The notes under the pieces: model-generated
Databases searched by the model: none
Told to the model about the DNA's origin: nothing
What the model saw: only the letters and a program-made list of their open reading frames with translations
Assembly (NCBI GenBank): GCA_964608605.1
Contig: CAZSOS010000002.1
Location: 105,569-169,568 of the forward strand
DNA: 64,000 bases
Origin: an uncultured Candidatus Saccharibacteria bacterium
Lineage (GTDB): Bacteria > Patescibacteriota > Minisyncoccia > Phycocordibacterales > UBA918
Reading direction: 5' to 3'
Program-made: the position numbers and the translations under genes
In this document: one piece after another, positions 1 to 64,000 of the stretch
Layout: the number at the start of each line of letters is the position of its first letter
How positions within the stretch are numbered: the stretch's first letter is position 1

Positions 1-397
1 ACGCCATGGTGTCCAAGGTATCGAAGGAGTACCAGCGGCCGCGCGCCAACGCCTGGTTGTCGGCATGTCCGGCGATCCAGTTATAGCGGACCTCCTGGCC
101 CCGTTTCGGTCGGCGCACCGCGCTGCCGAGGACGACCTGCCGCTCGGCCAAGCCGACCTGGAGCCTTTCGCGCACCACCCGTCTGGCGGCGGCGGCCGGA
201 GACTCGGCCAGATTGACCTCGCCGCAAGGCGGGGCGAACAGCGACCGCCCGAGCGCGACGCCGCCGGTCCGCGACAAAGCCACGCGCTTCCCGGTGGGAT
301 CAATGAGGAGCACGACGACCATTTGCCGGCGCTCTTCATGGATCACCCGTTCGCCCATGATGGTTATGGAAAGATCTCCTACGTTTTCAAATGGCAT
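1..397 (-). CDS. Nudix-like hydrolase (partial; runs off the window start)
   Basis: Minus-strand ORF starting MPFENVGDLSITIMGERV..., preceded by AGGAGG 6 nt upstream. It contains a Nudix-box-like stretch GEVNLAESPAAAARRVVRERLQVGL. The listed + ORF 65..457 overlapping it is low-complexity and probably spurious. Confidence 0.4.
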   Translation of the reverse strand, partial: MPFENVGDLSITIMGERVIHEERRQMVVVLLIDPTGKRVALSRTGGVALGRSLFAPPCGEVNLAESPAAAARRVVRERLQVGLAERQVVLGSAVRRPKRGQEVRYNWIAGHADNQALARGRWYSFDTLDTMA

Positions 398-460
398 GCG
401 TTCCCTCCTGTGCCGATGATGAAAGACCGCTATTTTTATAGCACGCGAAGGCGGTGACGA

Positions 461-492
461 AAAGCGGCGGGGCCTTTGGCCCCGCCGCTTTT
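461..492. terminator. GC-rich hairpin terminator (AAGCGGCGGGGCC-TTTG-GGCCCCGCCGCTT), downstream of rplK
   Basis: 13-bp perfect stem with a T/A-rich flank on both strands. It is copy 1 of a dispersed, near-identical hairpin family. Confidence 0.6.
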
Positions 493-509
493 CTTTTCTA
501 TCTAATCGA

Positions 510-932
510 TCATTTGATATCGACTCCCATGGAGCGGGCGGTGCCGGCGATGGTCTTCATCGCGGCCTCCACCGACGCGGCGTTGAGGTCGGACATCTTC
601 TTCTCGGCGATCTCGCGCAACTGAGCCTCGGTCAAGGTACCCACCTTGGCGGAAGGAGCCTTGCCGGAACCCTTCTCCTTGCCCAGAGCCTTCAGGATGA
701 GCTGAGAGGCCGGGGAGGTCTTCAGGACGAAGGTGAACGAACGGTCATCGTAGACCGAGATCACTGCCGGGACGATCTCGCCCATGCGCTCGCGGGTCTG
801 CTCGTTGAACTGGTTCACGAACTCACCGATGTTGATGCCGGCCTGGCCGAGCACCGGACCGAGTGGAGGAGCCGGGGTGGCTTTGCCGCCCGGAGCCTGG
901 ACCTTTATCTGCTTTACTAGCTTTTTTGCCAT
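510..932 (-). CDS. rplK: 50S ribosomal protein L11
   Basis: Translation [35 protein letters not shown]... is the canonical L11 N-terminus across its full length. Confidence 0.95.
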
Positions 933-1148
933 TTTTGAGAAATTAAGTTGAAGCTTTTCTCGCGTAACAGTGCGAGGATATTACAAGAGAAAACTGGAAA
1001 AATCAATACACGTCCTACCGAAGCCGAAACTTTTAAAATCGGATGCAGTTGTACTGGTTGGAGGAGATTTCACGAGCGAGACGTATACGGATATACGGCG
1101 ACGAGTGAAATTTCCGAAACTGGTGCAAATGCGCCGATTTTAGGAGTT

Positions 1149-1694
1149 TTAAATCTTTTTGACCTGGAGAAAGTCGAGCTCAACGGGAGTCTCCCTACCG
1201 AACATGGAGACCATCACCTTCACCTTGCCGCGCTCCTCGTCGGTCTCGGCCACCTTGCCTTCCAATTCCTTGAAGGGGCCGTCGACGATCATGACCAGGT
1301 CGTCCACCGACAGGTCGACCTTGTGCTTCGGCGTGTCATCGGCGATGCGCTTCATGAGGAAGGACAGCTCCTCTTCGGTCAAAGGCACCGGCTGAGTACC
1401 GCTGCCGACGAAGCCGGTAACGCGCGGGGTGTTGCGCACCACGTACCAGGAATCGTCATCCACGATCATGTCGACGAGCACGTAGCCCGGATAGATGCGC
1501 TCCTCTTCGGTAACGCGCTTGCCGCCTTTGACGCGGATCTTCTTCTCGGTCGGCACGACCACTTCGAAGATCTTGTCGTTCATGTTCAAGGAGTCGATGC
1601 GCTGCTTCAAGTTCCTAGCCACGGCGTTCTCGTAGCCGGAGTAGGTATGAATGGCGTACCAGTTACGCTCCCCTGTTCCCTGTTGTTTCTTCAT
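1149..1694 (-). CDS. nusG: Transcription termination/antitermination factor NusG
   Basis: NGN domain (WYAIHTYSGYENAV) followed by a KOW domain (GDKVRVIDGPFKG-like DLVMIVDGPFKELEGKV). Gene order secE-nusG-rplK is conserved. Confidence 0.95.
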   Translation of the reverse strand: MKKQQGTGERNWYAIHTYSGYENAVARNLKQRIDSLNMNDKIFEVVVPTEKKIRVKGGKRVTEEERIYPGYVLVDMIVDDDSWYVVRNTPRVTGFVGSGTQPVPLTEEELSFLMKRIADDTPKHKVDLSVDDLVMIVDGPFKELEGKVAETDEERGKVKVMVSMFGRETPVELDFLQVKKI

Positions 1695-1713
1695 GATGAG
1701 TATCGTTAGTAAA

Positions 1714-1893
1714 TTAGATGAATCGCTCCAAGATCTGAGTGAAGATGTAGTCGAAGCCCGAGAGCATCAGCGCCGTGACGGCCGAAACGGCGACGACAAG
1801 GGCGGTGTAAGCGGCGGCCTGGGTCGAGGTCGGCCATTTGACGTGCTTCATCTCGGCGGCGGTGTCCTTGAAGTATTTGGTGAGTCTTTCCAT
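1714..1893 (-). CDS. secE: Preprotein translocase subunit SecE (59 aa, below the ORF-track cutoff)
   Basis: Manual translation gives MERLTKYFKDTAAEMKHVKWPTSTQAAAYTALVVAVSAVTALMLSGFDYIFTQILERFI*. It is a single-TM protein with a KxVxWP motif and lies immediately upstream of nusG. Confidence 0.8.
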   Translation of the reverse strand: MERLTKYFKDTAAEMKHVKWPTSTQAAAYTALVVAVSAVTALMLSGFDYIFTQILERFI

Positions 1894-2108
1894 ATTGCGA
1901 ATAATATAACATTAAAAACTTTACCCAGCCCCATTTCTTGTTACGGGCTCGCGCTGCAATGGCTTATCCAGCGTGCGCTTCGCCCGAAATGAAGCTGGGT
2001 TAGAGAAACATAGTCGTTGTCACTCGTTGTTTCTCTAAAAAAACCGCCCTCGCGGGCGATCCTTTATTCCTTCTAATATACCATATTTGGACTAAAAACG
2101 CAACCATG

Positions 2109-2151
2109 ACAACGAAAGCGGCGGGGCCTTCGGCCCCGCCGCTTTCGTTGT
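2109..2151. terminator. GC-rich hairpin terminator (copy 2 of the family), downstream of the SIMPL gene
   Basis: acaacgaaaGCGGCGGGGCCttcgGGCCCCGCCGCtttcgttgt forms a stem of about 20 bp. Confidence 0.6.
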
Positions 2152-2290
2152 CCGTAACTGACTTTTGAAACTTCCTAAATGAGATGAAGTCGCGTTCGCT
2201 GGAGGTCGGGCCACGCGGAAGACGTAGATAGAACTACGGCGACCAAGCGGCCCGACCGAAGCGAATGTGAATTCGCTCATTTTGGAAGAT

Positions 2291-3085
2291 TTACTTGATC
2301 TCGAAGGTCACGTTGACCACAGACTTCACCTGATTCTCACCCGTCGGTATCATCGGCGCGGCCTCCGCCACCTCCGCGCGGGCGGACATCATCATGTCGG
2401 CGCCGCCGTAACCGTAGGGCTGATAAGGCTCTTCCTCGTAGAAGCTCGTGATGCGCACCAACCGGACGCCCAGCTCATCGGCCAGCACCTTGGCCTTCTC
2501 CTGCGCGTCGGCGATGGCGGTGGAGCGCGCCTCGGCCTTCAGCACGGACTGATCGTCGGTGGTGAAAGAGAGACCGCTGATATTGGTGGCGCCGCGCTCG
2601 CCGACGGCGGTGATGAGATCGCCGGCCTTGGAGAGATCACGCACCTTGACGGTGATGCTCTGCGACACCTCGTAGCCGTCGATGACCGGGTTGCCGGGCG
2701 GACAATATGAATTGGCCGGACACACGCGGGTCTCGTAGCGGTATTTCGGATTGAGGTTGTAGTTGCTGGTCTTGATGTCGCGATCCTCGATGCCGGCGCC
2801 CTTCAAGTGCTCGATGATGGCGTTGATCTTGGTGGCCGAATCGTTCTGGGCGGCGGCGGCGTCAGCGCCTTCGGCCATGACCGAGAAGGAGAAAGTGCCG
2901 ATGTCGGGCACGGTCATCACCTCGCCCTCGCCCCGGACGCTGATAGTGGTCATGCCGTACTGTCCGTACTTGGCCTCGCGGAAGGTGAGCTTGGCGTAAG
3001 CGGCCAGGGACACGACGAGGCCGATCAGGATCATGACCAGCAGGGCCTGGACGTACCAGAGAGATAAGAATGGTTGGTTGTTCAT
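2291..3085 (-). CDS. SIMPL-domain (DUF541, Omp28-like) periplasmic/secreted protein
   Basis: N-terminal TM anchor followed by a typical SIMPL region (VSVRGEGEV...TFSFSV...ATKINAIIEHLK...DIKTSNYNLNP). Confidence 0.8.
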   Translation of the reverse strand: MNNQPFLSLWYVQALLVMILIGLVVSLAAYAKLTFREAKYGQYGMTTISVRGEGEVMTVPDIGTFSFSVMAEGADAAAAQNDSATKINAIIEHLKGAGIEDRDIKTSNYNLNPKYRYETRVCPANSYCPPGNPVIDGYEVSQSITVKVRDLSKAGDLITAVGERGATNISGLSFTTDDQSVLKAEARSTAIADAQEKAKVLADELGVRLVRITSFYEEEPYQPYGYGGADMMMSARAEVAEAAPMIPTGENQVKSVVNVTFEIK

Positions 3086-3097
3086 AACGATGATTAT

Positions 3098-4042
3098 TTA
3101 ATTAATGAGCCCATTATATACCGAGCGGAATGAGCCGAGCAAACGCTCGAAGAATCCGATCTCGCAGACCGCCCGGAAAGCGGCGATGTCGTCGGCCGCC
3201 AGGGTGGGCGGTTCCGGTTGGTCCTTCATGAGGTAGTACATGAGGGCCTCATTATCCTCGACGTGTCCGATAGACAGGGAGTGGCCGAGCTCGTGCGCCA
3301 AGACCAGGACCAGCTCCTCGCGGCCGACGAAGCTGTAGACGTTGATCTCGCGGGCGCTGTAGTCTCCCTGCGTGTACTCGTGGCCGTGGGCGAAGTTGTT
3401 GTTGAAATCCCGCACGCGCTCGTTGTATTCCCCCACCATCTCGTTGCCCTTCTGCCCGATGGCGTTGATCTGTTCGACCAGGCCGTTCAGTTCCGCGGAC
3501 AGCTCGTTGATCCGCTGTCTTTCGACCTCCAGTTCGTCGCGAGTCCGCCGCAACGACGCGTACGCCTCCGGAGGCGCGCCGCCTTCGGCGTTATATCTCT
3601 CCACGTCGGCGTTATACGCCGCTTGCTTGGTCTCGAAAGCCGCCACTCGCGAGCGATATTCGGCCGAGTGGGCGTCGTACTCGGCGATGAGCTGCTTATG
3701 CAGCTCGATGAGCACGTCGTTGGCATCCCCGCGCGTCGCCAGGTCGTCGCGCGCCCGCTCGGCCGCTTCGGCGGCCCGCTGGCGTTCGTCGTAGATGAAG
3801 TTGACCTGGAGCCGGGCGTCGTCCCGATACTCGAAGACATCATCGCGTTCGAGTGCCCGCTCCCAGATGGACTCTGCCTCGCGCAGGGCTGACAGCGCCT
3901 CGTCGCGGCTGAGGCCGAAACGTTCGTCGAAGGTCCCGATCGAATACTCGACAGGCAGACGGCACATCGGCAGGTACGGGTTGAACCAGTAGTTTCCGAG
4001 CACCACCAATATTCCCACCCCCAAGATAGCCAGAGCTCTCAT
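3098..4042 (-). CDS. Membrane-anchored metzincin-type zinc metalloprotease with a coiled-coil region
   Basis: HELGHSLSIGHVED matches HExxHxxGxxH, and the downstream ALMYY is a plausible Met-turn. There is an N-terminal TM segment and a long Ala/Glu/Arg-rich helical stretch. Confidence 0.7.
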   Translation of the reverse strand: MRALAILGVGILVVLGNYWFNPYLPMCRLPVEYSIGTFDERFGLSRDEALSALREAESIWERALERDDVFEYRDDARLQVNFIYDERQRAAEAAERARDDLATRGDANDVLIELHKQLIAEYDAHSAEYRSRVAAFETKQAAYNADVERYNAEGGAPPEAYASLRRTRDELEVERQRINELSAELNGLVEQINAIGQKGNEMVGEYNERVRDFNNNFAHGHEYTQGDYSAREINVYSFVGREELVLVLAHELGHSLSIGHVEDNEALMYYLMKDQPEPPTLAADDIAAFRAVCEIGFFERLLGSFRSVYNGLIN

Positions 4043-4104
4043 GCTTCCATTATATCAAAACTGATATACTGAGGACGGTTCCAGTTCTTGAGGAGAGATC
4101 CAGA

Positions 4105-4398
4105 ATGATATTCACCGCCACCGTGAACGAAGCCTCGGGCTTCATCAGCGCCGCCGACATCGGAGCGGCCGAACGCTACGTGCTGGAGTTATTGGCCGGC
4201 AGAGGCATGGAGGGCGCGACCGACATCCACCGCGACGAAGTCAGTTCCAGTTTCTCGGTCGCCAGCCATACGATAACCATCAGGCCGCTGCCAGCGCCTA
4301 GCGACATCCATCCGTTCTCCGCCATTCAGGGCGGCTACACCCGATCGCGGGCGCGAAGAACGCGATACCACGACGACTTCCTCGATGATATATTGTGA
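4105..4398 (+). CDS. Hypothetical protein
   Basis: 97-aa ORF with AGGAGAG 8 nt upstream of the ATG. No recognisable motif. Confidence 0.3.
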   Translation: MIFTATVNEASGFISAADIGAAERYVLELLAGRGMEGATDIHRDEVSSSFSVASHTITIRPLPAPSDIHPFSAIQGGYTRSRARRTRYHDDFLDDIL

Positions 4399-4465
4399 GA
4401 GATCCAGACCAAAGAAGAACGGCCCGCGCGAAGCGCGGGCCGTTCCTGGTTACATGGTCTAACGC

Positions 4466-5083
4466 TCAGCAGCTGAATTCCCCCTCCCCGCACGGATCGA
4501 TGGGCCCGCCGACCTGCGGTTCTCCCGGCTCCGGACCGACGGTGATGAAATCCTCCGCCCGATGACCGTCCTCGCCGTTCCACATCGTCCAGTAGTATTT
4601 CCACTCGTACCAGCCGATGTTGAGGTGCTTGGTCGATAGGCCGTGCCGCGCCAGCGTGTCGCCCACCTTGCGGCTGGCCATGCAGGCGGCGCTGTAGCAG
4701 TAAGTGATGATGTCCTTGCCGGGATTGTCCTTAGCGATTTTCCGGAACTCCCGCACGATCCGGTCCTCCGCACTCTCTCCCGAGGCGTCGCTCGGCGCGT
4801 AATTCGGCACGTTGATGGCACTGGTGATGTGTTCCGCCTCGTATTCGGCGCTACTCCGGAGATCGACCAGCACGAACTGGTCGTGCGTGCCGCGCTGCAA
4901 AGCCGTCTTGATGTCGTAGGGACTGACCGAGGTCAGGTTCTCCACGCGGTAATACTCGGCCATGAGGTCGGCTTCAGTAGGCCGCGCGGCGGCATACCAG
5001 CCGGCGGCGAAGATAGCGGCACCCAGCACGGCGCCGGCGACGAAGGCTCCCAGGATCGTTCGATCTTTCATCATGTCGGTCAA
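4466..5083 (-). CDS. Rhodanese-domain protein, membrane anchored
   Basis: N-terminal TM segment, then a rhodanese fold (VLVDLRSSAEYEAEHI...ITYCYSAACMASRKV with the catalytic Cys loop CxxxxxR). Confidence 0.75.
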   Translation of the reverse strand: MTDMMKDRTILGAFVAGAVLGAAIFAAGWYAAARPTEADLMAEYYRVENLTSVSPYDIKTALQRGTHDQFVLVDLRSSAEYEAEHITSAINVPNYAPSDASGESAEDRIVREFRKIAKDNPGKDIITYCYSAACMASRKVGDTLARHGLSTKHLNIGWYEWKYYWTMWNGEDGHRAEDFITVGPEPGEPQVGGPIDPCGEGEFSC

Positions 5084-5097
5084 GGTTATCCGTTAAT

Positions 5098-5484
5098 TCA
5101 CGCTATCTTAGCACCACCCCGGCCCGGAGCCAGGTCATAGACCGCTTCCGGCTTCACGACCAGCACGCCTTTCAAGACGCGGTCGGGATGTTTGCCGCTA
5201 AGCCACTTAGCCGCCCGGTCGAACTCCTCCCCTTCCCGGCGGTAGTCCGCCCAACCTTTCACCTGCGCGCCGACGAAGCCTTTCCAGAAGGCCACCGAGA
5301 CGCGGTCGTCGCTTCCGAGGTTCGCGACCGAGCGGACCATGAAGCAGTCGCAGATGACGATCAGTCCGTTCTCGAGAAGCACCATCGACAACGGCACCAG
5401 GTTCGGTCCATCGGCGCCGTTGGTGGCCAGCGCGCGCTGATCGGCTTCGATCAATATGTTCATGACTTCGGTGGGCATTTCCAT
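5098..5484 (-). CDS. Pyridoxamine 5'-phosphate oxidase-like FMN-binding split-barrel protein
   Basis: ADQRALATNGADGPNLVPLSMVLLENGLIVI...VSVAFW is PNPOx-family-like. I placed the start at MEMPTEV (5484) so that the CDS does not run through the operator palindrome. Confidence 0.65.
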   Translation of the reverse strand: MEMPTEVMNILIEADQRALATNGADGPNLVPLSMVLLENGLIVICDCFMVRSVANLGSDDRVSVAFWKGFVGAQVKGWADYRREGEEFDRAAKWLSGKHPDRVLKGVLVVKPEAVYDLAPGRGGAKIA

Positions 5485-5493
5485 AGGTATGAT

Positions 5494-5519
5494 ATTATAT
5501 AGATAATTATCTATATAAT
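5494..5519. promoter_or_regulatory. Perfect 26-bp palindrome ATTATATAGATAATTATCTATATAAT in the divergent promoter region
   Basis: Its reverse complement is identical. It is flanked by direct CCATAG repeats and sits between the divergently transcribed PNPOx-like gene and the arsR-family gene. I take it as a candidate ArsR/SmtB operator. Confidence 0.5.
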
Positions 5520-5538
5520 AATCCATAGATGATCGTCT

Positions 5539-5862
5539 ATGCAATCAAAAGCTGGTGAAAAGACCTACAAGCGGCCCGACTGGGTCAAAAGCGGCGAGGA
5601 GGAGCTGTGTCCCGAGTGCTTCAAGGCCGTCGGCGACAAGAACCGTTACAAGCTGATCTGCCTGCTCGGCCGCTCCCCCGACGGACTGAACGTCACGGAG
5701 ATGACCCGGGAGCTCGAACTGGCGCAGCCGACCGTCACTCATCACCTCAACATCCTCCGGGAAGTGAACGCCGTCGACCGCGAAGAACAGGGCCGCGAAC
5801 GGATCTACAAGCTCAACCGCTCCGCCCATTGTTTCGAGGATTGTCAGATACCTTATAACTAA
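5539..5862 (+). CDS. ArsR/SmtB-family metalloregulator (winged HTH)
   Basis: The HTH is LAQPTVTHHLNILREVNAV. There is a CPEC pair near the N-terminus and a ...CFEDC pair near the C-terminus. It sits directly upstream of nirK. Confidence 0.85.
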   Translation: MQSKAGEKTYKRPDWVKSGEEELCPECFKAVGDKNRYKLICLLGRSPDGLNVTEMTRELELAQPTVTHHLNILREVNAVDREEQGRERIYKLNRSAHCFEDCQIPYN

Positions 5863-5867
5863 CCAGC

Positions 5868-7094
5868 ATGCAAACCACTTTGTCGCTCTTTTATTATCTG
5901 CTCTCCCAGGGTCTTGGCTTTGTGATCCTGACCGTCGCCCTGATCCTTTTCGTCATCTGGAGCATCAACGATCTCTACTCCAGGAAGACCATCGTGCTCT
6001 TATCGCTCATTTTGCTCGGCTGGATATTCTTCGGCCTCTTGCCGCTTGGCAATCTGGACTTCCGCTCCTACCCCTTCTCTCTCACCACCTACGGCCCCGG
6101 CGACGGTCCCATCCTGCCTTTCGGCAACATGCTCCGCTTCTTCCGCCAGGCTAACGACCTGGAGCGGGTCGCCGACATCGCCCGCGATCCGAACGAGGTG
6201 CCGCCGCCGATCGACCGCCGGGAACCGGCGGTCGTCGAGCTCAAGCTGACCGCCAAGGAAGTGGTGGCCGAGATGGCGCCCGGCGTCTACTTCAACTATT
6301 GGACCTTCGGCGGACAGGTTCCCGGCCCGATGCTGCGCGCCCGGGTCGGAGACACGGTGCGACTCACCCTGACGAACGACCCGTCGAGCCTGCATCATCA
6401 CAACATCGATCTGCACGCCGTCACCGGTCCGGGCGGCGGCGCCTCCGTCACCAACGTCGCGCCCGGCGAATCGAAGACCCTGACCTTCAAGGCGCTGAAT
6501 CCCGGCCTCTACGTCTACCACTGTGCTTACCCCAATATGGCCAATCACATGGCCCACGGCATGTACGGACTCATCCTCATCGAGCCGGAGGAGGGCCTGC
6601 CGGAAGTCGACCGGGAATTCTACGTCATGCAGGGCGAGTTCTACAGCACCGGCGGCCTAGGGAAACGCGGCCTGCAGGTCTTCGACGCCAAGGCCATGCT
6701 CGACAGCCGGCCGACCTACGTGGTCTTCAACGGCAAGGTGGGCGGCACGGTCGGCAACATGGAGGCGAAGGTCGGCGAGACCGCGCGCGTGTACGTCGGC
6801 AACGGCGGCGTGAACCTAATCTCCTCCTTCCATCTGGTCGGCGAGATATTCGACCGCGTCCACGCCGAAGGCTCGATCGGAAATTCCCCGCTTCAAAACG
6901 TCCAGACCACGCTGGTCCCGGCCGGCGGGGCCGCCATGGTGGAATTCGGACTCGAGGTACCGGGCACGTACGTAATGGTCGATCACGCGCTCTCCCGTGC
7001 CGACCGCGGCGCCTGGGGCACGTTGAACGTCTCGGGGACAGCCAGCAGCACCGTCTACGACGGCGTCCCGGGCGGCGGAGCGCACGGACATTAA
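5868..7094 (+). CDS. nirK: Copper-containing nitrite reductase (NirK) with an N-terminal membrane-anchor extension
   Basis: HNIDLHA is the type-2/type-1 Cu His motif. YVYHCAYPNMANHMAHGMYG gives the Cys-His-Met type-1 Cu ligand spacing. The two-cupredoxin length is right. The first ~70 aa form two predicted TM helices. Confidence 0.85.
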   Translation: MQTTLSLFYYLLSQGLGFVILTVALILFVIWSINDLYSRKTIVLLSLILLGWIFFGLLPLGNLDFRSYPFSLTTYGPGDGPILPFGNMLRFFRQANDLERVADIARDPNEVPPPIDRREPAVVELKLTAKEVVAEMAPGVYFNYWTFGGQVPGPMLRARVGDTVRLTLTNDPSSLHHHNIDLHAVTGPGGGASVTNVAPGESKTLTFKALNPGLYVYHCAYPNMANHMAHGMYGLILIEPEEGLPEVDREFYVMQGEFYSTGGLGKRGLQVFDAKAMLDSRPTYVVFNGKVGGTVGNMEAKVGETARVYVGNGGVNLISSFHLVGEIFDRVHAEGSIGNSPLQNVQTTLVPAGGAAMVEFGLEVPGTYVMVDHALSRADRGAWGTLNVSGTASSTVYDGVPGGGAHGH

Positions 7095-7110
7095 AAGATC
7101 ATTCCTCCTC

Positions 7111-8085
7111 ATGAAAATATTCGTCACCAGGAACATACCGCCGATCGGTCCGGAAAAGCTCCGCGCCGCGGGCCATGAAGTGGTCATCGCCGAGCGGGAT
7201 GACGGCCTGACCCCAGCGGAGCTGATCGAGCGATTGCGCCGCGAGGATCCCGACGCCGTGCTCTGCCTCCTCACCGACCGGATAGACACGGAAGTGCTTG
7301 CGGCCGCGCCGCAGGCCAAGATATTCGCCAATTACGCCGTCGGCTACGACAACATCGACCTCGAAGCGGCGCGGGAGCGCGGCGTCATTATCACCAACAC
7401 GCCGGACATCCTGACCGAAGCCGTGGCCGAACATACCGTCGCGCTCATACTGTCGCTGGCGCGCCGCGTCGTCGAGGCCGACCGTTTCACCCGCGAGGGC
7501 CGCTACCAGGGCTGGGATCCCCTGCTGCTACTTGGCCTGGAGCTGAAAGGCAAGACCTTGGGCCTAGTCGGCGGCGGACGCATTGGCGGCCGCGTGGCCG
7601 AGATCCTGCACCGAGGCTTCGGCATGAACGTCTCTTACCACGACCAGCGGCAGAATACCGCCCTGGAGACCGGACTGGCCGCCACCTTCAGGCCGGAACT
7701 CGACGCGCTATTGGCCGAGGCCGACGTGATATCCATCCATCTGCCGCTGACGGATTCCACTCGCCATCTTTTCGATACTGAAACTTTCGCCCGGATGAAA
7801 CCCAGCGCGCTCCTTATCAACACCGCCCGCGGCGCCATCGTCGACGAAGCGGCCCTGGCCGCGGCGCTGAGGGAAAAGGTCATCGCCGGAGCCGCCATCG
7901 ACGTATTCGAGAATGAACCAGCGGTCCATCCGGAGCTGCTACCACTTTCGAACGTCATCCTGACGCCGCACATCGCCTCGGCCACCCGGGAAGCGCGCGA
8001 CGCCATGAGCCTGATGGCCGCCGACAATATCAGCGCGGTCTTGGCCGGCCGGCCGCCGCTCCATCCCGTCGGTGTGGTACAGTAG
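7111..8085 (+). CDS. D-isomer-specific 2-hydroxyacid dehydrogenase (glyoxylate/hydroxypyruvate reductase-like)
   Basis: NAD-binding GLVGGGRIGGRVAEIL, plus a catalytic R...E...H region (ARGAIVDE...TPHIASAT). Confidence 0.9.
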   Translation: MKIFVTRNIPPIGPEKLRAAGHEVVIAERDDGLTPAELIERLRREDPDAVLCLLTDRIDTEVLAAAPQAKIFANYAVGYDNIDLEAARERGVIITNTPDILTEAVAEHTVALILSLARRVVEADRFTREGRYQGWDPLLLLGLELKGKTLGLVGGGRIGGRVAEILHRGFGMNVSYHDQRQNTALETGLAATFRPELDALLAEADVISIHLPLTDSTRHLFDTETFARMKPSALLINTARGAIVDEAALAAALREKVIAGAAIDVFENEPAVHPELLPLSNVILTPHIASATREARDAMSLMAADNISAVLAGRPPLHPVGVVQ

Positions 8086-8089
8086 CCGG

Positions 8090-8590
8090 ATGCGGGAAAT
8101 ATCTCCGATAGAAAAACAAGCCACCGCGCTCACCAGGTGGGTAGGCTCTCCGGCTTCGATCGTCACCCACACGATCGTGTTCGCGCTGTCTTTTGCCCTA
8201 GCTTTTTTCGGCCTCATCACCTTCGACCGGATGCTCTTGGTGCTCACCACTATAGTCTCCCTGGAGGCTATCTACCTGGCCATCTTCATCCAGATGACAG
8301 TGAACCGCCAGAGCGAAGCCATCGCCGAGGTGGAACAGGACCTCGATGAGATCCAGGAAGACATGGGCGAGATCCAAGAGGACCTCGATGAGATCGGCGA
8401 GGACGTGGAAGAGCTTCAGGAAGACGTGGAGGAGCTGGGAGAAGACGTCGAGGAGATCAGCGAGGATGTCGAGGACCTGGGTGAGGACAAGGCCGAGGAG
8501 AAGCGCAAACGCGAGCAGAAAGAAACGCTCCAGAACATCCATGACATGATGCAGAAGCTGGCGGCGGACATCGAGGAGTTGAGGAAATAG
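8090..8590 (+). CDS. Two-TM membrane protein with a C-terminal acidic nonapeptide repeat tail (DUF1003-like)
   Basis: Two hydrophobic helices, then about six repeats of E[DE][LV][DEG]E[IL][QGS]ED, encoded by imperfect 27-bp tandem repeats at 8330-8490. ATG at 8090 is preferred over the GTG at 8072. Confidence 0.6.
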   Translation: MREISPIEKQATALTRWVGSPASIVTHTIVFALSFALAFFGLITFDRMLLVLTTIVSLEAIYLAIFIQMTVNRQSEAIAEVEQDLDEIQEDMGEIQEDLDEIGEDVEELQEDVEELGEDVEEISEDVEDLGEDKAEEKRKREQKETLQNIHDMMQKLAADIEELRK

Positions 8591-8723
8591 GTAACGAGGG
8601 TGAAGGGTTTAGGGTAGAGGGTTGAGAGGGCGGCGGAGGCTTCGCCTCCGCCGCCCTCTATCTAGTTGCAATTTCCCCCAAACCCGCTATCGTAGCCGCA
8701 AATCAACCTGTTCTTTGGAGGAC

Positions 8724-9008
8724 ATGATGTCTGGATTTTTCTCGTCTTTAGCGATTCGGGTCATCCCCTATCCGAAGCGGATGCCTAAATTCATAAATGA
8801 AGCGCTCAGCTATTGGTGGTTCTACCACAACACTCTGAGTGGCGCGCAAAAGTATCATGACCGGCGCCTCAAAGAGCTGGACCCCGCGTACCGACTCAGA
8901 GAAGCGCAGCATGACTTGGTATGGCAACGTGAAGTCGCCCGCAAGAACGGTATCGGGCCGGACAGCCCTGATTACCCCACTCTCGACACTGAAGAGTTGT
9001 TGCGCTAG
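8724..9008 (+). CDS. Hypothetical protein (94 aa)
   Basis: GGAGGA precedes ATGATG, and the gene is followed by a strong terminator. No recognisable motif. Confidence 0.45.
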   Translation: MMSGFFSSLAIRVIPYPKRMPKFINEALSYWWFYHNTLSGAQKYHDRRLKELDPAYRLREAQHDLVWQREVARKNGIGPDSPDYPTLDTEELLR

Positions 9009-9013
9009 CGCAA

Positions 9014-9063
9014 GCCCCGCCGACAAAACGCCCCGCGTTTTGTCGGCGGGGCGTTTTGTTTTC
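9014..9063. terminator. Rho-independent terminator
   Basis: GCCCCGCCGACAAAACG...CGTTTTGTCGGCGGGGC stem followed by TTTTGTTTT. Confidence 0.65.
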
Positions 9064-9355
9064 CTTCCTTACTCAAGAAAGTAAGGTGCTTCGTTTACCA
9101 GTTGACCATCATCCACGTATCTTTCCATATGGAGAGATACGTGGATGGATTTAATGAGCCGGCTTGTTATGGTTATCTGAACGCAGGCGTGGCGAAGCGG
9201 GGCATTTTGTTATTAATTTCAAAGTTCCAAGTTGCGATAAGACGTTATTTTCGAACAAGGTGGCGAGACTGGACTGAGGCGCGCGTGGGAGCCGTATTTT
9301 ACATACGGTGACGAGCGCGCCGAAGGAAGTCCGTCAGATTGACGAAAATTACGTC

Positions 9356-11035
9356 TTATTTTGTCAGTTTCTGGCGAGTGAGGGCTTGAGCCGCGTTCAT
9401 CGAGTGCTGATAGTAGAGAGCCTTCACCCCCTTCTTCCAAGCGGTCAGATACATCTGGTTGATGTCCTTCGGCGGCACCTGGGGCGGCACCATGATGTTG
9501 AGCGACTGACCCTGGTCGATGTACTTCTGGCGCACCGCCGCCTGGTCGATGACGATGTTCTGGTCGAGCTCGGGGAAGGTGCGGAAGACTTCCCTGTCCT
9601 CATCACTGAGGAAATCGAGATGCTGCACCGATCCGTCATGATCGCGGATCGAGTTCCAGACCTCCTTGGTGTTCTTCCCCTTCTCCTCCAGTAGCTCTTC
9701 GAGAAAAGGATTCTTGATGGTCACCTTGAGCTTGGCCACGTCCTTCACGTAGGCGTTGGACCAGACCGGCTCGATCGACTGCGATACCTGGCCCAGGATG
9801 AAGGCCGAGGAAGTGGTCGGCGCGATGGCGAAGATGGTGGTGTTGCGGCGGCCATACCCCTGGAGGATCTCCGGTTCGCCGAATTCTTCGGCCAGTTTCT
9901 TCGAGGCCGCGTCGCCCCTCTCCTTCAGGTTCTTCCAAATATCTTCGTTCAGCTTCGCCGCCTCGGCGCTTTCAAACGGGATCCGCTGGCTCTGCAGGTA
10001 CGAATGCCAACCGAGGACGCCGAGACCGAGAGCGCGGTGGTTCTTGGCGAAGTTGTACGCCCGCTCCATGAAGAGGAAGGCCTGCTTGTCCGAGCGCTTA
10101 TCGGAATCCCGAAGCGCCTCCAGGCGATCGCAGAAGTCGGTGATGACGGCGTCCAGGAGGGCCACCATCGTCTCCACGAAGTCGGTATCCTTCCACTCGT
10201 CGTAGTGGAGGAGGTTCATGGAGGACAAGCAGCAGACGAAGGAGTTGTTCTCGTCCGATGGCAGCATGATCTCGGAGCAGAGGTTCGAGGCCACGATCTT
10301 CAAGTCCTTGTCCTTGTAGACGTCCGGCTTGTGATTATTGGCGTTATCCGTGAACAGGATGTACGGATAGCCGATCTCGCCGCGGCGCTGGATGATCTTG
10401 GCCCAGACCTTGCGCTTGTCCTCGTCGCCGTCGATCATGGACTGCATCCACTCGTCCCCCACCGTCACCGCGTGGGTCATGTTCTGGATCGGATTGCCCT
10501 CGGTGCCGATCTCCAGGAACTCCAGGATGTCCGGATGTTCGACCGGCAAGTAGGGCGAGAAGGACCCGCGGCGCACCTTGCCCTGCGAGACGACGTGGAT
10601 CAGAGTCTCGAACATCTGCATGAAATGGACCGGGCCGTTCGAGGTGCCATTGTTGGTGATGTTGGCGCCTCGCGGCCGGAGCGCGCCGAAGTAGCCGGAG
10701 GTGCCGCCGCCGTATTTCGACATCATGCCGTTCTCGGCGTGGGTGTACATGATGCTCGACATGTCGTCGGCGATATAGGCGCCGAAGCAGCTGATCGGTA
10801 GCCCGCGGCCAAGGCCGAAGTTGGCCCAGACCGGCGTGGAGAACGAGATCCAGCCCTTTGAGGCGTAGTCGACAAGCTTGTCGGCGTAGCCGGGACGCTT
10901 AAGGATCTTCTCGGCGTAATCGGCGATCTGCCTGACCCGCTCTTCGGGGGTCTGCCCCTCTAGCGTGTAGCCTCGCGACATGAACTGCCGGGAGTTGTCG
11001 TTAAGCCAGTACCAGGATTTGCTGCGATCGGTCAT
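9356..11035 (-). CDS. nrdA: Class I ribonucleoside-diphosphate reductase alpha subunit, without an ATP-cone
   Basis: Active-site SNLCSEI, the C-terminal YY pair (ALYYQHS) and the thiyl-radical loop are present. At 559 aa it starts directly at the catalytic-core helix (WYWLNDNSRQFMSRGY) with no N-terminal ATP-cone. Confidence 0.9.
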   Translation of the reverse strand: MTDRSKSWYWLNDNSRQFMSRGYTLEGQTPEERVRQIADYAEKILKRPGYADKLVDYASKGWISFSTPVWANFGLGRGLPISCFGAYIADDMSSIMYTHAENGMMSKYGGGTSGYFGALRPRGANITNNGTSNGPVHFMQMFETLIHVVSQGKVRRGSFSPYLPVEHPDILEFLEIGTEGNPIQNMTHAVTVGDEWMQSMIDGDEDKRKVWAKIIQRRGEIGYPYILFTDNANNHKPDVYKDKDLKIVASNLCSEIMLPSDENNSFVCCLSSMNLLHYDEWKDTDFVETMVALLDAVITDFCDRLEALRDSDKRSDKQAFLFMERAYNFAKNHRALGLGVLGWHSYLQSQRIPFESAEAAKLNEDIWKNLKERGDAASKKLAEEFGEPEILQGYGRRNTTIFAIAPTTSSAFILGQVSQSIEPVWSNAYVKDVAKLKVTIKNPFLEELLEEKGKNTKEVWNSIRDHDGSVQHLDFLSDEDREVFRTFPELDQNIVIDQAAVRQKYIDQGQSLNIMVPPQVPPKDINQMYLTAWKKGVKALYYQHSMNAAQALTRQKLTK

Positions 11036-11160
11036 AATAAATTTAAAATTTAAATCTCAAAATGAAAACCGGACATTACGTTGGCGAGCCGCCGGGCGGC
11101 AAGCTGCATTTTACATTTTGAAATGTCATTTTGCACTTTGACATTTCAACTTTTCATTCT

Positions 11161-12474
11161 CTAGAAGAGGTCGTCGCTGGTAACGGAGGTCTGACGCTTA
11201 TTGTAGTTTATGCTGCGCTTATCGAAGAAGTCGACGTGCTTGGTGGCGATGACCTCGTCGTTGAACCACTCGGTCTTGTCGAGCATGGCCTCGTCGACCG
11301 AGAAGACGGCCGACATGCCGATGGAGATAAGCGAGTTATTGAGCCGGTGCTTGATGAATTCCTTGATCTCAGCCTTGGGCAGGAAGTCGAGCTCGCCGGT
11401 CTCGAAGATCCAGTCGACGATGGCGCTCTCGGCCTGATAAGCCTCGACGCACATCATGCGCACCGTTTCGCGATGCTCGACGTCGAACCATTCCGGGTGC
11501 TCGGCGCGGATGATGTTGATGATGTCGATGCCGAACATGCCGTGTATCTGCTCCTCCTTCGAGGTAGCTTCCACCGCGTTCGAGATGCCCTTGAAGAGGT
11601 TCTTGTGCTTATTGAAGGACATCATGATCAGGAACTGCGAGAACAGCGATACGTGCTCGATGAAGAGCGAGAAGAGGAGGACCGCCTGCGAGTACTCGCG
11701 CATCTCGCCGGTCTTGGCGAAGGCGTTGACCTTATCGAGGTACTCGACGCGCTTCTTGATGACCGGTACTTCGGTCAGTTTCTTGAACTCGTCGTTGAGG
11801 CCGAGGATCTCCAAGAGATGGGCGTAGGCGTCCATGTGGCGCACCTCGCTCTCGGCGAAGGTGAAGCCGACGGCGCCGACCTCCGGTTTCGGAATGCGCC
11901 CGTAGATATTGCCCCAGAAGCTCTTCACCGCAACCTCGATCTGCGCGATCGCCAGCATGGTCTTCTTGATGGCCTCGCGCTCATGATCGCCCACGCGGGT
12001 CTTGAAGTCGTCGATGTCGCGAGTGTAGTTGAACTCGGTGTGCACCCAGTACGAATGGCGGATGGCGGTAACGTACTCGTAGAGTTCGGGATACTCGTAA
12101 GGCTTCAGGTTGGCGCGCTTGCGGAAAAGGTCGCGTCTCCGGAGACGCTTGCGCTCCGCGCGGTAGATGATGTAAGCCTTGGCGGTCTCGAAGAAAGCGA
12201 GCTCCATGAGGCCGGCCTCCACCAGGTCTTGGATCTCCTCAACCGTCGGGTACCCATCGACGCATTTGCCGAAGTGATGGTCTCCCGGCTCGGCAGTGGC
12301 GGCCCCCACGCACATGGCGACGATCTTTTCATGCACTAGCTTAGCCACGCGCGCGGCCTCGGCCGCGCTTCCCTCCCCCGTCTCGCCAAAGGCCTTCAAG
12401 ACGGCGGCTTCTATCTTCTCGATCTTGAAGTCGACGACGGAACCGTCGCGTTTACGAATCTGAACGATCTCCAT
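11161..12474 (-). CDS. nrdB: Ribonucleotide reductase beta (R2) subunit carrying an N-terminal ATP-cone domain
   Basis: The N-terminus MEIVQIRKRDGSVVDFKIEKIEAAVLKAF... is an ATP-cone signature. It is followed by a ferritin-like di-iron R2 core (ESEVRHMDAY, FIEHVSLFSQF). Start chosen at the ATG at 12474. Confidence 0.85.
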   Translation of the reverse strand: MEIVQIRKRDGSVVDFKIEKIEAAVLKAFGETGEGSAAEAARVAKLVHEKIVAMCVGAATAEPGDHHFGKCVDGYPTVEEIQDLVEAGLMELAFFETAKAYIIYRAERKRLRRRDLFRKRANLKPYEYPELYEYVTAIRHSYWVHTEFNYTRDIDDFKTRVGDHEREAIKKTMLAIAQIEVAVKSFWGNIYGRIPKPEVGAVGFTFAESEVRHMDAYAHLLEILGLNDEFKKLTEVPVIKKRVEYLDKVNAFAKTGEMREYSQAVLLFSLFIEHVSLFSQFLIMMSFNKHKNLFKGISNAVEATSKEEQIHGMFGIDIINIIRAEHPEWFDVEHRETVRMMCVEAYQAESAIVDWIFETGELDFLPKAEIKEFIKHRLNNSLISIGMSAVFSVDEAMLDKTEWFNDEVIATKHVDFFDKRSINYNKRQTSVTSDDLF

Positions 12475-12701
12475 ATGCATGTAATTACTACGCCTGATAA
12501 ACAAAACCGCTTTCGCGGACACTGGTCTGCTCATATATACTCGCGCGCAAAGCCAATCGGGCAATACGGAATTGGATCTACGAACGAACTAGTGAACCTC
12601 CACGCGAAGATCGATGTCTTCGCGTACGCTAATGATAGCATCATCGGTCTTTTGCCCTTTTCGACACGAAAATGACCGGTAGACAAAAAAGCGGAAAATA
12701 A

Positions 12702-12734
12702 AGGGCGGTTTGGCCTCCGGCCAAACCGCCCTTT
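12702..12734. terminator. Hairpin terminator downstream of mscL
   Basis: GGGCGGTTTGGCC-TCCG-GCCAAACCGCCC followed by a T-run. Confidence 0.6.
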
Positions 12735-12805
12735 CCGAGTTATCCACAATCTCTTTCCCCGATCCGCACCAGCAATCATGTTTGCCAAAACGGCAAACTC
12801 CGAAT

Positions 12806-13213
12806 CTACCTCTTTAAGGAATCGCGGATCTCGCGCAAGAGCTTCACCTCCTCGGTCGGCTCGACGACCTTCTGCGACTCGGGCTTCGCTTCCTCCTTGC
12901 GTTCGAGGGAACGCAGGACCTTGATGGCCACGAAGATCGACCAGGCGATGATCAGGAAGTCGATGACGGACTGCAGGAACACCCCGTAAGTGACGGTGGC
13001 GTCGCCCACGGACACGGATAAGCCCTTGAAGTCGATGCCGCCGGTCACCACCCCGAAAAGCGGCATGATGATGTTGTCGACCAGCGACGAGACGATCTTG
13101 TTAAAAGCGGTACCGATGACGACCGCCACCGCCAGGTCCAGCACGTTGCCCTTCAGCGCGAAGGCTTTGAATTCCTCCAAAAATCCTTTGGCTTTGTTCT
13201 TATATGGATTCAT
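12806..13213 (-). CDS. mscL: Large-conductance mechanosensitive channel
   Basis: [51 protein letters not shown] is a canonical MscL N-terminus. Confidence 0.9.
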
Positions 13214-13230
13214 AGGATGTCCCTTAATTT

Positions 13231-14367
13231 CTAATGATGATGGGAATGATAATGTCCGCCTGCGGCCTTGTCCACCTCCCGGCCACCGAACCACCAGGCG
13301 GCCAGGGCCGTGGTGAGCGGCACGGCCAAGATGAGGCCGATCGAGCCGACCAGGATGCGCGCCAACTCGGCGGCGATCACTTCCTGATTCAAGGTGAAAT
13401 AAAGCGGCGCGGAGCTGGTCGAAAAGAGCAGCACCAGAGGCAGAGCCGCGCCGACGTACGCCAGCGCCAGCGTGTTGACCAGGCTGCCGACGTGGTCGCG
13501 GCCGACCTTGATGGCCCGCTGGTAGAGATCGAAGGACGAGAGCGCGCTATTGGCGGCCCTAAGTTCGCGCACCACCGAAGCCTGGGTGATGGATATGTCG
13601 TCTAAGACGCCCAGGACGCCGATGATGATGCTACCTAGAAGCAGGCCGGATAGATCGAGTTCGCCGCGAGTGGCGAAGGTGAGATAGACGGAGGCGTCGC
13701 TGCCGTAGCCAGAAAGACGCATGGCGCCCACGAACCACCAAGCCACCGCGCTGGTCGCCAGGACCGCCGCCACGGTACCGCCAAAAGCGATCAAGGAAAC
13801 GGGATTGAATCCATGAGTACCGAAGAGAGCGAGCGCCAGAATGACGCCGGAGATGAGGAGACTCATCAAGATCGGGTCATAGCCCGCCAGCAATGCCGGC
13901 AACAGGACGAAGACGATGCCGATGATACTGAGACACAAAGATCCCAGCGCTCGAACGCCCTGCCAGCCGGCGAACAACAGCAACAGGGCGACGAACAGTG
14001 CTAATAGGACCAAGAGGCCGCTGCCCCTGTCGACATCCTTCAAAAGATAGATCTCCGTGCCGTCGATGTCGCGGATGTGACTGAGGAATATCCGATCACC
14101 TGGTTCCAGCGTCACCAGATCGTTCTCGAACGTGATGACCTCGTTCATCCTCTCTCCCTCCAGCAGCCGCACGCTCACCGTCTGCACCACGGCCGTGGCA
14201 TCGGTGCCCATGATGGGTTTGATCTGCTCATCGAGTATAGCCTCCACCCGGGCGGGGATGATGGCCTGCAGCTCTTCATAGGCCGTCTGGCCGAGCGCCG
14301 GCTGCCCGGAAGCCAGGCTGGATCCGGCGATCGACACCAGCAACAGGACCTTTACTAAAATTTTCAT
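13231..14367 (-). CDS. YibE/F-family integral membrane protein
   Basis: Signal/TM segment plus an extracellular domain, then a multi-TM C-terminal half typical of YibE/F. The C-terminus is His-rich. Confidence 0.75.
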
Positions 14368-14493
14368 CCCCCCACTATATCAAAATCCCGCGGCGGTCCG
14401 GGAAGAAGACCGACCTTGCCAGCGCCCGGTCGTTGACCGCGCGCTAGGATTTTGCTATCTTATTGCAAATTACTGGCGTTAATATCCATCCTC

Positions 14494-15306
14494 ATGTTTG
14501 AAGCTTTGTTAGCGGCGGCGGGAGTGGCGATCTGCTCATTGGTGGGCGTCTTTTTCTTCGGTAATAGCCGCCGGCTCGAAGGAGCGGAACGGTACGTCAT
14601 TCCAGCGGCGGTGGGCGTCTTCCTCTCGCTGGTGCTCTTTGAGCTCATCCCCGAGACCCTAGAAGCAAGTAGCCACTGGGGCGGTATCGCCATCGCGGCT
14701 GGCTTCATCGCTTTTTACGTCCTCTCTTACGAATTGCACCGCTTCTTTCATCGCCGTGACGAAGACGACAAGGATTGCGACCGCAAAGGCGCCGCTACCC
14801 TGCTCCTTGTCGGCGACGCTATCCACAACTTCGCCGACGGCGTCATTCTGGGAGCGGCCTTCCTGATCGATCCGATACTGGGGACCGCGGTCGCCGTCGG
14901 ACTGGCGCTCCACGAGATCCCGCAGGAGATCGTGGAATTCGGGGTCTTGGTGCGCGGCGGCTTCTCTCGGACCCGCGCCGCCCTTCTCAATCTGCTCTCG
15001 GCCTCGAGCATCATGCTGGGCGTCCTGGTGACCATGCTCTTCGCCGCCGCGCTTCAGGAATACGTCTGGATCATGACCGGCATCGCCGCCGGCAACCTGC
15101 TCTACATCGCCGCCAGCGATCTCTTGCCGCGGATTCACGGCACCCTGAGGAACTATCGCAGCTTCTGGTTCACTCTCTTCTCCCTGATCCTAGGTTTCAC
15201 CCTCATGACCTGCGTCCTGGTCTACACTCACGAGACCTTCGGCCATGGACCGCATGATGATCAGGCCGAGCACGAACACGAGGAGGATGAAGATCACGAC
15301 CATTGA
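14494..15306 (+). CDS. ZIP-family zinc/iron transporter (ZupT-like)
   Basis: HNFADG and HEIPQEIVEFGVL motifs are present, with a His/Asp-rich C-terminal tail. Confidence 0.85.
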   Translation: MFEALLAAAGVAICSLVGVFFFGNSRRLEGAERYVIPAAVGVFLSLVLFELIPETLEASSHWGGIAIAAGFIAFYVLSYELHRFFHRRDEDDKDCDRKGAATLLLVGDAIHNFADGVILGAAFLIDPILGTAVAVGLALHEIPQEIVEFGVLVRGGFSRTRAALLNLLSASSIMLGVLVTMLFAAALQEYVWIMTGIAAGNLLYIAASDLLPRIHGTLRNYRSFWFTLFSLILGFTLMTCVLVYTHETFGHGPHDDQAEHEHEEDEDHDH

Positions 15307-15490
15307 TAGGTCTGGATCAGAAAAAGAAGCCGGCCAGATAGAAACCGACGGCCGCGCCCAGCACGAATAGTATCAAGATGGCCAGTTTGCGGCCTTCGTC
15401 GTCCATCGTTCCAGTATAGCGAAAACGCCTCGACTTTTCACCTAAAAATAGGTATAACTTAGCGGCGCGGCTTCGCCGCGCCGCTGCCAT

Positions 15491-15565
15491 GGCGGCTATT
15501 GTATAACGGTTATTACGTCGGTTTGTGGTACCGAAAATCCGGGTTCGATTCCCGGTAGCCGCCCA
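15491..15565 (+). tRNA. tRNA-His (anticodon GTG) with encoded G-1
   Basis: Hand-folded cloverleaf. 8-bp acceptor including G-1:C73. Anticodon loop TTGTGGT. T-arm CCGGG/TTCGATT/CCCGG. Confidence 0.8.
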
Positions 15566-15672
15566 GATGACCAGCCGGATACGCGTACGCGTTCCGGCTG
15601 TTGTCATATGTGGCCGTTACCTATCCCCGGAACTGTTTTAGACCATGAAGACCTTGGGATATAATTTCCCAT

Positions 15673-16191
15673 ATGCCAGAAACTCAAAAGAAAAATGCTT
15701 CATTCTTCTCCCTCCTCATACCCGCCAACGCCGATCGCCATCTGTTCGAAGGGCATGTCAATAACGTCTGTTCGGTATTGGACGCGCAGATACCCGGCTC
15801 CTACGAGATCGTGGCCGTCGAAGCCGGACAAGACAACCCTACGAACGACTGGGACAACGTCAAGGGCGAAGTGCTGGTCATCATCGACGGCAACCTGGAA
15901 TGCGCGCCCACCACGCTCTGCGAGGTCATCACCGCTTTCCAGGATGGATCGGACATGGCCTTCGCCGGACAATACCGCGATGGCGGCCGCGGCAGCAACG
16001 ACCCTGAGCTCAGCTACTTCGGCATCCGCCGCTCTTCCCTATCGCGGCTTCATGAATCGCCGGAAGGACACCGCCTGATCCTGGAGATACTGGGACCGGA
16101 GACCATCAAGAAGCTGGGCACCGCGCCGCGGGAAGTGTCCGGCAATTACATCCTCAAACACCTGCGCAAGATGATCGGCGTGCAGGAGTAG
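15673..16191 (+). CDS. Glycosyltransferase family 2-like protein with degenerate catalytic motifs
   Basis: FSLLIPANAD...YEIVAVEAGQD...VIIDGNLE parallels GT2/DPM1 motifs, but the DxD is replaced by DGN and part of the nucleotide-binding region is missing. Confidence 0.45.
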   Translation: MPETQKKNASFFSLLIPANADRHLFEGHVNNVCSVLDAQIPGSYEIVAVEAGQDNPTNDWDNVKGEVLVIIDGNLECAPTTLCEVITAFQDGSDMAFAGQYRDGGRGSNDPELSYFGIRRSSLSRLHESPEGHRLILEILGPETIKKLGTAPREVSGNYILKHLRKMIGVQE

Positions 16192-16225
16192 CAAGATGGC
16201 GGCCCTTCGGGCCGCCATCTTGCTA
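16192..16225. terminator. Hairpin terminator
   Basis: GCAAGATGGCGGCCC-TTCG-GGCCGCCATCTTGC. Confidence 0.6.
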
Positions 16226-16243
16226 CTATCTATGTGCCCAGGA

Positions 16244-16326
16244 GAGGACTTGAACCTCCACACCTTTCGGCATATCCACCTCAAGGATACGTGTATACCA
16301 ATTTCACCACCTGGGCCTATGGCTTC
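16244..16326 (-). tRNA. tRNA-Leu (anticodon GAG), type II with long variable arm
   Basis: Acceptor GCCCAGG/CCTGGGC. Anticodon loop TTGAGGT. 15-nt variable arm. Confidence 0.85.
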
Positions 16327-16375
16327 TCGTGAAGCTCCACGATTGTACGCAACATTCCTACTATTTTCAAGCTAA

Positions 16376-16408
16376 CGAAAGCGGGCGGCCCTTTGGGCCG
16401 CCCGCTTT
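16376..16408. terminator. Hairpin terminator downstream of rplS (variant of the hairpin family)
   Basis: GAAAGCGGGCGGCCC-TTTG-GGCCGCCCGCTTTC. Confidence 0.6.
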
Positions 16409-16418
16409 CCATGTCGAT

Positions 16419-16976
16419 TTAATCCTTCTTCTCTTCTACGGCTTCAGGAGCGGTCTCGTTTCCCGCCTCTGGCGCGGCGGCTTCAGCGGCCTTGGCTGCC
16501 TCGGCGGCCTTCAAAGCTTCCTCCTCCGCCTTCTTAGCAGCCTCTTCCGCGGCCTTGGCTTCCTGCTCGGCGCGAGCGGAAGCTTCGATCTCGGACTCGG
16601 TACCGAACGATACCATGGTCATGCGGCGCATCTGGCGCTTGATCTCGCGGGCCACCTTCTCGCGGATGAAGTAGAGCTTGGAACGGCGCACCTTAGAACG
16701 CTTGACGATCTCGATCTTGTCGATCAGGGGCGAGTAGAGCGGGAAGATCTTCTCCACGCCCACTCCGGAGGCCACTTTGCGGACCGTGAAAGTGGCTCCC
16801 GGCTCATCGCCATGCTTGCGGGCCAGCACCACGCCCTCGAAGACCTGCAGGCGGGTCTTGCCCTTCTCTTCGATCTTCTGGTGCACGCGAACAGTGTCGC
16901 CCGGACGAATGCCGAGGGTCTTGCGGTCGGCCATGTTGACCGGAGAGATGTTGATGCCGTTGAGGGTGGAATTCAT
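16419..16976 (-). CDS. rplS: 50S ribosomal protein L19 with an Ala/Glu/Lys-rich C-terminal extension
   Basis: L19 core ([33 protein letters not shown]) plus a roughly 60-aa low-complexity tail. Confidence 0.95.
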
Positions 16977-17015
16977 AATATATATCTTTAAAGTCGGGCT
17001 AATCTAACACAAAAG

Positions 17016-17759
17016 TCAGCCTTGCGCAATCCGGTTCTCCGCCTCCTCTAATTCATCAGGATAAGGAGCGGTGAAGGTCCGTTCTTGCCCATCCGGAAGG
17101 ACGATGGTCAGGGACAGAGCGTGGAGCGCCAACCGCGAGAGTCCGAGGTTGTTCGAACCGGCCGGCTTTGACCCGGCATACAGCTTGTCTCCCACGATGG
17201 GCCGGCTGATGGACTTCAGGTGCACCCGCAGTTGATGGGTGCGGCCGGTCTTCGGTACCAGCTCCAAGCTGGAGAACTCCTCTCCTTCGTGTCTGCCCAC
17301 CTTGAGGCAACGCCAATCGGTCACGGCCTCCCGCAATTGGCCGCGAGCGCCGCGCTCGGCCGAACGCCGCCGCCAGTCGCTGACGCTTCGGCCGATCTTG
17401 CGGTCGATGGTCCCCCATTTCTCCTTCATGGCGCCGTAGACCAACGCTCGGTAGACCTTCTTCACCGCCCGATCCTGGAACTGGGCTTTCAAATAATCGA
17501 AGGTCGCCTGGTCCTTGGCCAGTATCATCACCCCGGAGGTCTCCCGGTCCAGCCGGTGCACCACGCCGCTTCTCTCCACCGTCTTGCCGTCCTGGCCGAT
17601 CCGCGGTTCGCCGACGCCTTTGGCTTCCGGCACGCGGTCAAGGAACCATTCCACCAACGTGCCGGCGGGATCCCCACCCTCGCCATGGACGGCCAAACCG
17701 CCGGGCTTGTCGATGACCAGCACCTCTTTGTTCTCGAAAATTATCTTTGGTTCTTTCAT
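17016..17759 (-). CDS. RluA-family pseudouridine synthase
   Basis: Catalytic HRLDRETSGV motif; LVIDKPGGLAVH matches the N-terminal motif. Confidence 0.9.
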   Translation of the reverse strand: MKEPKIIFENKEVLVIDKPGGLAVHGEGGDPAGTLVEWFLDRVPEAKGVGEPRIGQDGKTVERSGVVHRLDRETSGVMILAKDQATFDYLKAQFQDRAVKKVYRALVYGAMKEKWGTIDRKIGRSVSDWRRRSAERGARGQLREAVTDWRCLKVGRHEGEEFSSLELVPKTGRTHQLRVHLKSISRPIVGDKLYAGSKPAGSNNLGLSRLALHALSLTIVLPDGQERTFTAPYPDELEEAENRIAQG

Positions 17760-17765
17760 GGTGTC

Positions 17766-18038
17766 TCAATGACGGATGGAAAAATCGTCGTGAACGGTCT
17801 TGATCGAACGCCATTCGACCGCCACCGCCTCGACCTTGGAAAGCAACGATCCCTCATGGAGGTGCTCGACGAACTCCTTGAGCACGGTCGGATCGGCCTG
17901 CGCCACGATCTCGACCGTGCCGTCAGGCAAGTTGCGGGCATAGCCGGTCACGCCCAGTTGGTCGGCCGCGGCCTCGACGTAGGCTCGATAGGCCACCGCC
18001 TGGACCTTGCCGGACACGATGCAATACATCTCTACCAT
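17766..18038 (-). CDS. acyP: Acylphosphatase
   Basis: 90 aa. VSGKVQAVAYRAYV matches the VxGxVQGVxFR motif family, and NLPDGTVEI is present. Confidence 0.85.
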   Translation of the reverse strand: MVEMYCIVSGKVQAVAYRAYVEAAADQLGVTGYARNLPDGTVEIVAQADPTVLKEFVEHLHEGSLLSKVEAVAVEWRSIKTVHDDFSIRH

Positions 18039-18105
18039 GACTCGAAGTATAATCCATCCTAAATATAAAACCGAGAGCTTTGACCACTCTCGGTTTCATA
18101 TCATG

Positions 18106-18179
18106 TGGGCGCTGAGGGATTCGAACCCCCGACCCTCTAGGTGTAAGCTAGATGCTCTAACCAACTGAGCTAAGCGCCC
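18106..18179 (-). tRNA. tRNA-Val (anticodon TAC)
   Basis: Acceptor GGGCGCT/AGCGCCC. D-arm GCTCAGTTGGTTAGAGC. Anticodon loop CTTACAC. A hairpin plus T-run terminator lies immediately downstream on the minus strand (18071-18096). Confidence 0.85.
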
Positions 18180-18367
18180 CTCCTGCCGCCACATACTACC
18201 TGTTTTCAAGGATTTTTCAACACGTGGAAAATCTGTTAGGGTTAGGGGCGAGGAAGATTCCTCGCCCTTGTAAGAAACTTCTTCTTCGCTCTCCCCTGTA
18301 TGAGTAATTCATACAGGACCAGCGTTCGGAACCAAAATGTAAGCCAGCTTTCATTTGTTCCTCACTT

Positions 18368-18439
18368 GCCCCTGTAGTTAAATGGATATAACTGCGGACT
18401 TCTAAGCCGTTATTCTTGGTTCGATTCCAAGCGGGGGCA
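18368..18439 (+). tRNA. tRNA-Arg (anticodon TCT)
   Basis: Acceptor GCCCCTG/CGGGGGC with one GU pair. Anticodon loop CTTCTAA. T-arm CTTGG/TTCGATT/CCAAG. There is one A:G mismatch closing the anticodon stem. Confidence 0.75.
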
Positions 18440-18535
18440 CAAGTTAATGCTAGGATGAGCGACCGAAGAGAATCGTAGAATCGGCAACAAAACCACTCTT
18501 CGAGTGGTTTTGTTGCGTCATATCAAAGCCGGTAG

Positions 18536-19312
18536 CTACTCGACACGAATCGACTCGTAGAACGCAGAGCACCAAGGTTCCCTGGCGCCGGGACAGCCTG
18601 TAAACTTGTATGTATACTGAGAACCTTCAAGAAAAAATCCGTAATCTCCCATGTGTGACCTCTCCGCGCACTCGATGCCAGAAATATGATCATTGATTGA
18701 CTTCTCTTTACATTCGCCTTCTGCAAAACTTGCCGTGAGACTAGCCAGCGAACCGGCAGGAAACAGGATAACGTTATTATGTGCGACACCACCTGACTCC
18801 AAACATCCTTCGGGACAAGGATTAAGAGTCCCAAACACAATCGTGCCCACCCCAAATTCCTCTGTCCGATCATAGGGTGTCAACTGATAATATGGCGCAC
18901 CCCATCCAGCATTGTACGGCACTTGCATAGAAAGACCGTCCGCATAATATGGCACGAGCATATAAGGGGAATTTTCATCTTCTGCCCGATAAAGACGAGG
19001 TCTGTCTTCTTTCGAAATGCCAAAGCGCTCCATCAACTCAAGCTCGCGCGCCTCAAGCGCAGAGCGGGAGAATATCGGTCTAGACACCGAAAATGTTTGT
19101 ACGCTTTCCGTAGTCTGTGATGACTCTACCTCCAAGGGAAGCGCTCCCTCTTCAGAGATAGAAAGCGGAGAAGCGTACCAATATCCAAGGGAAAACCCTA
19201 CAAACGGCAAAACAACGAGGAGCGCGAGCGTAAGGTACTTAGAGAGTGGCGTAACGCGATTCCACCAAGGTGTTTCGGCTACGCTGGTCGAATCCATGTT
19301 TTCTGAGTCCAT
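18536..19312 (-). CDS. Hypothetical membrane-anchored Cys-containing protein, in a lower-GC stretch
   Basis: N-terminal TM segment. No recognisable domain. Local GC is visibly lower than the surroundings. Confidence 0.45.
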   Translation of the reverse strand: MDSENMDSTSVAETPWWNRVTPLSKYLTLALLVVLPFVGFSLGYWYASPLSISEEGALPLEVESSQTTESVQTFSVSRPIFSRSALEARELELMERFGISKEDRPRLYRAEDENSPYMLVPYYADGLSMQVPYNAGWGAPYYQLTPYDRTEEFGVGTIVFGTLNPCPEGCLESGGVAHNNVILFPAGSLASLTASFAEGECKEKSINDHISGIECAERSHMGDYGFFLEGSQYTYKFTGCPGAREPWCSAFYESIRVE

Positions 19313-19464
19313 GACGCCATGATGTCACACAATAGATAAAAAATTAAAGACGATGTGTGGATTCTGTCTTTATGTTCTGACTGAAAGAGTTCTTAGCGTT
19401 ATCATGGAATCATTTGGAAGAGGGCGTCGCCTACACAGTATCGAGACCGAACAGGGGCATATAG

Positions 19465-19809
19465 CTAATCGGTCGCTTGGTCGATTTCTATATCGGGAGT
19501 GATCAAAGACATGCCTTTGAGGATAAGCTCGGCCCGGGTCGCCCTTTCTTCGTACTCGCGCCAGATCTCCTGTACTTTTGTCGAATCGTAAAGAGACTCC
19601 TCGGCCTCAACCTGCGACAGCTGGCTCTCCATGTCGCTCCAATAATAGAACCGGTAGGCGGCATAACCGGCGGCGGCCACGATCAAGAGCAGGCCGACAA
19701 CCAAAATCATCGCCCAGCCCGTGAGGATCGAGCTAGCAGCGTTGCCAAAGGCCGCCCGGCGGCGGCCGATGTCTTTTATCCTGGAAAAGATGTCGGAAGG
19801 AACGCGCAT
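19465..19809 (-). CDS. Small single-TM protein at the end of the pilMNO cluster (PilP-like position)
   Basis: TM segment plus an acidic coiled region. Called on position only. Confidence 0.35.
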   Translation of the reverse strand: MRVPSDIFSRIKDIGRRRAAFGNAASSILTGWAMILVVGLLLIVAAAGYAAYRFYYWSDMESQLSQVEAEESLYDSTKVQEIWREYEERATRAELILKGMSLITPDIEIDQATD

Positions 19810-19813
19810 ATCT

Positions 19814-20314
19814 CTATTCTCGCACACTTACCAAGACCGTCACACTCGCTTCCGCCACGTCCGTCTGGCGGGATAAGGACAGGCTCTCGATCCGGGAACG
19901 GTATGGCAGAAGCTCGAGAAGTTCGATCATCTTTTCCACCAACCGTACGTCTCCCTTGATGGCGAACGAGGCCGAGAGTTCGTCGAAGCCGGATTCCTTG
20001 GTCTTCACCACCTTGAGGCCGGTGGCCGCGGTCTCGACCCCGACCTGTTTGGCCAGATCTTCCACGTAGGCCAGGAACCTGACCGCGTCACTTTCGGAAT
20101 CCAGCACCAATCGTCCCAGCTTGGCGGCCGACTCCGACCGCTCTTCCCCTTCCGCGCCCGGTCGCGTCGCTTCCCAGGCTTTGAGGCTCATGACGCCTTC
20201 CTTGATGCTCCGACCGTAGCGTTCCTGTTCGTGCCAGACATAAGCGGCGGCGCCCCCGGCCAAGAGCAGGATACCCAGCGAGATGATGAATAATTTTCCG
20301 GCGGAATTTCTCAT
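19814..20314 (-). CDS. Type IV pilus assembly protein PilO-like
   Basis: Single N-terminal TM plus a periplasmic domain. Lies immediately downstream of the PilN-like gene. Confidence 0.5.
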   Translation of the reverse strand: MRNSAGKLFIISLGILLLAGGAAAYVWHEQERYGRSIKEGVMSLKAWEATRPGAEGEERSESAAKLGRLVLDSESDAVRFLAYVEDLAKQVGVETAATGLKVVKTKESGFDELSASFAIKGDVRLVEKMIELLELLPYRSRIESLSLSRQTDVAEASVTVLVSVRE

Positions 20315-20319
20315 AGAAT

Positions 20320-20838
20320 CTATTTGATCGTGGCCGTTATGGTAAAGGCGGCGTCGCGTTCGTTCACCAGGCTCGCGAGCGGCAGCTCCACCGCTGAGAA
20401 CTGCTTGTCAGCAGTGACGATCTCGCGGAACTCCGAAAGCGCCGCCCGCGTCTTGGCGATGCCGCTTAGGCTCATCTTGTTCTTGGCGTCGAAAGAGAAC
20501 TGGCGCAACTGGATGTCAGGTCCGGCCAGTTCGTCCAGTTTTCTAATGATCTCGAAGTGACCACGCTCCGAATGCTTCTGTGAGAAATGCTCGACCAGCG
20601 TGCTGACGGCGCGGGCTTCGCGCTCGCGCTCCTGGCGCCCCTCTTCGATGCGGGCCATGAGGTCGGGGTCGGCGGCGGCGCTGCCGACCTGATGCCGCTG
20701 CATCAGCCAGGTGGGCAAAGACAGCGCGAAGAACACCAGGAAAGCCGCGGCCAGCATCAGCATGAAGACGGAAGCGAACCTCAGCCGCTGTTCGCGCCTT
20801 AATCTACTCAGGGCTTTGGGAGGCAGAAGATTGATCAT
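20320..20838 (-). CDS. pilN: Type IV pilus assembly protein PilN
   Basis: MINLLPPKALSRLRREQRL is the characteristic PilN N-terminus, followed by a TM segment. The stop overlaps the next gene. Confidence 0.65.
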   Translation of the reverse strand: MINLLPPKALSRLRREQRLRFASVFMLMLAAAFLVFFALSLPTWLMQRHQVGSAAADPDLMARIEEGRQEREREARAVSTLVEHFSQKHSERGHFEIIRKLDELAGPDIQLRQFSFDAKNKMSLSGIAKTRAALSEFREIVTADKQFSAVELPLASLVNERDAAFTITATIK

Positions 20839-21929
20839 GAAGCGGATGAAAAAGAAGCCAGGGCCAGGCCGACGGCGGTGGCGTAACCATAGGAATGGCG
20901 GCGATCGATGGCCGGGGCCAGGAGCTTGGAATCGAAAGCATTCTGCCAGACGTCGGCCAGAGTCGCTTCGATGCCCAGGGTCTCTGATAAGTATGAGGTC
21001 AGGCCGCGCAAGTTGGCGCTGCCGCCGCAGACGATCACGTGGTCGACCGGCCGGGCCACGCCGTTCTTCTCGTTCCAGTACTGCACGCGCGCCTGCACCT
21101 CGTCCTTGATGGACGAGATTATCGGCAACAAAGCTTCCGAGGAATCGTGCCGATCGCCGCCTTTCACCAGACCGAACTGGTTTTTAATGGCGGTCAGCTC
21201 GTCCTCTGGTCTGTCGCCGAGCTGTCGCCGCAGAGCGGCCGACAGATCATCGCCGCCCAGATCGATGGTCGAAGTGTACAGGAGCTGATCATCGTGCACG
21301 ATGCCAAGTCCAGTACGGGACCGGCCGAAGTCGATGAGGACGCGCGTGCCGCGGTCCCCCCGAGGCAGGACCGCTCGGGCGATCGCGGCCGATTCCACCT
21401 CGAAAGACAATGGTGTCACCAGAGCGGCGCGACAAGCTTCGTGATACGCGTCAGCTACCTCCTTGGCGCAGACGGTCACGGAGACCGGACGGCCTTCATG
21501 ACCTTTCGATCTGAGATAGCTGAAATCGAAATAGGCATCTCGCGGCGACAGCGGCACGTTCTCCTCGAGTCGGAACTCCAGCTGCTGCCGCACCTCTCTG
21601 GGTGTCAGCCCCGGCTCGATCTCGGTCTCGAACACGTACACCCGTTCCTCCGGCAGGGATAGCCGCATGTGGGACACGCCCGTCGCTTTCCTCACTCCGG
21701 CCAAAGCGGTGGCCAAGGCCGACACGTCCTTGATCTCACCTTTGGAGAGCACCTCGGGTTTGAGCGGGACCTCTCCGTGTTTCGCCAGAGTCAGAGCGAA
21801 CATGCCGACGTGGCTCGGTTCGAAGCCGACGTACTTTATCGATGTCTCGGAAATATCCACGCCCAATCCGGCCACCCGCAATATACCGGGCGGCGGCAGC
21901 CAGCGATTCATGACCTCAAGGATCCGCAT
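20835..21929 (-). CDS. pilM: Type IV pilus assembly protein PilM (actin-like ATPase)
   Basis: Actin/FtsA-like fold with LGVDISETSIKYV...IDFGRSRTGLGIV...VIVCGGSANLRGL. The start is placed at MRILEV (21929); the longer ORF upstream is low-complexity. Confidence 0.8.
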   Translation of the reverse strand: MRILEVMNRWLPPPGILRVAGLGVDISETSIKYVGFEPSHVGMFALTLAKHGEVPLKPEVLSKGEIKDVSALATALAGVRKATGVSHMRLSLPEERVYVFETEIEPGLTPREVRQQLEFRLEENVPLSPRDAYFDFSYLRSKGHEGRPVSVTVCAKEVADAYHEACRAALVTPLSFEVESAAIARAVLPRGDRGTRVLIDFGRSRTGLGIVHDDQLLYTSTIDLGGDDLSAALRRQLGDRPEDELTAIKNQFGLVKGGDRHDSSEALLPIISSIKDEVQARVQYWNEKNGVARPVDHVIVCGGSANLRGLTSYLSETLGIEATLADVWQNAFDSKLLAPAIDRRHSYGYATAVGLALASFSSAS

Positions 21930-21986
21930 CCGTTCATTATAACCTCCCCACGACCCGACCGCCTGTGGGAACAGTGGGCTATGTGA

Positions 21987-22020
21987 TAAAAAACCGAAGC
22001 GGCGACCGCTTCGGTTTTTT
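21987..22020. terminator. Hairpin terminator
   Basis: AAAAAACCGAAGCGG-CGA-CCGCTTCGGTTTTTT. Confidence 0.6.
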
Positions 22021-22369
22021 ATTTTATCTTCGTTCCCGCCGGTAACGACACGGACGGATACAAGAGCGCGAATGCTTCCTCGGTGCTGGCCGCCAAGATC
22101 ATGCCTTGGCTTTCGATACCACGGATGACGCGCGGCTCCAGATTGGTCAAGAACGGACATTGCCTTCCCACCAATACCTGCGGATCCTCGAAGTAGGTTC
22201 GGATGCCGGAGACGATCTGCCGCGGCCGACTCTCCCCTGTCTCGTCCTTTTCGCCGACGTCCACGGATAGACGGAGCAGCTTATCGGCGCCTTCGACTAT
22301 CTCCACCGACAGGATGGTACCTATCTTGATCTCCAGCTTGGCGAATTCGTCGTAACTGATATTGGTCAT
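22019..22369 (-). CDS. tRNA-binding domain protein (CsaA/Trbp111/MetG C-terminal-like)
   Basis: FAKLEIKIGTILSVEIVEGADKLLRLSVDVGE is the OB-fold tRNA-binding signature. Confidence 0.8.
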   Translation of the reverse strand: MTNISYDEFAKLEIKIGTILSVEIVEGADKLLRLSVDVGEKDETGESRPRQIVSGIRTYFEDPQVLVGRQCPFLTNLEPRVIRGIESQGMILAASTEEAFALLYPSVSLPAGTKIK

Positions 22370-22749
22370 TATTTACTTTTGGTTATGAAACTGTTCAAGA
22401 TGATGGCCGCGGCTGAGGCGTCCGTCTGCGCCGTGCGTCCCTGGCCCCGAAGCGCTTCCTGGGTCGAATACTGTTCCGGCTCCAGATGGATCGGCAGACC
22501 GACCCGCAGCGTCAGATCGCCGATCAACTCCTCGACCGCCGCGTGGACCGGATTCGGCCGGCCGTCCCGCCCCAGCGAATGTCCGATGACGATCTCGGCC
22601 ACCTTGCGCTCCTCGATCAGTCTCTCGAGCTCATCGAGCAGTTTGCCATCGTTGTCGAGCACGATATGCGGGAAGGCCATCTGCCCGCCTTCGTCCGAAA
22701 GCGCTATCCCCACTCGCTTGGTGCCATAGTCGATACCCATTAGTCGCAT
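22369..22749 (-). CDS. ruvX: Holliday-junction resolvase-like RNase H-fold protein YqgF/RuvX
   Basis: MRLMGIDYGTKRVGIALSD...is the YqgF N-terminus. Start chosen at the ATG at 22749. Confidence 0.85.
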   Translation of the reverse strand: MRLMGIDYGTKRVGIALSDEGGQMAFPHIVLDNDGKLLDELERLIEERKVAEIVIGHSLGRDGRPNPVHAAVEELIGDLTLRVGLPIHLEPEQYSTQEALRGQGRTAQTDASAAAIILNSFITKSK

Positions 22750-22833
22750 AATATCTCCAGAATATAGCACAGAATCCAAAAATCTTTGGTCTGTTGGTCT
22801 ATTTATTCAAATATGAAATGTTATTATTAACTA

Positions 22834-23292
22834 ATGGGAGCACGTCGTCCAAACTGCGAATGCACTGTCTGCGGCCAACGAATATATAGGAGACCTTTGC
22901 AAATTGAAGGTGGTCAAATTTTTTGTTCGCGCCAGTGTAGCGGTAAACATCAAAGAAAGGTGCGCGTCTGCGAAATTTGTAAGAAGGATTTCTTGGGTAT
23001 AAAGAAAAAATATTGTTCGCGGTCTTGTTCCAATAAATCTCGTACCGGTACAAAGTATAAAATCGGTAAACCGCACGACAAAGCGTTTTTGGTCAACAGT
23101 CTGAAGAAACAACTTGCTGACGCAAGAGGCGGTACATGTGAACGTTGCGGAGAGAAAAACTATGCCATATTACAGATCCACCATAAGCTAGAAAAACACC
23201 GTGGGGGCAACGATAAACCAGAAAATCTTGAATTGCTTTGTCCCAATTGCCATTATTCTAACCACTTTGGCTTTCGTTTGTTCAAGAGCTGA
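22834..23292 (+). CDS. HNH endonuclease with an N-terminal Cys-rich zinc-ribbon region
   Basis: The HNH motif is ILQIHHKLEKHRGGNDKPENLELLCPNCH. There are several CxxC pairs. The gene lies in an AT-rich segment (about 40% GC). Confidence 0.85.
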   Translation: MGARRPNCECTVCGQRIYRRPLQIEGGQIFCSRQCSGKHQRKVRVCEICKKDFLGIKKKYCSRSCSNKSRTGTKYKIGKPHDKAFLVNSLKKQLADARGGTCERCGEKNYAILQIHHKLEKHRGGNDKPENLELLCPNCHYSNHFGFRLFKS

Positions 23293-23320
23293 AATGATGC
23301 TAGAGTGCTCCTTAATAAAC

Positions 23321-23405
23321 GGAAGCGTAGCCAAGCGGTTTAAGGCACTTGTCTTGAAAACAAGCGTATCGAAAGGTACCGTGAGTTCGAATCTCACCGC
23401 TTCCG
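23321..23405 (+). tRNA. tRNA-Ser (anticodon TGA), type II
   Basis: Acceptor GGAAGCG/CGCTTCC. Anticodon loop CTTGAAA. Long variable arm. T-arm GTGAG/TTCGAAT/CTCAC. Confidence 0.85.
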
Positions 23406-23471
23406 CACTAAGAACCTGTTATCGGCATGACCCGAGTACCTAAGTTCGTAGATTTAAGCTAAAATAAGACC

Positions 23472-24251
23472 ATGAACCGAGGCTTTATTCAAATACCAAT
23501 TCTGATCGCCATACTTGCTGGTATAGCGGTATTTGGTGGCGCTGGGTATGTTGCATACGAAGCTAGTCAGAAGTCTTCAGTTCCAGCCGAAGAATCAGTA
23601 ATCGAATCGACTACTGAAGCATCACTTGGAGAATCTGACGACGTTTCCACCACTTCTGCAGTTAAGACAAATAACGATATCATACAGAAAGAAATGCCTG
23701 CGTCACCGAAAGCCATAGTGTCGCCAGTTATTCCTGCAGCCACAGCTCCTTCAACATCTACACCAACGCAGATATCACTTACTGCTCAAATTCAAACACC
23801 GACCTCTACTGCATCGACAACGGCAAGTGCACCTACACCAACCGTTGCGCCAGCAGTTACTCCAACTCCAAAAGTAAAAGTTACCGCAAGTCCTGAAAAT
23901 GTTGAGTATAATGGCACCTCAGTTATTAGTTGGGTTGCCACAGACGCCTTGTCATGCACACTAGGTTCTTCTCCTGTTCTTCTTGCTGTCACAGGCTCTC
24001 ACTCAGTCGAGCCAACTGACCCTGGCGACGACTGGACAAAGACAAATAAGAAAACCTACTCTATTACATGCACTGGTACAGGTGGTTCTGTTTCTGAAGA
24101 TGTCACGGTAACCGTTCAATCCTGGGTACCACCTGCCGGATATAAAGTCTTACCGTATGGCCAATGCACTAGAGCAACAGCACCTTGTATTACAGGACCC
24201 GGTTTTGGCACGATATGTGAATTTGGCGGTGGATGTAGCACCGGTGGCTAA
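23472..24251 (+). CDS. Secreted/surface protein: TM anchor, Ser/Thr/Pro-rich linker, C-terminal Cys-containing beta-sandwich-like module
   Basis: A low-complexity TSTPT linker, then YSITCTGTGGSVSEDVTVTV, the same C-x-G-x-GG module seen in the CTD proteins. Lower GC than the backbone. Confidence 0.55.
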   Translation: MNRGFIQIPILIAILAGIAVFGGAGYVAYEASQKSSVPAEESVIESTTEASLGESDDVSTTSAVKTNNDIIQKEMPASPKAIVSPVIPAATAPSTSTPTQISLTAQIQTPTSTASTTASAPTPTVAPAVTPTPKVKVTASPENVEYNGTSVISWVATDALSCTLGSSPVLLAVTGSHSVEPTDPGDDWTKTNKKTYSITCTGTGGSVSEDVTVTVQSWVPPAGYKVLPYGQCTRATAPCITGPGFGTICEFGGGCSTGG

Positions 24252-24257
24252 ATTGCC

Positions 24258-24740
24258 ATGTCGCTTCCTAGTATCACAATTCAAATATCTGCCGATAGTG
24301 TTGCTTGGTATGGGGCAATAATCGCAACAATTGCGGCGGTGGTTTCAATTTATAATGCTTGGCGTGACCGCTCTCGAATAGCTTTAGAGTTTGGTAAAAA
24401 CTTTCGTCGCGTCGAAGAATGGGATCAAGCGCTCTTCTATATCTCGATTGTGAACCGTGGACGGCGACCTGTAAAAATTGATAAGGCATGGGTGAAACTT
24501 TACGGATATAAAGGAGAGGCCTTAATAGCCGATAGCTTAGGTACACGCTTAGACCGCACACTGGACGAGAGAAATCCAAAAATTACCTTTTGGGCAAAAG
24601 AAAGCACTTTAGATACGAGTCGCATTTATTGCGTTTTTGCCTCAGACGAAACTGGAAGAGTATACAAGAGATACATCACGAATTTCCCAACATTTATGCG
24701 GCTATGGTGGGTCTTTAAAAAGAAAAGTGTAGCAAAGTAA
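24258..24740 (+). CDS. Hypothetical membrane-anchored protein (island gene)
   Basis: N-terminal TM segment. About 42% GC. No motif. Confidence 0.45.
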   Translation: MSLPSITIQISADSVAWYGAIIATIAAVVSIYNAWRDRSRIALEFGKNFRRVEEWDQALFYISIVNRGRRPVKIDKAWVKLYGYKGEALIADSLGTRLDRTLDERNPKITFWAKESTLDTSRIYCVFASDETGRVYKRYITNFPTFMRLWWVFKKKSVAK

Positions 24741-24871
24741 TTTTATTTACCCATGACCCACATGCCTCATTTCAACCTCTGAAAGTTTGCTGAAATACCT
24801 TTATGGTGCCTCACCGCCCTGGTACTGAACCCGAGTAGCCCGCATCGAAGATGTGATCCAGTGCCGTATAA

Positions 24872-25498
24872 TTGTCCATTATGGCCAAACGATCACAGAA
24901 CCTGAACCGGTACTTCCTCCAGGACATCAATCCGGTGGTGCGCTTCCTCATCGTCTCGGAAACGGTGAGCGCCGGCGCGGTCGGACTCCTGGGCCCGATC
25001 TTCGCCCTCTTCATCGATGACTTCATCATCGGCTCGAACGAAGCGGTGGTCGGTCTGGCGGCTGGCATCTTCCTCTTATCGAAGAGTCTCTTCCAGATAC
25101 CGATCGCGCATTACCTGGATCGGATCCGCGGCGAGAAGGATGACTTCTGGTTTCTCTTCGGCTCGACGGTGCTCACCGCCCTCATTCCCCTACTTTATCT
25201 GGTCATCGATACTCCGATGGAACTGTACCTGGTCCAGTTCGCGCTGGGTATCATCACCGCCGCCACCTATCCGTCTTTCATGGCCATCTTGACCCGACAC
25301 ATGGATAAAGGAAAGGAAGGCATGGAATGGGGCATCTATTTCACCCTGACCGACATCTCGAGCGCGGCCTTAGCCATCATCGGCGGCTTCGTGGCCGCCA
25401 CCGCCGGTTTCCCGGCACTCATCACCGCCGTCGTGATCATCTCGCTAATGAGCGCCGTCTTGATGGTACCGATAAGACCGTATCTCAAAAAGAGGTAG
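24872..25498 (+). CDS. Six-TM membrane protein (half-MFS-like)
   Basis: About six hydrophobic helices. A TATAAT sits 9 nt upstream of the ATG, so the transcript may be leaderless. Confidence 0.5.
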   Translation: MSIMAKRSQNLNRYFLQDINPVVRFLIVSETVSAGAVGLLGPIFALFIDDFIIGSNEAVVGLAAGIFLLSKSLFQIPIAHYLDRIRGEKDDFWFLFGSTVLTALIPLLYLVIDTPMELYLVQFALGIITAATYPSFMAILTRHMDKGKEGMEWGIYFTLTDISSAALAIIGGFVAATAGFPALITAVVIISLMSAVLMVPIRPYLKKR

Positions 25499-25592
25499 CC
25501 AGAGCGACGTAAGTGTGTTATTTTAGTTGACGCTACTTTCATCAAAGTAGCGCTATGAACTGGGATGAAAGCTTGCTTTCATCCGCCCCCTC

Positions 25593-25664
25593 GCTCCCGT
25601 AGTTTAATGGATAGAATGCAGGTTTGCGGTACCTGCGATCCAGGTTCGATTCCTGGCGGGAGCA
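25593..25664 (+). tRNA. tRNA-Arg with apparent anticodon GCG (unusual)
   Basis: Clean cloverleaf: acceptor GCTCCCG/CGGGAGC, anticodon stem CAGGT/ACCTG, loop TTGCGGT, T-arm CCAGG/TTCGATT/CCTGG. Position 34 is G, not the usual A (inosine). Confidence 0.65.
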
Positions 25665-25839
25665 CAAATGGCCGGCGCCGACACGTGAGTGTCGGCGCCG
25701 TTTGCCGACCGCCAGGAATCGAACCCCTTGCCGGGGACCCCTTGGGTCGGCAAGGGGCGGGGTCGCGGCTCGTTACCAGGATCGGAGCGAAGCGAACGAT
25801 TATGGTTACGAGCGGTGACCGGTTCCTGGCGTTCTTTAT

Positions 25840-26334
25840 TCAAAACCCCAGCCACTCCAGCAGCTTGTTGCCCAACGGTTCATGAAGCTCCTCTTCGGGC
25901 AGGCGTTCGCGGAGCAACGATTCGATGTCCTCAAGATGTTCCTCCGGTATCGGCATCACGATGAGCGGCATGTGCAGGCGGTTGGATTTCACCAATAGCT
26001 GCGGACCGCGCTCGTCCTCCTCATCGATACAGAAGGATTCCAAGGCTCCGTAAGGGAACAGCCTCTCGCCGGCGCGGATCCCCCGCTTCCCCACCATGAA
26101 AGGCACGACCCGAGGCGGCTTCACCACCCGAAGCGCCATGACCCCGGCGCTAAGAAGAATGACCAAGGAGAACAGATAGTTGCCGAAGAAGAAGGCGGCC
26201 ACGGCGCCGCAAACGGCGATAATGCCCAAGATCCAGAACCAGTCGGAGCCGCGCTCGACATGGTGATGTTCGGGTGCTTCCCAAGTGATGGCGCGAATGC
26301 TTTCATCCATGACCGTCATTGTAACATCGGTCAA
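25840..26334 (-). CDS. Hypothetical membrane protein
   Basis: Two TM helices and an acidic C-terminal half. No motif. Confidence 0.5.
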   Translation of the reverse strand: MTDVTMTVMDESIRAITWEAPEHHHVERGSDWFWILGIIAVCGAVAAFFFGNYLFSLVILLSAGVMALRVVKPPRVVPFMVGKRGIRAGERLFPYGALESFCIDEEDERGPQLLVKSNRLHMPLIVMPIPEEHLEDIESLLRERLPEEELHEPLGNKLLEWLGF

Positions 26335-26373
26335 AACAAAAACACCCTCGCTCGGAGGATGTTTGTCGCGGAT

Positions 26374-26634
26374 CTAGCCCTTCTTCATCGCCGCCATCAG
26401 GCGGGACTTCTTGCGGGAGGCGGTGTTAGCCTTGATGACGCCCCGCTTGTTGGCCTTGTCGATGGCCTGGTAAGCGGAGGACATGAGTTTCTCGGCCTCG
26501 CCCTTGGCGCCGGAAGCGATGAGCTTGCGCACCTCCTTGACCGCGTCGTTCATCTTGTTCTTGCGGCGCACGTTAAAAACACGCTTGCGCTCGGACGAAC
26601 GGATAGCCTTCTTTGCTCCTTTAGTAATTGCCAT
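26374..26634 (-). CDS. rpsT: 30S ribosomal protein S20
   Basis: MAITKGAKKAIRSSERKRVFNVRRKN... is canonical S20. Confidence 0.9.
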   Translation of the reverse strand: MAITKGAKKAIRSSERKRVFNVRRKNKMNDAVKEVRKLIASGAKGEAEKLMSSAYQAIDKANKRGVIKANTASRKKSRLMAAMKKG

Positions 26635-26670
26635 ATCGCGAGAAATATACAGTAATTAGAGAGAAAACGC

Positions 26671-26700
26671 AAGCGGCGGGGCCTTCGGCCCCGCCGCTTT
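26671..26700. terminator. GC-rich hairpin terminator (copy 3 of the family) downstream of the CTD protein gene
   Basis: AAGCGGCGGGGCC-TTCG-GGCCCCGCCGCTT, identical core to the copies at 461 and 2109. Confidence 0.6.
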
Positions 26701-26714
26701 CCCGTCCTAGCTCC

Positions 26715-28238
26715 TTAGGTCTCCTGCACGTCCGGCAGCACCTTGACGGTGCGAGTGGCGCTGTCACCGCCGACGCAAGACAAAGTGAAAGTGACCTCTC
26801 CCAGCATCTGATGCGATACCGAACCGGTGCGGCCCGGGAGGGATGACAGGATAGTGGCCGCACCGGCCTTGATGGAACAACGGGCCGGGTCGTTGCTACC
26901 CAATTCCCAGCAGACGGGCACGTTCTCGCCTCTCAATACCAGATTTTTGCGGCACTCCGGCGACATGCTGGCATGATCGAAACTGGCTCCGGCGCCACCG
27001 CGTGTAGAGACGGTAACGCTGTCAGAGGCTTGCGTCGTGCCTTGTCCGTAGCACAGGAGTCCGAACGTGTGGCTGGTGTTGCCTATCGGCTCATCGAGCG
27101 TATTGTCGATGCCGGAGACGGCGTTGCCGGTGGCGAACCCGTAAAGCGGCGGCACGGCGGCGCAGGAAACAGTGTTAGCCGAACCACCTTGATTCCAACC
27201 CAGCTCGATCTGATCGGTAGGGTCGATGGTGAGGCTCTCGCTCCACGCCGTGGTACCGACCTTCCTCACCTGGAGATTGGCGGTCGGAGGCGGGTAGACG
27301 ACGGTCACGCTTTGCGTGGCCCAGTTGGCGGTCTCACCGCCTGGTCCGGCGCATTTGGCGGCGAAATTCCAGACACCGACGGTATCGAGAGTTTGGTAGA
27401 TACCGCTAGTACCACCACTGTTGGTCGATATGTCAGACGACCAACTGCCGCCAGGCGGCTGTCGTTGCAATCGACACGAAGTAGCGGGACCACCCACAGG
27501 TATATTAAGAATTTTATCCGGTCCGTAACTTACTAACACCTGACTGCCTTTCGTTATGGTGGCCGGTGAAACCGTCACCTTCGCTGAAGGCGCGGGAGGC
27601 GGACCGTATCGATATGCTGAAAAAGCCTTGCTGGTCGTCCCCCCAGGACCGGAACAAGTCACGGTATAGGTCATCCAAGAATCGTAAGCTGGCGTGTTCG
27701 CTGTCTGATAACCTGAGGTGGCCCCGTTACTTCCCGGAACGACGAAATTACTGCCCCAACAAGAAGTAGCGTTGTAACCATACCAGTACACTCGGAGACT
27801 TTGATTCCAATTCATGTAACGAGAAGTGGGAGCTTGGGCCCAACTGGCATCGAAGAGGTCGTGTTGAAAATCAATGACCGGAGCAGGAACAACGGGTGGC
27901 GGACAATAATACGTAGTGAAGTACAGCACCGGGGAATCGATGTCCCAGTTCTGCAACTGGGCCCAGCTTGAGGTATTGTGCGGCATGGTCACCGTCTGAG
28001 CCCCACCACAGGAACTTATGCCCCAGGGTCCGCCGGCGCTGGTGACCAAGCTGTAGTTCCAGGACTTGCAGGTGTTATTGACGTAGAAAGTGGCGTACAC
28101 GTAATTGCCGCCGGACACGCAGGATTGGCTGACCGTGAGATAAGGCTGCGGCTCGGCTTGGGCCGGAACCGGGTGTGACAAGGCTAAGACGCAAACGATC
28201 AATAGGAACGAGGCGCGAATGTAAGCGCGAACTGACAT
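26715..28238 (-). CDS. Secreted multi-module protein with a conserved C-terminal domain ending VLPDVQET
   Basis: Signal peptide, then repeated C-x-G-P-GG beta-sandwich-like modules. The last roughly 75 aa are homologous to the C-terminus of the 29928..31009 protein. Confidence 0.7.
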   Translation of the reverse strand: MSVRAYIRASFLLIVCVLALSHPVPAQAEPQPYLTVSQSCVSGGNYVYATFYVNNTCKSWNYSLVTSAGGPWGISSCGGAQTVTMPHNTSSWAQLQNWDIDSPVLYFTTYYCPPPVVPAPVIDFQHDLFDASWAQAPTSRYMNWNQSLRVYWYGYNATSCWGSNFVVPGSNGATSGYQTANTPAYDSWMTYTVTCSGPGGTTSKAFSAYRYGPPPAPSAKVTVSPATITKGSQVLVSYGPDKILNIPVGGPATSCRLQRQPPGGSWSSDISTNSGGTSGIYQTLDTVGVWNFAAKCAGPGGETANWATQSVTVVYPPPTANLQVRKVGTTAWSESLTIDPTDQIELGWNQGGSANTVSCAAVPPLYGFATGNAVSGIDNTLDEPIGNTSHTFGLLCYGQGTTQASDSVTVSTRGGAGASFDHASMSPECRKNLVLRGENVPVCWELGSNDPARCSIKAGAATILSSLPGRTGSVSHQMLGEVTFTLSCVGGDSATRTVKVLPDVQET

Positions 28239-28314
28239 TTGTAATCATTATCACCCATGGACAGCGCGCGATGAAGCCCGCGCTGTGGTTAACTCGGCTC
28301 GATCGTCGAGTGGA

Positions 28315-29883
28315 TCAGATCTCGTAGCGCGATAGTTTCCAACGGCCGCCTTCCCCTACCACTTCCCCGGTCTGAATGGAACCGTCCGCGCCGTATAACT
28401 TGCCCTCGCTTCGATTCCCGGCAGAAATGATGGAGGTCTGGTTCCAGATCGCCTGGACCCGGAGCATAGTGTCCAACTGATACCACATCAATCGCGGATC
28501 TTGGAATCTGGCGTGCGACAGCGGATGCAGCACGAAAGAGCTCGCGCTCATTTTCCTGGCGCCCATGACGCCGACGCCGGAGACGCTTTCATAGCAGAAC
28601 AAAGTGCCGGGCAGCCACGAGGCGTCATTGGTCAAGGTCTTGGCCGGACCCGGAACATAATTATAGATAGACCTCGAGGTCGCCAGCGTCTCGTCAAAAC
28701 CCAGGATATCGAGGGCGGCGCCGAAGAAGTAGGACACGTATTCCCCTTGCGGCACCAAGAACTGCTTGTCGACGGCATAGACATGTTTGTTCCGGATATC
28801 GTAATAAAAAGAACGCAGCACCGATCTGGTCGGCGTAAGGGAGATACGGGAGGTATCGACTATAACCGTATCGGAATCGGGATGCTCGGTCTCCAGGTAT
28901 TCCTGGAGGCGCGACACGTCCCCGAAAGCGAACGTGTATCTGGAATCTTCCGGCAACAGCACTAGATCGGGACCCAGCTCCAGGGCCGACTCCACGGCCA
29001 TGATCAGATCCCGATCCTTGGCCGCCTGGCCTTCCCGGTCACGGAGGCTGGAGATGGTGAAATCGGTGTCGACGGCGATGACGCGCTGGCCATCTAGAGT
29101 AGGTGGCGTCGGTACATATATAAGGTTCAAGATGAGAAGGACAGCTCCATAACCCAGCAGAGCGGGATTAGAGAGAACGCGCTCATGCAGACGCAGATAG
29201 ATCAGGCTGCCCAATAGCGCAGCGGCGGCAGTTAGACCGTAAAGACCGGCGAGCGCAGAGACCGGATCGAAGAGCGTGAACCTTCCGAAAGCCAATCCGA
29301 CGTAGCCATAGGTAACGTACGCATTGAGGTACGAACCCGGTCCCAGCACGAACAACGACAACGCGAGCGAACCGGCCAATTCCCCGATCAGCCAGGCTAG
29401 CGGAAATAATACCATCAAGATGAGCAGGGTCGCGCTTCGCTGCATCAGGTATCTTGCCGACAGGGCCGGCACTATCAGACCGGCCCCCAGCGACAAAGAG
29501 CAGGTGAACCAGAAAACGCCGATCATGAGGAGTTGGGCTAGGGCGCTCTCGACACCCATCCAGTTCATTGGGTACGAATACCAGAGCCAGAGCAGAGCGC
29601 CAGACGACTTCATCCAACCCACCAACAGCCCGAGTCCGGCGGCCGAAACAAAACTCTTCGATCGCTGGACCCCGATCAGGAACAACACTAGCCCCGGCAA
29701 TACCATGACACCGAGATAAGGAAAAGTAATGAGCGATAGACAGGCACCGCTCGCCACGAAGGCGACGACGGGGGAATTAAATGACCGTCCCTTTAACAGC
29801 TTCTTTGAAAGTGAGAGCGCGGTGCGGCTGAAGTTTGTTAAGGTCATGATGAGCGCGAAGCATGAAGCGATTTGACTAGCCAA
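28315..29883 (-). CDS. lnt: Apolipoprotein N-acyltransferase-like (multi-TM plus CN-hydrolase domain)
   Basis: Seven or eight N-terminal TM helices. The CN-hydrolase region has LVLLPEDS (Glu), DKQFLVPQGEYVS (Lys; compare E. coli HKRHLVPFGEYVP) and TLFCYES (Cys) motifs. Confidence 0.8.
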   Translation of the reverse strand: MASQIASCFALIMTLTNFSRTALSLSKKLLKGRSFNSPVVAFVASGACLSLITFPYLGVMVLPGLVLFLIGVQRSKSFVSAAGLGLLVGWMKSSGALLWLWYSYPMNWMGVESALAQLLMIGVFWFTCSLSLGAGLIVPALSARYLMQRSATLLILMVLFPLAWLIGELAGSLALSLFVLGPGSYLNAYVTYGYVGLAFGRFTLFDPVSALAGLYGLTAAAALLGSLIYLRLHERVLSNPALLGYGAVLLILNLIYVPTPPTLDGQRVIAVDTDFTISSLRDREGQAAKDRDLIMAVESALELGPDLVLLPEDSRYTFAFGDVSRLQEYLETEHPDSDTVIVDTSRISLTPTRSVLRSFYYDIRNKHVYAVDKQFLVPQGEYVSYFFGAALDILGFDETLATSRSIYNYVPGPAKTLTNDASWLPGTLFCYESVSGVGVMGARKMSASSFVLHPLSHARFQDPRLMWYQLDTMLRVQAIWNQTSIISAGNRSEGKLYGADGSIQTGEVVGEGGRWKLSRYEI

Positions 29884-29920
29884 ACCAGCAAAGCGCCGTC
29901 AGTGACGGCGCTTTGCTGGT
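29884..29920. terminator. Hairpin terminator
   Basis: ACCAGCAAAGCGCCGTCA-GTGA-CGGCGCTTTGCTGGT. Confidence 0.6.
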
Positions 29921-29927
29921 TCACTCT

Positions 29928-31009
29928 TTAGGTCTCCTGGATGTCCGGCAGCACCCGGATGAGCATGCTACTGACGTTATTGCCGTCCTCGCAGTCGAGC
30001 GTGATCACCGTTTCGCCGATGGCCGTGAAGTTAGTGGTACCGGAATCCCGACTGAACGGACCAGCGATGACCACGTTACCAGCGCGAAGCACGCAGTTGG
30101 CGGGATCGCTGGTACCGACGTTCCAATCTATCGGCACCTCGGTCCCCTTCCGCACGATCACCGAAGGCGGTACCGTACTGCCTCCGCCACCATCGCAGCT
30201 GGTATTGGAGACGCACGCGTCCTTGCCGTACTCGACATCCACCTCAGTGTAAGCGGAAGCCACTGACTTCACCGCGTCCGGCAGGCCAGCGCAATCTATC
30301 CAGAACCTAGTCTTCTCCGATAGCGGCCCCGTAGGGTGACCAGAGGAATTATTCCGCGCTTTATTCCCACTCCAATTGATCGGTGACGCTAATTGACGGG
30401 CCGTACAGGTAGTCGTATTGGTAGAGTCCCAAGTTAGGCTTGAGGCTTCTGAATATTTCACCTTAGGTGGATTTGCCCAAATACTGACCGTAGGATTAGG
30501 TGGCGGAGGTGGGGGCGGAGGAGGTGGGGGCGGAGGAGGTGGAGCGCAACTTGGAGCCGTGAAAGTAGTCATCAGCTGGTCATGTTCCGGCCAAGACAAG
30601 GTCCAGTGCTGCACCTCTATGGTGTAGGTCTGATTATGCGGAACGACCACGGTGGTGGGACCTCCATACCTATTTATGCCAGTAACGATGCCGGCCTGAT
30701 GCACGATCAGGTTCAGCCAAGGTTCATACGTGGCCACGAAACCGGACATACTGATACTTAAGACGACGCGATCACTATCATAGCAATACGCGGACACGGA
30801 AGTGCGCGGCGGTTCAGCCACCGTGTAACAGTTAGCGGCGTTATATTCGCAAGGATGAGTATCGCCACTAAACGATGAAGCTGGTGACGTCGCGGTGTGG
30901 GCCGACGCGATATCGGCCGTCCACAGAACCATCGCCATGGTCAGCAAGAACACGCACCCCGCCGCGCGCGCTCCCCTTCCTTGATCCGTCATGTTTGAAA
31001 TAAACCGCA
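29928..31009 (-). CDS. Secreted protein with a P15 polyproline linker and the conserved C-terminal domain ending VLPDIQET
   Basis: Signal peptide (start chosen at MRFISN, 31009). An (APPPPPPPPPPPPPPPNP) tract is encoded by a GGNGG repeat. The C-terminal 75 aa are homologous to the 26715..28238 protein. Confidence 0.7.
30488..30535. repeat. GGNGGN simple-sequence tract encoding the polyproline linker
   Basis: ggtggcggaggtgggggcggaggaggtgggggcggaggaggtggag, read on the minus strand as CCN codons. Confidence 0.7.
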
Positions 31010-31152
31010 TGATATTTTTTAAGTGATAGGACTTTAGCCTAATACTAATGCATGAGGGCGGAAGTTCGGACCTCAAGCTGTGAATAATATCTTCAATTGT
31101 CCACAACCGAGAGGATTGTGCATAAATGAGCCCGCCCGTATAGTTTCTAATA

Positions 31153-32340
31153 ATGACAGTCAATAAAATACTCATATCAATAGCGTCGGTGATCGCGCTC
31201 ATTTTAATAGCGGCGGGAGCTTTCTGGTTCTGGCTTAATTACGCGCCAGCGCAGAACGCGCCGGAAACCGGAGACTCCCTGGAACACAACACCGAGCCCA
31301 TAACCATGGTCCCCGAACCGCTCACCGGCAATAGTCCGATATCTGACCTGGCCGACTTCGTCGCCGGCGCCATGGACGCCGAGGGCAAGTTCTTGCTGAG
31401 TTATCGTTGCGAAGCCCAGAACTGCGAACCAGTACCCTCCACCGAGGCCACGGCCTTCGGTTATTCCCTGCTGGGACTTATCGCCGGCGCTGACGCTGGT
31501 AACGACATAGAGCTGCGCCGCCAGGCCGACCTAGCTATCACCCGCGCGCTTAGGTTGTGCGGACAGGATGCCAACTCCTGCTTGTCGAACTTCTTCGCCC
31601 TCGAAGAATACTACGAACGCACCAACGCCAGTTCTTATAAGCAGGCGCTGGAAAAGGCCGGTCAACTGCTACTTACCACCAACGCCAGCCGCCTGGACGC
31701 CGTGGTGGGAGCCTTGATGTTCTACCCTTACAAAAAAATGGAGAGTCTCTACAAGATCACGGATGACGAAAGCTATCTGGAACTTCTGACTGTCGCCGCC
31801 GATACGGCTCTGAACAACTGGCCAGACCGGATCGAAGGCACCGCTATCTATGAGACTGCCGCCGGTCAGAAAGTGAATTACAACCATCTGCTGATAGCCA
31901 GCACCTTATTCATCCCCGCTTACAGAGCCACGAATGATGAGAAATATCTGCGCGCCGCGGCCGATCTCTTCAAGCGATCGGAGTTGGAGCAACATGCCTT
32001 GGGCCTGCGCTCCGAAAGAGGCGTCACGCTGCTTCTTAACAGCATCGAGGGTCTCTTGGATCTCTCCAAGATCGAGACCTTAAGCCAAGCCGACAGGGAC
32101 GCCTTCAGATCCTCGGCCGCGCTGATCATGAAGGACCTGTTCGGCTGGCAGTACGATGCTGCCGATCGCGCCATTGGCGATGGCACCGGTGGCCTCTTGA
32201 CTGGGGTGTCCGACGCTACCGAACCGGCCGGAGTGAACTACAAGAACATCAACCTCAACGGCTGGTTCGCCTATCTGCTCGCGGACCCTTCCATGGCCGA
32301 TATCGACCTGGTCATCTACAAAGCGCCGACCGGGTTCTAA
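31153..32340 (+). CDS. Membrane-anchored protein, paralog 1 (helical-repeat, possibly (alpha/alpha)-barrel-like)
   Basis: N-terminal TM segment. Shares LSYxCxxxxxxCxP, CxxDxxxCxxNFFxLxxYY and recurring D-x-[KS]-YL motifs with the 33070..34146 protein. Confidence 0.55.
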   Translation: MTVNKILISIASVIALILIAAGAFWFWLNYAPAQNAPETGDSLEHNTEPITMVPEPLTGNSPISDLADFVAGAMDAEGKFLLSYRCEAQNCEPVPSTEATAFGYSLLGLIAGADAGNDIELRRQADLAITRALRLCGQDANSCLSNFFALEEYYERTNASSYKQALEKAGQLLLTTNASRLDAVVGALMFYPYKKMESLYKITDDESYLELLTVAADTALNNWPDRIEGTAIYETAAGQKVNYNHLLIASTLFIPAYRATNDEKYLRAAADLFKRSELEQHALGLRSERGVTLLLNSIEGLLDLSKIETLSQADRDAFRSSAALIMKDLFGWQYDAADRAIGDGTGGLLTGVSDATEPAGVNYKNINLNGWFAYLLADPSMADIDLVIYKAPTGF

Positions 32341-32359
32341 CTCTAGACACGACCAGGCG

Positions 32360-32392
32360 AAACCCGAGGTGACACCGCCTCGGGTTTTTTTG
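32360..32392. terminator. Rho-independent terminator
   Basis: CCCGAGG...CCTCGGG stem followed by TTTTTTTG. Confidence 0.6.
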
Positions 32393-32432
32393 TTCCCGAG
32401 CCGCCGATTGGATAAAGCTGTATAATAGCGGC

Positions 32433-33011
32433 ATGATACGGCAAATTACCGGGACGGTGGTGTCCATGGGAGACAACTTCTTAGTGATAGACGTACGCGG
32501 TATCGGCTACCAGATCTTCACGCCGCGATCCTCGGCTTTCACCCTAGGCAGCGGCATCACCCTGCACACTCACCTAGCGGTGCGCGAGAACGCTCTGGAT
32601 CTCTATGGCTTCACCGTTAGAGACGACCTCTGGCTTTTCGAGCGCCTGATCGATCTGCCGAAGATCGGACCGAAGTCCGCCCTGCAGATAATGAGCCAGG
32701 CTGACAGCGCCATGATCCGCGAAGCCGCGATCAACAACGACCCCTCTCGCCTCTCAAAGATGTCAGGCATCGGCAAGAAGAGCGCCGAGAAGATCGTGGC
32801 CGGACTCAAGGACAAATTCGAAGGCCACGCGATGATCGCCGGCATGGAGACCGCGCCGACCAACGAGGCCTCCGACACCATCGACGCCCTCATCGCGCTG
32901 GGCTACCCGGCCCCTGAGGTGCGGCGCGTGGTCCTCGAAGTACTAACCGAACATCCCAATTCCGTTTCCGCCTCGGAGATCGTCAGGATGTCGCTGCGGC
33001 GTCTGTCCTAA
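32433..33011 (+). CDS. ruvA: Holliday junction branch-migration protein RuvA
   Basis: MIRQITGTVVSMGDNFLVIDVRGIGYQIF...is canonical RuvA domain I. Both HhH motifs are present. Confidence 0.9.
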   Translation: MIRQITGTVVSMGDNFLVIDVRGIGYQIFTPRSSAFTLGSGITLHTHLAVRENALDLYGFTVRDDLWLFERLIDLPKIGPKSALQIMSQADSAMIREAAINNDPSRLSKMSGIGKKSAEKIVAGLKDKFEGHAMIAGMETAPTNEASDTIDALIALGYPAPEVRRVVLEVLTEHPNSVSASEIVRMSLRRLS

Positions 33012-33069
33012 TGGTTAAATTGAAGAACCCGCGGACTTTATATGGGTATGTTAAATTACTTAAATAAAC

Positions 33070-34146
33070 ATGAAAAAAATTCTCTTCCTTATCCTTATCA
33101 TCGTCGTGCTGGCAACGGCCGGAATTGTCATCGCCTGGCAACAGCGTAAAGTCGTGGACGATGCTGTTACGGCCGCGCCCGCGACCGCCGGCGAGCTGGC
33201 CGCGAAGACCATCAAATTCATCGATGCCGCGCTTGATCCCGCGACGGAACGATACGATCTATCCTATACATGCAGCGAAGTGCAGAAGACCTGTAAGCCG
33301 CGCCACAACCCGGACATTCCACCGCACATGGGTTACGCCATCATCAGCCTGAGAGAGGTCGGACTAGCGACCGGCGATACCAGATTGGTCGAAAAATCGA
33401 AGACCATCCTGCACGATGCCATAAATAAGTGCGCCGACGATCCGCGCTACTGCGAATGGAATTTCTTCCCCCTCCATCATTACTACAAGGCCACCGGCGA
33501 CCAGAAATATCTCGACGCCATGCTGGCGGTCTCCGGGAACGTTACCGCGCCCAGGCCGGTCAGGGATCTCATCAAGGCCAACATACCAGTGAAATGGTGG
33601 CGGCTTTATGACGCCACCGGCGACGAGAAGTACCTCAAGCAGCTCACTGATCTGGCCGACGAACAGCTGCGGGTGTTCCCAGCCGAGAGACTTAACGATG
33701 ACCTGGTCTATCGCGACGGCCAGACCGACGTGCGTTCATACGACCTGCCGATGATCTGGGCGGTGTACATGCCGGCCTGGTTCGCCAGCCGGGACGAGAA
33801 ATACCTCGCGCCGGCGCGGGAATTCTTCGACGCCACCGACCTGGCCGCCAATACTTCCCTTTTCTTCGATGTCACCGCGACCGGAAACCTGCTGAAGGGA
33901 GTGGAGTCTCTCTTGAACGCCGCCGAGGCCATCCCCGAGCGCCGGGAGGCATATCGGAAAGAAGCGTTGGACATATTGCGCGTAGTCCTCCAAGAACGCC
34001 TGGACACGCCGGATCGAACCCTGGTAAACGGCGACCATGGCCTGTTGGTATCCCCCCATGAAAAGGAGACCAATATCCAAGGCTGGCTGACCTATACCCT
34101 GCTGGAGCTAGGCGACGAACCCTTGAAGCTGGAGGGCCTCTGGTGA
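33070..34146 (+). CDS. Membrane-anchored protein, paralog 2 (helical-repeat)
   Basis: Paralog of the 31153..32340 protein. Motifs GDQKYLDAM, GDEKYLKQL and RDEKYLAPA recur every 50-60 aa. Confidence 0.55.
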   Translation: MKKILFLILIIVVLATAGIVIAWQQRKVVDDAVTAAPATAGELAAKTIKFIDAALDPATERYDLSYTCSEVQKTCKPRHNPDIPPHMGYAIISLREVGLATGDTRLVEKSKTILHDAINKCADDPRYCEWNFFPLHHYYKATGDQKYLDAMLAVSGNVTAPRPVRDLIKANIPVKWWRLYDATGDEKYLKQLTDLADEQLRVFPAERLNDDLVYRDGQTDVRSYDLPMIWAVYMPAWFASRDEKYLAPAREFFDATDLAANTSLFFDVTATGNLLKGVESLLNAAEAIPERREAYRKEALDILRVVLQERLDTPDRTLVNGDHGLLVSPHEKETNIQGWLTYTLLELGDEPLKLEGLW

Positions 34147-34183
34147 TTTTGGGCGACTGAGGCTTATAATGGTCTGACCAGAT

Positions 34184-35461
34184 ATGATCCTGTCCAGACT
34201 AAAATCATTGATACCCAGACCGCTTCTGGACGTCGCGCGGCCTCCATATCATTTCCTACTAGCCGCCATGGGCAGCATCGTCTACCGTCGCCCTTCTCGG
34301 GAACTCTTCGTGATCGCGGTCACCGGCACCAAGGGGAAATCGACCACGGTCGAGTTGTTGTCGGCCATCCTCGAAGGATCGGGAAAGAAGGTGGCCAGTC
34401 TGTCGACCATCCGCTTCAAGATACAGGATGACATCCGCCCCAACCTCTACAAGATGACCACGCCGGGGCGCTTCTTCACGCAACGCTTTCTGCGCCAAGC
34501 CGCCGATGCCGGCTCTGACTACGCCGTCATCGAGATGACCTCCGAGGCCGCCAAGCAATACCGGCACAAATTCCTGGAACTCGACGCCCTAGTGTTCACC
34601 AACCTTTCGCCGGAACACATCGAATCGCACGGCTCGTTCGAACGATACAAGAAGGCCAAGCTCGAGATCGCCAAACAACTGGAACGTTCCCTGAAGCGCC
34701 CGCGTTACGTCGTCGCAAACGCCGACGACGACCATGGGAATGATTTTCTATCCATCAACGTCGAACGGCGTCTCCCCTATTCGCTGTCGGATCTCGAACT
34801 GTACAATCTGCACAAGGACGGCTGCGCGCTAGTGATCAAAGAAGGCAGCGAGGAGATCACCCTCCGACTGTCCCTGGTCGGCCTTTTCAATGTCTATAAC
34901 GCGCTCGCGGCCATCACTCTGGCGCGCGCGCTCGGCGTCCGCTGGAAGGATATCGAAAGATCGCTCGGCCAGCTCGACAAGGTAGCCGGCCGCGTCGAGC
35001 ATTTCTCGAGCCCCAAGGACAGTCCGAAGAAACTGACCGCGGTCGTCGACTACGCTCATACTCCCGACTCGCTGGAGAAGTTCTACTTAGCCTTCAAGGA
35101 CGTCCGGAAGGTCTGTATCCTGGGAAATACTGGCGGCGGCCGCGACAAATGGAAGCGGCCGGAAATGGCCTCGATCGCCGAACGGCATTGCGACCAGATA
35201 ATCCTGACCAATGAAGACCCCTACGACGAGGATCCGAGACAGATCGTCGAGGAAATGGCCGCCGGCATCGAAGACCAGGAAAAGCTCGACATCATCATGG
35301 ACCGCCGCGAGGCGATAAGGCACGCTTTCTCCATTGCCAACGACGGCGATTACGTGCTTATATCCGGCAAAGGCACCGACCCATACATCATGGGCCCGAA
35401 CGGATCCAAAGAGCCGTGGAGCGACGCCAGGGTGGTAGAGGAAGAACTGACCAAGCTCTGA
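34184..35461 (+). CDS. Mur ligase family protein, MurE-like
   Basis: P-loop VTGTKGKSTT and the DYAHTPDSLEKF motif (MurE DYAHTPDAL). At 425 aa it is shorter than the typical MurE. Confidence 0.75.
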   Translation: MILSRLKSLIPRPLLDVARPPYHFLLAAMGSIVYRRPSRELFVIAVTGTKGKSTTVELLSAILEGSGKKVASLSTIRFKIQDDIRPNLYKMTTPGRFFTQRFLRQAADAGSDYAVIEMTSEAAKQYRHKFLELDALVFTNLSPEHIESHGSFERYKKAKLEIAKQLERSLKRPRYVVANADDDHGNDFLSINVERRLPYSLSDLELYNLHKDGCALVIKEGSEEITLRLSLVGLFNVYNALAAITLARALGVRWKDIERSLGQLDKVAGRVEHFSSPKDSPKKLTAVVDYAHTPDSLEKFYLAFKDVRKVCILGNTGGGRDKWKRPEMASIAERHCDQIILTNEDPYDEDPRQIVEEMAAGIEDQEKLDIIMDRREAIRHAFSIANDGDYVLISGKGTDPYIMGPNGSKEPWSDARVVEEELTKL

Positions 35462-35639
35462 CTCTGAAGTAAGGAGATCATGCGACAAAGAGGCCGGGGC
35501 GCTTAGCGCCTCGGCCTCTTTGCCGCATACCTATTCCGTCTAGTCAGACTAGACGGAATGATGCTGTGAATAAATCTGTGCATAAGACAAGGACAACCTG
35601 TGAACTTGCCGTACAATGGCTACATATACATATTAATAT

Positions 35640-37802
35640 ATGCCAATTAACACCCCTTACGCCCGCGCCGCCAAAAATTTATTGCCTTTGTTATTGATAA
35701 CCTCCCTCCTGTCGCCATCACTGCTTCCGGCTAGGATCCTAGCCGCGTCTAGTATCGACAACGGCTCCGAAAGTGCCGGAGCTAAAGGCAGCAGTCCGAG
35801 CGACAGCGGTAGCTATAGCGGCAGCGACTCAGGGACCACCGGGTTCGAGGGCTCACCTGAGGTAGGCCCCACAGCGGCGGCTCAGACATCAAACGACGCG
35901 GTGGCGACCGAAGTGGCTGCCACCGCCGGCCCCGGCATCAGCGTGACGCCGGTCGACGCCAGTTCTCCGCACGCTCCAGCGCCGGGAAGTAGCGTCAATG
36001 TCAACGGCGTACAAATGGGCGTGGAGGACGCGCGCGGGGCCTTGGACGCCATAAGCAAGTCCAATGGAGTAGCCGACGTCCAGGCGACCCTAGCCGCTTG
36101 GGCCGACCCTAAAGGCACCATCGAAGCGGGACAGGTCGTCGGACCGTATGGGCACGTCGGCCTCCCGGAGGCAGTGGCTCGAGAAACCGCCACGGTGCAG
36201 GCCGGAATAAACGCTATCTCCTTTGCCAACTCACTACCTACCGGAGTATTGGATCCAGGTCGGCTTGGTTACGACCCGAACAGCTGGAGCAACATCCAGT
36301 CACGACTGGAAGTGATCAACGTGGTCAGTGCTCCGGTGAGCAGGACTCAGACCGGACAGATCGAATACGCTAACGTAGTGGGAGTCGGCAAGGACGCTCA
36401 GGATAAAACTCAGACAAGTCCAGAGTATGAAACCAGGGTCCATACCAACGCGGACGTAGCCGCCAGAATGGCCGCGGCCGGTTTCAATCCTGACGGCTCT
36501 TTGCAAAGAGCGGTAACCATAGATTACGGGAATATAATGGGCGTCACCAAAGGAACCGTCAAAGATTATCAAGCCAATGGCACTCTCGACAGCAAGATCG
36601 CCATGGAGCAGAACATGATCGGCATGGCTCTCAACTCCAGCATAGATAAAGCCCAACTAGGACAAGTCGACCCTAACAGCATAGAGAATCACGGCAAGGT
36701 CGATAACCGAGACACCAATGGTGCTTTCGCTAAATCCCTAGACGACACGATCACCCCTGGTTTATGGGTGGACAGCAACCTCACCGGTAAGCAGGAACTG
36801 GCCATGAGTTATTACGCCAATATAGTCGGATATACTGCGAATCAAGCTGCCGGTATCATAGGTAATTTTAAAGCGGAGAGTAACCTGGACCATCTGGAAG
36901 AAGCGGCTGGCCGGGAGCGTTCCAGTGGCCTGGCTCAATGGAACGCTGCCGCGGCTGCCGGCGAACGCAGACAAGCACTGGAGGATTACGCTGGAGTGAA
37001 ATTTTCCGAGCAACTCGTTAACGGCAGACACACCTCAGGTCCGGGGGCTTTCACGCAACTAGCGTTCACCGTGGCTGAAATGGAAGGAAGATTGACGGGA
37101 CATAAAGACCCTCAGTCAGAAGCTGTGGGCCGCAGTTTCAACGCGAATCCGAATATGACGGCCGCTCAAGCTGCTGAAGAATTCCAAAATGGCTTTGAAC
37201 GGCCAGCTGACCGCTCTCACTCTATTGCCGCCAGACAGAACGGGGCAAGCGAAGCATTGACCGCGTACAACAACCTGGACCCAGGTCGGGAAAACTTCAC
37301 TACCGGTAGCGTATCCGGGCAGCCAGGACAAACCGGTGGTCAGGGCGGCAAGACCGGCAGTGACCAACCCTCGAGGCAAAGCGGGGGTTTTGGTCAGGTG
37401 GAATTCGGAGTCGGTGGATTTCGTGTTACCGTCGACACTGACAAGATCGCCGACCTATTTAGCAATATGTTCTCCGGGTCGGGAGGAGATGGAGGAGCAC
37501 CGGAATACACCGATCTGTCATTCACCGGTAGCGATGATACCGGAAATTCCCTGGAGCTGGAACGGGTCGATATCACCCCGGGCAGGCCCGGCATCTGCCC
37601 CGCCGGACCGGCCGAAGAAGGATTTTCATTCAACATAAAATTCCTCAACAAAGAACACACTGATCAGGTCTACAGCTGTAAGGGTCAGACCACGGCGGAC
37701 AACTTCAATATAGTCACGGCTTATCTCAAGAATTACGAAACCGATAACGTGCAAGATGTCGACGTACTGAGCAAGATGCGGGTCACTTCGGCCAAGTATT
37801 GA
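35640..37802 (+). CDS. Giant secreted protein (720 aa) with a lysozyme-like (phage-tail-lysozyme-type) peptidoglycan hydrolase domain
   Basis: The leader is MPINTPYARAAKNLLPLLLITSLLSPSLLPARILAASS. The internal domain has GIIGNFKAESNLD...GLAQWN..R...L, as in the phage tail lysozyme family. The C-terminus has a YSCKGQTT module. Confidence 0.65.
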   Translation: MPINTPYARAAKNLLPLLLITSLLSPSLLPARILAASSIDNGSESAGAKGSSPSDSGSYSGSDSGTTGFEGSPEVGPTAAAQTSNDAVATEVAATAGPGISVTPVDASSPHAPAPGSSVNVNGVQMGVEDARGALDAISKSNGVADVQATLAAWADPKGTIEAGQVVGPYGHVGLPEAVARETATVQAGINAISFANSLPTGVLDPGRLGYDPNSWSNIQSRLEVINVVSAPVSRTQTGQIEYANVVGVGKDAQDKTQTSPEYETRVHTNADVAARMAAAGFNPDGSLQRAVTIDYGNIMGVTKGTVKDYQANGTLDSKIAMEQNMIGMALNSSIDKAQLGQVDPNSIENHGKVDNRDTNGAFAKSLDDTITPGLWVDSNLTGKQELAMSYYANIVGYTANQAAGIIGNFKAESNLDHLEEAAGRERSSGLAQWNAAAAAGERRQALEDYAGVKFSEQLVNGRHTSGPGAFTQLAFTVAEMEGRLTGHKDPQSEAVGRSFNANPNMTAAQAAEEFQNGFERPADRSHSIAARQNGASEALTAYNNLDPGRENFTTGSVSGQPGQTGGQGGKTGSDQPSRQSGGFGQVEFGVGGFRVTVDTDKIADLFSNMFSGSGGDGGAPEYTDLSFTGSDDTGNSLELERVDITPGRPGICPAGPAEEGFSFNIKFLNKEHTDQVYSCKGQTTADNFNIVTAYLKNYETDNVQDVDVLSKMRVTSAKY

Positions 37803-37862
37803 CAATAATCTCTTATTATGTATAATAAAACCAGTTCTATGTTCCCTGAAAGGAGACATATC

Positions 37863-38444
37863 ATGTACGCGACGATAACCGCGGCCGCCACTTTCCTGGT
37901 CATGTTGCTGGTCACCTCGATCGCAATATCGCCGGCCCCGGCCCAGGAAACCGCAAGCATCTACACCAACATCCCGCCGATGTACGAGGTGAATTGGGGT
38001 AGCGACGAGCCGCTGTCCCCGGAAGCTGACCACGCTCTCCACACCTTTTACGTCTGCGAGTACTCTCCGCGCGGCCAAGCCGCCCTGAAGGAACTGCGCG
38101 ACGCCATCGGCAAGATGTCGTTCGATGACGATTCGAACCGCATCCAACGAGCGGATGATCTGTACGGTCTGGCCAAGCAGCATGAGCGTGAGGGAGTATG
38201 CCGATGGAGCGACCATCAGCAAGAATATTTCCTTTACGGTTATTACCACAGCACGGACGAGTACGACCTCTCCGAAGTACCGTGCACTTCGCTTCCGAAC
38301 GGCATCTGCGCCTACATCCAACCGATGAAGAACGCCCTTAAAGAGGACGAGATGGAGATGGTCTACTCCCTCTTCACCGACACGGATGACGACATCGTCC
38401 GCCAAGAGATCTTCGGCGGCGAACAGTGGGCACTGATCAACTAG
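37863..38444 (+). CDS. Small secreted Cys-containing protein immediately downstream of the 720-aa protein
   Basis: AAAGGAGA sits 8 nt upstream of the ATG at 37863. Signal peptide MYATITAAATFLVMLLVTSIAISPAPAQE. Followed by a hairpin terminator at 38467-38493. Confidence 0.55.
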   Translation: MYATITAAATFLVMLLVTSIAISPAPAQETASIYTNIPPMYEVNWGSDEPLSPEADHALHTFYVCEYSPRGQAALKELRDAIGKMSFDDDSNRIQRADDLYGLAKQHEREGVCRWSDHQQEYFLYGYYHSTDEYDLSEVPCTSLPNGICAYIQPMKNALKEDEMEMVYSLFTDTDDDIVRQEIFGGEQWALIN

Positions 38445-38589
38445 CCCGCCGCGGACCCTGGACCATAAAAGACCCCTACCTTAGGGGTCTTTTCTTATCT
38501 CCCGTTCATCGATAGCCATTCTTGTCTCTATCGCGTATGTGTATAAGGAGCGGGTATTTCCAGAGCCTCAGCATACAATATGTACATAT

Positions 38590-41500
38590 ATGTTAATCAC
38601 AACCATGGCACCCCGCTTTTTATCCGTATTATTAATAATCTCCCTCCTCTCTCCCTCACTCCTACCGTCAGTGGTGTTCGCCCAAAGTAGCGGCGATAAG
38701 CAAGAAGCTGGCGATGAGGGTGAAGACTCCGCCGCGGCAGCAGAAGCGGCGGCGGAAGCTGCCGCCCAAACGGTGAATGAAATGGCCAGTCTGGCGGCCG
38801 GACTGGAAGGGCGTTCCTTTACTGCTTCGTCAGTAGGAGGAGCCAATTTCGATGCCAACAATCCTTCCGTCAACATAACCGCCGACACTGGTGAGACCTT
38901 CACCATGACCACCGATCAGGCAGTAGCGGCGGCGGGAGCGATCGGCGACGCGCAAGCCGCTGGTATCAGTACCTCCAACAACTCCAATTCCCCGGGAGTG
39001 GACGTGGCCGCCACTCTGGAGGCACATTCCCAGGGCGAGACGGGCGTGGTCGTGGGATCCATGTCCGGTGAAATAGGGACCCCCGCCGCGGTGGCTCAGG
39101 CGGAGATAGCGGCGGCCAGCCGGCAAAGCTCGGTCAGCGCCCTAAGCGACGCGGCTTTTGATTCAAGGTTCGCGGGTGCGGCTGCTATTCAAGGGAGTGA
39201 TCTCAACCAGGCATTGGCCGCAGCCTATGGGCAGCTAGCCAATAGCGCCAAGCAAGCTGGTATCTTAACCCTGGGCGGCACTACCCAAGTAGGACCGACC
39301 GGCAACGTAAATGCTCAGTACACCATGAACCAGGCCCTGGTTGCCTCATACCAACAATACGCGAACGTACTAGGTCAGTCTGGTAACCTCGGTCTTTCAG
39401 GCACCACCAACACTTCCTACTCTTACGATAGGTCGACCGGGTCATGGGTCGGCGACCAAAACGGACGAACGTATACGACTCAAGAAGTGGTCGGCGGCAA
39501 CAAAGACTTCAGAGACGCGGCCGCGGAATTCGAAAGGACCAACAACAGGTCATACGTCGATTTCTTCGAAGAAGCTCTGGAAAAGGACTCTGGACGTTTC
39601 CAAGTCTCTTTAGACTTTAGGACGAATCAAATAATCGCGACAGATATTGTTACGGGCCAGATAACCGGCACTAATCTGACGACCGGCACGACCGAGAATC
39701 TGGGCGGAATTTTCCAATCATACGACTCCACTACCGGGACAAATCTGGGATACACTCCACCAGCTGGTACTTCCCTGGCTTTCACCGCTACTGGTCTTGG
39801 CAATTATCAAGTGATCAACGCCAAAGCCGAGCCTCCCAAAGAATCCTTTGTGGGTGCCTATGACACTAAACTTTCCAACTCTGCGGCTAGATCTATGCTA
39901 GATGGTAACGTTACGGTAAAAGACGGAGTAAGCTTCGAGGGAGCACGCGCCAGCACCGTAGCCACAGCTAACCAACTAGCTAAAGATTGTAACTGTGTAG
40001 TACCCATAACTTCCGTGACCGATGGAAAGCATGCCGGCGGTAAAAACTCTCATGGAAATGGTGCCAAATTCGATGTCAGTGACTGGCGATCTCTTGAGTT
40101 CACCTCGTACGTAACCGGCGGAAAAAATGGTTGGACTCAAACCGGCACGCGTGGTGGTGGCCACGGAGGACCGATATACACCAACCCTGATTTCCCTGAG
40201 GTTAATATAGTATACGAGAAAAGTTACCATCACTTTGATATACAAGTCGTCGGAGACGTCGGTAAGGCTGGTCTTGAGATCACTTATGCAACTGGTTCAA
40301 TATTCGAAGGATCACTTCACGCGGACCTGCCCCCAGGGGAGTCATTGAGCACTAACTTTTCAAACATACCCGGAGGAGATGAAACTTCACCCGGATCTCA
40401 AGGCGGATCAAACCCTACCCAACCTGGCAACGTATCACCCGACAGTGGTAAAAGCCTGCCCGATATCATGGCTGATGGAATGGACAGGGTCGGTATCGAT
40501 CCCAACAGCGGGATCGGAAGAGGCGTGCTGGGTTTGGCCGCGGCGGCCGACAATCTGCTCGGCCGGTTCGGTATAGATTTTAATGACCTGATGAGCGGCG
40601 GCGGAGCGGGTCCAGGAAATGAAACGGATGCCCAGGGTGCTGACGCTATGACCTGCCCCTACCCCCTTTCCTGCGACGATAACGACCTGGGAGCGTCGGT
40701 CATCACCGCCATCGCTCCAAACTTAGATGTCGTAAGTTGGGTACTTCGAATTTGGAACCTGGTATCAAACAGCGAAGACAAGGAAGTATCGGTGCCAGCA
40801 GGATATGCCCCCACGCCTGATGCCGTACTGGTAGAGATCGTGACCCATCTGTCTGACAACGCCATTGAAGTACATCGTCCCGACATCGAAGCCACCTTGG
40901 CCAATCCTCGTCTTTACTACACCGAAAAACAATACGAGCAACTCGTCGCTTTACTGAGCGAAGAACCGATACTTACCGACCAAGAAGGTTCCATCATCTA
41001 CTCGAACGGCCTCTATTCCCCGCCGGTCGTTGACGGCCGATACGTGGAGGGTTCTCCTAAGTACGTTTACGTGCTCAAGCAGATCGATGAGAGTGGTAAC
41101 GAATTGCCTGCCACCGATGACAGCGAACCCGGAGGGTTGCTAAACCGGGTGTTGAAGCAGGTATTTGGTGACACTTCCCCGTTTAAAACGGACTCGATCG
41201 AGACCGTATCCTACCGCTTGATCGATCCGGACATGGATACTCCAGCAGATGAATACTATGACTACCTCTTTACCTTGAAGGATGGCAGCGAAAGAGCGGT
41301 GGCGGTGCCGCAATTCTCCTCAGTGGCTCATATGGCGAATAAATTCCGCGACATCGGCTACCAAGGAACGCCTCTGGATATATTGATCATGGCCACGGAG
41401 ACAAACTTGCCTCCAGAAAGAGGTTTGATCGGCAAGATATCGGACTGGATCGGCTCTTTGGTCGGACGCTTCATGCCGAGTTTGACCGAAAACCAAACAA

Positions 41501-42264
41501 CGACCACTTTGCCAGAAACAAAGCGAGGATATTCCGCTGACAACATAGCCAGTGTTTTCATCTACCCTAATGCCGCCGTAGACTGTCCAAACATCGAAGG
41601 ATACCAAAATGGTTACATGTACACTGCCACCATTAACGACCCCGATCGTCCCGGATATATGACCCTGGTCACGGAAGGAAGGTGCGGAAGCGGCGGCGAA
41701 GAGGACTTCTTGGCGGACGCGCTGCAACAGCTGGAGAGCCGCTGGGGATTGGCCGGAACCATAGCCGACTCGACCATGAATAAGGTCAGATTCCGATTTG
41801 AAGAAACTCCATATAAACCAGGTTTGGCCATCGCGTATGTAGGCACCGATGTTCCTTCTGGATCCACGGACCCCGAACCAGCGACTCCAGACCCTGAACC
41901 TGCGGCCACGTCCACCACCCAACTCCCCAACCTCACCAACACCATCACCTTTGAAGTGAAGGCGGTGGGAAGCGAAGGAAAAGTGCTGGCCGACTGGACT
42001 CAAGCGGAGCGGATAACCGTGGCTCCAGGAGTACAGCTATACTTCCGCTGGAATGGGACCGATTACCAGCAGTGTCTTCCCTTCCTCAACGACAACGGCA
42101 ACTACGCGTTGACGGTGCGGAACCGAGCCATGACCACGGGCAACACCGAGAGCGAGGGATACAATATCAACGAAAGGAGTGGCGTGTACCGCCTTGAATG
42201 TGGCGGACAGAGAAACAATGAATTCGGGGTGGATGCTAGGGAGATCGAAGTAGAGGTGAGATAG
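38590..42264 (+). CDS. Giant secreted protein (about 1220 aa) with a putative M15/LAS-type metallopeptidase (VanY/endolysin-like) domain
   Basis: Leader MLITTMAPRFLSVLLIISLLSPSLLPSVVFAQSS is paralogous to that of the 720-aa protein. There is an Ala/Gly/Thr-rich N-terminal third. KHAGGKNSHGNGAKFDVS and YEKSYHHFDIQ resemble the H-x-D / WHF zinc motifs of M15 peptidases. The C-terminal module is YRLECGGQ. The start is ambiguous: 38539 GTG, 38590 or 38605 ATG. Confidence 0.6.
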   Translation: MLITTMAPRFLSVLLIISLLSPSLLPSVVFAQSSGDKQEAGDEGEDSAAAAEAAAEAAAQTVNEMASLAAGLEGRSFTASSVGGANFDANNPSVNITADTGETFTMTTDQAVAAAGAIGDAQAAGISTSNNSNSPGVDVAATLEAHSQGETGVVVGSMSGEIGTPAAVAQAEIAAASRQSSVSALSDAAFDSRFAGAAAIQGSDLNQALAAAYGQLANSAKQAGILTLGGTTQVGPTGNVNAQYTMNQALVASYQQYANVLGQSGNLGLSGTTNTSYSYDRSTGSWVGDQNGRTYTTQEVVGGNKDFRDAAAEFERTNNRSYVDFFEEALEKDSGRFQVSLDFRTNQIIATDIVTGQITGTNLTTGTTENLGGIFQSYDSTTGTNLGYTPPAGTSLAFTATGLGNYQVINAKAEPPKESFVGAYDTKLSNSAARSMLDGNVTVKDGVSFEGARASTVATANQLAKDCNCVVPITSVTDGKHAGGKNSHGNGAKFDVSDWRSLEFTSYVTGGKNGWTQTGTRGGGHGGPIYTNPDFPEVNIVYEKSYHHFDIQVVGDVGKAGLEITYATGSIFEGSLHADLPPGESLSTNFSNIPGGDETSPGSQGGSNPTQPGNVSPDSGKSLPDIMADGMDRVGIDPNSGIGRGVLGLAAAADNLLGRFGIDFNDLMSGGGAGPGNETDAQGADAMTCPYPLSCDDNDLGASVITAIAPNLDVVSWVLRIWNLVSNSEDKEVSVPAGYAPTPDAVLVEIVTHLSDNAIEVHRPDIEATLANPRLYYTEKQYEQLVALLSEEPILTDQEGSIIYSNGLYSPPVVDGRYVEGSPKYVYVLKQIDESGNELPATDDSEPGGLLNRVLKQVFGDTSPFKTDSIETVSYRLIDPDMDTPADEYYDYLFTLKDGSERAVAVPQFSSVAHMANKFRDIGYQGTPLDILIMATETNLPPERGLIGKISDWIGSLVGRFMPSLTENQTTTTLPETKRGYSADNIASVFIYPNAAVDCPNIEGYQNGYMYTATINDPDRPGYMTLVTEGRCGSGGEEDFLADALQQLESRWGLAGTIADSTMNKVRFRFEETPYKPGLAIAYVGTDVPSGSTDPEPATPDPEPAATSTTQLPNLTNTITFEVKAVGSEGKVLADWTQAERITVAPGVQLYFRWNGTDYQQCLPFLNDNGNYALTVRNRAMTTGNTESEGYNINERSGVYRLECGGQRNNEFGVDAREIEVEVR

Positions 42265-42275
42265 TTATAATCAAG

Positions 42276-42303
42276 AAACCCCGCCATGGAAATGGCGGGG
42301 TTT
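42276..42303. terminator. Bidirectional hairpin terminator between convergent genes
   Basis: AAACCCCGCCAT-GGAA-ATGGCGGGGTTT. Confidence 0.6.
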
Positions 42304-42318
42304 ATGCGTGCTGCTTCG

Positions 42319-42978
42319 TCAAAATTTTTTAAGCCGTGGAGGCAGAGCCGAGAGGATATTTTCCGGCATGTTGGATCCGGTGCCGGTCGGAGACAGCGGT
42401 CCGAGCGGCGTTTTCGATATCAGCCTGGAAAGAGCGCCGTTATCTGCGACCTTCTGTCCCGGCCACGGCTTCTCGGCCAAGAGCCGAAAATATCCATTAT
42501 CCAGAACCAGGAAGAACGTGGCGTTATCGTAATAACAGTCATATTCCTCCAGGGCCGGTACCTCGGCATTCATGATGAGCAGAGCGGAATCAGCTCTATA
42601 TGAATAACCCGTAACCGAATCCGGAAAAGTTCCCAGGAACTCACCGGTCTTGACATCGAAAAGCAGGTCCCACCTTACGTCGCACTGAAACGACAGTACG
42701 ACATAGTGGCCGCCAAAGCGGTAAGGGTACCTGGTTTCCCGGGCGGTTTCCCGGTAGGTCCGAAAGGCCGCGTTGCGGTTAGCCTCGAGTAGATCGCTGG
42801 CCTGGCCGCATTCTTCCGGCAGGATCTCGTCATCCCACTTTAGCGAAGCGATCGGCCCTTGATAGACCTCCTCCGGAAACTGGTTGAATTTAGGCCAGCT
42901 TTCGGTAGCCGAGACAGCATTGACGAAGAGCATCGCCGCGAAGGTGAACGCGGCCAGAACAATGCGGAGGAACTTCAT
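42319..42978 (-). CDS. Secreted hypothetical protein
   Basis: Signal peptide MKFLRIVLAAFTFAAMLFVNAVSATE. Convergent with the giant protein gene. Confidence 0.55.
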   Translation of the reverse strand: MKFLRIVLAAFTFAAMLFVNAVSATESWPKFNQFPEEVYQGPIASLKWDDEILPEECGQASDLLEANRNAAFRTYRETARETRYPYRFGGHYVVLSFQCDVRWDLLFDVKTGEFLGTFPDSVTGYSYRADSALLIMNAEVPALEEYDCYYDNATFFLVLDNGYFRLLAEKPWPGQKVADNGALSRLISKTPLGPLSPTGTGSNMPENILSALPPRLKKF

Positions 42979-43113
42979 GACTTTCTCCTTCTCCTACCGC
43001 GTTTCTATTCTCTATTGGGCTTTTGCCCACTTCCTGTCTATTAGTATATCACAAAATGAGAGAAAAAGCAACCTTGTCGCGAGTCTGTTGAAAAGTCCGT
43101 GTCATGGCCTGGT

Positions 43114-43608
43114 TCAGCCGTTTTTGAAGAGGACGATACCGGCCGTGACCGAGACATTCAAAGATTCCTTCTGCCCATTCATGGGGATCTCGACGATCGG
43201 GTCGGCGGCATTAAGCCACCCTTCCCCCACCCCTTCGACCTCGTTACCAAACACGTAGGCCACCTTTGGTGGCGGGACGAAATCATGAAGAGAGATCGAC
43301 TTATTGGATTGTTCGATGGCGACGATGGCGAAGCCTTCGTCGCTGAGACGATCGATCAAAACTGGCGCGGCCCGGTCATCGACATGTTCCCACTCCACGA
43401 ATTCCGTCGCGCCAAGGGAGGTCTTCTTTATCTCCGGCACCTCGCGGCCAAAACGATCGAAGGGCGCCGGAGTGGTGCCGATCAGGTAGATCTTCTCCAC
43501 CCCGGCGCCGTCGGCGGTGCGGAATATCGAGCCCACGTTATGAGCGCTGCGGATATTGTCGAGGATGACTATTTTCTGTCGCATAAAATCCGAGTAGAGA
43601 TCGAGCAT
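43114..43608 (-). CDS. SpoU/TrmH-family RNA 2'-O-methyltransferase (TrmL-like)
   Basis: IVILDNIRSAHNVGSIFRTADGAGV...YVFGNEVEGV...IPMNGQKESLNVSVTAGIVL are SPOUT motifs. Confidence 0.85.
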   Translation of the reverse strand: MLDLYSDFMRQKIVILDNIRSAHNVGSIFRTADGAGVEKIYLIGTTPAPFDRFGREVPEIKKTSLGATEFVEWEHVDDRAAPVLIDRLSDEGFAIVAIEQSNKSISLHDFVPPPKVAYVFGNEVEGVGEGWLNAADPIVEIPMNGQKESLNVSVTAGIVLFKNG

Positions 43609-43793
43609 TGCGTGTTCGGTACACTTTTAGATGTCGTCACGAGTTGCTAGATATAATTGTTCGCTACGCTCCAATTCTATTAAGCACTCTTGACCACGGC
43701 TCGCGGCATCTTTCTCCAGGAGAGAGAAAGATGCAACGCTCCGCCTCGAACGCGTATCGAAAAACGACGCGCCGGCGTCGTTTTTCTATCGCG

Positions 43794-43866
43794 TCCGCCC
43801 ACCAGGGATCGAACCTGGGACCATCTCCTTAAAAGGGAGCTGCTCTACCGTCTGAGCTATGGGCGG
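43794..43866 (-). tRNA. tRNA-Lys (anticodon TTT)
   Basis: Acceptor CCGCCCA/TGGGCGG. D-arm GCTCAGACGGTAGAGC. Anticodon loop CTTTTAA. T-arm CCAGG/TTCGATC/CCTGG. One G:A mismatch at 27:43. A terminator hairpin lies at 43760-43790. Confidence 0.75.
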
Positions 43867-43905
43867 AGTCGGCCACACTATAACCCTGCGTGGTCATTTT
43901 TTCAA

Positions 43906-44604
43906 TCAGATCCGGAGCGCCCAGCGCTCGAGAGACACCAAGAGATCCTGCCGACCCAGGCGGCTTTCATGTATCAGTGACAACAATGATCTAGACAATA
44001 CCTCCAGCTCTCCGGGCTTGAATTTCACCAATGCTCCCTTGGCTTTTCTGTAAGGAAAATCCTTGAGTCCGACCGCGGCGGCTGGCTGGCCGGTGGCGGC
44101 CAGCCGCAGAGTCTTAAGCTGCCACCACCAGATGCCGGCGATCTCCTCCGGACTCATGCCGGAAAGGAGCGCTTCGTTCCACAAGAGCCAGAGAAGTTTC
44201 TTGTCCCTTCTTGAGGGCGCGTCGGGCATGGAGAAACCGTTGAGACGCTGCGCCGCCGCGGCCTTATGTTCCTCGCTATGGTCGGTATGCTTGGTGAGTC
44301 TCTTCTTGGCATCGGCCAGCAGTGTGCCTTCGATGACCACGAATACCTGATCCGAGTCCCGCAGCGCCGCCGCCTCGTCGATGACCGCTTCCAAAAACTT
44401 CTGGTCGGAGGATGGCGTGTCGAGAATGTACGCGGTCCGGCCGCCGAAGAGCGGGACGCTGCCGGAAAGAGACGTCAGCAAACCATCCTCGTATCCCGAA
44501 CCTTCGATCATGGTCGGCAAACCGCCCCCCACTGACCGCTCCGCGAAATCAAGCGCGGCGCGGCGCACTTTCACCGTGTCGTTGCCGTAAAAGACCGCTA
44601 ACAT
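43906..44604 (-). CDS. holA: DNA polymerase III delta subunit-like
   Basis: The MLAVFYGNDTVKV...start resembles the HolA N-terminus. It lies immediately downstream of polA. The call is weak and rests mostly on position. Confidence 0.5.
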   Translation of the reverse strand: MLAVFYGNDTVKVRRAALDFAERSVGGGLPTMIEGSGYEDGLLTSLSGSVPLFGGRTAYILDTPSSDQKFLEAVIDEAAALRDSDQVFVVIEGTLLADAKKRLTKHTDHSEEHKAAAAQRLNGFSMPDAPSRRDKKLLWLLWNEALLSGMSPEEIAGIWWWQLKTLRLAATGQPAAAVGLKDFPYRKAKGALVKFKPGELEVLSRSLLSLIHESRLGRQDLLVSLERWALRI

Positions 44605-44605
44605 A

Positions 44606-47005
44606 TCAACCTTCCTTCAGGTTATCCATTTCCGCCCAATTGTATCCTGCCTTAGCTTCGACCGCGACCGGCACTCCTTTGGCGTCCTTGCCTTTGAACA
44701 CTTCGGTCATCATCCGCCGCAATATCGGTACCACCTCCTCCAACTTGTCTTCCCTGATCTCGAACACCAGCTCGTCATGCACCTGGAGAAGCACGCGCGC
44801 GAAGTCCGACCGGCCATCGTTTACCCACTTGTCGATCTCCAACATGGCCACGCGCAAGATATCACCTTCGGTCCCTTGGATGGGCGCGTTGATGGCCATG
44901 CGCTCGGCCGAGGCGCGGATGAACGGGGCGCTCGACTGGATCCCCGGGAAGTATCGGCGGCGGCCGAACATGGTCTTGGTGTACCCGTGGGTCCGAGCAT
45001 AGGCTTTGGTCTCTTCTAGGTACTCGGCTAAACGGGTAAAGGTGTTGAAATAGGCGTTGAGGAATTCCTGCGCCTCCTCCCGACTGGTGTCGTCGCCCAG
45101 GTTGGCCCGCAGAGCCACCACTCCCATGCCGTAGAGGATGCCGAAGTTGATCACCTTGGCGCGACGACGCATGTCGGCCGTAACCGCCTCCGGCTCCACG
45201 CGGAACACTTGCGAGGCGACCGCGCGATGCACGTCCTGACCTTCCCGGAAGATGTCGATCAGCTTGCGGTCGCCCGAGAGCATGGCCGCGATCCTAAGCT
45301 CTATCTGCGAATAATCGATCGAAACCAGCTTGAATCCTGGCTCCGCCACGAAGGCCTGGCGCACCCTCTGCCCTTCTTTGGTGCGGATGGGGATGTTCTG
45401 GAGGTTCGGATCCTTGGAGCCGAGTCTTCCGGTCACCGTACCGCACTGGAGAAAGGTGGTGCGCAACCGACCATCCTCCCCCACCATCTGCGGCAGGTTA
45501 TCGACGTAGGTGGAGGTCAGTTTCGAAAGCTCGCGGTAGCGCAAGATGGCCGGAATGATGGGGTGTTCGTCCCGCAGTTGCGATAGTTCGCTCTCCCGCG
45601 TCGACAAGGCGCCGCTGGCGGTCTTCTTCTGGCGTTTGGTCTTGAGACCGAGCTTTTCGTAGATGATCGTGCCTAGCTGTTTCGGCGAGTTGAGATTGAA
45701 GTCCTCGCCGGCCAGTTCGTATATCTTGGCCTCGAGCATCTTCAGTTCCTCATGGAATTCCGCCGACAGTTCCGCCAAGAACTCCCGATCGAGCTTGATG
45801 CCGACGGCGTTCATGCGGGCGATGACCGGGATCAGGGGCCGCTCGAGGGTGTCGAATATCTCCCACAGGTCCTGTCGCCGCAGTTCCGCCTCCAGGGCGG
45901 CGATGATCGCTGGCCACTCGGTCGTGCCGAAGACGGAACGGCCGTAGTCGATGATGTCGGTGGCGGTCGGGTTGGTGCGGTCGGATTCCAAAAGCCATAG
46001 CATCACCGCCGCTTTGGACACTTCCTCTTCCCCGGCAGCATGCTCCGGGACCTCTTCGGTGTCAGGGATATCGAGGAGCTGCCGGAAGCGCGACGTCAGC
46101 GTCCGGAATCCGAGCTCGGTGAAAAGCGCCAGCGCCTTCTCGCTGTCGACGCCGTCTCGCCAGGTCCGTTCGGGCAGCGAGAACTCTATCGGCGCGTCGA
46201 CGCGGATCGTGGCCAGCATCTTGGAGAACTTCGCCTCTTCCTCATGCTTGGCCACCAGGTCGACGAAGCGCTTCTGCACTCCCGAATCCTTGGCCACCTT
46301 CTCCACTCCATGCTTGACGATGGCCTTATAGATATCCTCTATCGCCCCATAGGTCGCGACCAGTTTCATGGCCGTCCCCTCGCCCACGCCCGGCACGCCG
46401 GGGATGTTGTCGGAGGCGTCGCCTCGCAGCCCCTTGAAGTCGATGGTGAGCTTGGGCCCGAAACCGAACTTCTCCTTGACGGCCGCCTCGTCTATCATGG
46501 CCACCTCTGAGCCCTTCCTTTGCGCGAAGACGCGGACCCGTTTCTTGGATATGAGCTGCAGCGTGTCCATGTCGCCGGAAGCGATGATGACCTCCAGGTC
46601 GGACTCATCCTTAGTCTGCTCGACGATGGTGCCGAGCATGTCGTCGGCTTCAAACCCTGGGTGTTCATATATAGGTATGGAAAGAGCGGCAAAGATGTCG
46701 CGCGAGCGGACGATCTGCGAGACCAGAGAATCATCGGTCTTGGCGCGTTTGGCTTTGTAACCCTCGAAGGCCAAATGGCGATGGGTCGGCTCAGGCAGGT
46801 CGTAACAGGCGACCAGATAGTCAGGTTTCAGGTCCTCGGCGATCTTGATCAGCATCGACACTACCCCGAAAAGAGCGCCGGTCGGCTCGCCTTTAGGAGA
46901 GGTGAAGTCCGGCAGGGCGTGATAGGCGCGATGCAAGATGGCGTGCGCGTCTAAGAGTACCAGCGTCTTTTTATTCATGTTGACGTTCTTGGCGGCCATA
47001 TTCAT
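44606..47005 (-). CDS. polA: DNA polymerase I (5'-3' exonuclease plus polymerase; reduced middle domain)
   Basis: N-terminal 5' nuclease (LLDAHAILHRAYHALP...GVPGVGEGTA) and C-terminal Pol A motifs (DYSQIELRI, RRRAKVINFGILYGM, HDELVFE). At 799 aa it is shorter than E. coli Pol I. Confidence 0.95.
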   Translation of the reverse strand: MNMAAKNVNMNKKTLVLLDAHAILHRAYHALPDFTSPKGEPTGALFGVVSMLIKIAEDLKPDYLVACYDLPEPTHRHLAFEGYKAKRAKTDDSLVSQIVRSRDIFAALSIPIYEHPGFEADDMLGTIVEQTKDESDLEVIIASGDMDTLQLISKKRVRVFAQRKGSEVAMIDEAAVKEKFGFGPKLTIDFKGLRGDASDNIPGVPGVGEGTAMKLVATYGAIEDIYKAIVKHGVEKVAKDSGVQKRFVDLVAKHEEEAKFSKMLATIRVDAPIEFSLPERTWRDGVDSEKALALFTELGFRTLTSRFRQLLDIPDTEEVPEHAAGEEEVSKAAVMLWLLESDRTNPTATDIIDYGRSVFGTTEWPAIIAALEAELRRQDLWEIFDTLERPLIPVIARMNAVGIKLDREFLAELSAEFHEELKMLEAKIYELAGEDFNLNSPKQLGTIIYEKLGLKTKRQKKTASGALSTRESELSQLRDEHPIIPAILRYRELSKLTSTYVDNLPQMVGEDGRLRTTFLQCGTVTGRLGSKDPNLQNIPIRTKEGQRVRQAFVAEPGFKLVSIDYSQIELRIAAMLSGDRKLIDIFREGQDVHRAVASQVFRVEPEAVTADMRRRAKVINFGILYGMGVVALRANLGDDTSREEAQEFLNAYFNTFTRLAEYLEETKAYARTHGYTKTMFGRRRYFPGIQSSAPFIRASAERMAINAPIQGTEGDILRVAMLEIDKWVNDGRSDFARVLLQVHDELVFEIREDKLEEVVPILRRMMTEVFKGKDAKGVPVAVEAKAGYNWAEMDNLKEG

Positions 47006-47478
47006 TCAGTCAAAGCCACGGTCCTCGAGTCGGCGGACAGAAGGAAACGCAAACGCACGGAGTCCGTCGGCAGCAGCTCCTCCACCTTCTCGGCCCATTC
47101 GACGCAGATCAGGTTGCGTCCATCGGCGAGCAGGTCATCGAAACCAAGCACCCGAAGTTCCTCCGGGGATTCGACCCGATAAGCGTCTATGTGGACCAAA
47201 GTGTCGAAACCGCCGCCAGCGGGCAACCGGTACTGCTTCATGATGACGAAGGTGGGACTAGTAACCGGCTCCCGAACCCCGAGCTCGAACGCCAATGTCT
47301 GAGCGAAGGTCGTCTTGCCGGCCCCCAGATCCCCGGAGAGGCCGATGACGGCCGCGCGCTCGCGGAGGGCAGCCCCGCTTCCCTCCGCGAGCGCCGCCAC
47401 TTCCCGAGCCATGCCCGCCAGCGCCGCTTTTTCGGTTATATCCCAGACCTTGCGTTCCATTGGTCCCAATCCTACCAT
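47002..47478 (-). CDS. tsaE: tRNA threonylcarbamoyladenosine biosynthesis protein TsaE
   Basis: GLSGDLGAGKTTFAQTLA is the Walker A region of YjeE/TsaE. Small ATPase size. Confidence 0.85.
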   Translation of the reverse strand: MVGLGPMERKVWDITEKAALAGMAREVAALAEGSGAALRERAAVIGLSGDLGAGKTTFAQTLAFELGVREPVTSPTFVIMKQYRLPAGGGFDTLVHIDAYRVESPEELRVLGFDDLLADGRNLICVEWAEKVEELLPTDSVRLRFLLSADSRTVALTE

Positions 47479-47533
47479 TTTTCACTTTTCCTTGTACTTT
47501 TCCATTTTCACTTTTCCATTTTACAATTGAAAC

Positions 47534-49213
47534 GTGCCCAAATTCGACGAACACATACTCGAAAGCAAACGCTATCAGGAATTCCGCCGCGGCGAGGAGG
47601 AGAATCTGATCCGCGCCCTCTCCAAACAGCACGGCTATACCTACGTGAATCTCCGCGGCATCAGCATCAACCCGGAGGCCCTGATCCTGATACCAGAATC
47701 GACGGCCCGCGAAGCGGGCATGGTGGCCTTCGAGAAGCAGAACAAGAAGGTATCGATCGCCATCAGGAACCCCAACGACCCCCAGGCCAAGGCCGTCATG
47801 GACGACCTCGGCCGTTCCTTCGAGCTTTCCGTTTACATGTGCTCCATCATGAGCCTCGAGCATGCCTGGGAAAGATACAAGGACCAGCGCGGCACCGCCG
47901 CGGTGAAGAAAGGCATCCTCGACATCGACACCGAGGAGATCGAAAAACTCACCCGCTCCGTCCAGTCGGTCGACCAAGTAAGGGCCAAGGTCGAGGAGAT
48001 CAAGACCCTGAACGCCGCCCGCAAGGTCAGCGCCACTCTGGAGGTATTATTCGCCGGAGCTCTCTCACTAGGAGCCTCCGACATCCATATCGAGCCCGAA
48101 CCCGCCTCCGTCCGGGTACGGTTCCGCCTCGACGGCGTGCTGCACGACGTGGTCTCGATAGAGCGCGCCACCTATGAGCGTCTCATCTCCCGCATCAAGC
48201 TCCTGGCCGGCCTGGTGCTGAACCGTCGCAGCGAGGCGCAAGACGGGCGATTCACCTTCGAAAGCGGCGAAAGGCGCGTCGAGGTGCGTACCTCGATCAT
48301 CCCCGGCTCGGCCGGCGAAAGCGCGGTCATGCGTCTCCTTGACCCGACCGTCGCCAGCTTCAACATGGACAGCCTCGGCCTCAACCCGATAATGCAGGCG
48401 GTGATGCTGGAAGAACTGAAGCGCCCTAACGGCATGATCATCACCACCGGCCCCACCGGCTCCGGTAAGACCACCGCCCTCTACGCCTTTCTGCGCGCCG
48501 TGCATAATCCGGAAGTGAAGGTGATCACCATCGAAGACCCGGTCGAGTACAAGGTCGAGGGCATCGTGCAGACGCAGGTGGAAGAAGGCTACACTTTCGC
48601 CTCGGGCCTCCGCTCCATCCTGCGCCAAGACCCGGACATCATCATGGTCGGCGAGATCCGCGATCGCGAAGTGGCTGAGACGGCGGTGCACGCCGCCGAG
48701 ACCGGCCACCTGGTCTTCTCGACGCTTCACACCAACAACGCGCCGGGAGCCTTCCCTCGTCTTATCGACCTCGGCGTCGACGCGCGTCTCATCGGCTCTT
48801 CGACCAACATCGTGCTGGGACAGCGCCTGGTGCGCCGACTCTGCGAAGCCTGCAAGCGCGAGCGCCCGGCCACCGCCGAAGAAAGGGCCAAGATCGCTCG
48901 GGTCATGGCCGGACACCCGAAACCGCCCGCTCTGCCCGCGGACCTCAAGATCTTCGACGCTCCCGGCTGCGCCGAATGCGCCGGTACCGGCTTCAAGGGA
49001 CGACAAGGAGTGTTCGAGGCGGTCAAGGTGGACCAAGCGGTCGAAGAGGCCGTCATCCGCGATCCGCGCGAACACGTCATCCTGGCGGCCGCCAAGCCCC
49101 AAGGCATCCCCACCATGGCCGAGGATGGCATGGAGAAGGTGCTCCAGGGCATCACCTCTTTGGCGGAACTCGAGCGCGTGGTCGACCTGACCGCTTTGCG
49201 CCCGCTGGCCTAG
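47534..49213 (+). CDS. pilB: Type IV pilus assembly ATPase PilB/GspE family
   Basis: GPTGSGKTT Walker A, Asp/His boxes and a tetracysteine motif (CEACKRE...CAECAGTG). GTG start. Confidence 0.9.
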   Translation: MPKFDEHILESKRYQEFRRGEEENLIRALSKQHGYTYVNLRGISINPEALILIPESTAREAGMVAFEKQNKKVSIAIRNPNDPQAKAVMDDLGRSFELSVYMCSIMSLEHAWERYKDQRGTAAVKKGILDIDTEEIEKLTRSVQSVDQVRAKVEEIKTLNAARKVSATLEVLFAGALSLGASDIHIEPEPASVRVRFRLDGVLHDVVSIERATYERLISRIKLLAGLVLNRRSEAQDGRFTFESGERRVEVRTSIIPGSAGESAVMRLLDPTVASFNMDSLGLNPIMQAVMLEELKRPNGMIITTGPTGSGKTTALYAFLRAVHNPEVKVITIEDPVEYKVEGIVQTQVEEGYTFASGLRSILRQDPDIIMVGEIRDREVAETAVHAAETGHLVFSTLHTNNAPGAFPRLIDLGVDARLIGSSTNIVLGQRLVRRLCEACKRERPATAEERAKIARVMAGHPKPPALPADLKIFDAPGCAECAGTGFKGRQGVFEAVKVDQAVEEAVIRDPREHVILAAAKPQGIPTMAEDGMEKVLQGITSLAELERVVDLTALRPLA

Positions 49214-49607
49214 TTTTAGGACGCTCATCAGCATCCACGACACAGCCCCGCTCCACTTTCAAGATTAACAACAAAGCCGACTATGCTATAGTCGGCTTTG
49301 GGTCCACGAGGTTCGAGAAGATGGTTCTCTAAGCAAGCTTTCCGCATAGAAAGTGAATGATGCGCTAAGGGAAATCCCAGCGGCCTCACTCAAGGTAAGG
49401 ACCAGAAAGTCCTCGCCACACCATCCGGTTGCTTAGAGAGCCATACTCTCGAAGGTACGAAGCTTAAAAAAACAGAAAAAAATAGCCGCCGCTTACGATA
49501 CCGTAGCGGTGCTTTTTATTTATGCGCTTTTCAAGTTCCCTTCTATGATAGCATATCTGAGAAAAAAGTCAAGTACCCCTCCTTGGGCGGCTTAACGGGC
49601 TAATTTT

Positions 49608-50609
49608 TTGTATAATAAGGCGATGTCCTCCCCTTCAAGAACCTTCACCAAAGAAGCCAGCGGCAATTTGGACCAGACCCTGCGCCCCCAGAGCTGGGAG
49701 GAGTATGTCGGCCAATCGAAGATCAAGGAAAACCTGCGCATCCTCCTCACCGCCGCCCGCGAACGCGGCCACGCCGCTGAACACATCCTCCTCTACGGCC
49801 CGCCGGGCCTCGGCAAGACCACGCTGGCGCACCTGATCTCGAAGACCTTGGGAACCAATATGCGCACCACCTCCGGCCCGGCCATCGAACGGGTCGGCGA
49901 CCTGGCCGCCATCCTCACCAACCTCTCCCCGGGCGACGTGCTGTTCATCGACGAGATCCATCGGCTATCGAAGTCGATCGAAGAGGTGCTCTATCCGGCC
50001 ATGGAATCGGGAGTGCTCGATATCATCATCGGCAAGGGCCCCTCGGCGCGCACGGTCCAGCTTGAGCTACCGCCCTTCACGCTGGTGGCGGCCACTACCC
50101 GTATCTCGCTCCTCTCCTCTCCTCTCCGTTCGCGTTTTTCGGGCGGTACCTTCCGCCTGGATTTCTATACCGAGGAAGAGATCGCTTCGATACTTCGCCG
50201 TTCGGCCGAGCTGCTGGGGGTACCGGCCGACGCGGCGGTCATCGACTCCATCGCTTCCCGCTGCCGCTCCACGCCGCGCACGGCCAACTATCTCCTGAAG
50301 CGCTGTCGCGACCTGGCGCAGCTTGAGGGCCAAGAATTGTCCGAAGACATCATCGAACGCACCTTCGCGCTTCTCGAGGTCGACACGCTCGGACTCCAGA
50401 AGCCCGACCGGGCGGTCCTCGAAGCCATCATCGGCAAATTCAACGGCGGTCCGGTCGGCCTCAACACCATTGCGGCCGCGACCGGAGAGGAAGCTTCGAC
50501 GATTGAAGATGTTATCGAACCCTATCTGATCCGCCTCGGCCTTCTCGAGCGCACCCCCCGCGGCCGGATCGCCAGCCCTTCCGCGCACGCCCATATCCAA
50601 AACATATGA
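49608..50609 (+). CDS. ruvB: Holliday junction DNA helicase RuvB
   Basis: [19 protein letters not shown]...[17 protein letters not shown]...[10 protein letters not shown] is canonical RuvB. Confidence 0.95.
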
Positions 50610-50923
50610 ACACGGATCAACTAGCCGAGAGACTGCGGAAAATAGACGAGCACTTCCGAGCCAATGATCCGACCCTGACGGAAAAGGAGCGTTTCCTGTC
50701 TCGCTTGGTTAAATTAAACGAGGAGGTCGGAGAACTTTGCGAAGCTGGGTTGTGTGAAAGCGATAAAAATCAACGCCAAAAAGAAAAGGAGGTGGATTTT
50801 GACGCTGAACTAGCCGATGTATTGATCTGCGCGCTACTATTGGCGCGCGGTCGACAGAAAGATGTGTGGTCGGAAGTCGATAAGAAATTGACCAAGCAGT
50901 TCAAAAGATTTAATTTAGAGTGA
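50606..50923 (+). CDS. MazG-like nucleotide pyrophosphohydrolase domain protein
   Basis: The short all-alpha EExxE...E..D pattern ([11 protein letters not shown]...[13 protein letters not shown]) is typical of MazG/NTP-PPase. Confidence 0.65.
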
Positions 50924-50926
50924 ACT

Positions 50927-51478
50927 ATGTCGGGACATAATAAGTGGAGCAAGATCAAACATAAGAAGGCGGCCACCGACGCGGTCAAAAGCCGCGTGTT
51001 CTCCAAACACTCGGCGCTGATCGCCATGGAGTCGAGGAAGGCCGGCGGCGACGTTAATAGCCCAAGCCTCGCGGCCGTGATCGAACGGGCCAAGAAAGAC
51101 TCGATGCCGAAGGAGAACATCGATCGGGCGGTCCAGAAGGGCGCCGGTGCCGGCGGCGCGGCCTTGGAAGAGGTAGTGTTCGAGGCCTTCGGACCGGGCG
51201 GTACCGCCATGATCATCACCGCTGTGACCGACAACAACAATCGGACCTCTCAGGAGGTGCGCCACGTGTTCACGAAACTCGGATACCAACTGGGCACTCC
51301 CGGCACCGCCGCTTGGGCCTTCACCAAATCGAACGGCGTTTACGCGCCGAACAACCCGCTCGACCTCTCCGAGGCCGACGGCGAGAAACTGGCAGAACTG
51401 ATCGAAGCGCTCGAAGAACAAAGCGACGTGCAGGACATTTTCACTACCGCGGATTCGGGCGACGACAACGAGTTATAG
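50927..51478 (+). CDS. yebC: YebC/PmpR-family DNA-binding protein (short form)
   Basis: MSGHNKWSKIKHKKAATDAVKSRVFSK is the canonical YebC N-terminus. At 183 aa it is shorter than the usual ~240 aa. Confidence 0.85.
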   Translation: MSGHNKWSKIKHKKAATDAVKSRVFSKHSALIAMESRKAGGDVNSPSLAAVIERAKKDSMPKENIDRAVQKGAGAGGAALEEVVFEAFGPGGTAMIITAVTDNNNRTSQEVRHVFTKLGYQLGTPGTAAWAFTKSNGVYAPNNPLDLSEADGEKLAELIEALEEQSDVQDIFTTADSGDDNEL

Positions 51479-51492
51479 GAGTCCCGGTAACT

Positions 51493-52050
51493 ATGCTGCA
51501 AAAAGACCAAGTGAATACCAGTGTGGCTCCTAAGGATGTCGAAGATCCTGCTTCGCGCCCTCGCCCTATCTCTAACGGAATGCGCGTGCTGGCGGTAGAT
51601 CCGGGATATGACCGGTTGGGAGTGGCGGTGATGGAAAAGGAAGGTGGCCACGAGCGGCTGCTCTTTTCTACCTGCGTCCTGACCGATAAGAAGACCACAC
51701 TGCCCGAGCGCATCGGCGAACTCGGCGCCGCGCTTGAGAGGATCCTGGAGGCGCATCGCCCCGACCAGATGGCCATCGAGACCCTCTTCTTCAACAAGAA
51801 CCAGAAAACGGCGGTGGCGGTGGCCGAAGCGCGCGGCGTCGCCATATATCTGGCGCGGAAGCACGGGGCCGCCGTCAAAGAATTCGGTCCGGCGGAAGTA
51901 AAGGTAGCCGTGACCGGCTACGGCAAGAGCGATAAGAAGGCGGTCATGGAGATGCTACCGCGTCTGGTGCGGGACTTGCCCACGAAAGCTCTTGACGATG
52001 AGTATGATGCGATTGCTATTGCCGTCACCGCTCTTGCGCATCATCGGTAA
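51493..52050 (+). CDS. ruvC: Crossover junction endodeoxyribonuclease RuvC
   Basis: MRVLAVDPGYDRLGVAV...is the RuvC core. AGGAG precedes the ATG at 51493, which gives a 29-aa N-terminal extension. The alternative start is 51580. Confidence 0.85.
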   Translation: MLQKDQVNTSVAPKDVEDPASRPRPISNGMRVLAVDPGYDRLGVAVMEKEGGHERLLFSTCVLTDKKTTLPERIGELGAALERILEAHRPDQMAIETLFFNKNQKTAVAVAEARGVAIYLARKHGAAVKEFGPAEVKVAVTGYGKSDKKAVMEMLPRLVRDLPTKALDDEYDAIAIAVTALAHHR

Positions 52051-52090
52051 TTAGTTAAAATCTGTTTTCAATAAAAGTAACCGAGACAAA

Positions 52091-52342
52091 ATGACATCAG
52101 CAGACGAAGTTCGCAAAGACGAAGAAGAAGTTGAGGAAGAGGACGGCGAGGCCGGTCTTGACGACTCGATGCTTGATGAGATCGCCGAAGGGGCGGACGT
52201 GGCTGACGAGACCGAGGGTTTTGGGCACATCAAGGAAAGCGGAGATGAAGCGGAGGAAGAAGAGGAAGAGGACGGCGAATCCTTGGAGGAAGACGCCGAG
52301 GACGTCGACTACGACTCCTTCGACGACGAGGATCATTTGTAG
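52091..52342 (+). CDS. Highly acidic small protein (83 aa, about 45% Asp/Glu)
   Basis: The ORF is followed by a hairpin terminator at 52388-52419. No motif. Confidence 0.4.
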   Translation: MTSADEVRKDEEEVEEEDGEAGLDDSMLDEIAEGADVADETEGFGHIKESGDEAEEEEEEDGESLEEDAEDVDYDSFDDEDHL

Positions 52343-52440
52343 TTTAGGGTAGAGGGTTCAGGGTGAGGCGTCGCTTCGCGACCAGGGAAAAAGGCCGGAG
52401 CGAAGCTCCGGCCTTTTTCTAAACCCTCCACTCCAACCCC

Positions 52441-53667
52441 CTACCCGGCCAACACCACCGCGTTGCGCTTCCCTCTTTTCAAGATAACCAAGGGGTCATC
52501 GGCACAGACATATTCGGGATCGGTGATCTTTTGGCCATCCAGGGTCACGGCTCCGCCCTCGATGAATTCCCGGGCTTCACGCTTACTCTTTGAGAGAGCG
52601 CTTCCCACCAACACGTCGACCAGCTTTTGGCCGGCGGCCTCTTCATATACGGGCGCGTTCTTGAATAACACCTCCCTGTCCTCGGCCGATAGATCAGCGA
52701 TCGCTCCAGTACCGAACAAGATCTCGGAAACGCGGGCCACGTGGGCCGGCGCGTCGACCCCATGCACGAAACGGGTCACCTCCTCGGCCAGACGCCGCTG
52801 TCCCAGCCGCAGGGCGGGATCGGCCTCATGAGCCTCTGCCACCGCGGCGATCTCTTCAAGCGGCACTTCCGTGTAGGTCTTGAGATAGTCGATCGCCTTG
52901 GCGTCCTCGACATTGAGCCAGAATTGATAGAACTGGAAAGGACTGGTCTTCTTGGGATCGAGCCAGACCGCGTTGCCCTCGCTCTTGCCGAATTTTTTGC
53001 CGGAGGCGTCGGTGGTGAGCGGTATAGACAGCGCGAACACCTCCTTCCCCTCTCGTCGCCGCACCAGATCGACGCCGGAAAGGATGTTGGTCCACTGGTC
53101 CGTACCTCCGACCTGGAGATCGACGCTATGGCGGCGATTCAGCTCCCAGTAGTCATAGGCCTGGAGGAGCGAATAGGTGAACTCGGTGTACGAGATGCTG
53201 TCGTCCGGGGCATCCAATCGGCGCTTGATGAGATCGCGCTTCACCAGCTCGTTGACGGTGAAGTGCTTGCCGACGTCCCTAAGAAAAGGCAGGAGTTTCA
53301 CCTCGCGCAGCCATTCGGCGTTGTTGACCATGGTGAAGTCGGCCCGATCGCCCAATAATCCCGATAGCTGGGCGCTCAAGGCCGCCGCGTTCCGATCGAT
53401 GACATCTTCCGACAACAGCGAACGCTCGCCCTTCTCCTTGGGGTCTCCGATCATGCCAGTGCCGCCGCCGACCAGAAGATATACCTGGTGGCCGGCGTCG
53501 GAAAGGCGCTTCATCAAGACCACCCAGGCCAAGTGGCCCACGTGCAGGGAGTCGGCCGTCGGATCGGTACCGATGTACACGGATCGCTTTTCACCCAGGA
53601 TCTTGTCCAGGTCGGCGGAAACATGTTCGACGGCGCCCCGCTCCTTCAATTCGTTGGCTAATTCCAT
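52441..53667 (-). CDS. tyrS: Tyrosine--tRNA ligase
   Basis: HVGHL (HIGH) and KFGKS (KMSKS) class I motifs, with a C-terminal S4 domain. Confidence 0.95.
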   Translation of the reverse strand: MELANELKERGAVEHVSADLDKILGEKRSVYIGTDPTADSLHVGHLAWVVLMKRLSDAGHQVYLLVGGGTGMIGDPKEKGERSLLSEDVIDRNAAALSAQLSGLLGDRADFTMVNNAEWLREVKLLPFLRDVGKHFTVNELVKRDLIKRRLDAPDDSISYTEFTYSLLQAYDYWELNRRHSVDLQVGGTDQWTNILSGVDLVRRREGKEVFALSIPLTTDASGKKFGKSEGNAVWLDPKKTSPFQFYQFWLNVEDAKAIDYLKTYTEVPLEEIAAVAEAHEADPALRLGQRRLAEEVTRFVHGVDAPAHVARVSEILFGTGAIADLSAEDREVLFKNAPVYEEAAGQKLVDVLVGSALSKSKREAREFIEGGAVTLDGQKITDPEYVCADDPLVILKRGKRNAVVLAG

Positions 53668-53892
53668 AAGTCGTTTAAGTCTACCAGATAGGAACGGCCC
53701 TGGACAGATGAGTCCTTGACGGCGATCTTCCTCCTGACCAAGTCCTCCCCCCTTCCTTAAAAGCGCCGTTTTTGGTATGTTTGTGCCTTATTTAACCTAA
53801 GATCAAAGAAGCCGCGGACGGCGAAAAACAACGACAGGGCGAGCGCGGCCGCGTGGTATCATTTAGGAATATCGTACTTTCTAAACTTGCTT

Positions 53893-56169
53893 ATGAAGGC
53901 GAAAACATCAAAATTCAAAGGAAGACAGTGGCGAGAATGGCTGGTGGACGGACTGATAGTCGCCGTCGTGCTCGGATTCATCGGCGCGGGCGGCCTCCTA
54001 CTCTTCATCTCCACCCTCAACATCCCCGACCTCTCGGCCTTCGAACAGCGCCGGGTGCTCCAGTCGACTAAGATATACGACCGCACCGGCGAGATCGTCC
54101 TCTACGACCTCAACCAGGACGTGAAACGGACCGTCGTGCCCTACGAGAATATCTCCCGGCACGTGAAGAACGCCGCCGTGGCCATCGAGGATGACACCTT
54201 CTTCACCCACTGGGGCATCAGGCCGCTTCGCATCTTCAAAGCCGTGCTCGACAACCTCACGACCGGCGACCTTCTCGGTGGCCAAGGAGGTTCGACCATC
54301 ACGCAGCAGGTGATCAAGAACGCGCTCTTGGAACGAGACAAGAAGCTGACCAGAAAGATCAAGGAGTGGATATTGGCCCTCCGCCTCGAACAGGTCCTCA
54401 CCAAAGAGGAGATCTTGTGGCACTACCTCAACGAGTCCCCTTACGGCGGCACCATCTACGGCGTCGAAGAGGCCAGCCGGTCGTTCTTCGGCAAGTCGGC
54501 TGCTGACGTCACCCTGGCCGAAGCCGCTTACTTGGCCGCCCTGCCCCAGCGGCCGACGTACTTCTCGCCGCACGGCAGCAACCGCGACGCGCTAGAGGTG
54601 CGCAAGAACCAGGTGCTCGACCGCATGCTGGAGCTGGAATTCATAACTCAAGAAGAACATGACGCCGCCAAGGCCGAGACCGTGGCCTTCGTGGGAGGCT
54701 CCAACACCGGCATCCGCGCTCCTCACTTCGTCATGTACGTGTGGGAACAACTGGCCGAACGCTTCGGCGACGAGGACCTGGCCACTCGCGGCCTCAAGGT
54801 CATCACCACCATCGACTACGACCTACAGGTGGAGGCGGAGAAGATCGTGAAGGAGTACGCTCTGAAGAACGAGACGCAGTTCGACGCTTCCAACGCCGCC
54901 CTGGTGGCCATCGACCCCAAGACCGGCGACATCATCACTATGGTCGGATCGCGCGATTATTTCGACGAGGAGATCGACGGCAACTACAACATCGCCCTGG
55001 CCAACCGCCAGCCGGGATCGTCGATCAAGCCTTTCATCTACGCCAAAGCCTTCGAGAAGGGCTACACGCCGGCCACCACGCTCTTTGACGTGCGCACCCA
55101 GTTCTCCACTTCTTGCTCGGCCGATAACTTCACTTCCGAGGATGGCTGCTATTCGCCACAGAACTACGACAACGCCTTCCGCGGTCCGGTCTCGATGCGC
55201 AACGCCCTAGCCCAGTCGCTGAACATTCCGGCGGTCAAGACCTTGTACCTGGCCGGCATGCAGGAGTCGATCAAGCTGGCGCGCGACGCCGGACTATCGA
55301 CCTTGACCGACTGGCGCCGCTACGGCCTCACTCTGGTCCTCGGAGGCGGCGAAGTGACGCTGCTGGATATGACCGGCGCTTACAGCGTCCTGGCGAACGA
55401 AGGCGAAAAACGCCCCGCTCGTAGCATCTTGCGCATCGAAGACAACCAAGGGAACGTGCTGGAGGAGACGGAGGAGCAGCCCTCGGGACAAAGGGTGATG
55501 GACCGCGACGCGGCTCTCCAGATCTCCGACATCCTTTCGGACAACGTGGCCCGCACCCCGCTTTACGGATCGAACTCCCTGCTCAACTTCGGTGAAGGCA
55601 AGGACGTGGCCGCCAAGACCGGTACGACCAACGACCGCCGCGACGCCTGGATCTTCGGCTACACGCCGAACCTGGTGGTTGGCGCCTGGGCCGGAAACAA
55701 CGATAACGCCTCGATGAACGAGATCTCCGGACTGATCATCTCACCGTTGTGGCGCGCCTTTATGGACGCGGCCATGAAGGATCGTCCCGAAGAGTCCTTC
55801 GCCACCCCATCCCCCATTCCCGACGACATCAAACCGGTGCTGCGTTCCAACGGTTACTTCGTGGACGCGGCCACCCTGGTCGGCGACCTGGACAACAACC
55901 CTGACGCCGCCAGCATCCTGACCGCCCTTTACCAGAACACCCATTCGATACTTCACTTCGTCGACAAGGACGACCCGCGCGGCCCCTATCCGACCAATCC
56001 TTCCCGCGACCCTCAATACAACTTGTGGGAATATGGAGTGACCGCCTGGAAGAACGCCCAATTCTTCTCGGCCTTCGGCGGCGGAAATGAAAGGAGCGAT
56101 GATTCCGAGGAATCCCCCAGCCTCGACCTCGATCTGGGCGGACTCGAAGTGGGAACGCGTCAAAACTAG
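53893..56169 (+). CDS. Class A penicillin-binding protein (transglycosylase plus transpeptidase), PBP1A
   Basis: N-terminal TM segment. GT51 motifs (EDDTFFTHWGI, GGSTITQQ). Transpeptidase SIKP (SxxK) and KTGTT. Confidence 0.9.
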   Translation: MKAKTSKFKGRQWREWLVDGLIVAVVLGFIGAGGLLLFISTLNIPDLSAFEQRRVLQSTKIYDRTGEIVLYDLNQDVKRTVVPYENISRHVKNAAVAIEDDTFFTHWGIRPLRIFKAVLDNLTTGDLLGGQGGSTITQQVIKNALLERDKKLTRKIKEWILALRLEQVLTKEEILWHYLNESPYGGTIYGVEEASRSFFGKSAADVTLAEAAYLAALPQRPTYFSPHGSNRDALEVRKNQVLDRMLELEFITQEEHDAAKAETVAFVGGSNTGIRAPHFVMYVWEQLAERFGDEDLATRGLKVITTIDYDLQVEAEKIVKEYALKNETQFDASNAALVAIDPKTGDIITMVGSRDYFDEEIDGNYNIALANRQPGSSIKPFIYAKAFEKGYTPATTLFDVRTQFSTSCSADNFTSEDGCYSPQNYDNAFRGPVSMRNALAQSLNIPAVKTLYLAGMQESIKLARDAGLSTLTDWRRYGLTLVLGGGEVTLLDMTGAYSVLANEGEKRPARSILRIEDNQGNVLEETEEQPSGQRVMDRDAALQISDILSDNVARTPLYGSNSLLNFGEGKDVAAKTGTTNDRRDAWIFGYTPNLVVGAWAGNNDNASMNEISGLIISPLWRAFMDAAMKDRPEESFATPSPIPDDIKPVLRSNGYFVDAATLVGDLDNNPDAASILTALYQNTHSILHFVDKDDPRGPYPTNPSRDPQYNLWEYGVTAWKNAQFFSAFGGGNERSDDSEESPSLDLDLGGLEVGTRQN

Positions 56170-56172
56170 ATA

Positions 56173-56203
56173 AAAAAGCCGCGGTCATGCCGCGGCTTTT
56201 TTA
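56173..56203. terminator. Bidirectional hairpin terminator
   Basis: AAAAAAGCCGCGG-TCAT-GCCGCGGCTTTTTT. Confidence 0.65.
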
Positions 56204-56205
56204 GC

Positions 56206-56487
56206 TCAGACCAGTCGCTTCGGGGCATTCTTCTCTCCCAACCTTCCGCGAAGATGGTCCAAGACCTCCTTCTCTCGCATCCGCACCTCGGTTCTAAGAG
56301 GTCCGAGACCCTTGATCGCCAATGCCTTAGTGGTCGGATCGTACGAAACCCGGCCCTTGTCCACTTTGACCTGGAACATATCCTCCACCAGCTCCAAAAA
56401 CTCCTTGATGACGGTCCCTTGCGGCGCCAAGAGCGTCTTCTTGTATTTGTCGAAAAGTGAAGAGACTTTTTTTAGTTCGCCGCGCAT
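56206..56487 (-). CDS. DUF721/DciA-like small protein downstream of dnaN
   Basis: 93 aa and basic, in the conserved position after dnaN where DUF721 (DciA) genes usually lie. Called on position. Confidence 0.45.
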   Translation of the reverse strand: MRGELKKVSSLFDKYKKTLLAPQGTVIKEFLELVEDMFQVKVDKGRVSYDPTTKALAIKGLGPLRTEVRMREKEVLDHLRGRLGEKNAPKRLV

Positions 56488-56595
56488 GGTTAGGTTTTAG
56501 TACTTAGCTGCTAGTGGTTAGTTACTAGAGGTGCTGCCCGCTTGGCAGAAAATCGCTCCGCGATTTTCTGCCACTAGCAACTGACAAGTAAGCAT

Positions 56596-57690
56596 TTATT
56601 TATTCATCGGCATCACCAAGTACCGGACGGATATATCGGACACGCCCCTTATGATCACCGGTCGGCCGACGCCGGAAAACTGCAGGACGATGCTGTCGTC
56701 CGCGATGTGGGACAAGGCGTCGGAAAGATACCTTTGGTTGAAATTGAGGGTCAACTCATCACCGTCGGTCTCAGCCTTCAAGGATTCGGTGGTCGTGCCC
56801 AGCTCGCCTCCGACCGCTGACACCGTCAAGGACTTGGCGGTCACGTACAATCCGACCTGGAAGAAGCGGTTGAGGAAGATACTGGTCTTCCTGAAGGCGC
56901 GCGCCAGATCCTCTTTCAGCACCGTGACCTTGGCGGCGAATTCCTTGGGCATGATCTGCTCGTAGTCAGGGAACGATCCCGATATCAACCTAGAGGTGAT
57001 ATAGACGCCCTCGGCGAACTCCAAAGAGAACTGATTATCGTTGAAACGACATACTGGATCGGAAGGTACCGCGTCGAGCACGCGAGCGACCTCCAAGGCG
57101 TTCTTCTGGGGCAATAGGATGGAAGATTCGAAGACCACCCCCTTCTGCGGCACAGTCTTTTCCATAAGGCGGAAGGAGTCGGTGGCCACGAAGGTTAAGG
57201 ACTGCTCCTTCTTTTGATAGACGTACACGCTGCCAAGCTCCGGCTTGATGGAGGACACGGAAGCCGCGAAAGCGGTCGATTTGATTCCTAGGCTGAACAA
57301 ACTATTGTTCACCGTCTGCCCCCCGCCTTCGACGCGCGGTATGGACGGAAATTCTTCATGCGGAATGGTCTTTATCAAAGTTTCCGATCCGCTACCCTCG
57401 ACTACCAGACCACCATCCTCCAAGCGCAGGCTCAGCTCCTTTTCGGTATTCAGATTGACCGTCTGCATCAAGACCGCGGCCGGAACGGTCACCATCCCCT
57501 GATCTTCCACCCTAGCCTTCACCCTGGCTTCGATGGCGATCTCGAGATTCGTGGCCCGCAGCAGCAATTCTCCATCCCCGGCTTCCAGATACACGCACTG
57601 CAAGACCGGCAAGGTAGCGTGCTTGGTGCTCACTCTACCCACCATTTCCAGCTTTTCGTAGAAGTCTTTCTGATCCAGGGTTATTTTCAT
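56596..57690 (-). CDS. dnaN: DNA polymerase III beta sliding clamp
   Basis: Three-domain clamp of the right length. MKITLDQKDFYEKLEMVGRVSTKHATLPVLQCVYLEA is typical. Confidence 0.9.
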   Translation of the reverse strand: MKITLDQKDFYEKLEMVGRVSTKHATLPVLQCVYLEAGDGELLLRATNLEIAIEARVKARVEDQGMVTVPAAVLMQTVNLNTEKELSLRLEDGGLVVEGSGSETLIKTIPHEEFPSIPRVEGGGQTVNNSLFSLGIKSTAFAASVSSIKPELGSVYVYQKKEQSLTFVATDSFRLMEKTVPQKGVVFESSILLPQKNALEVARVLDAVPSDPVCRFNDNQFSLEFAEGVYITSRLISGSFPDYEQIMPKEFAAKVTVLKEDLARAFRKTSIFLNRFFQVGLYVTAKSLTVSAVGGELGTTTESLKAETDGDELTLNFNQRYLSDALSHIADDSIVLQFSGVGRPVIIRGVSDISVRYLVMPMNK

Positions 57691-57699
57691 GGATACATT

Positions 57700-58036
57700 A
57701 TAGCTTAATTGGGGACAACCCGCCCTGATGGTTCTTTTGAAACAAACGCTCTTTATTATTAGGGCTGTGGATTTGGGTATAAGTCCACGATACGGCCACG
57801 AATAAGGTTATTTTTACGAGATTTTTCCCCAGTCGGAACATCAAAGCCCGAGGATAATCTTGTTGATAAGCGCACCGCGGGAAAAAGACAGAAGTTAAGA
57901 CAGTTTTTCCCCTGATCATCACGGAGATATCACCGAGTTCTTATACTCGTTGTCCACGGAATCTGGTGGATTTTCCACAGCTTTTCAGATGCCGCTATCC
58001 ACAGGCGGGAGATTTGTGTCCGATCGGATTATAAGA
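57700..58036. promoter_or_regulatory. Candidate oriC: cluster of DnaA-box-like 9-mers between dnaA and dnaN
   Basis: TATCCACA (57996-58003), TTTTCCACA (57971-57979), TTGTCCACG (57950-57958), AAGTCCACG (57781-57789) and TGTGGATTT (57766-57774), all in an AT-richer spacer. Confidence 0.6.
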
Positions 58037-58058
58037 AAACACCCCGTATCGGGGTGTT

Positions 58059-59438
58059 TTACTTCAGGAGCGCTCGTATCTGGGCTACTTCTTCTTCGAG
58101 CTCGGTGTTTTGCTGTAGTTCGGCCTTGATCTTCTCACAGGAGTGGATGACGGTCGTGTGATCGCGCCCCCCTAGCTTCTGGCCGATGGTGGGGTACGAA
58201 ACGGCGAAATCCTCGCGCAGGATGTACATGATGAGCTGTCTCGGTCTGACCACTTCCTTGCGCCTGGTCTTCTCGTAGATGCTCGCCGGTTCGATGTTGA
58301 AGAACTGCGCCACTTTCTCCACCACGTCGTCGATGGCCATCGAGCGCCGCGGCCGAGTGCTGTTCTTGATGATGACCTTCACTTCCTCCAGCGCCAGCAC
58401 CCGGCCAAGGAGCTGCGACTGGCACATGATGGAGTTTAGCGCCCCCTCGAGCTCGCGAATGTTGCCATTCACGGACTCGGCCAGGTAATCCACCACTTCG
58501 TCGGAAAGAGCGATGCTGTTCTGGGCCGCTTTGGCCTTCAAGATGGCGGCCCTCGATTCCAAGTCCGGCGCCGGGATGTCGACGATCATGCCGGCGGCGA
58601 AGCGCGACTGCAGGCGTTCCTCCATGCCGGAGAGTAGGGCCGGGTGGATGTCGCTCGAGAAAACGATCTGCTTGTTGTTATCGTGGAGCGTGTTGAAGAG
58701 ATGGAACAGTTCTTCCTGAGTCTTTTCCTTGCTGTTTAAGAACTGCACGTCGTCCATCACCAGCACGTCATACTGGCGGTACTTGTCCTTGAAGCTGTTG
58801 GCGGTGCCGTTCTGGAGGGAGTTGAAGTAGTCGACGGTAAAGCGTTCGGCGGTGGCGTAGAAGACCTTCTTGCCGTTCTTCTTCAGGTGGTTCCCCACCG
58901 CCTGGATGAGATGGGTCTTGCCGTGGCCGGTCTTGCCGTAGATGAAAAGCGGATTATAGGCGATTCCTGGCCTTTCACTCACGGTCTTGGCGGCCGCGTG
59001 GGCGAGCGCGTTGAAGGGGCCGATGACGAAGGTGTCGAACGAATAGCGCGGGTTCAGGTTGTCGCTCTTGTTGATGTAGTACTCCTCCAGGGGCAGCGCC
59101 GCGTTGACGTTCTGGGTGCGGTTCTCCTGCTTCTTTTCGGTGCGGGCCACCACGCTGTACTCGATGTTGCGCACGTAGGGGGCGTTCTCGCGCAGCACGC
59201 GCAGGATCATCGACTGGAACTTGTCTCTGAGCCAATCGCGCACGAACACGCTGGGAACGCCGAGGGTGACGGTGCCGTCCTCAAGCCCGACGATGCGCGT
59301 GTCGCGGAACCAGGTCTTGAAGTTGGCCGGAGTGATGGCCAGCTCGATGGAGACGAGCGAATCGTCCCAGAGCTTTTTGATGTCCACTTGCTCGGTTTGG
59401 ATGAAACTGTTGGTGATGGTTGGAGAAACTTGATTCAT
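58059..59438 (-). CDS. dnaA: Chromosomal replication initiator protein DnaA
   Basis: AAA+ motifs (GKTGHGKTHL Walker A, DDVQFL Walker B) and the C-terminal DNA-binding signature (TVIHSCEKIK). Confidence 0.95.
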   Translation of the reverse strand: MNQVSPTITNSFIQTEQVDIKKLWDDSLVSIELAITPANFKTWFRDTRIVGLEDGTVTLGVPSVFVRDWLRDKFQSMILRVLRENAPYVRNIEYSVVARTEKKQENRTQNVNAALPLEEYYINKSDNLNPRYSFDTFVIGPFNALAHAAAKTVSERPGIAYNPLFIYGKTGHGKTHLIQAVGNHLKKNGKKVFYATAERFTVDYFNSLQNGTANSFKDKYRQYDVLVMDDVQFLNSKEKTQEELFHLFNTLHDNNKQIVFSSDIHPALLSGMEERLQSRFAAGMIVDIPAPDLESRAAILKAKAAQNSIALSDEVVDYLAESVNGNIRELEGALNSIMCQSQLLGRVLALEEVKVIIKNSTRPRRSMAIDDVVEKVAQFFNIEPASIYEKTRRKEVVRPRQLIMYILREDFAVSYPTIGQKLGGRDHTTVIHSCEKIKAELQQNTELEEEVAQIRALLK

Positions 59439-59686
59439 GACCGATGCTTAGACGCGTTCCTGGTAGGAACAGTGCTATGAATTATACTCGCCCCGGTCGG
59501 GCTGTAAACTTTTCGCTCGCTTTCCACAACGAGCGGACCGCCAAGTCGAATGCGGCTGTCAATGTGGACAAACATGGGGACAGCTTCCGCCTGAATTTTA
59601 AAGCGCGGCAACTACCCCTTGTCGGGGTTCGCGGTTTTGACTTTATTCGTCGCCAGTGTATAGTAGTGAAAATTTAAAGTAATCGT

Positions 59687-59836
59687 ATGCCGAAACGCAC
59701 CTATCAACCGAAGAAGAAGAAGCGCGCCACCACGCACGGCTTCCTGGCCCGCAAGAACAGCCCTAAGGGCGGCAATGTCCTCAAGGCTCGCCGCCGCAAA
59801 GGCCGCGCCAGCTTGGCGGTGAAGCCGAGCAAGTAG
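59687..59836 (+). CDS. rpmH: 50S ribosomal protein L34 (49 aa, below the ORF-track cutoff)
   Basis: Manual translation gives [49 protein letters not shown]. It lies immediately upstream of rnpA. Confidence 0.9.
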
Positions 59837-59894
59837 TCGGTTGCGCCCGGGGTCCCGTTTCTTCGGATCATCGGCCGCGTTCATGCCCTAGAAT

Positions 59895-60230
59895 ATGTTG
59901 AAGAAAAAACAGCGATTGACGGCCCACCAGTTCGATCGCTTTTTTTCTGCCGGACGGCGGCACCACTTCCCTCTTCTGACCTTGATCTGGAGCGACCACG
60001 AGACTTTCCATGGCGCGGCGGTGGCCGGCAAGAAGGTGTCCAAGAAGGCCGTCGGCAGGAACAAGCTGCGGCGGCGGTTGTACAGCATTTTGTACCGCTT
60101 GTCCCGTGAAAAAGATCTTCGCGGCGTGTATATTGTGATAGCGAAACCCGCCGCCGCCCGCGCTCCCTTCCCGGATCTGAAGAAGGACTTGACCGAGGCG
60201 GTATCGCGAACCCTAAACCCTAAACCCTAA
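59895..60230 (+). CDS. rnpA: Ribonuclease P protein component
   Basis: Basic 111-aa protein in the conserved rpmH-rnpA-yidC context. KKAVGRNKLRRRL matches the RNR motif region. Confidence 0.85.
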   Translation: MLKKKQRLTAHQFDRFFSAGRRHHFPLLTLIWSDHETFHGAAVAGKKVSKKAVGRNKLRRRLYSILYRLSREKDLRGVYIVIAKPAAARAPFPDLKKDLTEAVSRTLNPKP

Positions 60231-60235
60231 ACCCT

Positions 60236-60967
60236 ATGTCTTGGCTTTGGCACACGTTCTTCTTTGATCCGGTCTACAATGGCCTGGTCTTCTTCGTCGA
60301 CGTCATTCCCGGAGGCGACGTCGGCCTCTCGATCATCGCCATCACCATCGTGGTCAAGTTCATCTTGCTGCCGCTTTCCGCCAAGGCGGCCAGGACGCAG
60401 CGCGTGATGCGCGAGTTGGAGCCGAAACTGGCGGAGTTGAAAGAGACTCACAAGGACGATCGCGAGGCCCTGGCGCGGGCGACCATGGCTTCCTATAAAG
60501 AGGCCGGCATCAACCCCTTCTCCAGCATTCTGCTGATGTTCATTCAGATACCGATCGTCATCGCTCTGTACTTTTCGGTATACAAGGGTGGCGGCGTGCC
60601 GTTGCCGGGCATCAACACCGACTTGCTGTACGGTTTCATTCCCTCCCCCGAGACCGTCGACATGATCTTTTTGGGATTCGTCGATATCGCTAAGAAAAGC
60701 CTGCCTTTGGCGTTGTTGGCCGGCGTCACCCAGTTCATCCACGCCGGACTTTCGATCCCCAAGCCGGCCGCTCGCCAGGAAGGCGTGTCCGACATGAAGG
60801 GAGATTTCGCGCGTAGCATGTACCTCAACATGCGTTACGTGCTCCCGATCCTCATCACTTTCATCGCCTATACCCTTTCAGCTTCGGTGGCTCTCTACTT
60901 CACTGTCAGCAATCTATTCGCCATCGCGCAGGAATACTACCTGCGTTCCCATAAACGCCCTTCTTAG
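60236..60967 (+). CDS. yidC: Membrane protein insertase YidC/Oxa1 (short form)
   Basis: 5-TM core with LLPLSAKAARTQRVMRELEPKLAELKE (YidC C1 region). The short N-terminus is as in Gram-positive/CPR forms. Confidence 0.85.
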   Translation: MSWLWHTFFFDPVYNGLVFFVDVIPGGDVGLSIIAITIVVKFILLPLSAKAARTQRVMRELEPKLAELKETHKDDREALARATMASYKEAGINPFSSILLMFIQIPIVIALYFSVYKGGGVPLPGINTDLLYGFIPSPETVDMIFLGFVDIAKKSLPLALLAGVTQFIHAGLSIPKPAARQEGVSDMKGDFARSMYLNMRYVLPILITFIAYTLSASVALYFTVSNLFAIAQEYYLRSHKRPS

Positions 60968-62145
60968 TTCCCGAATTTCAGATTCTTGAACCACAACGTG
61001 TCGTCTATTTTGTTCTTGAAGATCAGGTAAGATCCGAATTGGTCCATTGATAAACCGGTGATATCCACGTCCCGGCCGGCGACAACCGCCAAGTTGTCTT
61101 CCTCGCGCGCGCTTTGGTCGTTCAGATTCACTGACCATAACCGATCCGGGAAGCTGATCAGGCCTTTATACCAGTCATTTTGAGCGTCACGCCCTAGGCT
61201 ATCGAGCGGAGCGCCGCACCACAATATCTCCGGTCTCAAACTATCAAACATGCACTTGTCTGGCAGGGCGACTATGGGAAGCGGCTCGCGCGCGCCTGTG
61301 TTCTCCGTTAGTTTCATCGAGCGAAGATTTCCGGTGACACCATCAACCGCGGTTTGAATATAGATGCCACTCGACGCTTTCGGCGCTACAACACTGAAAG
61401 CTTGGATCTGGTTACCGATCCTTCGTAAACCGTTGTGGGTAATACGGTAAAGAGCACCGTTAAGGCGAGGTGCCGGTAGGTTATATAACAAAGTTTCTTC
61501 CAAGCCCCAAAGCACGTTTATGTCCTTCAAAGGAGAGCTGAAAATGACGTCTGTTTCCCCGGTCTCCAGATCATATCGATAACCCGTGCCGCCATTGTCT
61601 TCGACAACGGTATAGCGGACCTCTCCGGGGCGGGTGAAAGACACGTTGTCGGCGGCGGTCGGAAAGTCGTGGCTTCTTTGCGTTCGCAGATCTTCCAAAC
61701 TAGCCACGGACCCGGTAGGACCCTCGGCCAGCAAGACAACCGCCCCACCATCCGGGGAGAATACCGCTTCGGCGGCCGCCAAGAAAGTCTTGGCCGACAC
61801 GCGGGTCTCTACTCCGGTGCCGATATCGATCCTATAGACATGCCCTGTCCCCTTCTCGGCGTAGATGATATGGGTGGTAGTACTGCCGTTGTCGACAAAA
61901 CCAAAACCCGCGACCGGACGGGTGGTCAACTGTACCAAAGAGCCGTCACGGATATTCAGTTCCGCCGTTCTGGCGAGAGTTTCCGCCCCCTCGGGCGTAA
62001 TGGGAGTCGCTCGTTCGCTTAGGCCGATGTTGGTGAAGACATCAGTTACTTGTCTTGGCGCGCCGAAAAGCAAAAGATACACCCAGGTCAAAAACACGAT
62101 AAGCAGAAGCAGTCCGGCGATAATGATAAAGATCGTGCGCTTCAT
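60964..62145 (-). CDS. Secreted beta-propeller-like hypothetical protein
   Basis: TM/signal segment plus beta-rich repeats. No motif. Confidence 0.45.
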   Translation of the reverse strand: MKRTIFIIIAGLLLLIVFLTWVYLLLFGAPRQVTDVFTNIGLSERATPITPEGAETLARTAELNIRDGSLVQLTTRPVAGFGFVDNGSTTTHIIYAEKGTGHVYRIDIGTGVETRVSAKTFLAAAEAVFSPDGGAVVLLAEGPTGSVASLEDLRTQRSHDFPTAADNVSFTRPGEVRYTVVEDNGGTGYRYDLETGETDVIFSSPLKDINVLWGLEETLLYNLPAPRLNGALYRITHNGLRRIGNQIQAFSVVAPKASSGIYIQTAVDGVTGNLRSMKLTENTGAREPLPIVALPDKCMFDSLRPEILWCGAPLDSLGRDAQNDWYKGLISFPDRLWSVNLNDQSAREEDNLAVVAGRDVDITGLSMDQFGSYLIFKNKIDDTLWFKNLKFGN

Positions 62146-62149
62146 AAGT

Positions 62150-62932
62150 TCAAGGATAACAGCTTATTATGGTGGTTGGTGGGGTGGTTAGTCCGTTCGA
62201 GATCACCGGACTTCCTCCGGCGGCGGAACATTGGTTGGCGGCGGTCACGGCGTCAGTCGGTTGAGCGCAACCGATCGGGTAGCCACTCATTTGGCTGATC
62301 GTGTTTACCGCGCAATGGGAGGAGCTGGAAGGACAAGTGACGGAAAAGTTTCCGTTGCTGACAAATGTGTATCCAGAGCACCCGCTATCAACCATGCCCT
62401 GAGCCACGTCCTGACCATTGACGGAAACCGTGCAATTACCATTATTTCCCGAATCGACCCTGTTGGTTACCGGAGCGCATGATGTCATGGTATCTGGCGC
62501 GCCGCCGGATGAAACAGGCGGTGTTTGACTCGGAGCGTTCGTTGTAGTCGTGACTTCGGCTCTAGGCAAGTTGTTCAACACATCCAGGCGCAGGATCCTA
62601 GGATTGATGGTATTAAGGATAGTAACTGCTCCCAGGATTATCAGTAGACCAAGCAGGGCGCTTTGAATATCTTTCTTGGCCTGCTGTTTGCTGGTGACGA
62701 TCTCCGAAAACATGTATTGCGTACCCGCCCACATCAGTCGCAACACGACCAAAACGGCCGCAGCGCCTATGGCCGCTAGGTACAAGGCGTTTACGTACGT
62801 TTCCACGGATGGATCTACGACCCCTAGAAATGGTATGTTTTGAAAGGTGCTATAGGGAGGATCGGCAGCCAAGGTTATGGCAGGTACCATAGCGACTCCT
62901 GACGTTATGATGATAAGAAGGAGAGTTTTCAT
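62150..62932 (-). CDS. Pilin-like membrane protein (TrbC/VirB2-like topology) with a Cys-rich C-terminal extension
   Basis: Long signal peptide, then two hydrophobic helices (ALYLAAIGAAAVLVVL...ALLGLLIILGAVTIL) separated by a basic loop, then a Cys/Ser/Thr/Gly-rich tail. The assignment is tentative. Confidence 0.3.
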   Translation of the reverse strand: MKTLLLIIITSGVAMVPAITLAADPPYSTFQNIPFLGVVDPSVETYVNALYLAAIGAAAVLVVLRLMWAGTQYMFSEIVTSKQQAKKDIQSALLGLLIILGAVTILNTINPRILRLDVLNNLPRAEVTTTTNAPSQTPPVSSGGAPDTMTSCAPVTNRVDSGNNGNCTVSVNGQDVAQGMVDSGCSGYTFVSNGNFSVTCPSSSSHCAVNTISQMSGYPIGCAQPTDAVTAANQCSAAGGSPVISNGLTTPPTTIISCYP

Positions 62933-63627
62933 ATTCCTAGGTTGAGCATGAAGCCTCGGGTCATGCGCGCCGTCATGCCGCGGTCGGCGGTCACTTCCAG
63001 TCCGATATGGTAGTGTTCTTTCGATTCTTCGGGTCTCTTGAGTATGAGTTGACGCCAGGAGTCACTAAGGGGTATAGGCTGGCCATCTACTCTCCAGATA
63101 CCGCGAAGCGAAGCGCCGGAAGCGGTAAAGTAAGGTACTGCGGCCAATTCCGCTTCCGCACCGATAAGGGCGTACTCACTCCCTATCGCGGTAGCGCTTT
63201 GGCCGCGGAGCGGATTAACTTCGTACAATAATACTTGCGGGTTAGAGACATAGATGGTGTCGTTACGTTCCGCCACTAGTTGGCCCTCCATTAAGACGGA
63301 TAGCTGCACGGTGAATGACCCTTGATCTGGCGCGATGATGGTGATGGCTTGTCCGCGGTCAGCAATGACGCGGCCATCCACACGCCAATTGTAAACGACG
63401 TCGCCGGCTGGCGGATCACGCAGAATAGCGATAAGGCGCACGGGACTGCCGCCGGTCGGCTCCGCTCGGCCTTTATAAAAGAGCGGCGTATAGGTGTCGG
63501 CTTCAACCATGATGTCGACGGTGCCTGTAGGACGTGACGTCGTATTTGGCGCTATTTGCGCTTGGGAAGGTAACGCAGTGCCAAGCGCCAATGCTAGTAG
63601 CGTCAATTGCAAATACTTGAACCGCAT
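62929..63627 (-). CDS. Secreted hypothetical protein
   Basis: Signal peptide MRFKYLQLTLLALALGTALPSQAQ. No motif. Confidence 0.5.
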   Translation of the reverse strand: MRFKYLQLTLLALALGTALPSQAQIAPNTTSRPTGTVDIMVEADTYTPLFYKGRAEPTGGSPVRLIAILRDPPAGDVVYNWRVDGRVIADRGQAITIIAPDQGSFTVQLSVLMEGQLVAERNDTIYVSNPQVLLYEVNPLRGQSATAIGSEYALIGAEAELAAVPYFTASGASLRGIWRVDGQPIPLSDSWRQLILKRPEESKEHYHIGLEVTADRGMTARMTRGFMLNLGI

Positions 63628-63672
63628 GGAAATAGTATATCACCGTTGCGCGGTGCAAATTGGTGGATAATA

Positions 63673-63987
63673 CTATTTTTTTTCTTCGATCTGCGTCTTG
63701 ACGACATAGAGACACCAGAGCCATACCCAGGGAAAGAGATTGGCGATCGGAGCCAAGGTAAGAACGAGTGAACCGATCGCGACCACGGGGCTGGCGATAC
63801 CGTTCATTATCTTAACTCCGCGGAAAATGTAGACGATGATCGCGATCATGAAGGTGACCATCCACATGGCCGCTAGGAGGACCATTGAAATCATAAAGAG
63901 GCCGAGACCGGCATAGCCGCCGGCGGAGAATATATCGAAGAATTCGAGCCAGCCGCCGCTGTACCAGGCCATTCCTCCGAGTGACAA
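63673..63987 (-). CDS. Hypothetical multi-TM membrane protein (may extend beyond the ORF start)
   Basis: Three hydrophobic helices. The window ends shortly upstream. Confidence 0.35.
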   Translation of the reverse strand: MSLGGMAWYSGGWLEFFDIFSAGGYAGLGLFMISMVLLAAMWMVTFMIAIIVYIFRGVKIMNGIASPVVAIGSLVLTLAPIANLFPWVWLWCLYVVKTQIEEKK

Positions 63988-64000
63988 CAGGTAGAAAAGG

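Follow-up and report, generated by a model that had tools for sequence, protein, structure and literature searches.

Integrative elements which target tRNA genes leave the tRNA intact after insertion. They produce a direct repeat of the tRNA 3'-end which begins in the T-loop and extends slightly beyond the discriminator, supply a new terminator beside the tRNA, displace the old 3'-end downstream and accrete in tandem at a single tRNA. Here we describe a family of small modules with these same properties, starting from a module next to a tRNA-Arg gene in 64,000 nucleotides of DNA from an uncultured Candidatus Saccharibacteria bacterium (the window). A direct repeat of the tRNA 3'-end surrounds the insert also in this case, truncated to an 11/12 match in the window. 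The differences are equally clear. The module is only 130-190 nt long and encodes nothing; neither an integrase gene, nearby or in a larger related element, nor kilobase-scale cargo was found. Unlike the integrative elements it possesses both a target copy in inverted orientation and a conserved, covarying three-way junction, and one module core occurs at many tRNAs with arms matched to each of them.

MITEs and palindromic repeats (REP/BIME, Rickettsia palindromic elements, Correia, RUP) are small, non-coding and rich in hairpins. They have terminal inverted repeats, are patchily distributed among relatives, and form several subfamilies with decayed and chimeric copies. All of this applies to the module, in which terminal inverted repeats enclose a small non-coding body of two hairpins. 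In contrast to these elements, it is located essentially only in the 3' flanks of tRNAs, always co-oriented, and it is the target itself that is copied in the terminal inverted repeats. A fixed-length short target-site duplication, an identified transposase, a related autonomous transposon and high-copy bursts of near-identical copies are not part of the picture.

In integron attC sites and in the dif-like hairpin of CTX-phage attP(+) one strand folds into an imperfect palindrome which recreates the target duplex. The counterpart in the module would be the duplex X':X2 or X:X' (segments defined below), i.e., the 3'-end of the tRNA gene. Arrays next to a fixed site and conserved mismatches and bulges are further common traits. 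This is a resemblance, not membership: the module has no R/L box motifs, no linked IntI- or Xer-type recombinase recurs in the flanks, and the target is a tRNA gene. The tRNA-like RNAs (the tRNA-like domain of tmRNA, viral TLS, mascRNA-type signals) share with the module a 3'-end identical to that of a tRNA. Stem P1 of the module would correspond to the coaxial acceptor/T-stem helix, and its 5' strand exits to a D-arm-like hairpin, Px. Yet in the module, known here from sequence and predicted fold, an extended helix and two hairpins replace the T-loop, pairing includes the discriminator and the base after it, and an anticodon-like arm and an Rfam match are missing. In TIGR arrays the units measure 36 nt and contain dual 9-nt spacers, and a Nop-domain gene is adjacent (PMC12045711). 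Unit size and architecture of the module differ from this description, and no Nop-domain family is present in the flanks. We found no description of these modules in the literature, and the family is apparently undescribed.

The tRNA-Arg gene and its leader

ARAGORN places a tRNA-Arg with the anticodon GCG at 25593-25665 of the plus strand. The Rfam tRNA model RF00005 agrees (64.2 bits at 25593-25664; gathering threshold 29). As in the original prediction, no other isotype or anticodon was assigned. CCA is not gene-encoded. The cloverleaf is kept in the MFE fold of the entire region. The last ~22 nt of the gene (25643-25665, plus strand) are designated X; this segment is copied in the module.

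The anticodon had been regarded as an anomaly. It is ordinary here because its use in CPR is already published: tRNA-Arg(ACG) is missing, and tRNA-Arg(GCG) together with UCG and CCG tRNAs is used instead (Shulgina & Eddy 2021, PMC8629427). The tRNA in the window is exactly the same as in this known mode of CGN decoding. An identical anticodon arm was found in 27 species-level genomes, and 27/27 are Patescibacteria. A tRNA with an ACG anticodon exists neither in the window nor in any Patescibacteria locus fetched. CGC is the most frequent Arg codon in the window (223/546). The anticodon is a reminder only that CPR decode CGY by a G34 tRNA. The window is a Patescibacteria/CPR chromosome; a phage or jumbo-phage origin is ruled out by the housekeeping genes RNR, PolA, Mur ligase, PilM and YibE/F.

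Ahead of the tRNA a conserved TGYTATTTTAG motif (25514-25526, plus strand) also precedes tRNA-Arg(GCG) at the loci L091, L092 and L094. It is probably the -10 region of the tRNA promoter; since a scan for the sigma-70 consensus found nothing at the motif, this reading derives from conservation only. Two leader hairpins follow on the plus strand, both inverted repeats with 100% complementarity, one at 25531-25539/25544-25552, the other at 25563-25572/25575-25584. The second one had been announced as a GC hairpin. It exists, but is A/T-rich. The leaders of L091 and L094 have one hairpin each, with sequences unrelated to those in the window.

Anatomy of the module

An inverted copy of the 3' half of the tRNA had been predicted at 25701-25716. 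The copy is real, yet it is located about 8 nt further downstream (25709-25725) and is longer than proposed. It is one arm of a non-coding module of ~170 nt (25666-25834). All features of the module are on the plus strand. It begins with a trailer and hairpin 1 (25666-25708; stem 25673-25684/25689-25700, 12 bp, 100% complementary, loop GTGA). Hairpin 1 is terminator-like with a T tail of 3 only, followed by GTTTG; its equivalents at other loci do have U-runs. An intrinsic terminator according to consensus (a G+C-rich hairpin, then at least 5 T in 8) was not detected anywhere within 25400-25950.

The next segment, X' (25697-25725), is the reverse complement of the tRNA T-loop, of the 3' strands of T-stem and acceptor, and of the trailer. 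It constitutes the 5' strand of stem P1. The inverted repeat is exact over 25709-25725: GGTTCGATTCCTGGCGG (25643-25659) and CCGCCAGGAATCGAACC (25709-25725) are complementary in 17/17 positions at a distance of 49 nt. An imperfect complementarity of about 24/30 positions, counted by eye, extends to 25697, into acceptor strand and trailer. If up to 3 mismatches are allowed, 6 matches to the 17-mer exist in the window. Two of these are exact, and 3 of the remaining 4 are T-arms of other tRNA genes. As only 0.28 matches are expected, the inverted copy is not due to chance.

The 10-bp-stem hairpin CCCCTTGCCG/CGGCAAGGGG (25724-25733/25748-25757, inner GGGGACCCC), designated P2, had been correctly foreseen. 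In the family model this stem of the window is flanked by the aligned pairs of the P2 base (helices 2-3), which show compensatory changes; the stem is not itself a model helix. P3 is a long hairpin, an inverted repeat with 24-nt arms (25761-25784/25797-25820). Its tip bears GGAGCGAAGCGAAC; its base is GGUCG/UGACC, including a conserved G.U pair. The module ends with X2 (25820-25834), a truncated direct copy of the tRNA 3'-end (CGGTTCCTGGCG compared with CGATTCCTGGCG), in which 25820-25831 matches T-loop/T-stem in 11/12 positions. X2 represents the 3' strand of P1, and in the MFE fold X' pairs with 25820-25834 (87%). This pairing is predicted to close a three-way junction. In the window X2 lacks the acceptor part, and the original terminator is gone as well; intact X2 segments in L019, L020, L024, L074 and others continue through the acceptor to GCAC. 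The nested hairpin cluster of the original prediction is thus borne out by inverted repeats and fold, while hairpin 1, the P3 with its 24-nt arms, the direct 11/12 copy X2 and the leader hairpin at 25531-25552 had gone unnoticed.

The covariance model of the family, R1 (type A), matches 25713-25842 of the plus strand with 75.1 bits (E = 3.4e-19, model positions 1-133). Outside of the module is a convergent neighbour gene (25840-26319, minus strand, 159 aa from ATG) for a conserved Patescibacteria membrane protein with 298 homologues, some of which have PF18923.

A family at tRNA 3'-ends in Patescibacteria

Model R1 detected 46 copies among 53 sequence sets. At least 39 of the 46 have a co-oriented tRNA on the same strand 43-441 nt upstream; 6 of the other 7 are at the start of a locus where the tRNA is cut off. 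The tRNAs with a module are Arg-GCG/UCU/CCU, His, Ile, Phe, Ser, Val, and Lys. By eye, the succession of tRNA, hairpin, inverted copy, hairpins and direct copy is present at tRNA-Arg(GCG) in roughly 11/27 independent Patescibacteria species, and it is also encountered 3' of other tRNAs. A pattern scan of metagenomes gave 63 hits, of which about 40 were discarded as chance matches in coding genes of unrelated bacteria.

The size of the modules is uniform, about 130-190 nt. With single modules the direct repeat of the tRNA 3'-end is positioned 132-190 nt downstream, and arrays reach up to 553 nt. L023 has three modules at tRNA-Arg and two identical modules at tRNA-Ser; further arrays are present in L041, L085 and L087. 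Full 16-mer direct repeats with 0-2 mismatches were found at 31 tRNA loci. The direct repeat covers ~20 nt of the target and its end varies, 0-6 nt beyond GCAC. Truncated and chimeric copies are frequent. Several unrelated core types obey the same arm logic.

The GAACTTCCTGG variant, an AC insertion, is common to modules at Arg-GCG, Arg-UCU, Arg-CCU and His. It does not originate from tRNA-His because the T stem of tRNA-His is CCCGG. At the tRNA-His locus X' has the CCGGG of the tRNA and X2 retains CCTGG. Part of X2 appears to belong to the element and not to the target tRNA. The exact match of X' with the adjacent tRNA finds no explanation in a recombinase model alone.

Fold and covariation

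The 243 nt from 25593 to 25835 fold with -143.7 kcal/mol and z = -9.6 compared to shuffles; the z-scores for region and module range from -8 to -9.6. The tRNA-sense strand is the better fold in 24/24 modules (mean difference -9.1 kcal/mol). For the module in the window the values are -81.9 kcal/mol in tRNA-sense and -69.4 kcal/mol on the opposite strand.

An alignment of 24 sequences (A2) has compensatory changes in 18/27 pairs. In an alignment of 45 distinct sequences (A4), which had been fitted to the covariance model, 96% of cells are paired and 22/27 pairs are changed on both sides. The observed value is reached by 0/500 shuffles of A4, and slid controls pair at 25-38%. Helix 1, i.e., X'/X2, has 96.6% of its cells paired. 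In P3, both-sided changes affect 9/12 pairs of helix 4 and 2/2 pairs of helix 5. The G.U pair at the P3 base is present in 24/24 sequences of A2 and in 38/45 of A4. A second core type, B, is also a three-way junction with 16/28 compensatory pairs. Conservation extends to loops and junctions, viz. the GAGCGAAGCGAAC tips, the CUGC loops of Px and a GAA-AG junction. These loops and the G.U pair look like RNA under selection, and an insertion by a recombinase leaves them unexplained.

Orthologous loci

Orthologous loci were fetched with the convergent membrane protein gene as an anchor (72-82% amino acid identity). L091, L092/93, L094 and L100 have kept the tRNA, followed by a single terminator and no module; L094 is fully syntenic. 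Because these nearest relatives with the same tRNA and neighbours have none, the module is dispensable. The retention of the tRNA without an inverted copy also speaks against a conserved processing or attenuation structure, which had been among the initial suggestions. L095 and L097-99 have other module types at the orthologous locus. In this comparison between species, the copy in the window is apparently an insertion relative to the closest relatives. Trailer and hairpin 1 are alike in the window, L019 and L074, i.e., in the same module subtype, though the acceptor sequences of the tRNAs differ, and this trailer is unlike those at empty loci. Judged from these sequences, trailer and module go together.

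Among relatives, tRNA-Arg(GCG) is found in either orientation between the same neighbours. The variant hairpins of L088 and L089 were encountered nowhere else among the fetched loci. A simple DNA inversion does not account for the difference between these two loci; by eye, the reverse complement of the L088 trailer and hairpin does not yield L089.

Separately, the patchy distribution could reflect frequent deletion across the direct repeat and not insertion, which would argue against an insertion cassette.

Origin of the module

Anatomy, family, strand-specific conserved fold, association with tRNAs, tandem arrays and presence or absence among relatives are matters of observation. As an explanation we favor, with a probability of about one half, a non-autonomous structured insertion cassette which targets tRNA 3'-ends. 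A complete cassette consists of a new trailer with a terminator-like hairpin, X', a core of P2 and P3, and X2, in this order. X' is the complement of the last ~20 nt of the tRNA, from T-loop to discriminator, sometimes interrupted by the extra hairpin Px; X2 repeats these ~20 nt in direct orientation. X' and X2 pair on the tRNA-sense strand as stem P1, which would also keep X' from invading the tRNA in read-through transcripts. The cassette would recombine into a tRNA gene, within or at its final ~20 nt, and would leave the tRNA intact, with the direct repeat X...X2 as its footprint. Across this repeat it might be lost again, and it might accumulate in tandem. After its insertion, the copy in the window would have been deprived of its original terminator and of the acceptor portion of X2. 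We infer that such cassettes are mobile; the recombination route and the enzyme are presumptive. The folded form that matters may be RNA or single-stranded DNA, and some benefit for the host is conceivable.

The searches for an enzyme and for a parent element count against an insertion cassette. No recombinase or transposase family recurs among 148 flanking ORFs. An autonomous parent or a kilobase-scale island with the same repeats was not seen, and no repeat extends beyond 553 nt. IMG/VR viral contigs and GenBank phages contained no copy (three patterns, one blastn). HNH ORFs were considered as a source of the enzyme and rejected; they represent a conserved gene upstream of tRNA-Ser(UGA) which is unrelated to the modules.

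One may go further and speculate, with considerable reservation, that the modules represent a novel class of small structured elements, RNA or ssDNA, which propagate themselves and have arms templated by or programmed against the 3'-end of the occupied tRNA. X' would then be a ~20-nt guide which is complementary to the target and masked by the target mimic X2. Insertion or recombination at tRNA genes would be directed by base pairing and not by a sequence-specific protein site, and host enzymes would act in trans. If true, such elements could drive the flipping and reshuffling of tRNA cassettes in Patescibacteria.

Alternatively, the module may act in cis, to the benefit of the host, as an RNA within the transcription unit of the tRNA; it would be transcribed by read-through, vertically inherited and often lost. 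We view this as possible, though rather doubtful. P1 would imitate the stacked acceptor and T stems, and the module would have a role in 3'-end processing or in transcript insulation/termination, or would engage tRNA-binding proteins as a mimic or decoy of the tRNA end. The strong compensatory change, the strand-specific fold, the G.U pair in all 24 aligned type-A modules and the conserved loop and junction sequences are as one would expect of such an RNA, and the module is oriented as the tRNA in 39/39 cases in which a tRNA is present. In the window, hairpin 1 is without a proper U-tract so that read-through is plausible, and in the MFE fold the tRNA remains folded and X2 takes up X'. However, good terminators with U-runs precede many copies, and the nearest relatives manage with the same tRNA and neighbours but no module. 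The discriminator and the following C are paired in P1, unlike in the substrates of RNase P, RNase Z and the CCA-adding enzyme. Truncated and chimeric copies are common, and tandem arrays and several unrelated core types better fit insertion than a single function. A matching Rfam family is also missing. In the window, the tRNA alone passes in Rfam 15 and no other family comes near its gathering threshold; searches of 25560-25860 at E<=10 and of 8 module-bearing loci at E<=1 returned far-sub-threshold chance hits only. Hammerhead, HDV, twister, Y RNA/YrlA, tmRNA, group I intron and T-box had no Rfam match at permissive thresholds. CUGAUGA/GAAA look-alikes in L023 do not make a hammerhead as the helix order does not fit.

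Of the three readings initially proposed, an att-site scar comes nearest to the insertion cassette. A phage or integrative element would have used a tyrosine integrase at the 3'-end of tRNA-Arg, and a later deletion of the interior would have left attL and attR close to each other. The direct repeat of the tRNA 3'-end is indeed present and starts in the T-loop, which is reportedly a classic class of tRNA integration site (Williams 2002). The tRNA is intact, and in complete copies a second terminator follows the repeat. Nevertheless, an ordinary scar of a large element is improbable. What is found is a complete conserved module of uniform size, ~130-190 nt, with a covarying folded core which is preserved in many genomes and at no fewer than 9 tRNA species. 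The neighbours include no recurrent integrase, large islands with the same repeats and viral or phage copies were not found, and att scars do not feature inverted copies.

Even less likely is the decayed remnant of a second, minus-strand tRNA gene in convergent orientation to tRNA-Arg, possibly derived from the tRNA-cassette inversion seen in relatives, in which the orientation of tRNA-Arg(GCG) does flip. The minus strand at 25725-25702 resembles T-loop, T-stem and acceptor 3' strand (GGTTCGATTCCTGGCGGTCGGCA), and GCCGACC at 25750-25744 could pair with GGTCGGC as an inverted repeat. Yet ARAGORN and Rfam, the latter even at E = 10, do not report a minus-strand tRNA, and the minus strand is a worse fold than the plus strand. 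The arm is part of a conserved module at dozens of loci where it ends at the T-loop. In related loci it complements the 3' strand; in L023 it matches the complement of this strand (GCCC) and departs from the 5' strand of the tRNA (GTCC). Chance similarity combined with the ordinary terminators of two convergent genes has a negligible probability: the region does lie between convergent genes and has several hairpins, but the 17/17 match 49 nt away compares to 0.28 expected even at 3 mismatches, a consensus terminator is absent, the family model reaches E = 3.4e-19, the fold z-scores are -8 to -9.6, and the pairing in A4 beats all shuffles.

Patescibacteria have tiny genomes with scant non-coding DNA, yet roughly 40% of the sampled tRNA-Arg(GCG) loci carry at least one module, and many other tRNA loci also have these folded 130-190-nt units. 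If mobile, they would be the first recombinase-less, tRNA-targeting miniature elements described for the large and poorly understood Patescibacteria radiation, and would point to a way in which gene flanks are turned over, possibly tied to natural transformation. If they are RNAs, they would be a sizeable new family of tRNA-end mimics. The modules account for 'partial tRNA' fragments and long palindromes beside tRNA genes in CPR MAGs, which are otherwise open to misreading as prophage scars, split tRNAs or assembly errors.

A second copy in the window

Model R1 has a second match in the window, subtype A' at 43635-43746 of the minus strand (56 bits, E = 1.2e-13, model positions 12-109). By eye, the two copies are alike at roughly 60% only. 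Copies from a single genome have diverged from each other and thus do not indicate recent bursts, which counts against an insertion cassette. The A' copy is a core without X'T and X2. It is located 47 nt downstream of a tRNA-Lys(UUU) (43793-43866, minus strand), and next to it is a decayed type-B right end at about 43590-43634.

Structured cassettes behind tRNA 3' ends

The inverted copy and the hairpins behind the tRNA-Arg gene of the window belong, with high confidence, to a family of structured cassettes associated with tRNA 3' ends, a family that is apparently undescribed and of which this copy is a decayed member. A repeat finder reports a perfect 17-nt inverted repeat between the T-arm/acceptor 3' half of the tRNA (25643-25659) and 25709-25725. 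The inverted copy of the original prediction thus exists; it does not lie at 25701-25716, a displacement of about 8 nt, and it is longer than proposed. By eye the complementarity extends imperfectly back to 25697, over acceptor strand and trailer. At ≤3 mismatches the 17-mer has six matches in 64 kb, 0.28 being expected; three of the four inexact ones are T-arms of other tRNA genes.

The repeat finder also recovered the predicted 10-bp hairpin (25724-25733/25748-25757) and, on the plus strand, a 12-bp hairpin (25673-25700), a long imperfect hairpin (25761-25820) and a direct copy (11/12) of the tRNA T-loop/T-stem (25820-25831). The hairpin anticipated ahead of the tRNA is present at 25563-25584, yet is A/T-rich and not GC. 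The plus-strand module consists of trailer and hairpin 1 (25666-25708), the inverted copy X' (25697-25725), the hairpins P2 (25724-25757) and P3 (25761-25820) and the direct copy X2 (25820-25834). Five bases beyond X2, at 25840, is the stop codon of a convergent, conserved membrane-protein gene (25840-26319, minus strand). Relative to intact copies elsewhere, the window X2 is missing its acceptor portion as well as the terminator usually present after it. The tail of hairpin 1 has only three T, and a consensus terminator scan of the module region in the window found none.

Reading of the 27 species with this tRNA (see below) shows, behind tRNA-Arg(GCG) in ten fetched loci (L010, L011, L013-L016, L019, L020, L023 and L024), the succession of a hairpin, the inverted copy, further hairpins and a direct copy of the tRNA 3' end; L022 has hairpin and inverted copy only. 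The same pattern stands behind further tRNAs, among them tRNA-Val and tRNA-Ser. JGI metagenomes, scanned with a two-anchor pattern, yielded 63 matches, of which about 40 fell by chance inside unrelated coding genes; about two dozen are genuine modules, located behind tRNA-Arg(GCG), Arg(UCU), Arg(CCU), His and Ile. In complete copies X2 begins at C56/G57 of the T-loop, takes in the acceptor strand and extends to GCAC; a second terminator comes next. The target segment of about 20 nt is present in three copies with coinciding boundaries, X within the tRNA, X' inverted and X2 direct. In every case the arms match the preceding tRNA (tRNA-Ser, GGATTCGAA / GAATCCCTC...; tRNA-Val, GGCTCGAA / GAGCCTCTC...).

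This arm logic is common to at least three core types. Type A, that of the window, and its armless variant A' carry the signature GGGGTCG, P3 hairpin, YGTGACCGA; type B has GTACTGA, a mini-hairpin with a GUA loop and TCGA; type C has ...CCGTCCCCGTAGGGGAAGATTCC. The window, L019 and L074 have three different acceptor sequences yet a similar trailer and hairpin 1, which do not resemble the trailers of empty loci; judging from these sequences trailer and hairpin 1 appear to travel with the module subtype. The GAACTTCCTGG variant of X2, with an AC insertion, occurs in modules at four different tRNAs and, at tRNA-His, departs from the T stem of that tRNA (CCCGG); there the acceptor portion of X2 is His-like and X' is the perfect complement of the His tRNA. 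Part of X2 therefore seems to belong to the element, not to the target tRNA. We consider this description of the family to be correct with high confidence.

Several individual loci deserve mention. In L022 (5970-6275) the tRNA-Ser(UGA) and tRNA-Arg(GCG) genes converge, and behind each of the two come a terminator and an inverted copy of that gene's acceptor end. These long palindromes have neither core nor direct repeat and may represent a minimal or residual module state. L037 carries a tRNA-Ile with the anticodon TAT, unusual for bacteria (601-676, minus strand; ARAGORN), followed by a type-A module without the acceptor-complement arm and without Px, an extra hairpin which sometimes splits X'. 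L088 (4286-4357) and L089 (64-135) are identical over tRNA-His, module core and >700 nt of flank; the sole differences are in the trailer hairpin (hairpin 1) and in two base pairs of Px, and they are always symmetric on both arms.

Folding and strand

The region 25593-25835 folds at -143.7 kcal/mol (z = -9.6). In the predicted minimum-free-energy fold of the whole transcript the cloverleaf is kept and hairpin 1 stands separate; X' takes X2, not the tRNA, as its partner, and the resulting stem P1 closes a three-way junction whose other arms are P2 and P3. For 24 type-A modules the RNAalifold consensus is likewise P1, P2 and P3, with compensatory changes in 18 of 27 pairs; one G.U pair at the base of P3 (GGUCG/UGACC) is invariant in this alignment. 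Nine type-B modules also possess a three-way junction (compensatory in 16/28 pairs).

Applied to the 405 kb of sequence that were fetched, a covariance model built from the 24 modules gives 46 matches. In the resulting alignment, whose numbers are somewhat inflated because it is fitted to the model, standard pairs occupy 96% of cells and both sides change at 22 of 27 pairs; none of 500 shuffles reaches these values, and pairing falls to 25-38% when partners are slid by 1-3 columns. The independent MAFFT alignment of the 24 modules, on which the RNAalifold consensus rests, agrees in direction.

In all 24 modules folding favours the tRNA-sense strand over its complement, by a mean difference of -9.1 kcal/mol (window module alone: -81.9 on the plus, -69.4 on the minus strand). 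A manual count in the 24-module alignment gives 40 G.U pairs against 7 A.C mismatches; leaving out the invariant pair, the ratio is 16 to 7. A hairpin-tip motif, GAGCGAAGCGAAC and variants, recurs with covarying closing pairs. The DNA mini-hairpin d(GCGAAGC) is famously stable; hence the folded strand could be RNA or single-stranded DNA.

Distribution

In 39 of the 46 model matches a same-strand tRNA lies 43-441 nt upstream; six others are at the beginning of a locus that cuts off the tRNA, and the last is in L047. The window holds a second copy (43635-43746, minus strand; 56 bits with the family model), 47 nt behind tRNA-Lys(UUU) (43793-43866, minus strand), which has a palindromic terminator after it. 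Within 43590-43866 (minus strand) this second core is followed by a decayed type-B right end (GTGTACCGAACACGCAATGCTCGATC...). With single modules the direct repeat of the tRNA 3' end is 132-190 nt downstream, with arrays as far as 553 nt; among the loci surveyed none was seen at kilobase distances. Tandem arrays comprise three modules at the Arg and two identical modules at the Ser tRNA of L023; mixed-type arrays exist in L041, L085 and L087.

Orthologous loci

The convergent neighbour gene has 298 homologues, eight of which were looked up. L091 (neighbour 82% identical to that of the window), L092/93 (79%), L094 (76%, with the MFS gene upstream as in the window) and L100 (74%) have tRNA-Arg(GCG), one terminator and no module; L017, at 65% identity, is also empty. 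L095 (81%) and L097-99 (74%) carry other module types, and L096 (79%) and L101 (72%) are uninformative, their contigs ending inside the tRNA. Relative to its nearest relatives, then, the window module is an insertion or the survivor of repeated loss. A conserved role for the inverted copy fails the refuting condition of the original prediction: the closest relatives retain the tRNA and lack the copy.

At these loci the tRNA-Arg(GCG) cassette of promoter, tRNA and terminator is itself inverted between the same neighbours in L096, L097-L099, L100 and L101 with respect to the window (24872-26319). L100 keeps the window order MFS, tRNA, neighbour gene, yet its tRNA is inverted and the module absent. 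L097 (1490-1592, plus strand) has a partial copy of the tRNA 5' end (GGCTCCCGTAAGC) about 50-60 nt upstream of tRNA-Arg(GCG), the only 5'-end fragment noticed; module arms all derive from 3' ends.

Insertion element or functional RNA

The module behaves most like a cross between a miniature tRNA-targeting integrative element and a MITE/REP-type palindromic repeat. It belongs neither to integrase att sites, having no integrase and no cargo, nor to MITEs, having no fixed target-site duplication and no transposase. Rfam contains no matching family. tRNA-like RNA structures are a likeness, not a membership, and the TIGR arrays of parasitic bacteria are different. A full-text literature search found no description of such modules; its coverage was incomplete, which makes this a weak argument for novelty.

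Are the cassettes insertion elements rather than dispensable cis-RNAs? We put the probability at about 0.5. A functional RNA stays alive as an explanation, in view of conserved loops, the near-invariant G.U pair and strict co-orientation with the tRNA; it is compatible with insertion, and the two are not exclusive. As to insertion, the simplest scheme would have the cassette recombine with the last 10-20 nt or so of a tRNA gene, either through a site-specific enzyme acting in trans or through homologous recombination of incoming DNA with tRNA body and X2 as arms. This would leave the X...X2 repeat, permit precise loss across it and build arrays beside the tRNA. Were the cassette ever circular, X, X' and hairpin 1 might form one long rod with P2/P3 closing the other end, resembling, without membership, integron attC and CTX attP(+), the folded single-stranded attP of CTX phage. 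The scheme would not account for how both arms match each new tRNA, for the symmetric L088/L089 changes or for the inverted tRNA-Arg cassette (L096, L097-101). Our confidence in any particular enzyme or route is low.

The Pfam families that recur in 148 ORFs beside module-bearing tRNAs are of the housekeeping kind (PilM, FtsA, RuvA, Mur ligase and ABC transporters), with HNH in addition; no integrase or transposase recurs. Modules were found neither in IMG/VR contigs (three patterns) nor in GenBank phages. The HNH protein was rejected as a module-linked gene: it is conserved just upstream of tRNA-Ser(UGA) with or without modules. In the window a 152-aa HNH-domain ORF (22834-23406, plus strand) directly precedes tRNA-Ser(UGA), a pair kept in L015, L022 and L023; this conservation suggests a resident gene and not a module-linked homing endonuclease.

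The tRNA-Arg(GCG) gene and other genes of the window

ARAGORN calls seven tRNA genes in the window, none encoding CCA. One is the predicted tRNA-Arg with the anticodon GCG (25593-25665, plus strand), and the Rfam tRNA score (64.2 bits) agrees. The anticodon was read correctly, though it is not the anomaly it was taken for. A single exact-pattern scan for anticodon arm and T-loop, using one genome per GTDB species, matched 27 loci, all from Patescibacteria (Kaiserbacteria, Nomurabacteria, Paceibacterota, Parcubacteria and MAGs labelled Saccharibacteria); tRNA-Arg(GCG) was called in 25, the other two being truncated by the locus start. CPR apparently have no tRNA-Arg(ACG) gene and read CGU/CGC by tRNA-Arg(GCG) and CGA/CGG by UCG and CCG tRNAs (Shulgina & Eddy 2021, PMC8629427). 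As CGC is also the commonest Arg codon in 20 long window ORFs (223/546), the anticodon is ordinary in this lineage, and this part of the finding is already known and published.

Upstream, in the region 25514-25584 (plus strand), the motif TGYTATTTTAG, also kept in L091, L092 and L094, is probably the -10 region of the gene. The window has the longer 5' leader, about 67 nt with two hairpins; the leaders of L091 and L094 have one hairpin each, of unrelated sequence.

Housekeeping genes of the window comprise PilM, both RNR subunits, PolA, Mur ligase and YibE/F. An MFS_1 ORF of 208 aa (24872-25498, plus strand) matches only the N-terminal half of the Pfam profile. Since L100 has a 205-aa MFS_1 gene beside the tRNA and L094 homologous sequence at its truncated contig end, the window ORF may be a genuine half-size transporter rather than one truncated by insertion. 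The regions 26715-31202 (minus strand) and 35640-42264 (plus strand) contain three large ORFs (507, 522 and 424 aa) and one of 1241 aa, all without a Pfam match; in the same regions a 720-aa ORF with a phage-tail-lysozyme domain adjoins a Mur-ligase gene.

Follow-up and report, generated by a model that had tools for sequence, protein, structure and literature searches.

The two secreted proteins encoded on either side of an Lnt-like gene in a 64-kb stretch of DNA from an uncultured Candidatus Saccharibacteria bacterium (the whole stretch is called the window) are members of a large family of exported surface proteins in Patescibacteria that has so far gone undescribed. Its members start with a membrane anchor or signal peptide, continue with a string of Ig-like modules that varies from protein to protein, and close with a specialised last module (the C-terminal domain, CTD) that ends in a conserved tail. 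The reading that we favour, to which we give about an even chance, is that the two proteins (A and B) are old paralogues whose CTD would be a docking head presenting a free C-terminal peptide, the Lnt-like enzyme not being the general reader of this peptide. The features of the locus are given in Table 1.

Table 1. Features of the A–B locus, in positions of the window.
Feature	Coordinates	Strand	Description	Evidence
rpsT (ribosomal protein S20)	26374..26634	minus	downstream anchor of the conserved interval	Pfam annotation of orthologues, HMM map
Terminator-like hairpin	26671..26699	minus	13-bp stem, 11 G-C pairs, then T-run; 16 nt past the stop codon of A	
Gene A	26715..28238 (stop codon excluded: 26718-28238)	minus	507-aa exported protein, second-position paralogue type	ORF
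CTD of A (terminal Ig-like domain)	26718..26957	minus	~80 aa, two conserved Cys	CTD HMM domain E=1.1e-24
Free tail of A	26718-26735	minus	PDVQET	
N-terminal domain of A, common to B	27930..28157	minus	A residues 28-103	BLASTP, tblastn coordinates
Lnt-family membrane CN-hydrolase	28315..29883 (public gene call starts 29847)	minus	divergent, 510-522 aa	
Gene B	29928..31010 (stop codon excluded: 29931-31010)	minus	360-aa exported protein, first-position paralogue type	ORF
Start and alternative start of gene B	31010 (ATG, MRFISN...) or 30992 (MTDQGRG...)	minus		
CTD of B (terminal Ig-like domain)	29931..30164	minus		CTD HMM domain E=3e-24; BLASTP vs A
Tail of B	29931-29948	minus	PDIQET	
Pro15 linker in B	30498-30542	minus		
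N-terminal domain of B, common to A	30588..30818	minus	B residues 65-141	BLASTP, tblastn
ruvA	32433..33011	plus	upstream anchor of the conserved interval	

Protein A has a signal peptide of residues 1–28 (predicted cut between AQA and EPQ, read by eye), followed by Ig-like modules and the tail-bearing domain, and protein B is composed of a signal peptide with a predicted cut between ASA and HTA, an N-terminal domain, a Pro15 linker, an Ig-like module, and the tail-bearing domain. Their last 76 residues align (domain of ~78 aa) with 36% identity and 61% positives (BLASTP, E=1e-14), and both proteins end in VLPD[VI]QET and then the stop codon, so the shared C-terminal domain reported in the initial annotation is real. 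No hydrophobic segment follows this motif in A or B, and the absence of a C-terminal TM helix, also reported there, holds; the stop comes directly after ...QET. The rest of the two proteins had been described as unrelated apart from generic beta modules, and this has to be revised: residues 28–103 of A align with residues 65–141 of B (78 aa aligned, 32% identity, BLASTP E=4e-5), and the Ig-like module of the CTD recurs, in weaker copies, as the internal beta modules (B residues ~174–246 in the 360-aa numbering, domain E=8e-5). Similarly, the start first given to B, at 31009, is out of frame and gives way to the two starts in Table 1.

A tblastn search of the window with either CTD found these two copies only. 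A 9-residue look-alike of the tail at 61013–61039 sits in an overlapping spurious ORF and was set aside as chance. The C-terminal 190 aa of A have 61–62% identity to the second CTD gene of the related loci L007, L015, and L017, and the C-terminal 190–218 aa of B have 33–39% identity to the first CTD gene of L005, L007, L015, and L017. Each protein is far closer to its positional orthologues in other lineages than to the other, which makes A and B old paralogues.

The profile search revealed a CTD family of 232 protein clusters at E≤1e-3, and in nearly all of them the match lies at the very C-terminal end. The CTD is thus not limited to two tandem paralogues from a recent duplication, and the proposal that exported proteins of otherwise different make-up share it as a conserved module that defines the family is borne out. 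It is also new to the domain databases, as had been supposed: it is without a Pfam or NCBIfam model, and A, B, and 57 CTDs give only scattered weak generic Ig matches. An N-terminal hydrophobic segment is present in 119/133 family members. Pfam domains occur in approximately 10 of 99 full-length members, all of them CARDB or PKD, and Pfam detected no enzyme domains among these 99. The smallest members, 160–190 aa long, are made up of an anchor and the CTD and nothing else, suggesting that the CTD is a functional end-piece and not an export tag on cargo.

The motif phi-phi-Pro-x-phi-[Q/F/Y]-E-[T/S]-COOH closes 133 of the best 150 family matches; among these 133 members, Pro is found at position -6 in 130, Glu at -2 in 126, and Thr/Ser at -1 in 117. 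In its widest form, the tail reads phi-phi-Pro-x-phi-[Gln/Phe/Tyr]-[Glu/Asp]-[Thr/Ser]-COOH, and the domain also has two invariant cysteines. The end of the HMM is reached by all terminal CTD copies (142/142), and the tail is carried by none of the internal copies of the Ig-like module (0/135). The AlphaFold model of the CTD of A (pLDDT 87.5), a check proposed in the initial annotation, is a 7-strand Ig-like sandwich whose last strand ends in ...VKVL and whose last six residues are coil. The tail is therein a lower-confidence coil outside the last strand, yet no other part of the domain is as strongly conserved. Structural matches describe the CTD fold as generic Ig-like. The sulfur-carrier protein SoxY was rejected as a relative, its likeness being that of a generic fold only, with a GGCGG arm bearing a reactive Cys and an unrelated biology.

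The gene between A and B is, judged by sequence and structural model, a true but divergent Lnt-family homologue, and its predicted product is probably an active divergent acyltransferase. The protein has approximately seven N-terminal TM helices and a nitrilase-like domain with the motifs LLPEDSR (Glu300), DKQFLVPQGEY (Lys361 and Glu369), and FCYES (Cys418), and these four residues are invariant in 28 homologues. The motifs align with PE (Glu267), K-x-x-LVP-x-GE (Lys335 and Glu343), and CYE (Cys387-Tyr-Glu) of E. coli Lnt. The AlphaFold model (pLDDT 87, pTM 0.88) superposes in full length on the Lnt of E. coli and P. aeruginosa (TM 0.65–0.71 and E ~1e-12 over ~520 columns in a Foldseek comparison with 24 Lnt chains), and the family profile matches PDB Lnt with E=2e-10. 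The sequence identity is 17–18%. The earlier description of a multi-TM CN-hydrolase with Lnt-like Glu/Lys/Cys is upheld by this full-length fold match and the invariant triad. The match to TIGR00546 (E=4.5e-12, 45.9 bits) falls short of 132.9, the curated cut-off, and there is no Pfam match at E≤0.1, CN_hydrolase (PF00795) included. E. coli Lnt has a C-terminal TM helix; in the model, the chain closes with beta strands and such a helix is missing. Lgt and LspA were not found in the window.

B, the Lnt-like gene, and A are co-directional with intergenic gaps of 44 nt and 76 nt, and a hairpin comparable to the only strong terminator, which follows A, is absent between them. The three genes thus look like one transcription unit, and the Lnt-like gene probably shares a transcript with its two neighbours here. 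This layout favours the proposal of the initial annotation that the enzyme belongs to a dedicated processing or attachment system, in which it would acylate the CTD proteins or transamidate them to lipid and so fix them to the membrane. Furthermore, the enzyme is atypical in falling under the family cut-offs and lacking the C-terminal TM helix, A and B are without a lipobox, and lipobox proteins were not seen anywhere in the window; AatD provides a precedent for a dedicated Lnt homologue (PMC7943197). In addition to the window, the Lnt-like gene lies 0–4 kb from CTD genes in L001, L005, L007, L008, L009, L016, and L027, at no fewer than four different positions and co-directional with the CTD genes in those 7–8 lineages; in L001, a gap of only 2 nt separates it from a TPR gene. 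Such proximity with varied positions could reflect selection for co-expression.

However, the Lnt-like gene does not accompany the CTD everywhere. It is found ≤10 kb from a CTD gene in 5/20 CTD-found loci. This is a count of neighbourhoods with flanks of ≤10 kb, so the gene may lie elsewhere in those genomes, and the sample is biased, as the collection scans looked for V[KR]VLPx[FIV]QET, a narrow pattern. Ten CTD-found loci with adequate flanks are without it, and SpoU abuts the Mur ligase at its expected place in L032 and L033. Conversely, three of the seven Lnt-found loci (L003, L006, and L028) have no CTD gene nearby, both genes lying within 10 kb in 4/7. In almost all related loci, the CTD genes sit in the ruvA–rpsT interval, and the CTD and Lnt-like genes are part of one conserved housekeeping block (mur-ligase, ruvA, rpsT, ruvX, and pilMNO), so their adjacency may be inherited gene order. 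Across relatives, the Lnt-like gene is one of several interchangeable envelope genes in this interval. Lnt and AatD acylate an N-terminal amine and not a C-terminal carboxylate, which offers no tie to the C-terminal tail; the predicted mature N-termini (EPQ... and HTA...) are not conserved and do not start with Gly; and all canonical Lnt active-site motifs are kept, consistent with ordinary lipoprotein N-acylation. The enzyme is most likely not a general reader of the tail, and a dedicated system is unlikely. What remains of the proposal is the intact triad and some linkage in Kaiserbacteria-like lineages, beside a CTD that is not limited to the two paralogues.

The tail might also be a cleavable C-terminal sorting signal of the T9SS or sortase kind without a TM helix, cut by a C-terminal processing protease or a transpeptidase and followed by maturation or wall attachment. 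A gene for a PDZ-S41 C-terminal protease with a signal peptide is found directly upstream of the tail-bearing gene in two loci, L031 and L033, and the 24% identity between the two peptidases suggests that the pairing is old; the placing of an Ig-like beta sandwich at the very C-terminus, a trait of T9SS CTDs too, and the extreme conservation of the last residues are in keeping with such a signal. This reading is quite improbable, considering that S41 turned up solely in the clade whose tails are of the FDS type and neither in the window nor in the other loci, that Por_Secre_tail and all sorting-signal models were unmatched, that diverse cargo is lacking, that hardly anything of the minimal members would remain once the domain is removed, and that no sortase-like gene was seen nearby. 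The least probable of the readings is that of a CTD with no dedicated partner, which would simply close a surface fibre as its final structural Ig-like module, with a tail kept for folding or stability, e.g., by capping the sandwich edge, and with unrelated housekeeping envelope genes as neighbours. It agrees with the generic Ig-like fold, the housekeeping syntenic block, and the lack of a universal partner gene, but a tail that is predicted outside the last strand, is the most conserved stretch, is fixed relative to the stop codon in the 133 motif-ending members, and is missing from internal copies of the same module argues against it.

In the docking-head reading that we prefer, the Ig-like string would carry a specialised end-piece on the side most distant from the membrane anchor, and this terminal domain would be the working head, a docking module whose free C-terminal peptide may be bound by an envelope partner. 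The stop codon always placed exactly after the tail, together with the smallest members, points to the CTD as this head. TPR and PDZ are the two classical kinds of modules that recognise a free C-terminus, and the candidate readers in relatives would be the TPR protein or the PDZ-S41 protease encoded directly upstream. The gene of a membrane-anchored, extracytoplasmic TPR protein occupies this place next to a CTD gene in 12 distinct loci. Its adjacency tracks the N-terminal motif F-x-SVE-[FL]-GL-x-E-x-SP-x-G-xx-GG-x-A-x-PASG and not the tail, so the TPR protein may read the N-terminus instead. TPR and S41 homologues are both absent from the window, and the tail is kept there all the same. Another, rather improbable, possibility is that the tail is a new Patescibacteria-wide sorting or attachment signal without a TM helix, read by clade-specific machinery (the Lnt-like enzyme here and TPR or PDZ-S41 elsewhere). 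If true, it would mean that surface fibres, by which these episymbionts may contact their hosts, are anchored covalently or non-covalently.

Among known systems, Lnt (TIGR00546, PF20154 + PF00795) shares with the middle gene product its polytopic membrane and nitrilase-like domains over the full length, as well as the triad and the LVPxGE and CYE motifs; the low identity, the sub-threshold score, the missing C-terminal helix, the Patescibacteria host, and the neighbours without a lipobox set the two apart. AatD is an Lnt homologue that works in the Aat system found in enteric pathogens. The proteins that it acylates, CexE and Aap, lack a lipobox and are encoded next to it, and it recognises a conserved Gly that becomes N-terminal once the signal peptide is cleaved off (PMC7943197). 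By analogy, the window may present a similar case, with an Lnt homologue gene beside secreted non-lipobox proteins as possible lipidation substrates, but the predicted mature A and B start with Glu and His, not Gly, Aat-type transporter genes are absent, and the linkage to the CTD is not conserved across the sampled loci.

The sorting tags of T9SS and PEP-CTERM, with which the CTD was initially compared, are a poor fit. T9SS CTDs (Por_Secre_tail, type A) are likewise Ig-like beta sandwiches of ~80 aa that form the very end of Sec-exported proteins, without a TM helix. However, the CTD gives no Por_Secre_tail or CHU_C HMM match, T9SS CTDs are not among its top structural matches, the family carries Ig-like modules only and no enzymes, its minimal members are anchor and CTD only, and its hallmark motif stands at the very last residues. 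A signal of the PEP-CTERM, LPXTG, or GlyGly-CTERM type was ruled out, there being no TM helix with a basic tail and the stop following ...QET directly, as in the 133 of the best 150 family matches. Free C-terminal peptides are read by TPR clamps in the case of the Hsp70/Hsp90 EEVD, by PEX5 in the case of PTS1, and by the PDZ domains of Ctp/Prc. QET and FDS are unlike these known ligands, the TPR adjacency goes with the N-terminal motif, and neither gene is in the window; the likeness to such peptide readers would lie in a motif fixed at the free C-terminus and in a TPR (12 loci) or PDZ-S41 (two loci) gene directly upstream in relatives.

The last 76 residues of the two exported proteins of the window, A and B, align with 36% identity (BLASTP, E=1e-14), which bears out the common C-terminal domain (CTD) described in the initial annotation, and in both proteins VLPD[VI]QET immediately precedes the stop codon. 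The relationship reaches further than that annotation, which took the remaining parts to be unrelated and the internal beta modules to be merely generic. An N-terminal domain is also common to both (A residues 28-103 versus B residues 65-141, 32% identity, E=4e-5), and the internal modules of both are weaker copies of the module that forms the end domain. No third CTD copy was found within the window; a nine-residue look-alike, RILPDLQEQ (61013-61039), was set aside as a chance match in an overlapping spurious ORF. In an AlphaFold2 model of the last 78 residues of A, obtained with a 17-sequence alignment (pLDDT 87.5), the CTD is a seven-stranded Ig-like sandwich whose final strand ends in VKVL, with P-D-V-Q-E-T following as coil. 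Among related loci fetched from other genomes and metagenomes (L001-L033), the second CTD gene of L007, L015, and L017 shares 61-62% identity with the last 190 aa of A, and the first CTD gene of L005, L007, L015, and L017 shares 33-39% with the last 190-218 aa of B, while the N-terminal halves of A and B are lineage-specific. Judged from sequence, A and B are old paralogues, and the tandem pair is older than these lineages, since each matches its positional counterparts and their CTDs are just 35% identical to each other.

B, the Lnt-like gene (a membrane CN-hydrolase gene), and A are co-directional and separated by intergenic gaps of 44 and 76 nt. A hairpin with a 13-bp stem (11 G-C pairs) and a subsequent T-run just 3' of A is the sole strong terminator-like structure. 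Because the gaps are short and the only strong terminator lies just after A, B-lnt-A looks like a single transcription unit. The start of B at 31009, as initially annotated, is out of frame, and an ATG at 31010 or 30992 fits. The gene is under-annotated in the source record, as the public gene call at this locus, P0029, covers just a 114-aa C-terminal fragment; B also contains 15 consecutive proline codons. Ordinary Sec signal peptides were read by eye at the start of A (AQA↓EPQ) and B (ASA↓HTA).

Coordinates of the CTD genes, their neighbours, and other features in the window and in related loci
Feature	Locus	Coordinates	Strand	Remarks
259-aa exported protein	window	23472-24251		within 22834-25498
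rpsT	window	26374-26634		one bound of the three-gene interval
Terminator-like hairpin	window	26699-26671
Gene A	window	26715-28238	minus
Lnt-like gene	window	28315-29883	minus	public gene call starts at 29847
Gene B	window	29928-31010	minus	between rpsT and ruvA
Proline codons of B	window	30498-30542
Helical-repeat paralogue	window	31153-32340
ruvA	window	32433-33011		other bound of the interval
Helical-repeat paralogue	window	33070-34146
Phage_lysozyme2 protein	window	35640-37802
1258-aa secreted protein	window	38485-42261
dnaN, dnaA, rnpA, yidC	window	56599-60967		read by eye
260-aa Cys-rich protein	window	62150-62932
TPR protein	L001	9485-10282		one of 12 loci
TPR protein	L005	3458-4258		one of 12 loci
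TPR protein	L007	6156-6956		one of 12 loci
TPR protein	L008	7892-8713		one of 12 loci
TPR protein	L012	8864-9709		one of 12 loci
Peptidase_S41	L031	8862-9851
Peptidase_S41	L033	8577-9878		also PDZ domain
f12-f8 pair	L001	1-5532
f12-f8 pair	L007	2292-5101
f12-f8 pair	L008	2393-5012
f12-f8 pair	L010	7997-9199
f12-f8 pair	L017	250-1479
f30 array	L012	10630-19173
f30 array	L013	4661-13960
f30 array	L014	7109-14632
f30 array	L025	9611-18373

The domain extends beyond the two tandem paralogues, as a HMMER search of 1.84 billion representative proteins with a three-sequence profile retrieved 232 clusters at E<=1e-3, 52 of them at E<=1e-10, with protein lengths of 85 to 1054 aa. The match lies at the extreme C-terminus in almost all 232 clusters, and 133 among the top 150 matches end exactly in phi-phi-P-x-phi-[Q/F/Y]-[E/D]-[T/S], with Pro at -6 in 130, Glu at -2 in 126, and Thr/Ser at -1 in 117 of these 133. 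When the HMM was rebuilt from family sequences, every terminal copy (142/142) reached its last position, and the tail was found on none of the 135 internal copies of the module in the same proteins. A Thr-Gln ester-bond or isopeptide role of the QET tail was dropped because Phe or Tyr replaces Gln in 36 of the 133 members. The hosts are Patescibacteria metagenome-assembled genomes (MAGs), namely Kaiserbacteria, UBA6201, and MAGs labelled Saccharibacteria. Neither Pfam nor NCBIfam has a model for the CTD, and 57 CTDs gave scattered weak matches to generic Ig families.

The proposal that the CTD is a tag on diverse cargo did not hold up against the composition of the family. An N-terminal hydrophobic segment is present in 119/133 members; among 99 full-length members, approximately 10 have Pfam domains (E<=1e-3), all of them CARDB or PKD beta sandwiches, and no enzyme domain was detected at this threshold. 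The minimal members of one clade (L012-L014, L024-L026), only 160-190 aa long, have just a TM anchor and a conserved motif besides the end domain. Given this composition, the CTD forms the constant head of proteins built as anchor, stalk, and head. In the minimal-CTD clade, tandem arrays of six to eight Cys-rich paralogues of approximately 400-500 aa (family f30, no Pfam match) are found directly after rpsT.

HMMs covering the CTD, the Lnt-like protein, and neighbouring gene families were used to map the 33 loci, all of which contain one conserved block: SpoU, Mur ligase, ruvA, a variable interval, rpsT, a small TM protein, ruvX, and pilMNO. Where CTD genes are present, they number one to three and lie in the variable interval between ruvA and rpsT. 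The collection is biased towards rpsT-adjacent orthologues, since the genomes and metagenomes were scanned with the narrow pattern V[KR]VLPx[FIV]QET alone, with flanks of at most 10 kb. These comparisons establish the tail-bearing terminal Ig-like domains as a new family with an exclusively terminal tail and a fixed genomic address.

In 12 distinct loci, the first CTD gene is immediately preceded by the gene for a membrane-anchored TPR protein of approximately 266 aa (TPR_14, 36.8 bits versus a cut-off of 23.5), which is far more conserved than the CTD proteins, with 45-57% identity and approximately 75 invariant positions across eight lineages. Its presence tracks an N-terminal motif of the adjoining CTD protein, F-x-SVE-[FL]-GL-x-E-x-SP-x-G-xx-GG-x-A-x-PASG, which is absent from B, and the window has no TPR homologue. 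The clade with IPV[VI]FDS tails has a secreted Peptidase_S41, of the C-terminal-processing family, directly upstream of a CTD gene (L031 and L033). The two peptidases share only 24% identity; the PDZ-S41 gene of L033 lies between two CTD genes and mirrors the arrangement in the window. An uncharacterised protein of approximately 400 aa (f8) is directly upstream of a CTD gene in L010, L011, and L017, and that gene is without the SVE motif. Pairs of f8, which has a faint PD40 match, with another uncharacterised family, f12, recur near the Mur ligase. In the window, two membrane-anchored helical-repeat paralogues (29% identity) lie on either side of ruvA, with weak sub-threshold matches to GH88 and GH127-type (alpha/alpha) barrels. 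They were considered as TPR replacements, having the same position as the TPR gene of relatives, but hhalign shows no similarity.

TPR and PDZ modules are classical binders of free C-termini, and by this analogy their occurrence beside CTD genes in relatives is suggestive of a docking role of the tail; the window itself has neither neighbour. The tail may be a free C-terminal peptide ligand, which would dock the distal end of CTD proteins to an envelope partner. Literature searches on sorting signals within the candidate phyla radiation gave no results. Should the tail prove to act in sorting or docking, it would be the first such signal described for Patescibacteria, and the role of an orphan Lnt subfamily would become open to testing. 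Patescibacteria account for much of bacterial diversity, most of them depend on host-cell contact, and to our knowledge nearly all of their surface proteins are unannotated. A simple sequence rule, namely an Ig-like domain at the C-terminal end that has two Cys and closes with P-x-phi-Q-E-T before the stop, singles out hundreds of exported Ig-stack proteins that are so far outside any curated family model. The ruvA-rpsT address and its neighbours add candidates for holding or processing them at the envelope: the membrane-anchored TPR protein, the PDZ-S41 protease, and the divergent Lnt.

Elsewhere in the window, a 720-aa secreted protein with a Phage_lysozyme2 domain (E=2.9e-15) precedes a secreted protein of 1258 aa that has no Pfam match, and both could be cell-wall-active or host-directed factors. 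A 259-aa exported protein has no tail but one Ig-like module with the same C-x-G-x-GG signature, which weakly resembles A residues 142-204 (E=0.057). Its gene lies in a stretch with a Zn-ribbon/HNH-like ORF, tRNA-Ser, and a truncated transporter-like ORF, and relatives have no corresponding stretch between ruvX and rpsT. One stretch was read by eye as encoding dnaN, dnaA, rnpA, and yidC, so that the window probably includes the origin region of the chromosome. A 260-aa Cys-rich exported protein gave a sub-threshold T4SS_pilin match (E=1.7e-4, 22 bits versus a cut-off of 26.6).

The Lnt-like gene had been proposed as a dedicated partner of the CTD, and a constant neighbour it is not. It is within the fetched flanks in five of 20 distinct CTD-found loci (L005/18, L007, L008, L009, L016) and missing from 10 with adequate flanks (L010-L014, L025, L030-L033), the other five being too short to score; in L032 and L033, SpoU abuts the Mur ligase at its expected site. 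Conversely, CTD genes accompany it in four of seven Lnt-found loci (window, L001, L005, L027) and are lacking in three (L003, L006, L028). These counts show the linkage to be non-obligatory. Where both are present, the Lnt-like gene is always co-directional with the CTD genes and within approximately 4 kb, at no fewer than four sites: before the TPR gene (2 nt apart in L001), after rpsT, before the Mur ligase, and between CTD genes, the last in the window only among the mapped loci. Such proximity fits selection for co-expression and equally fits shuffling inside a conserved block.

The Lnt-like identity itself stood on fold and motifs and fell short on family scores. The TIGR00546 (lnt) match (E=4.5e-12) reaches 45.9 bits against a cut-off of 132.9, no Pfam match was obtained at E<=0.1, and phmmer against the PDB gave no matches, whereas Lnt was reached with the family profile and in the fold search. 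In the profile alignment to PDB Lnt (E=2e-10), PE, K..LVPxGE, and CYE coincide with the catalytic motifs, and the model (pLDDT 87, pTM 0.88), which ends in beta strands without a C-terminal helix, matches the Lnt structures of E. coli and P. aeruginosa over its full length (TM 0.65-0.71). Glu300, Lys361, Glu369, and Cys418 are invariant in 28 homologues, and a second profile search added at least approximately 18 further clusters. The product is a divergent and probably active acyltransferase of the Lnt family; no literature on Lnt in Patescibacteria was found. Neither A nor B has a lipobox, a lipobox scan of the window returned no candidates, and Pfam scans of its multi-TM proteins found YibE/F and ZIP instead of Lgt or LspA. 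It is possible that in this sub-clade the enzyme is dedicated to CTD proteins, as the initial annotation proposed, and the comparative data do not single it out as reader of the tail. The precedent for such dedication is AatD, a Lnt homologue that serves a neighbouring substrate without a lipobox, CexE (PMC7943197); AatD-type chemistry acts on the N-terminal amine, whereas the predicted mature N-termini of A and B are neither Gly nor conserved.

Follow-up and report, generated by a model that had tools for sequence, protein, structure and literature searches.

The locus analysed here raises the question what two similar proteins, encoded on either side of a ruvA gene, do at the surface of a CPR bacterium. 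A life attached to host cells is assumed for CPR bacteria, whose surface proteins mostly lack an assigned function. All four open reading frames named in a preliminary description of the window (the whole 64 kb stretch of DNA that was analysed) were present as described. The part of the window considered here holds the following features:

31153..32340, + strand: paralog A, an open reading frame of 395 aa
32359..32388, + strand: terminator-like hairpin, a 13-bp stem with 7 G-C pairs followed by a T-run, 19 nt past the stop of A
32433..33011, + strand: ruvA, 192 aa, with the Pfam domains RuvA_N, HHH_5 and RuvA_C
33070..34146, + strand: paralog B, an open reading frame of 358 aa
34184..35461, + strand: MurE-type Mur ligase, 425 aa, with the Pfam domains Mur_ligase_M and Mur_ligase_C, starting 37 nt after B
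35640..37802, + strand: secreted protein of 720 aa with a Phage_lysozyme2 (murein hydrolase-like) domain (PF18013, E=2.9e-15)

Aligned over 326 aa, A and B are 27% identical with 44% positives (E=1e-27 after compositional adjustment). A recurrent TGDxKYL-like motif could raise such scores, so that low complexity or repeats might account for the similarity; alternatively, the two proteins might be open TPR-like solenoids. The chance of either is negligible, since our results already refute both. Judged from their sequences, A and B are real paralogs and not products of low-complexity bias, as had been proposed. Motifs of the T-x-D-x-K-Y-L type occur three times per protein (T157NASSYK, T203DDESYL and T260NDEKYL in A; T142GDQKYL, T183GDEKYL and S240RDEKYL in B). 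They are thus recurrent as first noted, at a spacing of 41-57 aa instead of the 50-60 aa given then. Each protein contains exactly four cysteines. All of them lie within two pairs that align between A and B, which bears out the shared Cys-pair region of the preliminary description, and these are 96-99% conserved among 123 family members:

31408-31425, + strand: first Cys pair of A, C86/C91
31558-31581, + strand: second Cys pair of A, C136/C143
33271-33294, + strand: first Cys pair of B, C68/C75
33430-33453, + strand: second Cys pair of B, C121/C128

Compared with the relative L013, dN/dS was 0.12 for A, using a codon alignment that takes account of an in-frame TGA in L013, and 0.16 for as much of B as was available. 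Such low values indicate that both genes are functional and under purifying selection.

The fold was obtained from AlphaFold models, which have the following layout:

A: signal-anchor helix at ~3-30, low-confidence linker at 31-48, (alpha/alpha)6 toroid at ~53-395
B: signal-anchor helix at 2-32, (alpha/alpha)6 toroid at ~40-350

Their twelve helices close into a double barrel that carries long loops on one of its faces and short turns on the opposite one, such that at the fold level the models place A and B within the six-hairpin (alpha/alpha)6 toroid superfamily. Their best structural matches were GH88, GH76, GH105 and AGE-type epimerases. Of the two folds suggested initially, the toroid is therefore retained. 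A TPR or other open solenoid was rejected because TPR hits were absent from the Pfam search and the models superpose on closed barrels. In the models the TGDxKYL motifs sit at the short even-to-odd helix turns, on the face opposite the conserved polar residues.

How the toroid is placed with respect to the membrane can be judged from the N-terminus. Each protein has a single strongly hydrophobic 19-mer there (mean Kyte-Doolittle values of 2.76 and 3.26), which AlphaFold models as a helix, in line with the membrane anchoring claimed before. An N-terminal hydrophobic anchor is found in 115 of the 123 family members, and the charges flanking it favour an N-in orientation in 86 members versus 9. 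This bias, the four conserved cysteines, a DsbA-like gene near family loci in relatives and one member fused to extracellular Cys-rich and Ig-like repeats together suggest that the toroid lies outside the cell, held at the cytoplasmic membrane by one N-terminal helix. The domain fusions of the other longer family members were uninformative. The two Cys pairs probably form local disulfides. The first pair is directly opposed across a hairpin in both models (CX6C in B, CX4C in A) and would be a cross-strand disulfide in a beta-hairpin, while the second would be a CX6C disulfide at the alpha3-to-alpha4 junction. Together they would pin down the two leading long loops, which lie on the face of the toroid where related enzymes have their active site.

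Homologs were hard to find. Neither A nor B reached the threshold of any Pfam or NCBIfam model, with NCBIfam giving no match whatever, and single-sequence searches of PDB sequences returned only noise (E of 0.3 or higher). A word-indexed homolog search gave a single relative of A and, when run with an A-clade profile, only three proteins, such that an exhaustive HMM search of 1.84 billion representatives was needed. It provided 217 clusters, in which all named sources are CPR. A genome-locus search with tighter alignment gave 2 genome loci and 9 metagenome loci. A and B are thus members of a small family, not described before and restricted to CPR. Both proteins bear its signature: the N-terminal membrane helix, a CX4-6C and a CX6C pair, a W/Y-D motif whose Asp is invariant, and a Lys that precedes the last helix.

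Across the family, conservation is confined to the four cysteines, D312, acidic residues at E279 and D322, K332 and several aromatic residues (B numbering). In 123 divergent sequences D312 is 100% invariant and the two other acidic positions are 82-87% conserved. A conserved His was absent, the maximum being 39 of the 123 sequences in any column. In the model of B the conserved residues of the putative pocket face are K175, Y214, E279, D312 (nt 34003-34005), D322, K332 and W339; the strongly conserved polar ones, K175, Y214, E279, D312, D322 and K332, are all located in or beside the long odd-to-even helix connections. The invariant Asp sits in the alpha11-to-alpha12 loop, near the C-terminus. 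Its counterpart in A is D335 (nt 32155-32157), and E299 and K364 are conserved in A as well. A is without the third acidic residue (T345 at this position) and without H86, E129 and W130, which are conserved in the B clade. Since the paralogs keep different pocket residues, they probably differ in specificity or act as a pair.

This conservation bears on whether A and B are enzymes at all. As a heterodimer or singly, they could be non-catalytic surface proteins that merely bind glycans or other ligands, e.g. for attaching to a host or scaffolding the envelope. We regard this as rather improbable, since one invariant Asp and two conserved acidic positions on the loop face, kept in very divergent sequences, form a pattern more typical of catalysis than of binding. 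In our preferred reading, which we hold with about even confidence, A and B are ancient tandem CPR toroids, membrane-held on the outside of the cell, that cleave or transfer a glycan of the cell envelope or a host-derived glycan. Catalysis would proceed via loop-face carboxylates, namely the invariant Asp (D312 in B, D335 in A) together with E279 in B or E299 in A, with D322 as a further one in B. Substrate binding would fall to K332, K175 and aromatic residues.

The genes downstream of the pair are compatible with an envelope-polysaccharide role, which had been put forward from the neighbourhood and which we likewise consider plausible. The murE-like gene and the murein-hydrolase giants described there were found. 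The Mur ligase scored 322.6 bits with TIGR01085 (cut-off 257.3) over profile positions 70-471, being without the usual N-terminal domain, and is 72% identical to the Mur ligase of L015. A 1241-aa protein of the window is homologous in its C-terminus to the Peptidase_M15 giant of L015. MurE, the lysozyme-like protein and the giant hydrolase lie close by in the window and in the syntenic L015; a murE near a family member was seen in these two loci only. Most relatives instead have genes nearby for a small Cys-rich peptide, 7-TM Cys-rich proteins (without a Pfam or PDB match), a TPR protein and a PQQ-type beta-propeller. None of these is a carbohydrate gene, which counts against the glycan-enzyme reading.

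We therefore turn to the arrangement of the pair in relatives. At least 9 further lineages carry the tandem pair as well, which points to an ancient pairing of A and B. The gene between them differs: a small exported Cys-rich peptide is encoded in the slot of ruvA in seven of these lineages, and in one the slot is empty. ruvA lies between the paralogs only in the window and in L013, a 78%-identical relative with the same A-ruvA-B order, and near a family member only in these two and in L015. Of the arrangement proposed for checking in relatives, the pair is hence conserved and the ruvA placement is not, which agrees with ruvA being an insertion. By its sequence ruvA is a genuine Holliday-junction branch-migration gene (TIGR00084 equivalog, 156.9 bits versus a cut-off of 85), the housekeeping gene it was taken for; it is unrelated to A and B and an incidental neighbour in the window lineage. 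The terminator-like hairpin suggests that A is transcribed apart from ruvA and B; candidate -10 boxes stand immediately 5' of the start codons.

The peptide gene of the relatives, which is sometimes accompanied by genes for YcaO, a dehydrogenase and paired 7-TM Cys-rich proteins, allows for other functions. The toroids may be accessories of an exported Cys-rich peptide system of the RiPP or bacteriocin type, with an extracellular role in binding, processing or maturing the peptide or a role in immunity to it, the peptide gene having been lost or moved in the window lineage. This appears unlikely to us. Both paralogs are retained under purifying selection in the window and in L013, and no small peptide, 7-TM protein or YcaO was found in the 64 kb of the window. 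A Zn-ligand set is lacking, because the family has no conserved His and no extra Cys. YcaO and LanC chemistry occurs in the cytoplasm, whereas the toroids are predicted to be outside, and most of the loci with the peptide have no YcaO in their flanks. It is similarly doubtful that an undescribed CPR system, centred on a small exported peptide whose tail is Cys-rich, has the pair as its extracytoplasmic arm. The toroids would then bind, process or attach the peptide at the cell surface; in the window ruvA would have replaced the peptide gene, and the pair would serve a peptide encoded elsewhere or have been repurposed. A literature search on CPR six-hairpin proteins and CPR YcaO found nothing relevant.

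What is gained for the window is modest, namely one new family within a fold superfamily that is well known. More broadly, it defines a CPR-restricted six-hairpin surface family with a clear signature and candidate catalytic residues, usually present as an A-type/B-type pair beside a gene for a small Cys-rich peptide. Should its members prove to be glycan-active, they might remodel the symbiont's own wall, or else attack the envelope glycans of the host or harvest them. Were the peptide their target, the family would point to a new system for peptide maturation or surface display.

Among known toroids, several enzyme classes can be compared by their defining residues. It is highly improbable that A and B are LanC-like cyclases, AGE epimerases or isomerases, GH127-type Cys-glycosidases or enzymes resembling prenyltransferases or terpene cyclases, also because the predicted extracytoplasmic location offers no cofactor supply. 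A conserved His is required by AGE enzymes and by the Zn sites of both LanC and the prenyltransferases, and its lack excludes LanC-type and epimerase-type chemistry. LanC and LanCL have the alpha/alpha toroid in common with A and B, whose relatives adjoin small Cys-rich peptides and, in two loci, YcaO-type RiPP enzymes; the Cys, Cys-His zinc site that the cyclases conserve in the C-terminal half of their toroid was absent, with no Cys outside the two N-terminal pairs. The AGE enzymes (cellobiose 2-epimerase, 4z4j; YihS, 7ag4) are cytoplasmic and soluble and use a catalytic His pair; B scored 13.5 bits with PF07221 (cut-off 23.4). Of the families named at the outset, glycoside hydrolases and epimerases hence stand as structural matches, while identity with LanC or the epimerases fails on these residues. 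No DxDD motif was present. For GH127/GH146 (PF07944) B reached 16.4 and A 11.8 bits against 24.9, and the Zn-Cys3-Glu site with its catalytic Cys does not fit cysteines that form two local pairs in the N-terminal third. YPO2471 of Yersinia pestis (PDB 7tem) is an uncharacterised exported protein to which a profile search of PDB sequences found no similarity, and it offers no lead on a mechanism.

The GH76 alpha-1,6-mannanases, including the fungal membrane-tethered Dfg5/Dcw1 pair (PDB 6shm, 4v1r, 6ry0), are near structural relatives. The profile hit to 4v1r covered only 86 residues (173-258) of hairpin-turn motifs, neither protein hit PF03663, and an adjacent Asp-Asp pair is not conserved in the family: of D123-D124 in B, the second is Asp in only 54 of the 123 members, and the family alignment shows no conservation at position 123. 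GH88 (PF07470) gave 21.0 bits for A and 14.3 bits for B against a gathering score of 26.6; the best GH-model scores were 21 bits for A (26.6) and 16.4 bits for B (24.9), both under the curated cut-off, which speaks against the glycan-enzyme reading. The partial GH88 hits spanned 65-125 residues in inconsistent hairpin registers. Falling on the repeated turn motif, with different hairpins of A and B on one GH88 region, they are silent on the active site. Compared with the GH88 unsaturated glucuronyl hydrolases (PDB 1vd5, 3wiw) and GH105 YteR/YesR, identity is 10-14%, the scores stay under the Pfam gathering score, and A and B are without a polysaccharide-lyase context. The catalytic Asp residues of GH88 and GH105 sit in the N-terminal half (D88/D149 in UGL, D143 in YteR), whereas the invariant Asp of A and B is near the C-terminus, and A and B differ further in carrying a membrane anchor and two conserved Cys pairs.

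The two proteins A and B, ruvA and a Mur ligase are encoded by four open reading frames that lie head to tail on the forward strand:

31153-32340, +, A, 395 aa
32433-33011, +, ruvA, 192 aa, with RuvA_N, HHH_5 and RuvA_C (TIGR00084, 156.9 bits; cut-off 85)
33070-34146, +, B, 358 aa
34184-35461, +, MurE-type Mur ligase, 425 aa (TIGR01085, 322.6 bits)

By these matches ruvA is genuine. The profile of the Mur ligase was matched only from position 70 on, such that the usual N-terminal Mur ligase domain is missing; the same short form is found in the distant relative L015 (72% identity to the ligase of the window). The subsequent gene encodes a 720-aa product with a Phage_lysozyme2 domain. Elsewhere the window holds ordinary chromosomal genes (dnaA, polA, tyrS, class A PBP, ribonucleotide reductase, pilM and seven tRNAs).

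The preliminary description took A and B for paralogs with a common Cys-pair region, and both points are borne out. The proteins share 27% identity and 44% positives over 326 residues (composition-adjusted E of 1e-27), and their four Cys (86, 91, 136 and 143 in A; 68, 75, 121 and 128 in B, with no others in either protein) align with each other. Recurrent motifs of the D-x-KYL type were found as well, three in A (T157NASSYK, T203DDESYL, T260NDEKYL) and three in B (T142GDQKYL, T183GDEKYL, S240RDEKYL), at a spacing of 41-57 aa and not of 50-60 aa as originally given. Each N-terminus carries a single very hydrophobic segment, which forms a long helix in the AlphaFold model.

Both proteins were modelled using the family alignment as input (pLDDT 92.9 and pTM 0.85 for B, 87.3 and 0.82 for A). 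In the models the membrane helix leads over a short disordered linker to twelve main helices, whose connections are long and short in turn.

Structure-comparison scores of the two models
GH88, 1vd5: B 21.9, A 21.8
GH88, 3wiw: B 20.7, A 22.0
YPO2471, 7tem: B 21.9, A 22.0
GH76, 6shm: B 20.5, A 20.7
GH105 YteR, 1nc5: B 19.6, A 19.0
Cellobiose 2-epimerase, 4z4j: B 19.2, A 18.8

For the top matches about 280-290 residues were aligned at 3.1-3.3 Å, squalene cyclases (about 15-16) and LanC-type domains (14-15) scored lower, and Foldseek concurred with GH88 and GH76 on top (TM about 0.55-0.6). Both proteins thus have the fold of a closed (alpha/alpha)6 six-hairpin toroid. Of the "(alpha/alpha)-toroid or TPR-like fold" proposed initially, the toroid stands in both models, while these closed six-hairpin matches rule out a TPR solenoid.

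Placed by means of the model secondary structure, the T-G-D-x-K-Y-L motifs occupy the short even-to-odd helix turns (residues 143-144, 184-185 and 241-246 of B), which suggests a structural hairpin-turn signature. Such a signature would explain the weak, partial Pfam matches to several six-hairpin families.

Pfam scores of A and B, in bits
GH88: A 21.0, B 14.3, cut-off 26.6
GH127: A 11.8, B 16.4, cut-off 24.9
C5-epimerase: A 17.4, B 12.2, cut-off 23.3
GlcNAc 2-epimerase: A no hit, B 13.5, cut-off 23.4

The hairpin register of these matches is inconsistent, with A 149-274 and B 178-254 falling on positions of about 37-161 and 40-104 of the GH88 profile. A profile-to-PDB sequence search gave GH76 4v1r as the sole significant match (E=3e-6), covering just the hairpin turns.

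In six-hairpin folds the active-site face is built by the long odd-to-even connections. According to the model of B, all conserved features other than the turn motifs would sit there: C68/C75 in a beta-hairpin between helices 1 and 2, C121/C128 at the junction of helix 3 to 4, K175 at the start of helix 6, Y214 in a hairpin between helices 7 and 8, E279 in helix 10, and D312, D322 and K332 between helices 11 and 12. In an alignment of 123 sequences (B numbering) the four Cys are 96-99% conserved, D312 is invariant (123/123), E279 and D322 are acidic in 87% and 82%, K332 is kept in 89%, K175 is basic in 63%, Y214 is Tyr in 79% (aromatic in 82%) and W339 is aromatic in 80%. The first Cys pair faces exactly across the hairpin in both models (strands 65-69/74-78 in B, 83-87/90-94 in A) despite the differing spacing, CX6C and CX4C respectively, and fits a cross-strand disulfide. 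A conserved His was not found in this alignment, the best column holding His in at most 39 of the 123 sequences, which rules out both a LanC zinc site and AGE-type catalytic His residues.

Carbohydrate-active enzymes are the most likely reading of A and B, with about an even chance of being correct; we infer this activity from the fold family, the invariant Asp with two further acidic positions, and the aromatics on the loop face. That toroids so equipped serve purely in binding appears quite improbable.

The N-terminal anchor is present in 115 of the 123 members, and the flanking charges point to N-in, C-out for 86 members versus 9. Outside topology and disulfides are well-supported readings for A and B. 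In one 720-aa metagenomic family protein (P0153) the C-terminus continues into Cys-rich repeats (...DG.C....E....CP.DC type) and Ig-like domains of extracellular type, which fits a location at the cell surface.

The family is rare. When 1.84 billion representatives were searched exhaustively with the profile, only 217 clusters emerged at E <=1e-3 and 67 at <=1e-30, nearly all of 340-400 aa. All named sources are CPR/Patescibacteria (Candidatus Paceibacterota, Giovannonibacteria, Saccharibacteria), and the remaining members come from metagenome contigs. The A clade is marked by a conserved signature of its own (WP, GWQYD, NYK). It is without the H86, E129 and W130 that the B clade has, and D322 is often missing as well.

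Loci of relatives (L numbers) were retrieved through protein identity or a pattern scan. In seven lineages the B-like gene directly follows another member of the family: Giovannonibacteria (L001, L003, L004, L024); L005, L006 and L019; L008, L009 and L018; L010; L011; L016; and L017. In L016 the upstream gene scored 230 bits on A vs 87 on B by BLAST and the downstream gene 345 bits on B vs 107 on A, so that the A-type and B-type copies form orthologous groups; for several lineages a neighbour-joining tree supported this grouping. In Giovannonibacteria the pair seems to have arisen by a duplication of its own.

The placement of ruvA between the paralogs, as first described, holds in the window and in L013 only, which has 78% DNA identity to the window and the same order of 424-aa gene, A, ruvA and B. 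In all seven lineages a gene of 75-113 aa takes this place, and in L014 the paralogs directly adjoin (111-nt gap). ruvA is thus an incidental, lineage-specific neighbour. Between the window and L013, dN/dS came to 0.12 (A), 0.18 (ruvA) and, for that part of B which was available, 0.16; A and B are under purifying selection. Codon 27 of the A orthologue in L013 (about 902-904), within the membrane helix, is an in-frame TGA vs TGG (Trp) in the window, and the gene caller therefore began at a downstream Met. This single case may reflect an error in sequencing, or else a genuine truncation by which the anchor is lost.

The small peptides between the paralogs begin with a membrane helix and carry a conserved junction, A-[HYM]-A-[DE]-[AT]-[PG], and a hypervariable Pro/Asp/Gly/Cys-rich tail that terminates at or near Cys (...GDGDGDGDGDGDC, ...SSCSDSDCGC, ...SSCGDCGACGSCDGGSCGAGDCGG...). 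In a wider set the junction reads A/V-[HYM]-A-[DE]-[AT]-[PG], similar to an A-x-A signal-peptidase site.

Small peptide genes beside or between toroid genes
L005, 5699-5926, -
L008, 3639-3905, -
L010, 2566-2805, -
L011, 5623-5958, -
L016, 2037-2366, -
L017, 2033-2284, -
L003, 5716-5973, +
L015, 6561-6992, +

This recurrent Cys-rich neighbour is the main ground for doubting the enzyme reading and speaks for a peptide-linked role of the toroids, a reading that is still rather unlikely. Four of the loci also carry paralogous proteins of about 7 TM, rich in conserved Cys, that bracket the toroid pair.

Genes of the 7-TM proteins
L005, 3239-4465 and 7057-8358
L008, 1101-2354 and 5020-6339
L010, 1-1305 and 3960-5279
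L017, 1-786 and 3410-4774

They share the motifs CWP[WY]F..C, RCDPY and FDHS.NG.PFYR.VDV and gave no Pfam or PDB match. The arrangement looks as if a module of two genes, toroid and 7-TM, had been duplicated. Other genes near the toroid genes of relatives encode a TPR protein, a PQQ-type beta-propeller and a DsbA-like protein.

L015 holds one A-clade toroid gene only in 12.6 kb and shows partial synteny to the window: besides the Mur ligase it contains homologues of ruvA (53% identity), of the Lnt-like protein (42%), of the 424-aa protein and of the C-terminus of the giant hydrolase. Ahead of its toroid gene stand a gene for a 143-aa peptide, whose long tail is of Gly/Cys/Ser, and a YcaO and a nitroreductase-family gene (the latter two at 4397-6548). 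Since these genes are accompanied by such a precursor, they look like a RiPP cluster. Flavoprotein, YcaO and nitroreductase genes also lie beside the B orthologue of L007 (3016-5979). A search of the window for homologues of the small peptide, the 7-TM protein and YcaO found none.

After A a strong terminator-like hairpin (32359-32388, +) with a 13-bp stem and 7 G-C pairs is followed by the T-run TTTTTTTGTT, so that transcription of A is probably separate from that of ruvA and B. In front of A, of ruvA and of murE a TATAAT-like box stands 12-19 nt before the ATG, with no Shine-Dalgarno next to it. Together with the hairpin this makes it doubtful that A is co-transcribed with ruvA and B, and an operon-based link of B to murE is weak. 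Many genes of the window show the same arrangement (starts 31153, 32433, 34184, 37818, 14367 (-) and others), which points to mRNAs without a leader or with a very short one, and to separate promoters for individual genes, in this organism.

Upstream of A lie three further genes:

26715-28238, -, secreted Cys/Pro-rich protein, 507 aa
28315-29883, Lnt-like membrane protein (TIGR00546, E=4.5e-12, below cut-off)
29928-31202, -, secreted Cys/Pro-rich protein, 424 aa

Neither of the two secreted proteins, encoded either side of the Lnt-like gene, matched Pfam. Common to both is a C-terminal domain of about 76 aa (36% identity, E=2e-14) with a VLPD[IV]QET-stop end; this common end may be a signal for sorting or processing. 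The homologues of the 424-aa and Lnt-like genes are neighbours in L015 too. The longest frame of the 424-aa gene, whose product contains a 15-Pro run, overlaps the start of A (31153) by 50 nt; its true start is probably an internal Met right before a signal-peptide-like segment (MRFISNMTDQGRGARAAGCVFLLTMAMVLW...).

The proteins A and B thus belong to a new, unannotated family inside a well-known fold superfamily. What sets the family apart there is its membrane anchor, two Cys pairs of disulfide type, a conserved Asp/Glu/Lys set of its own, the pairing of A and B types, and the neighbouring peptide.
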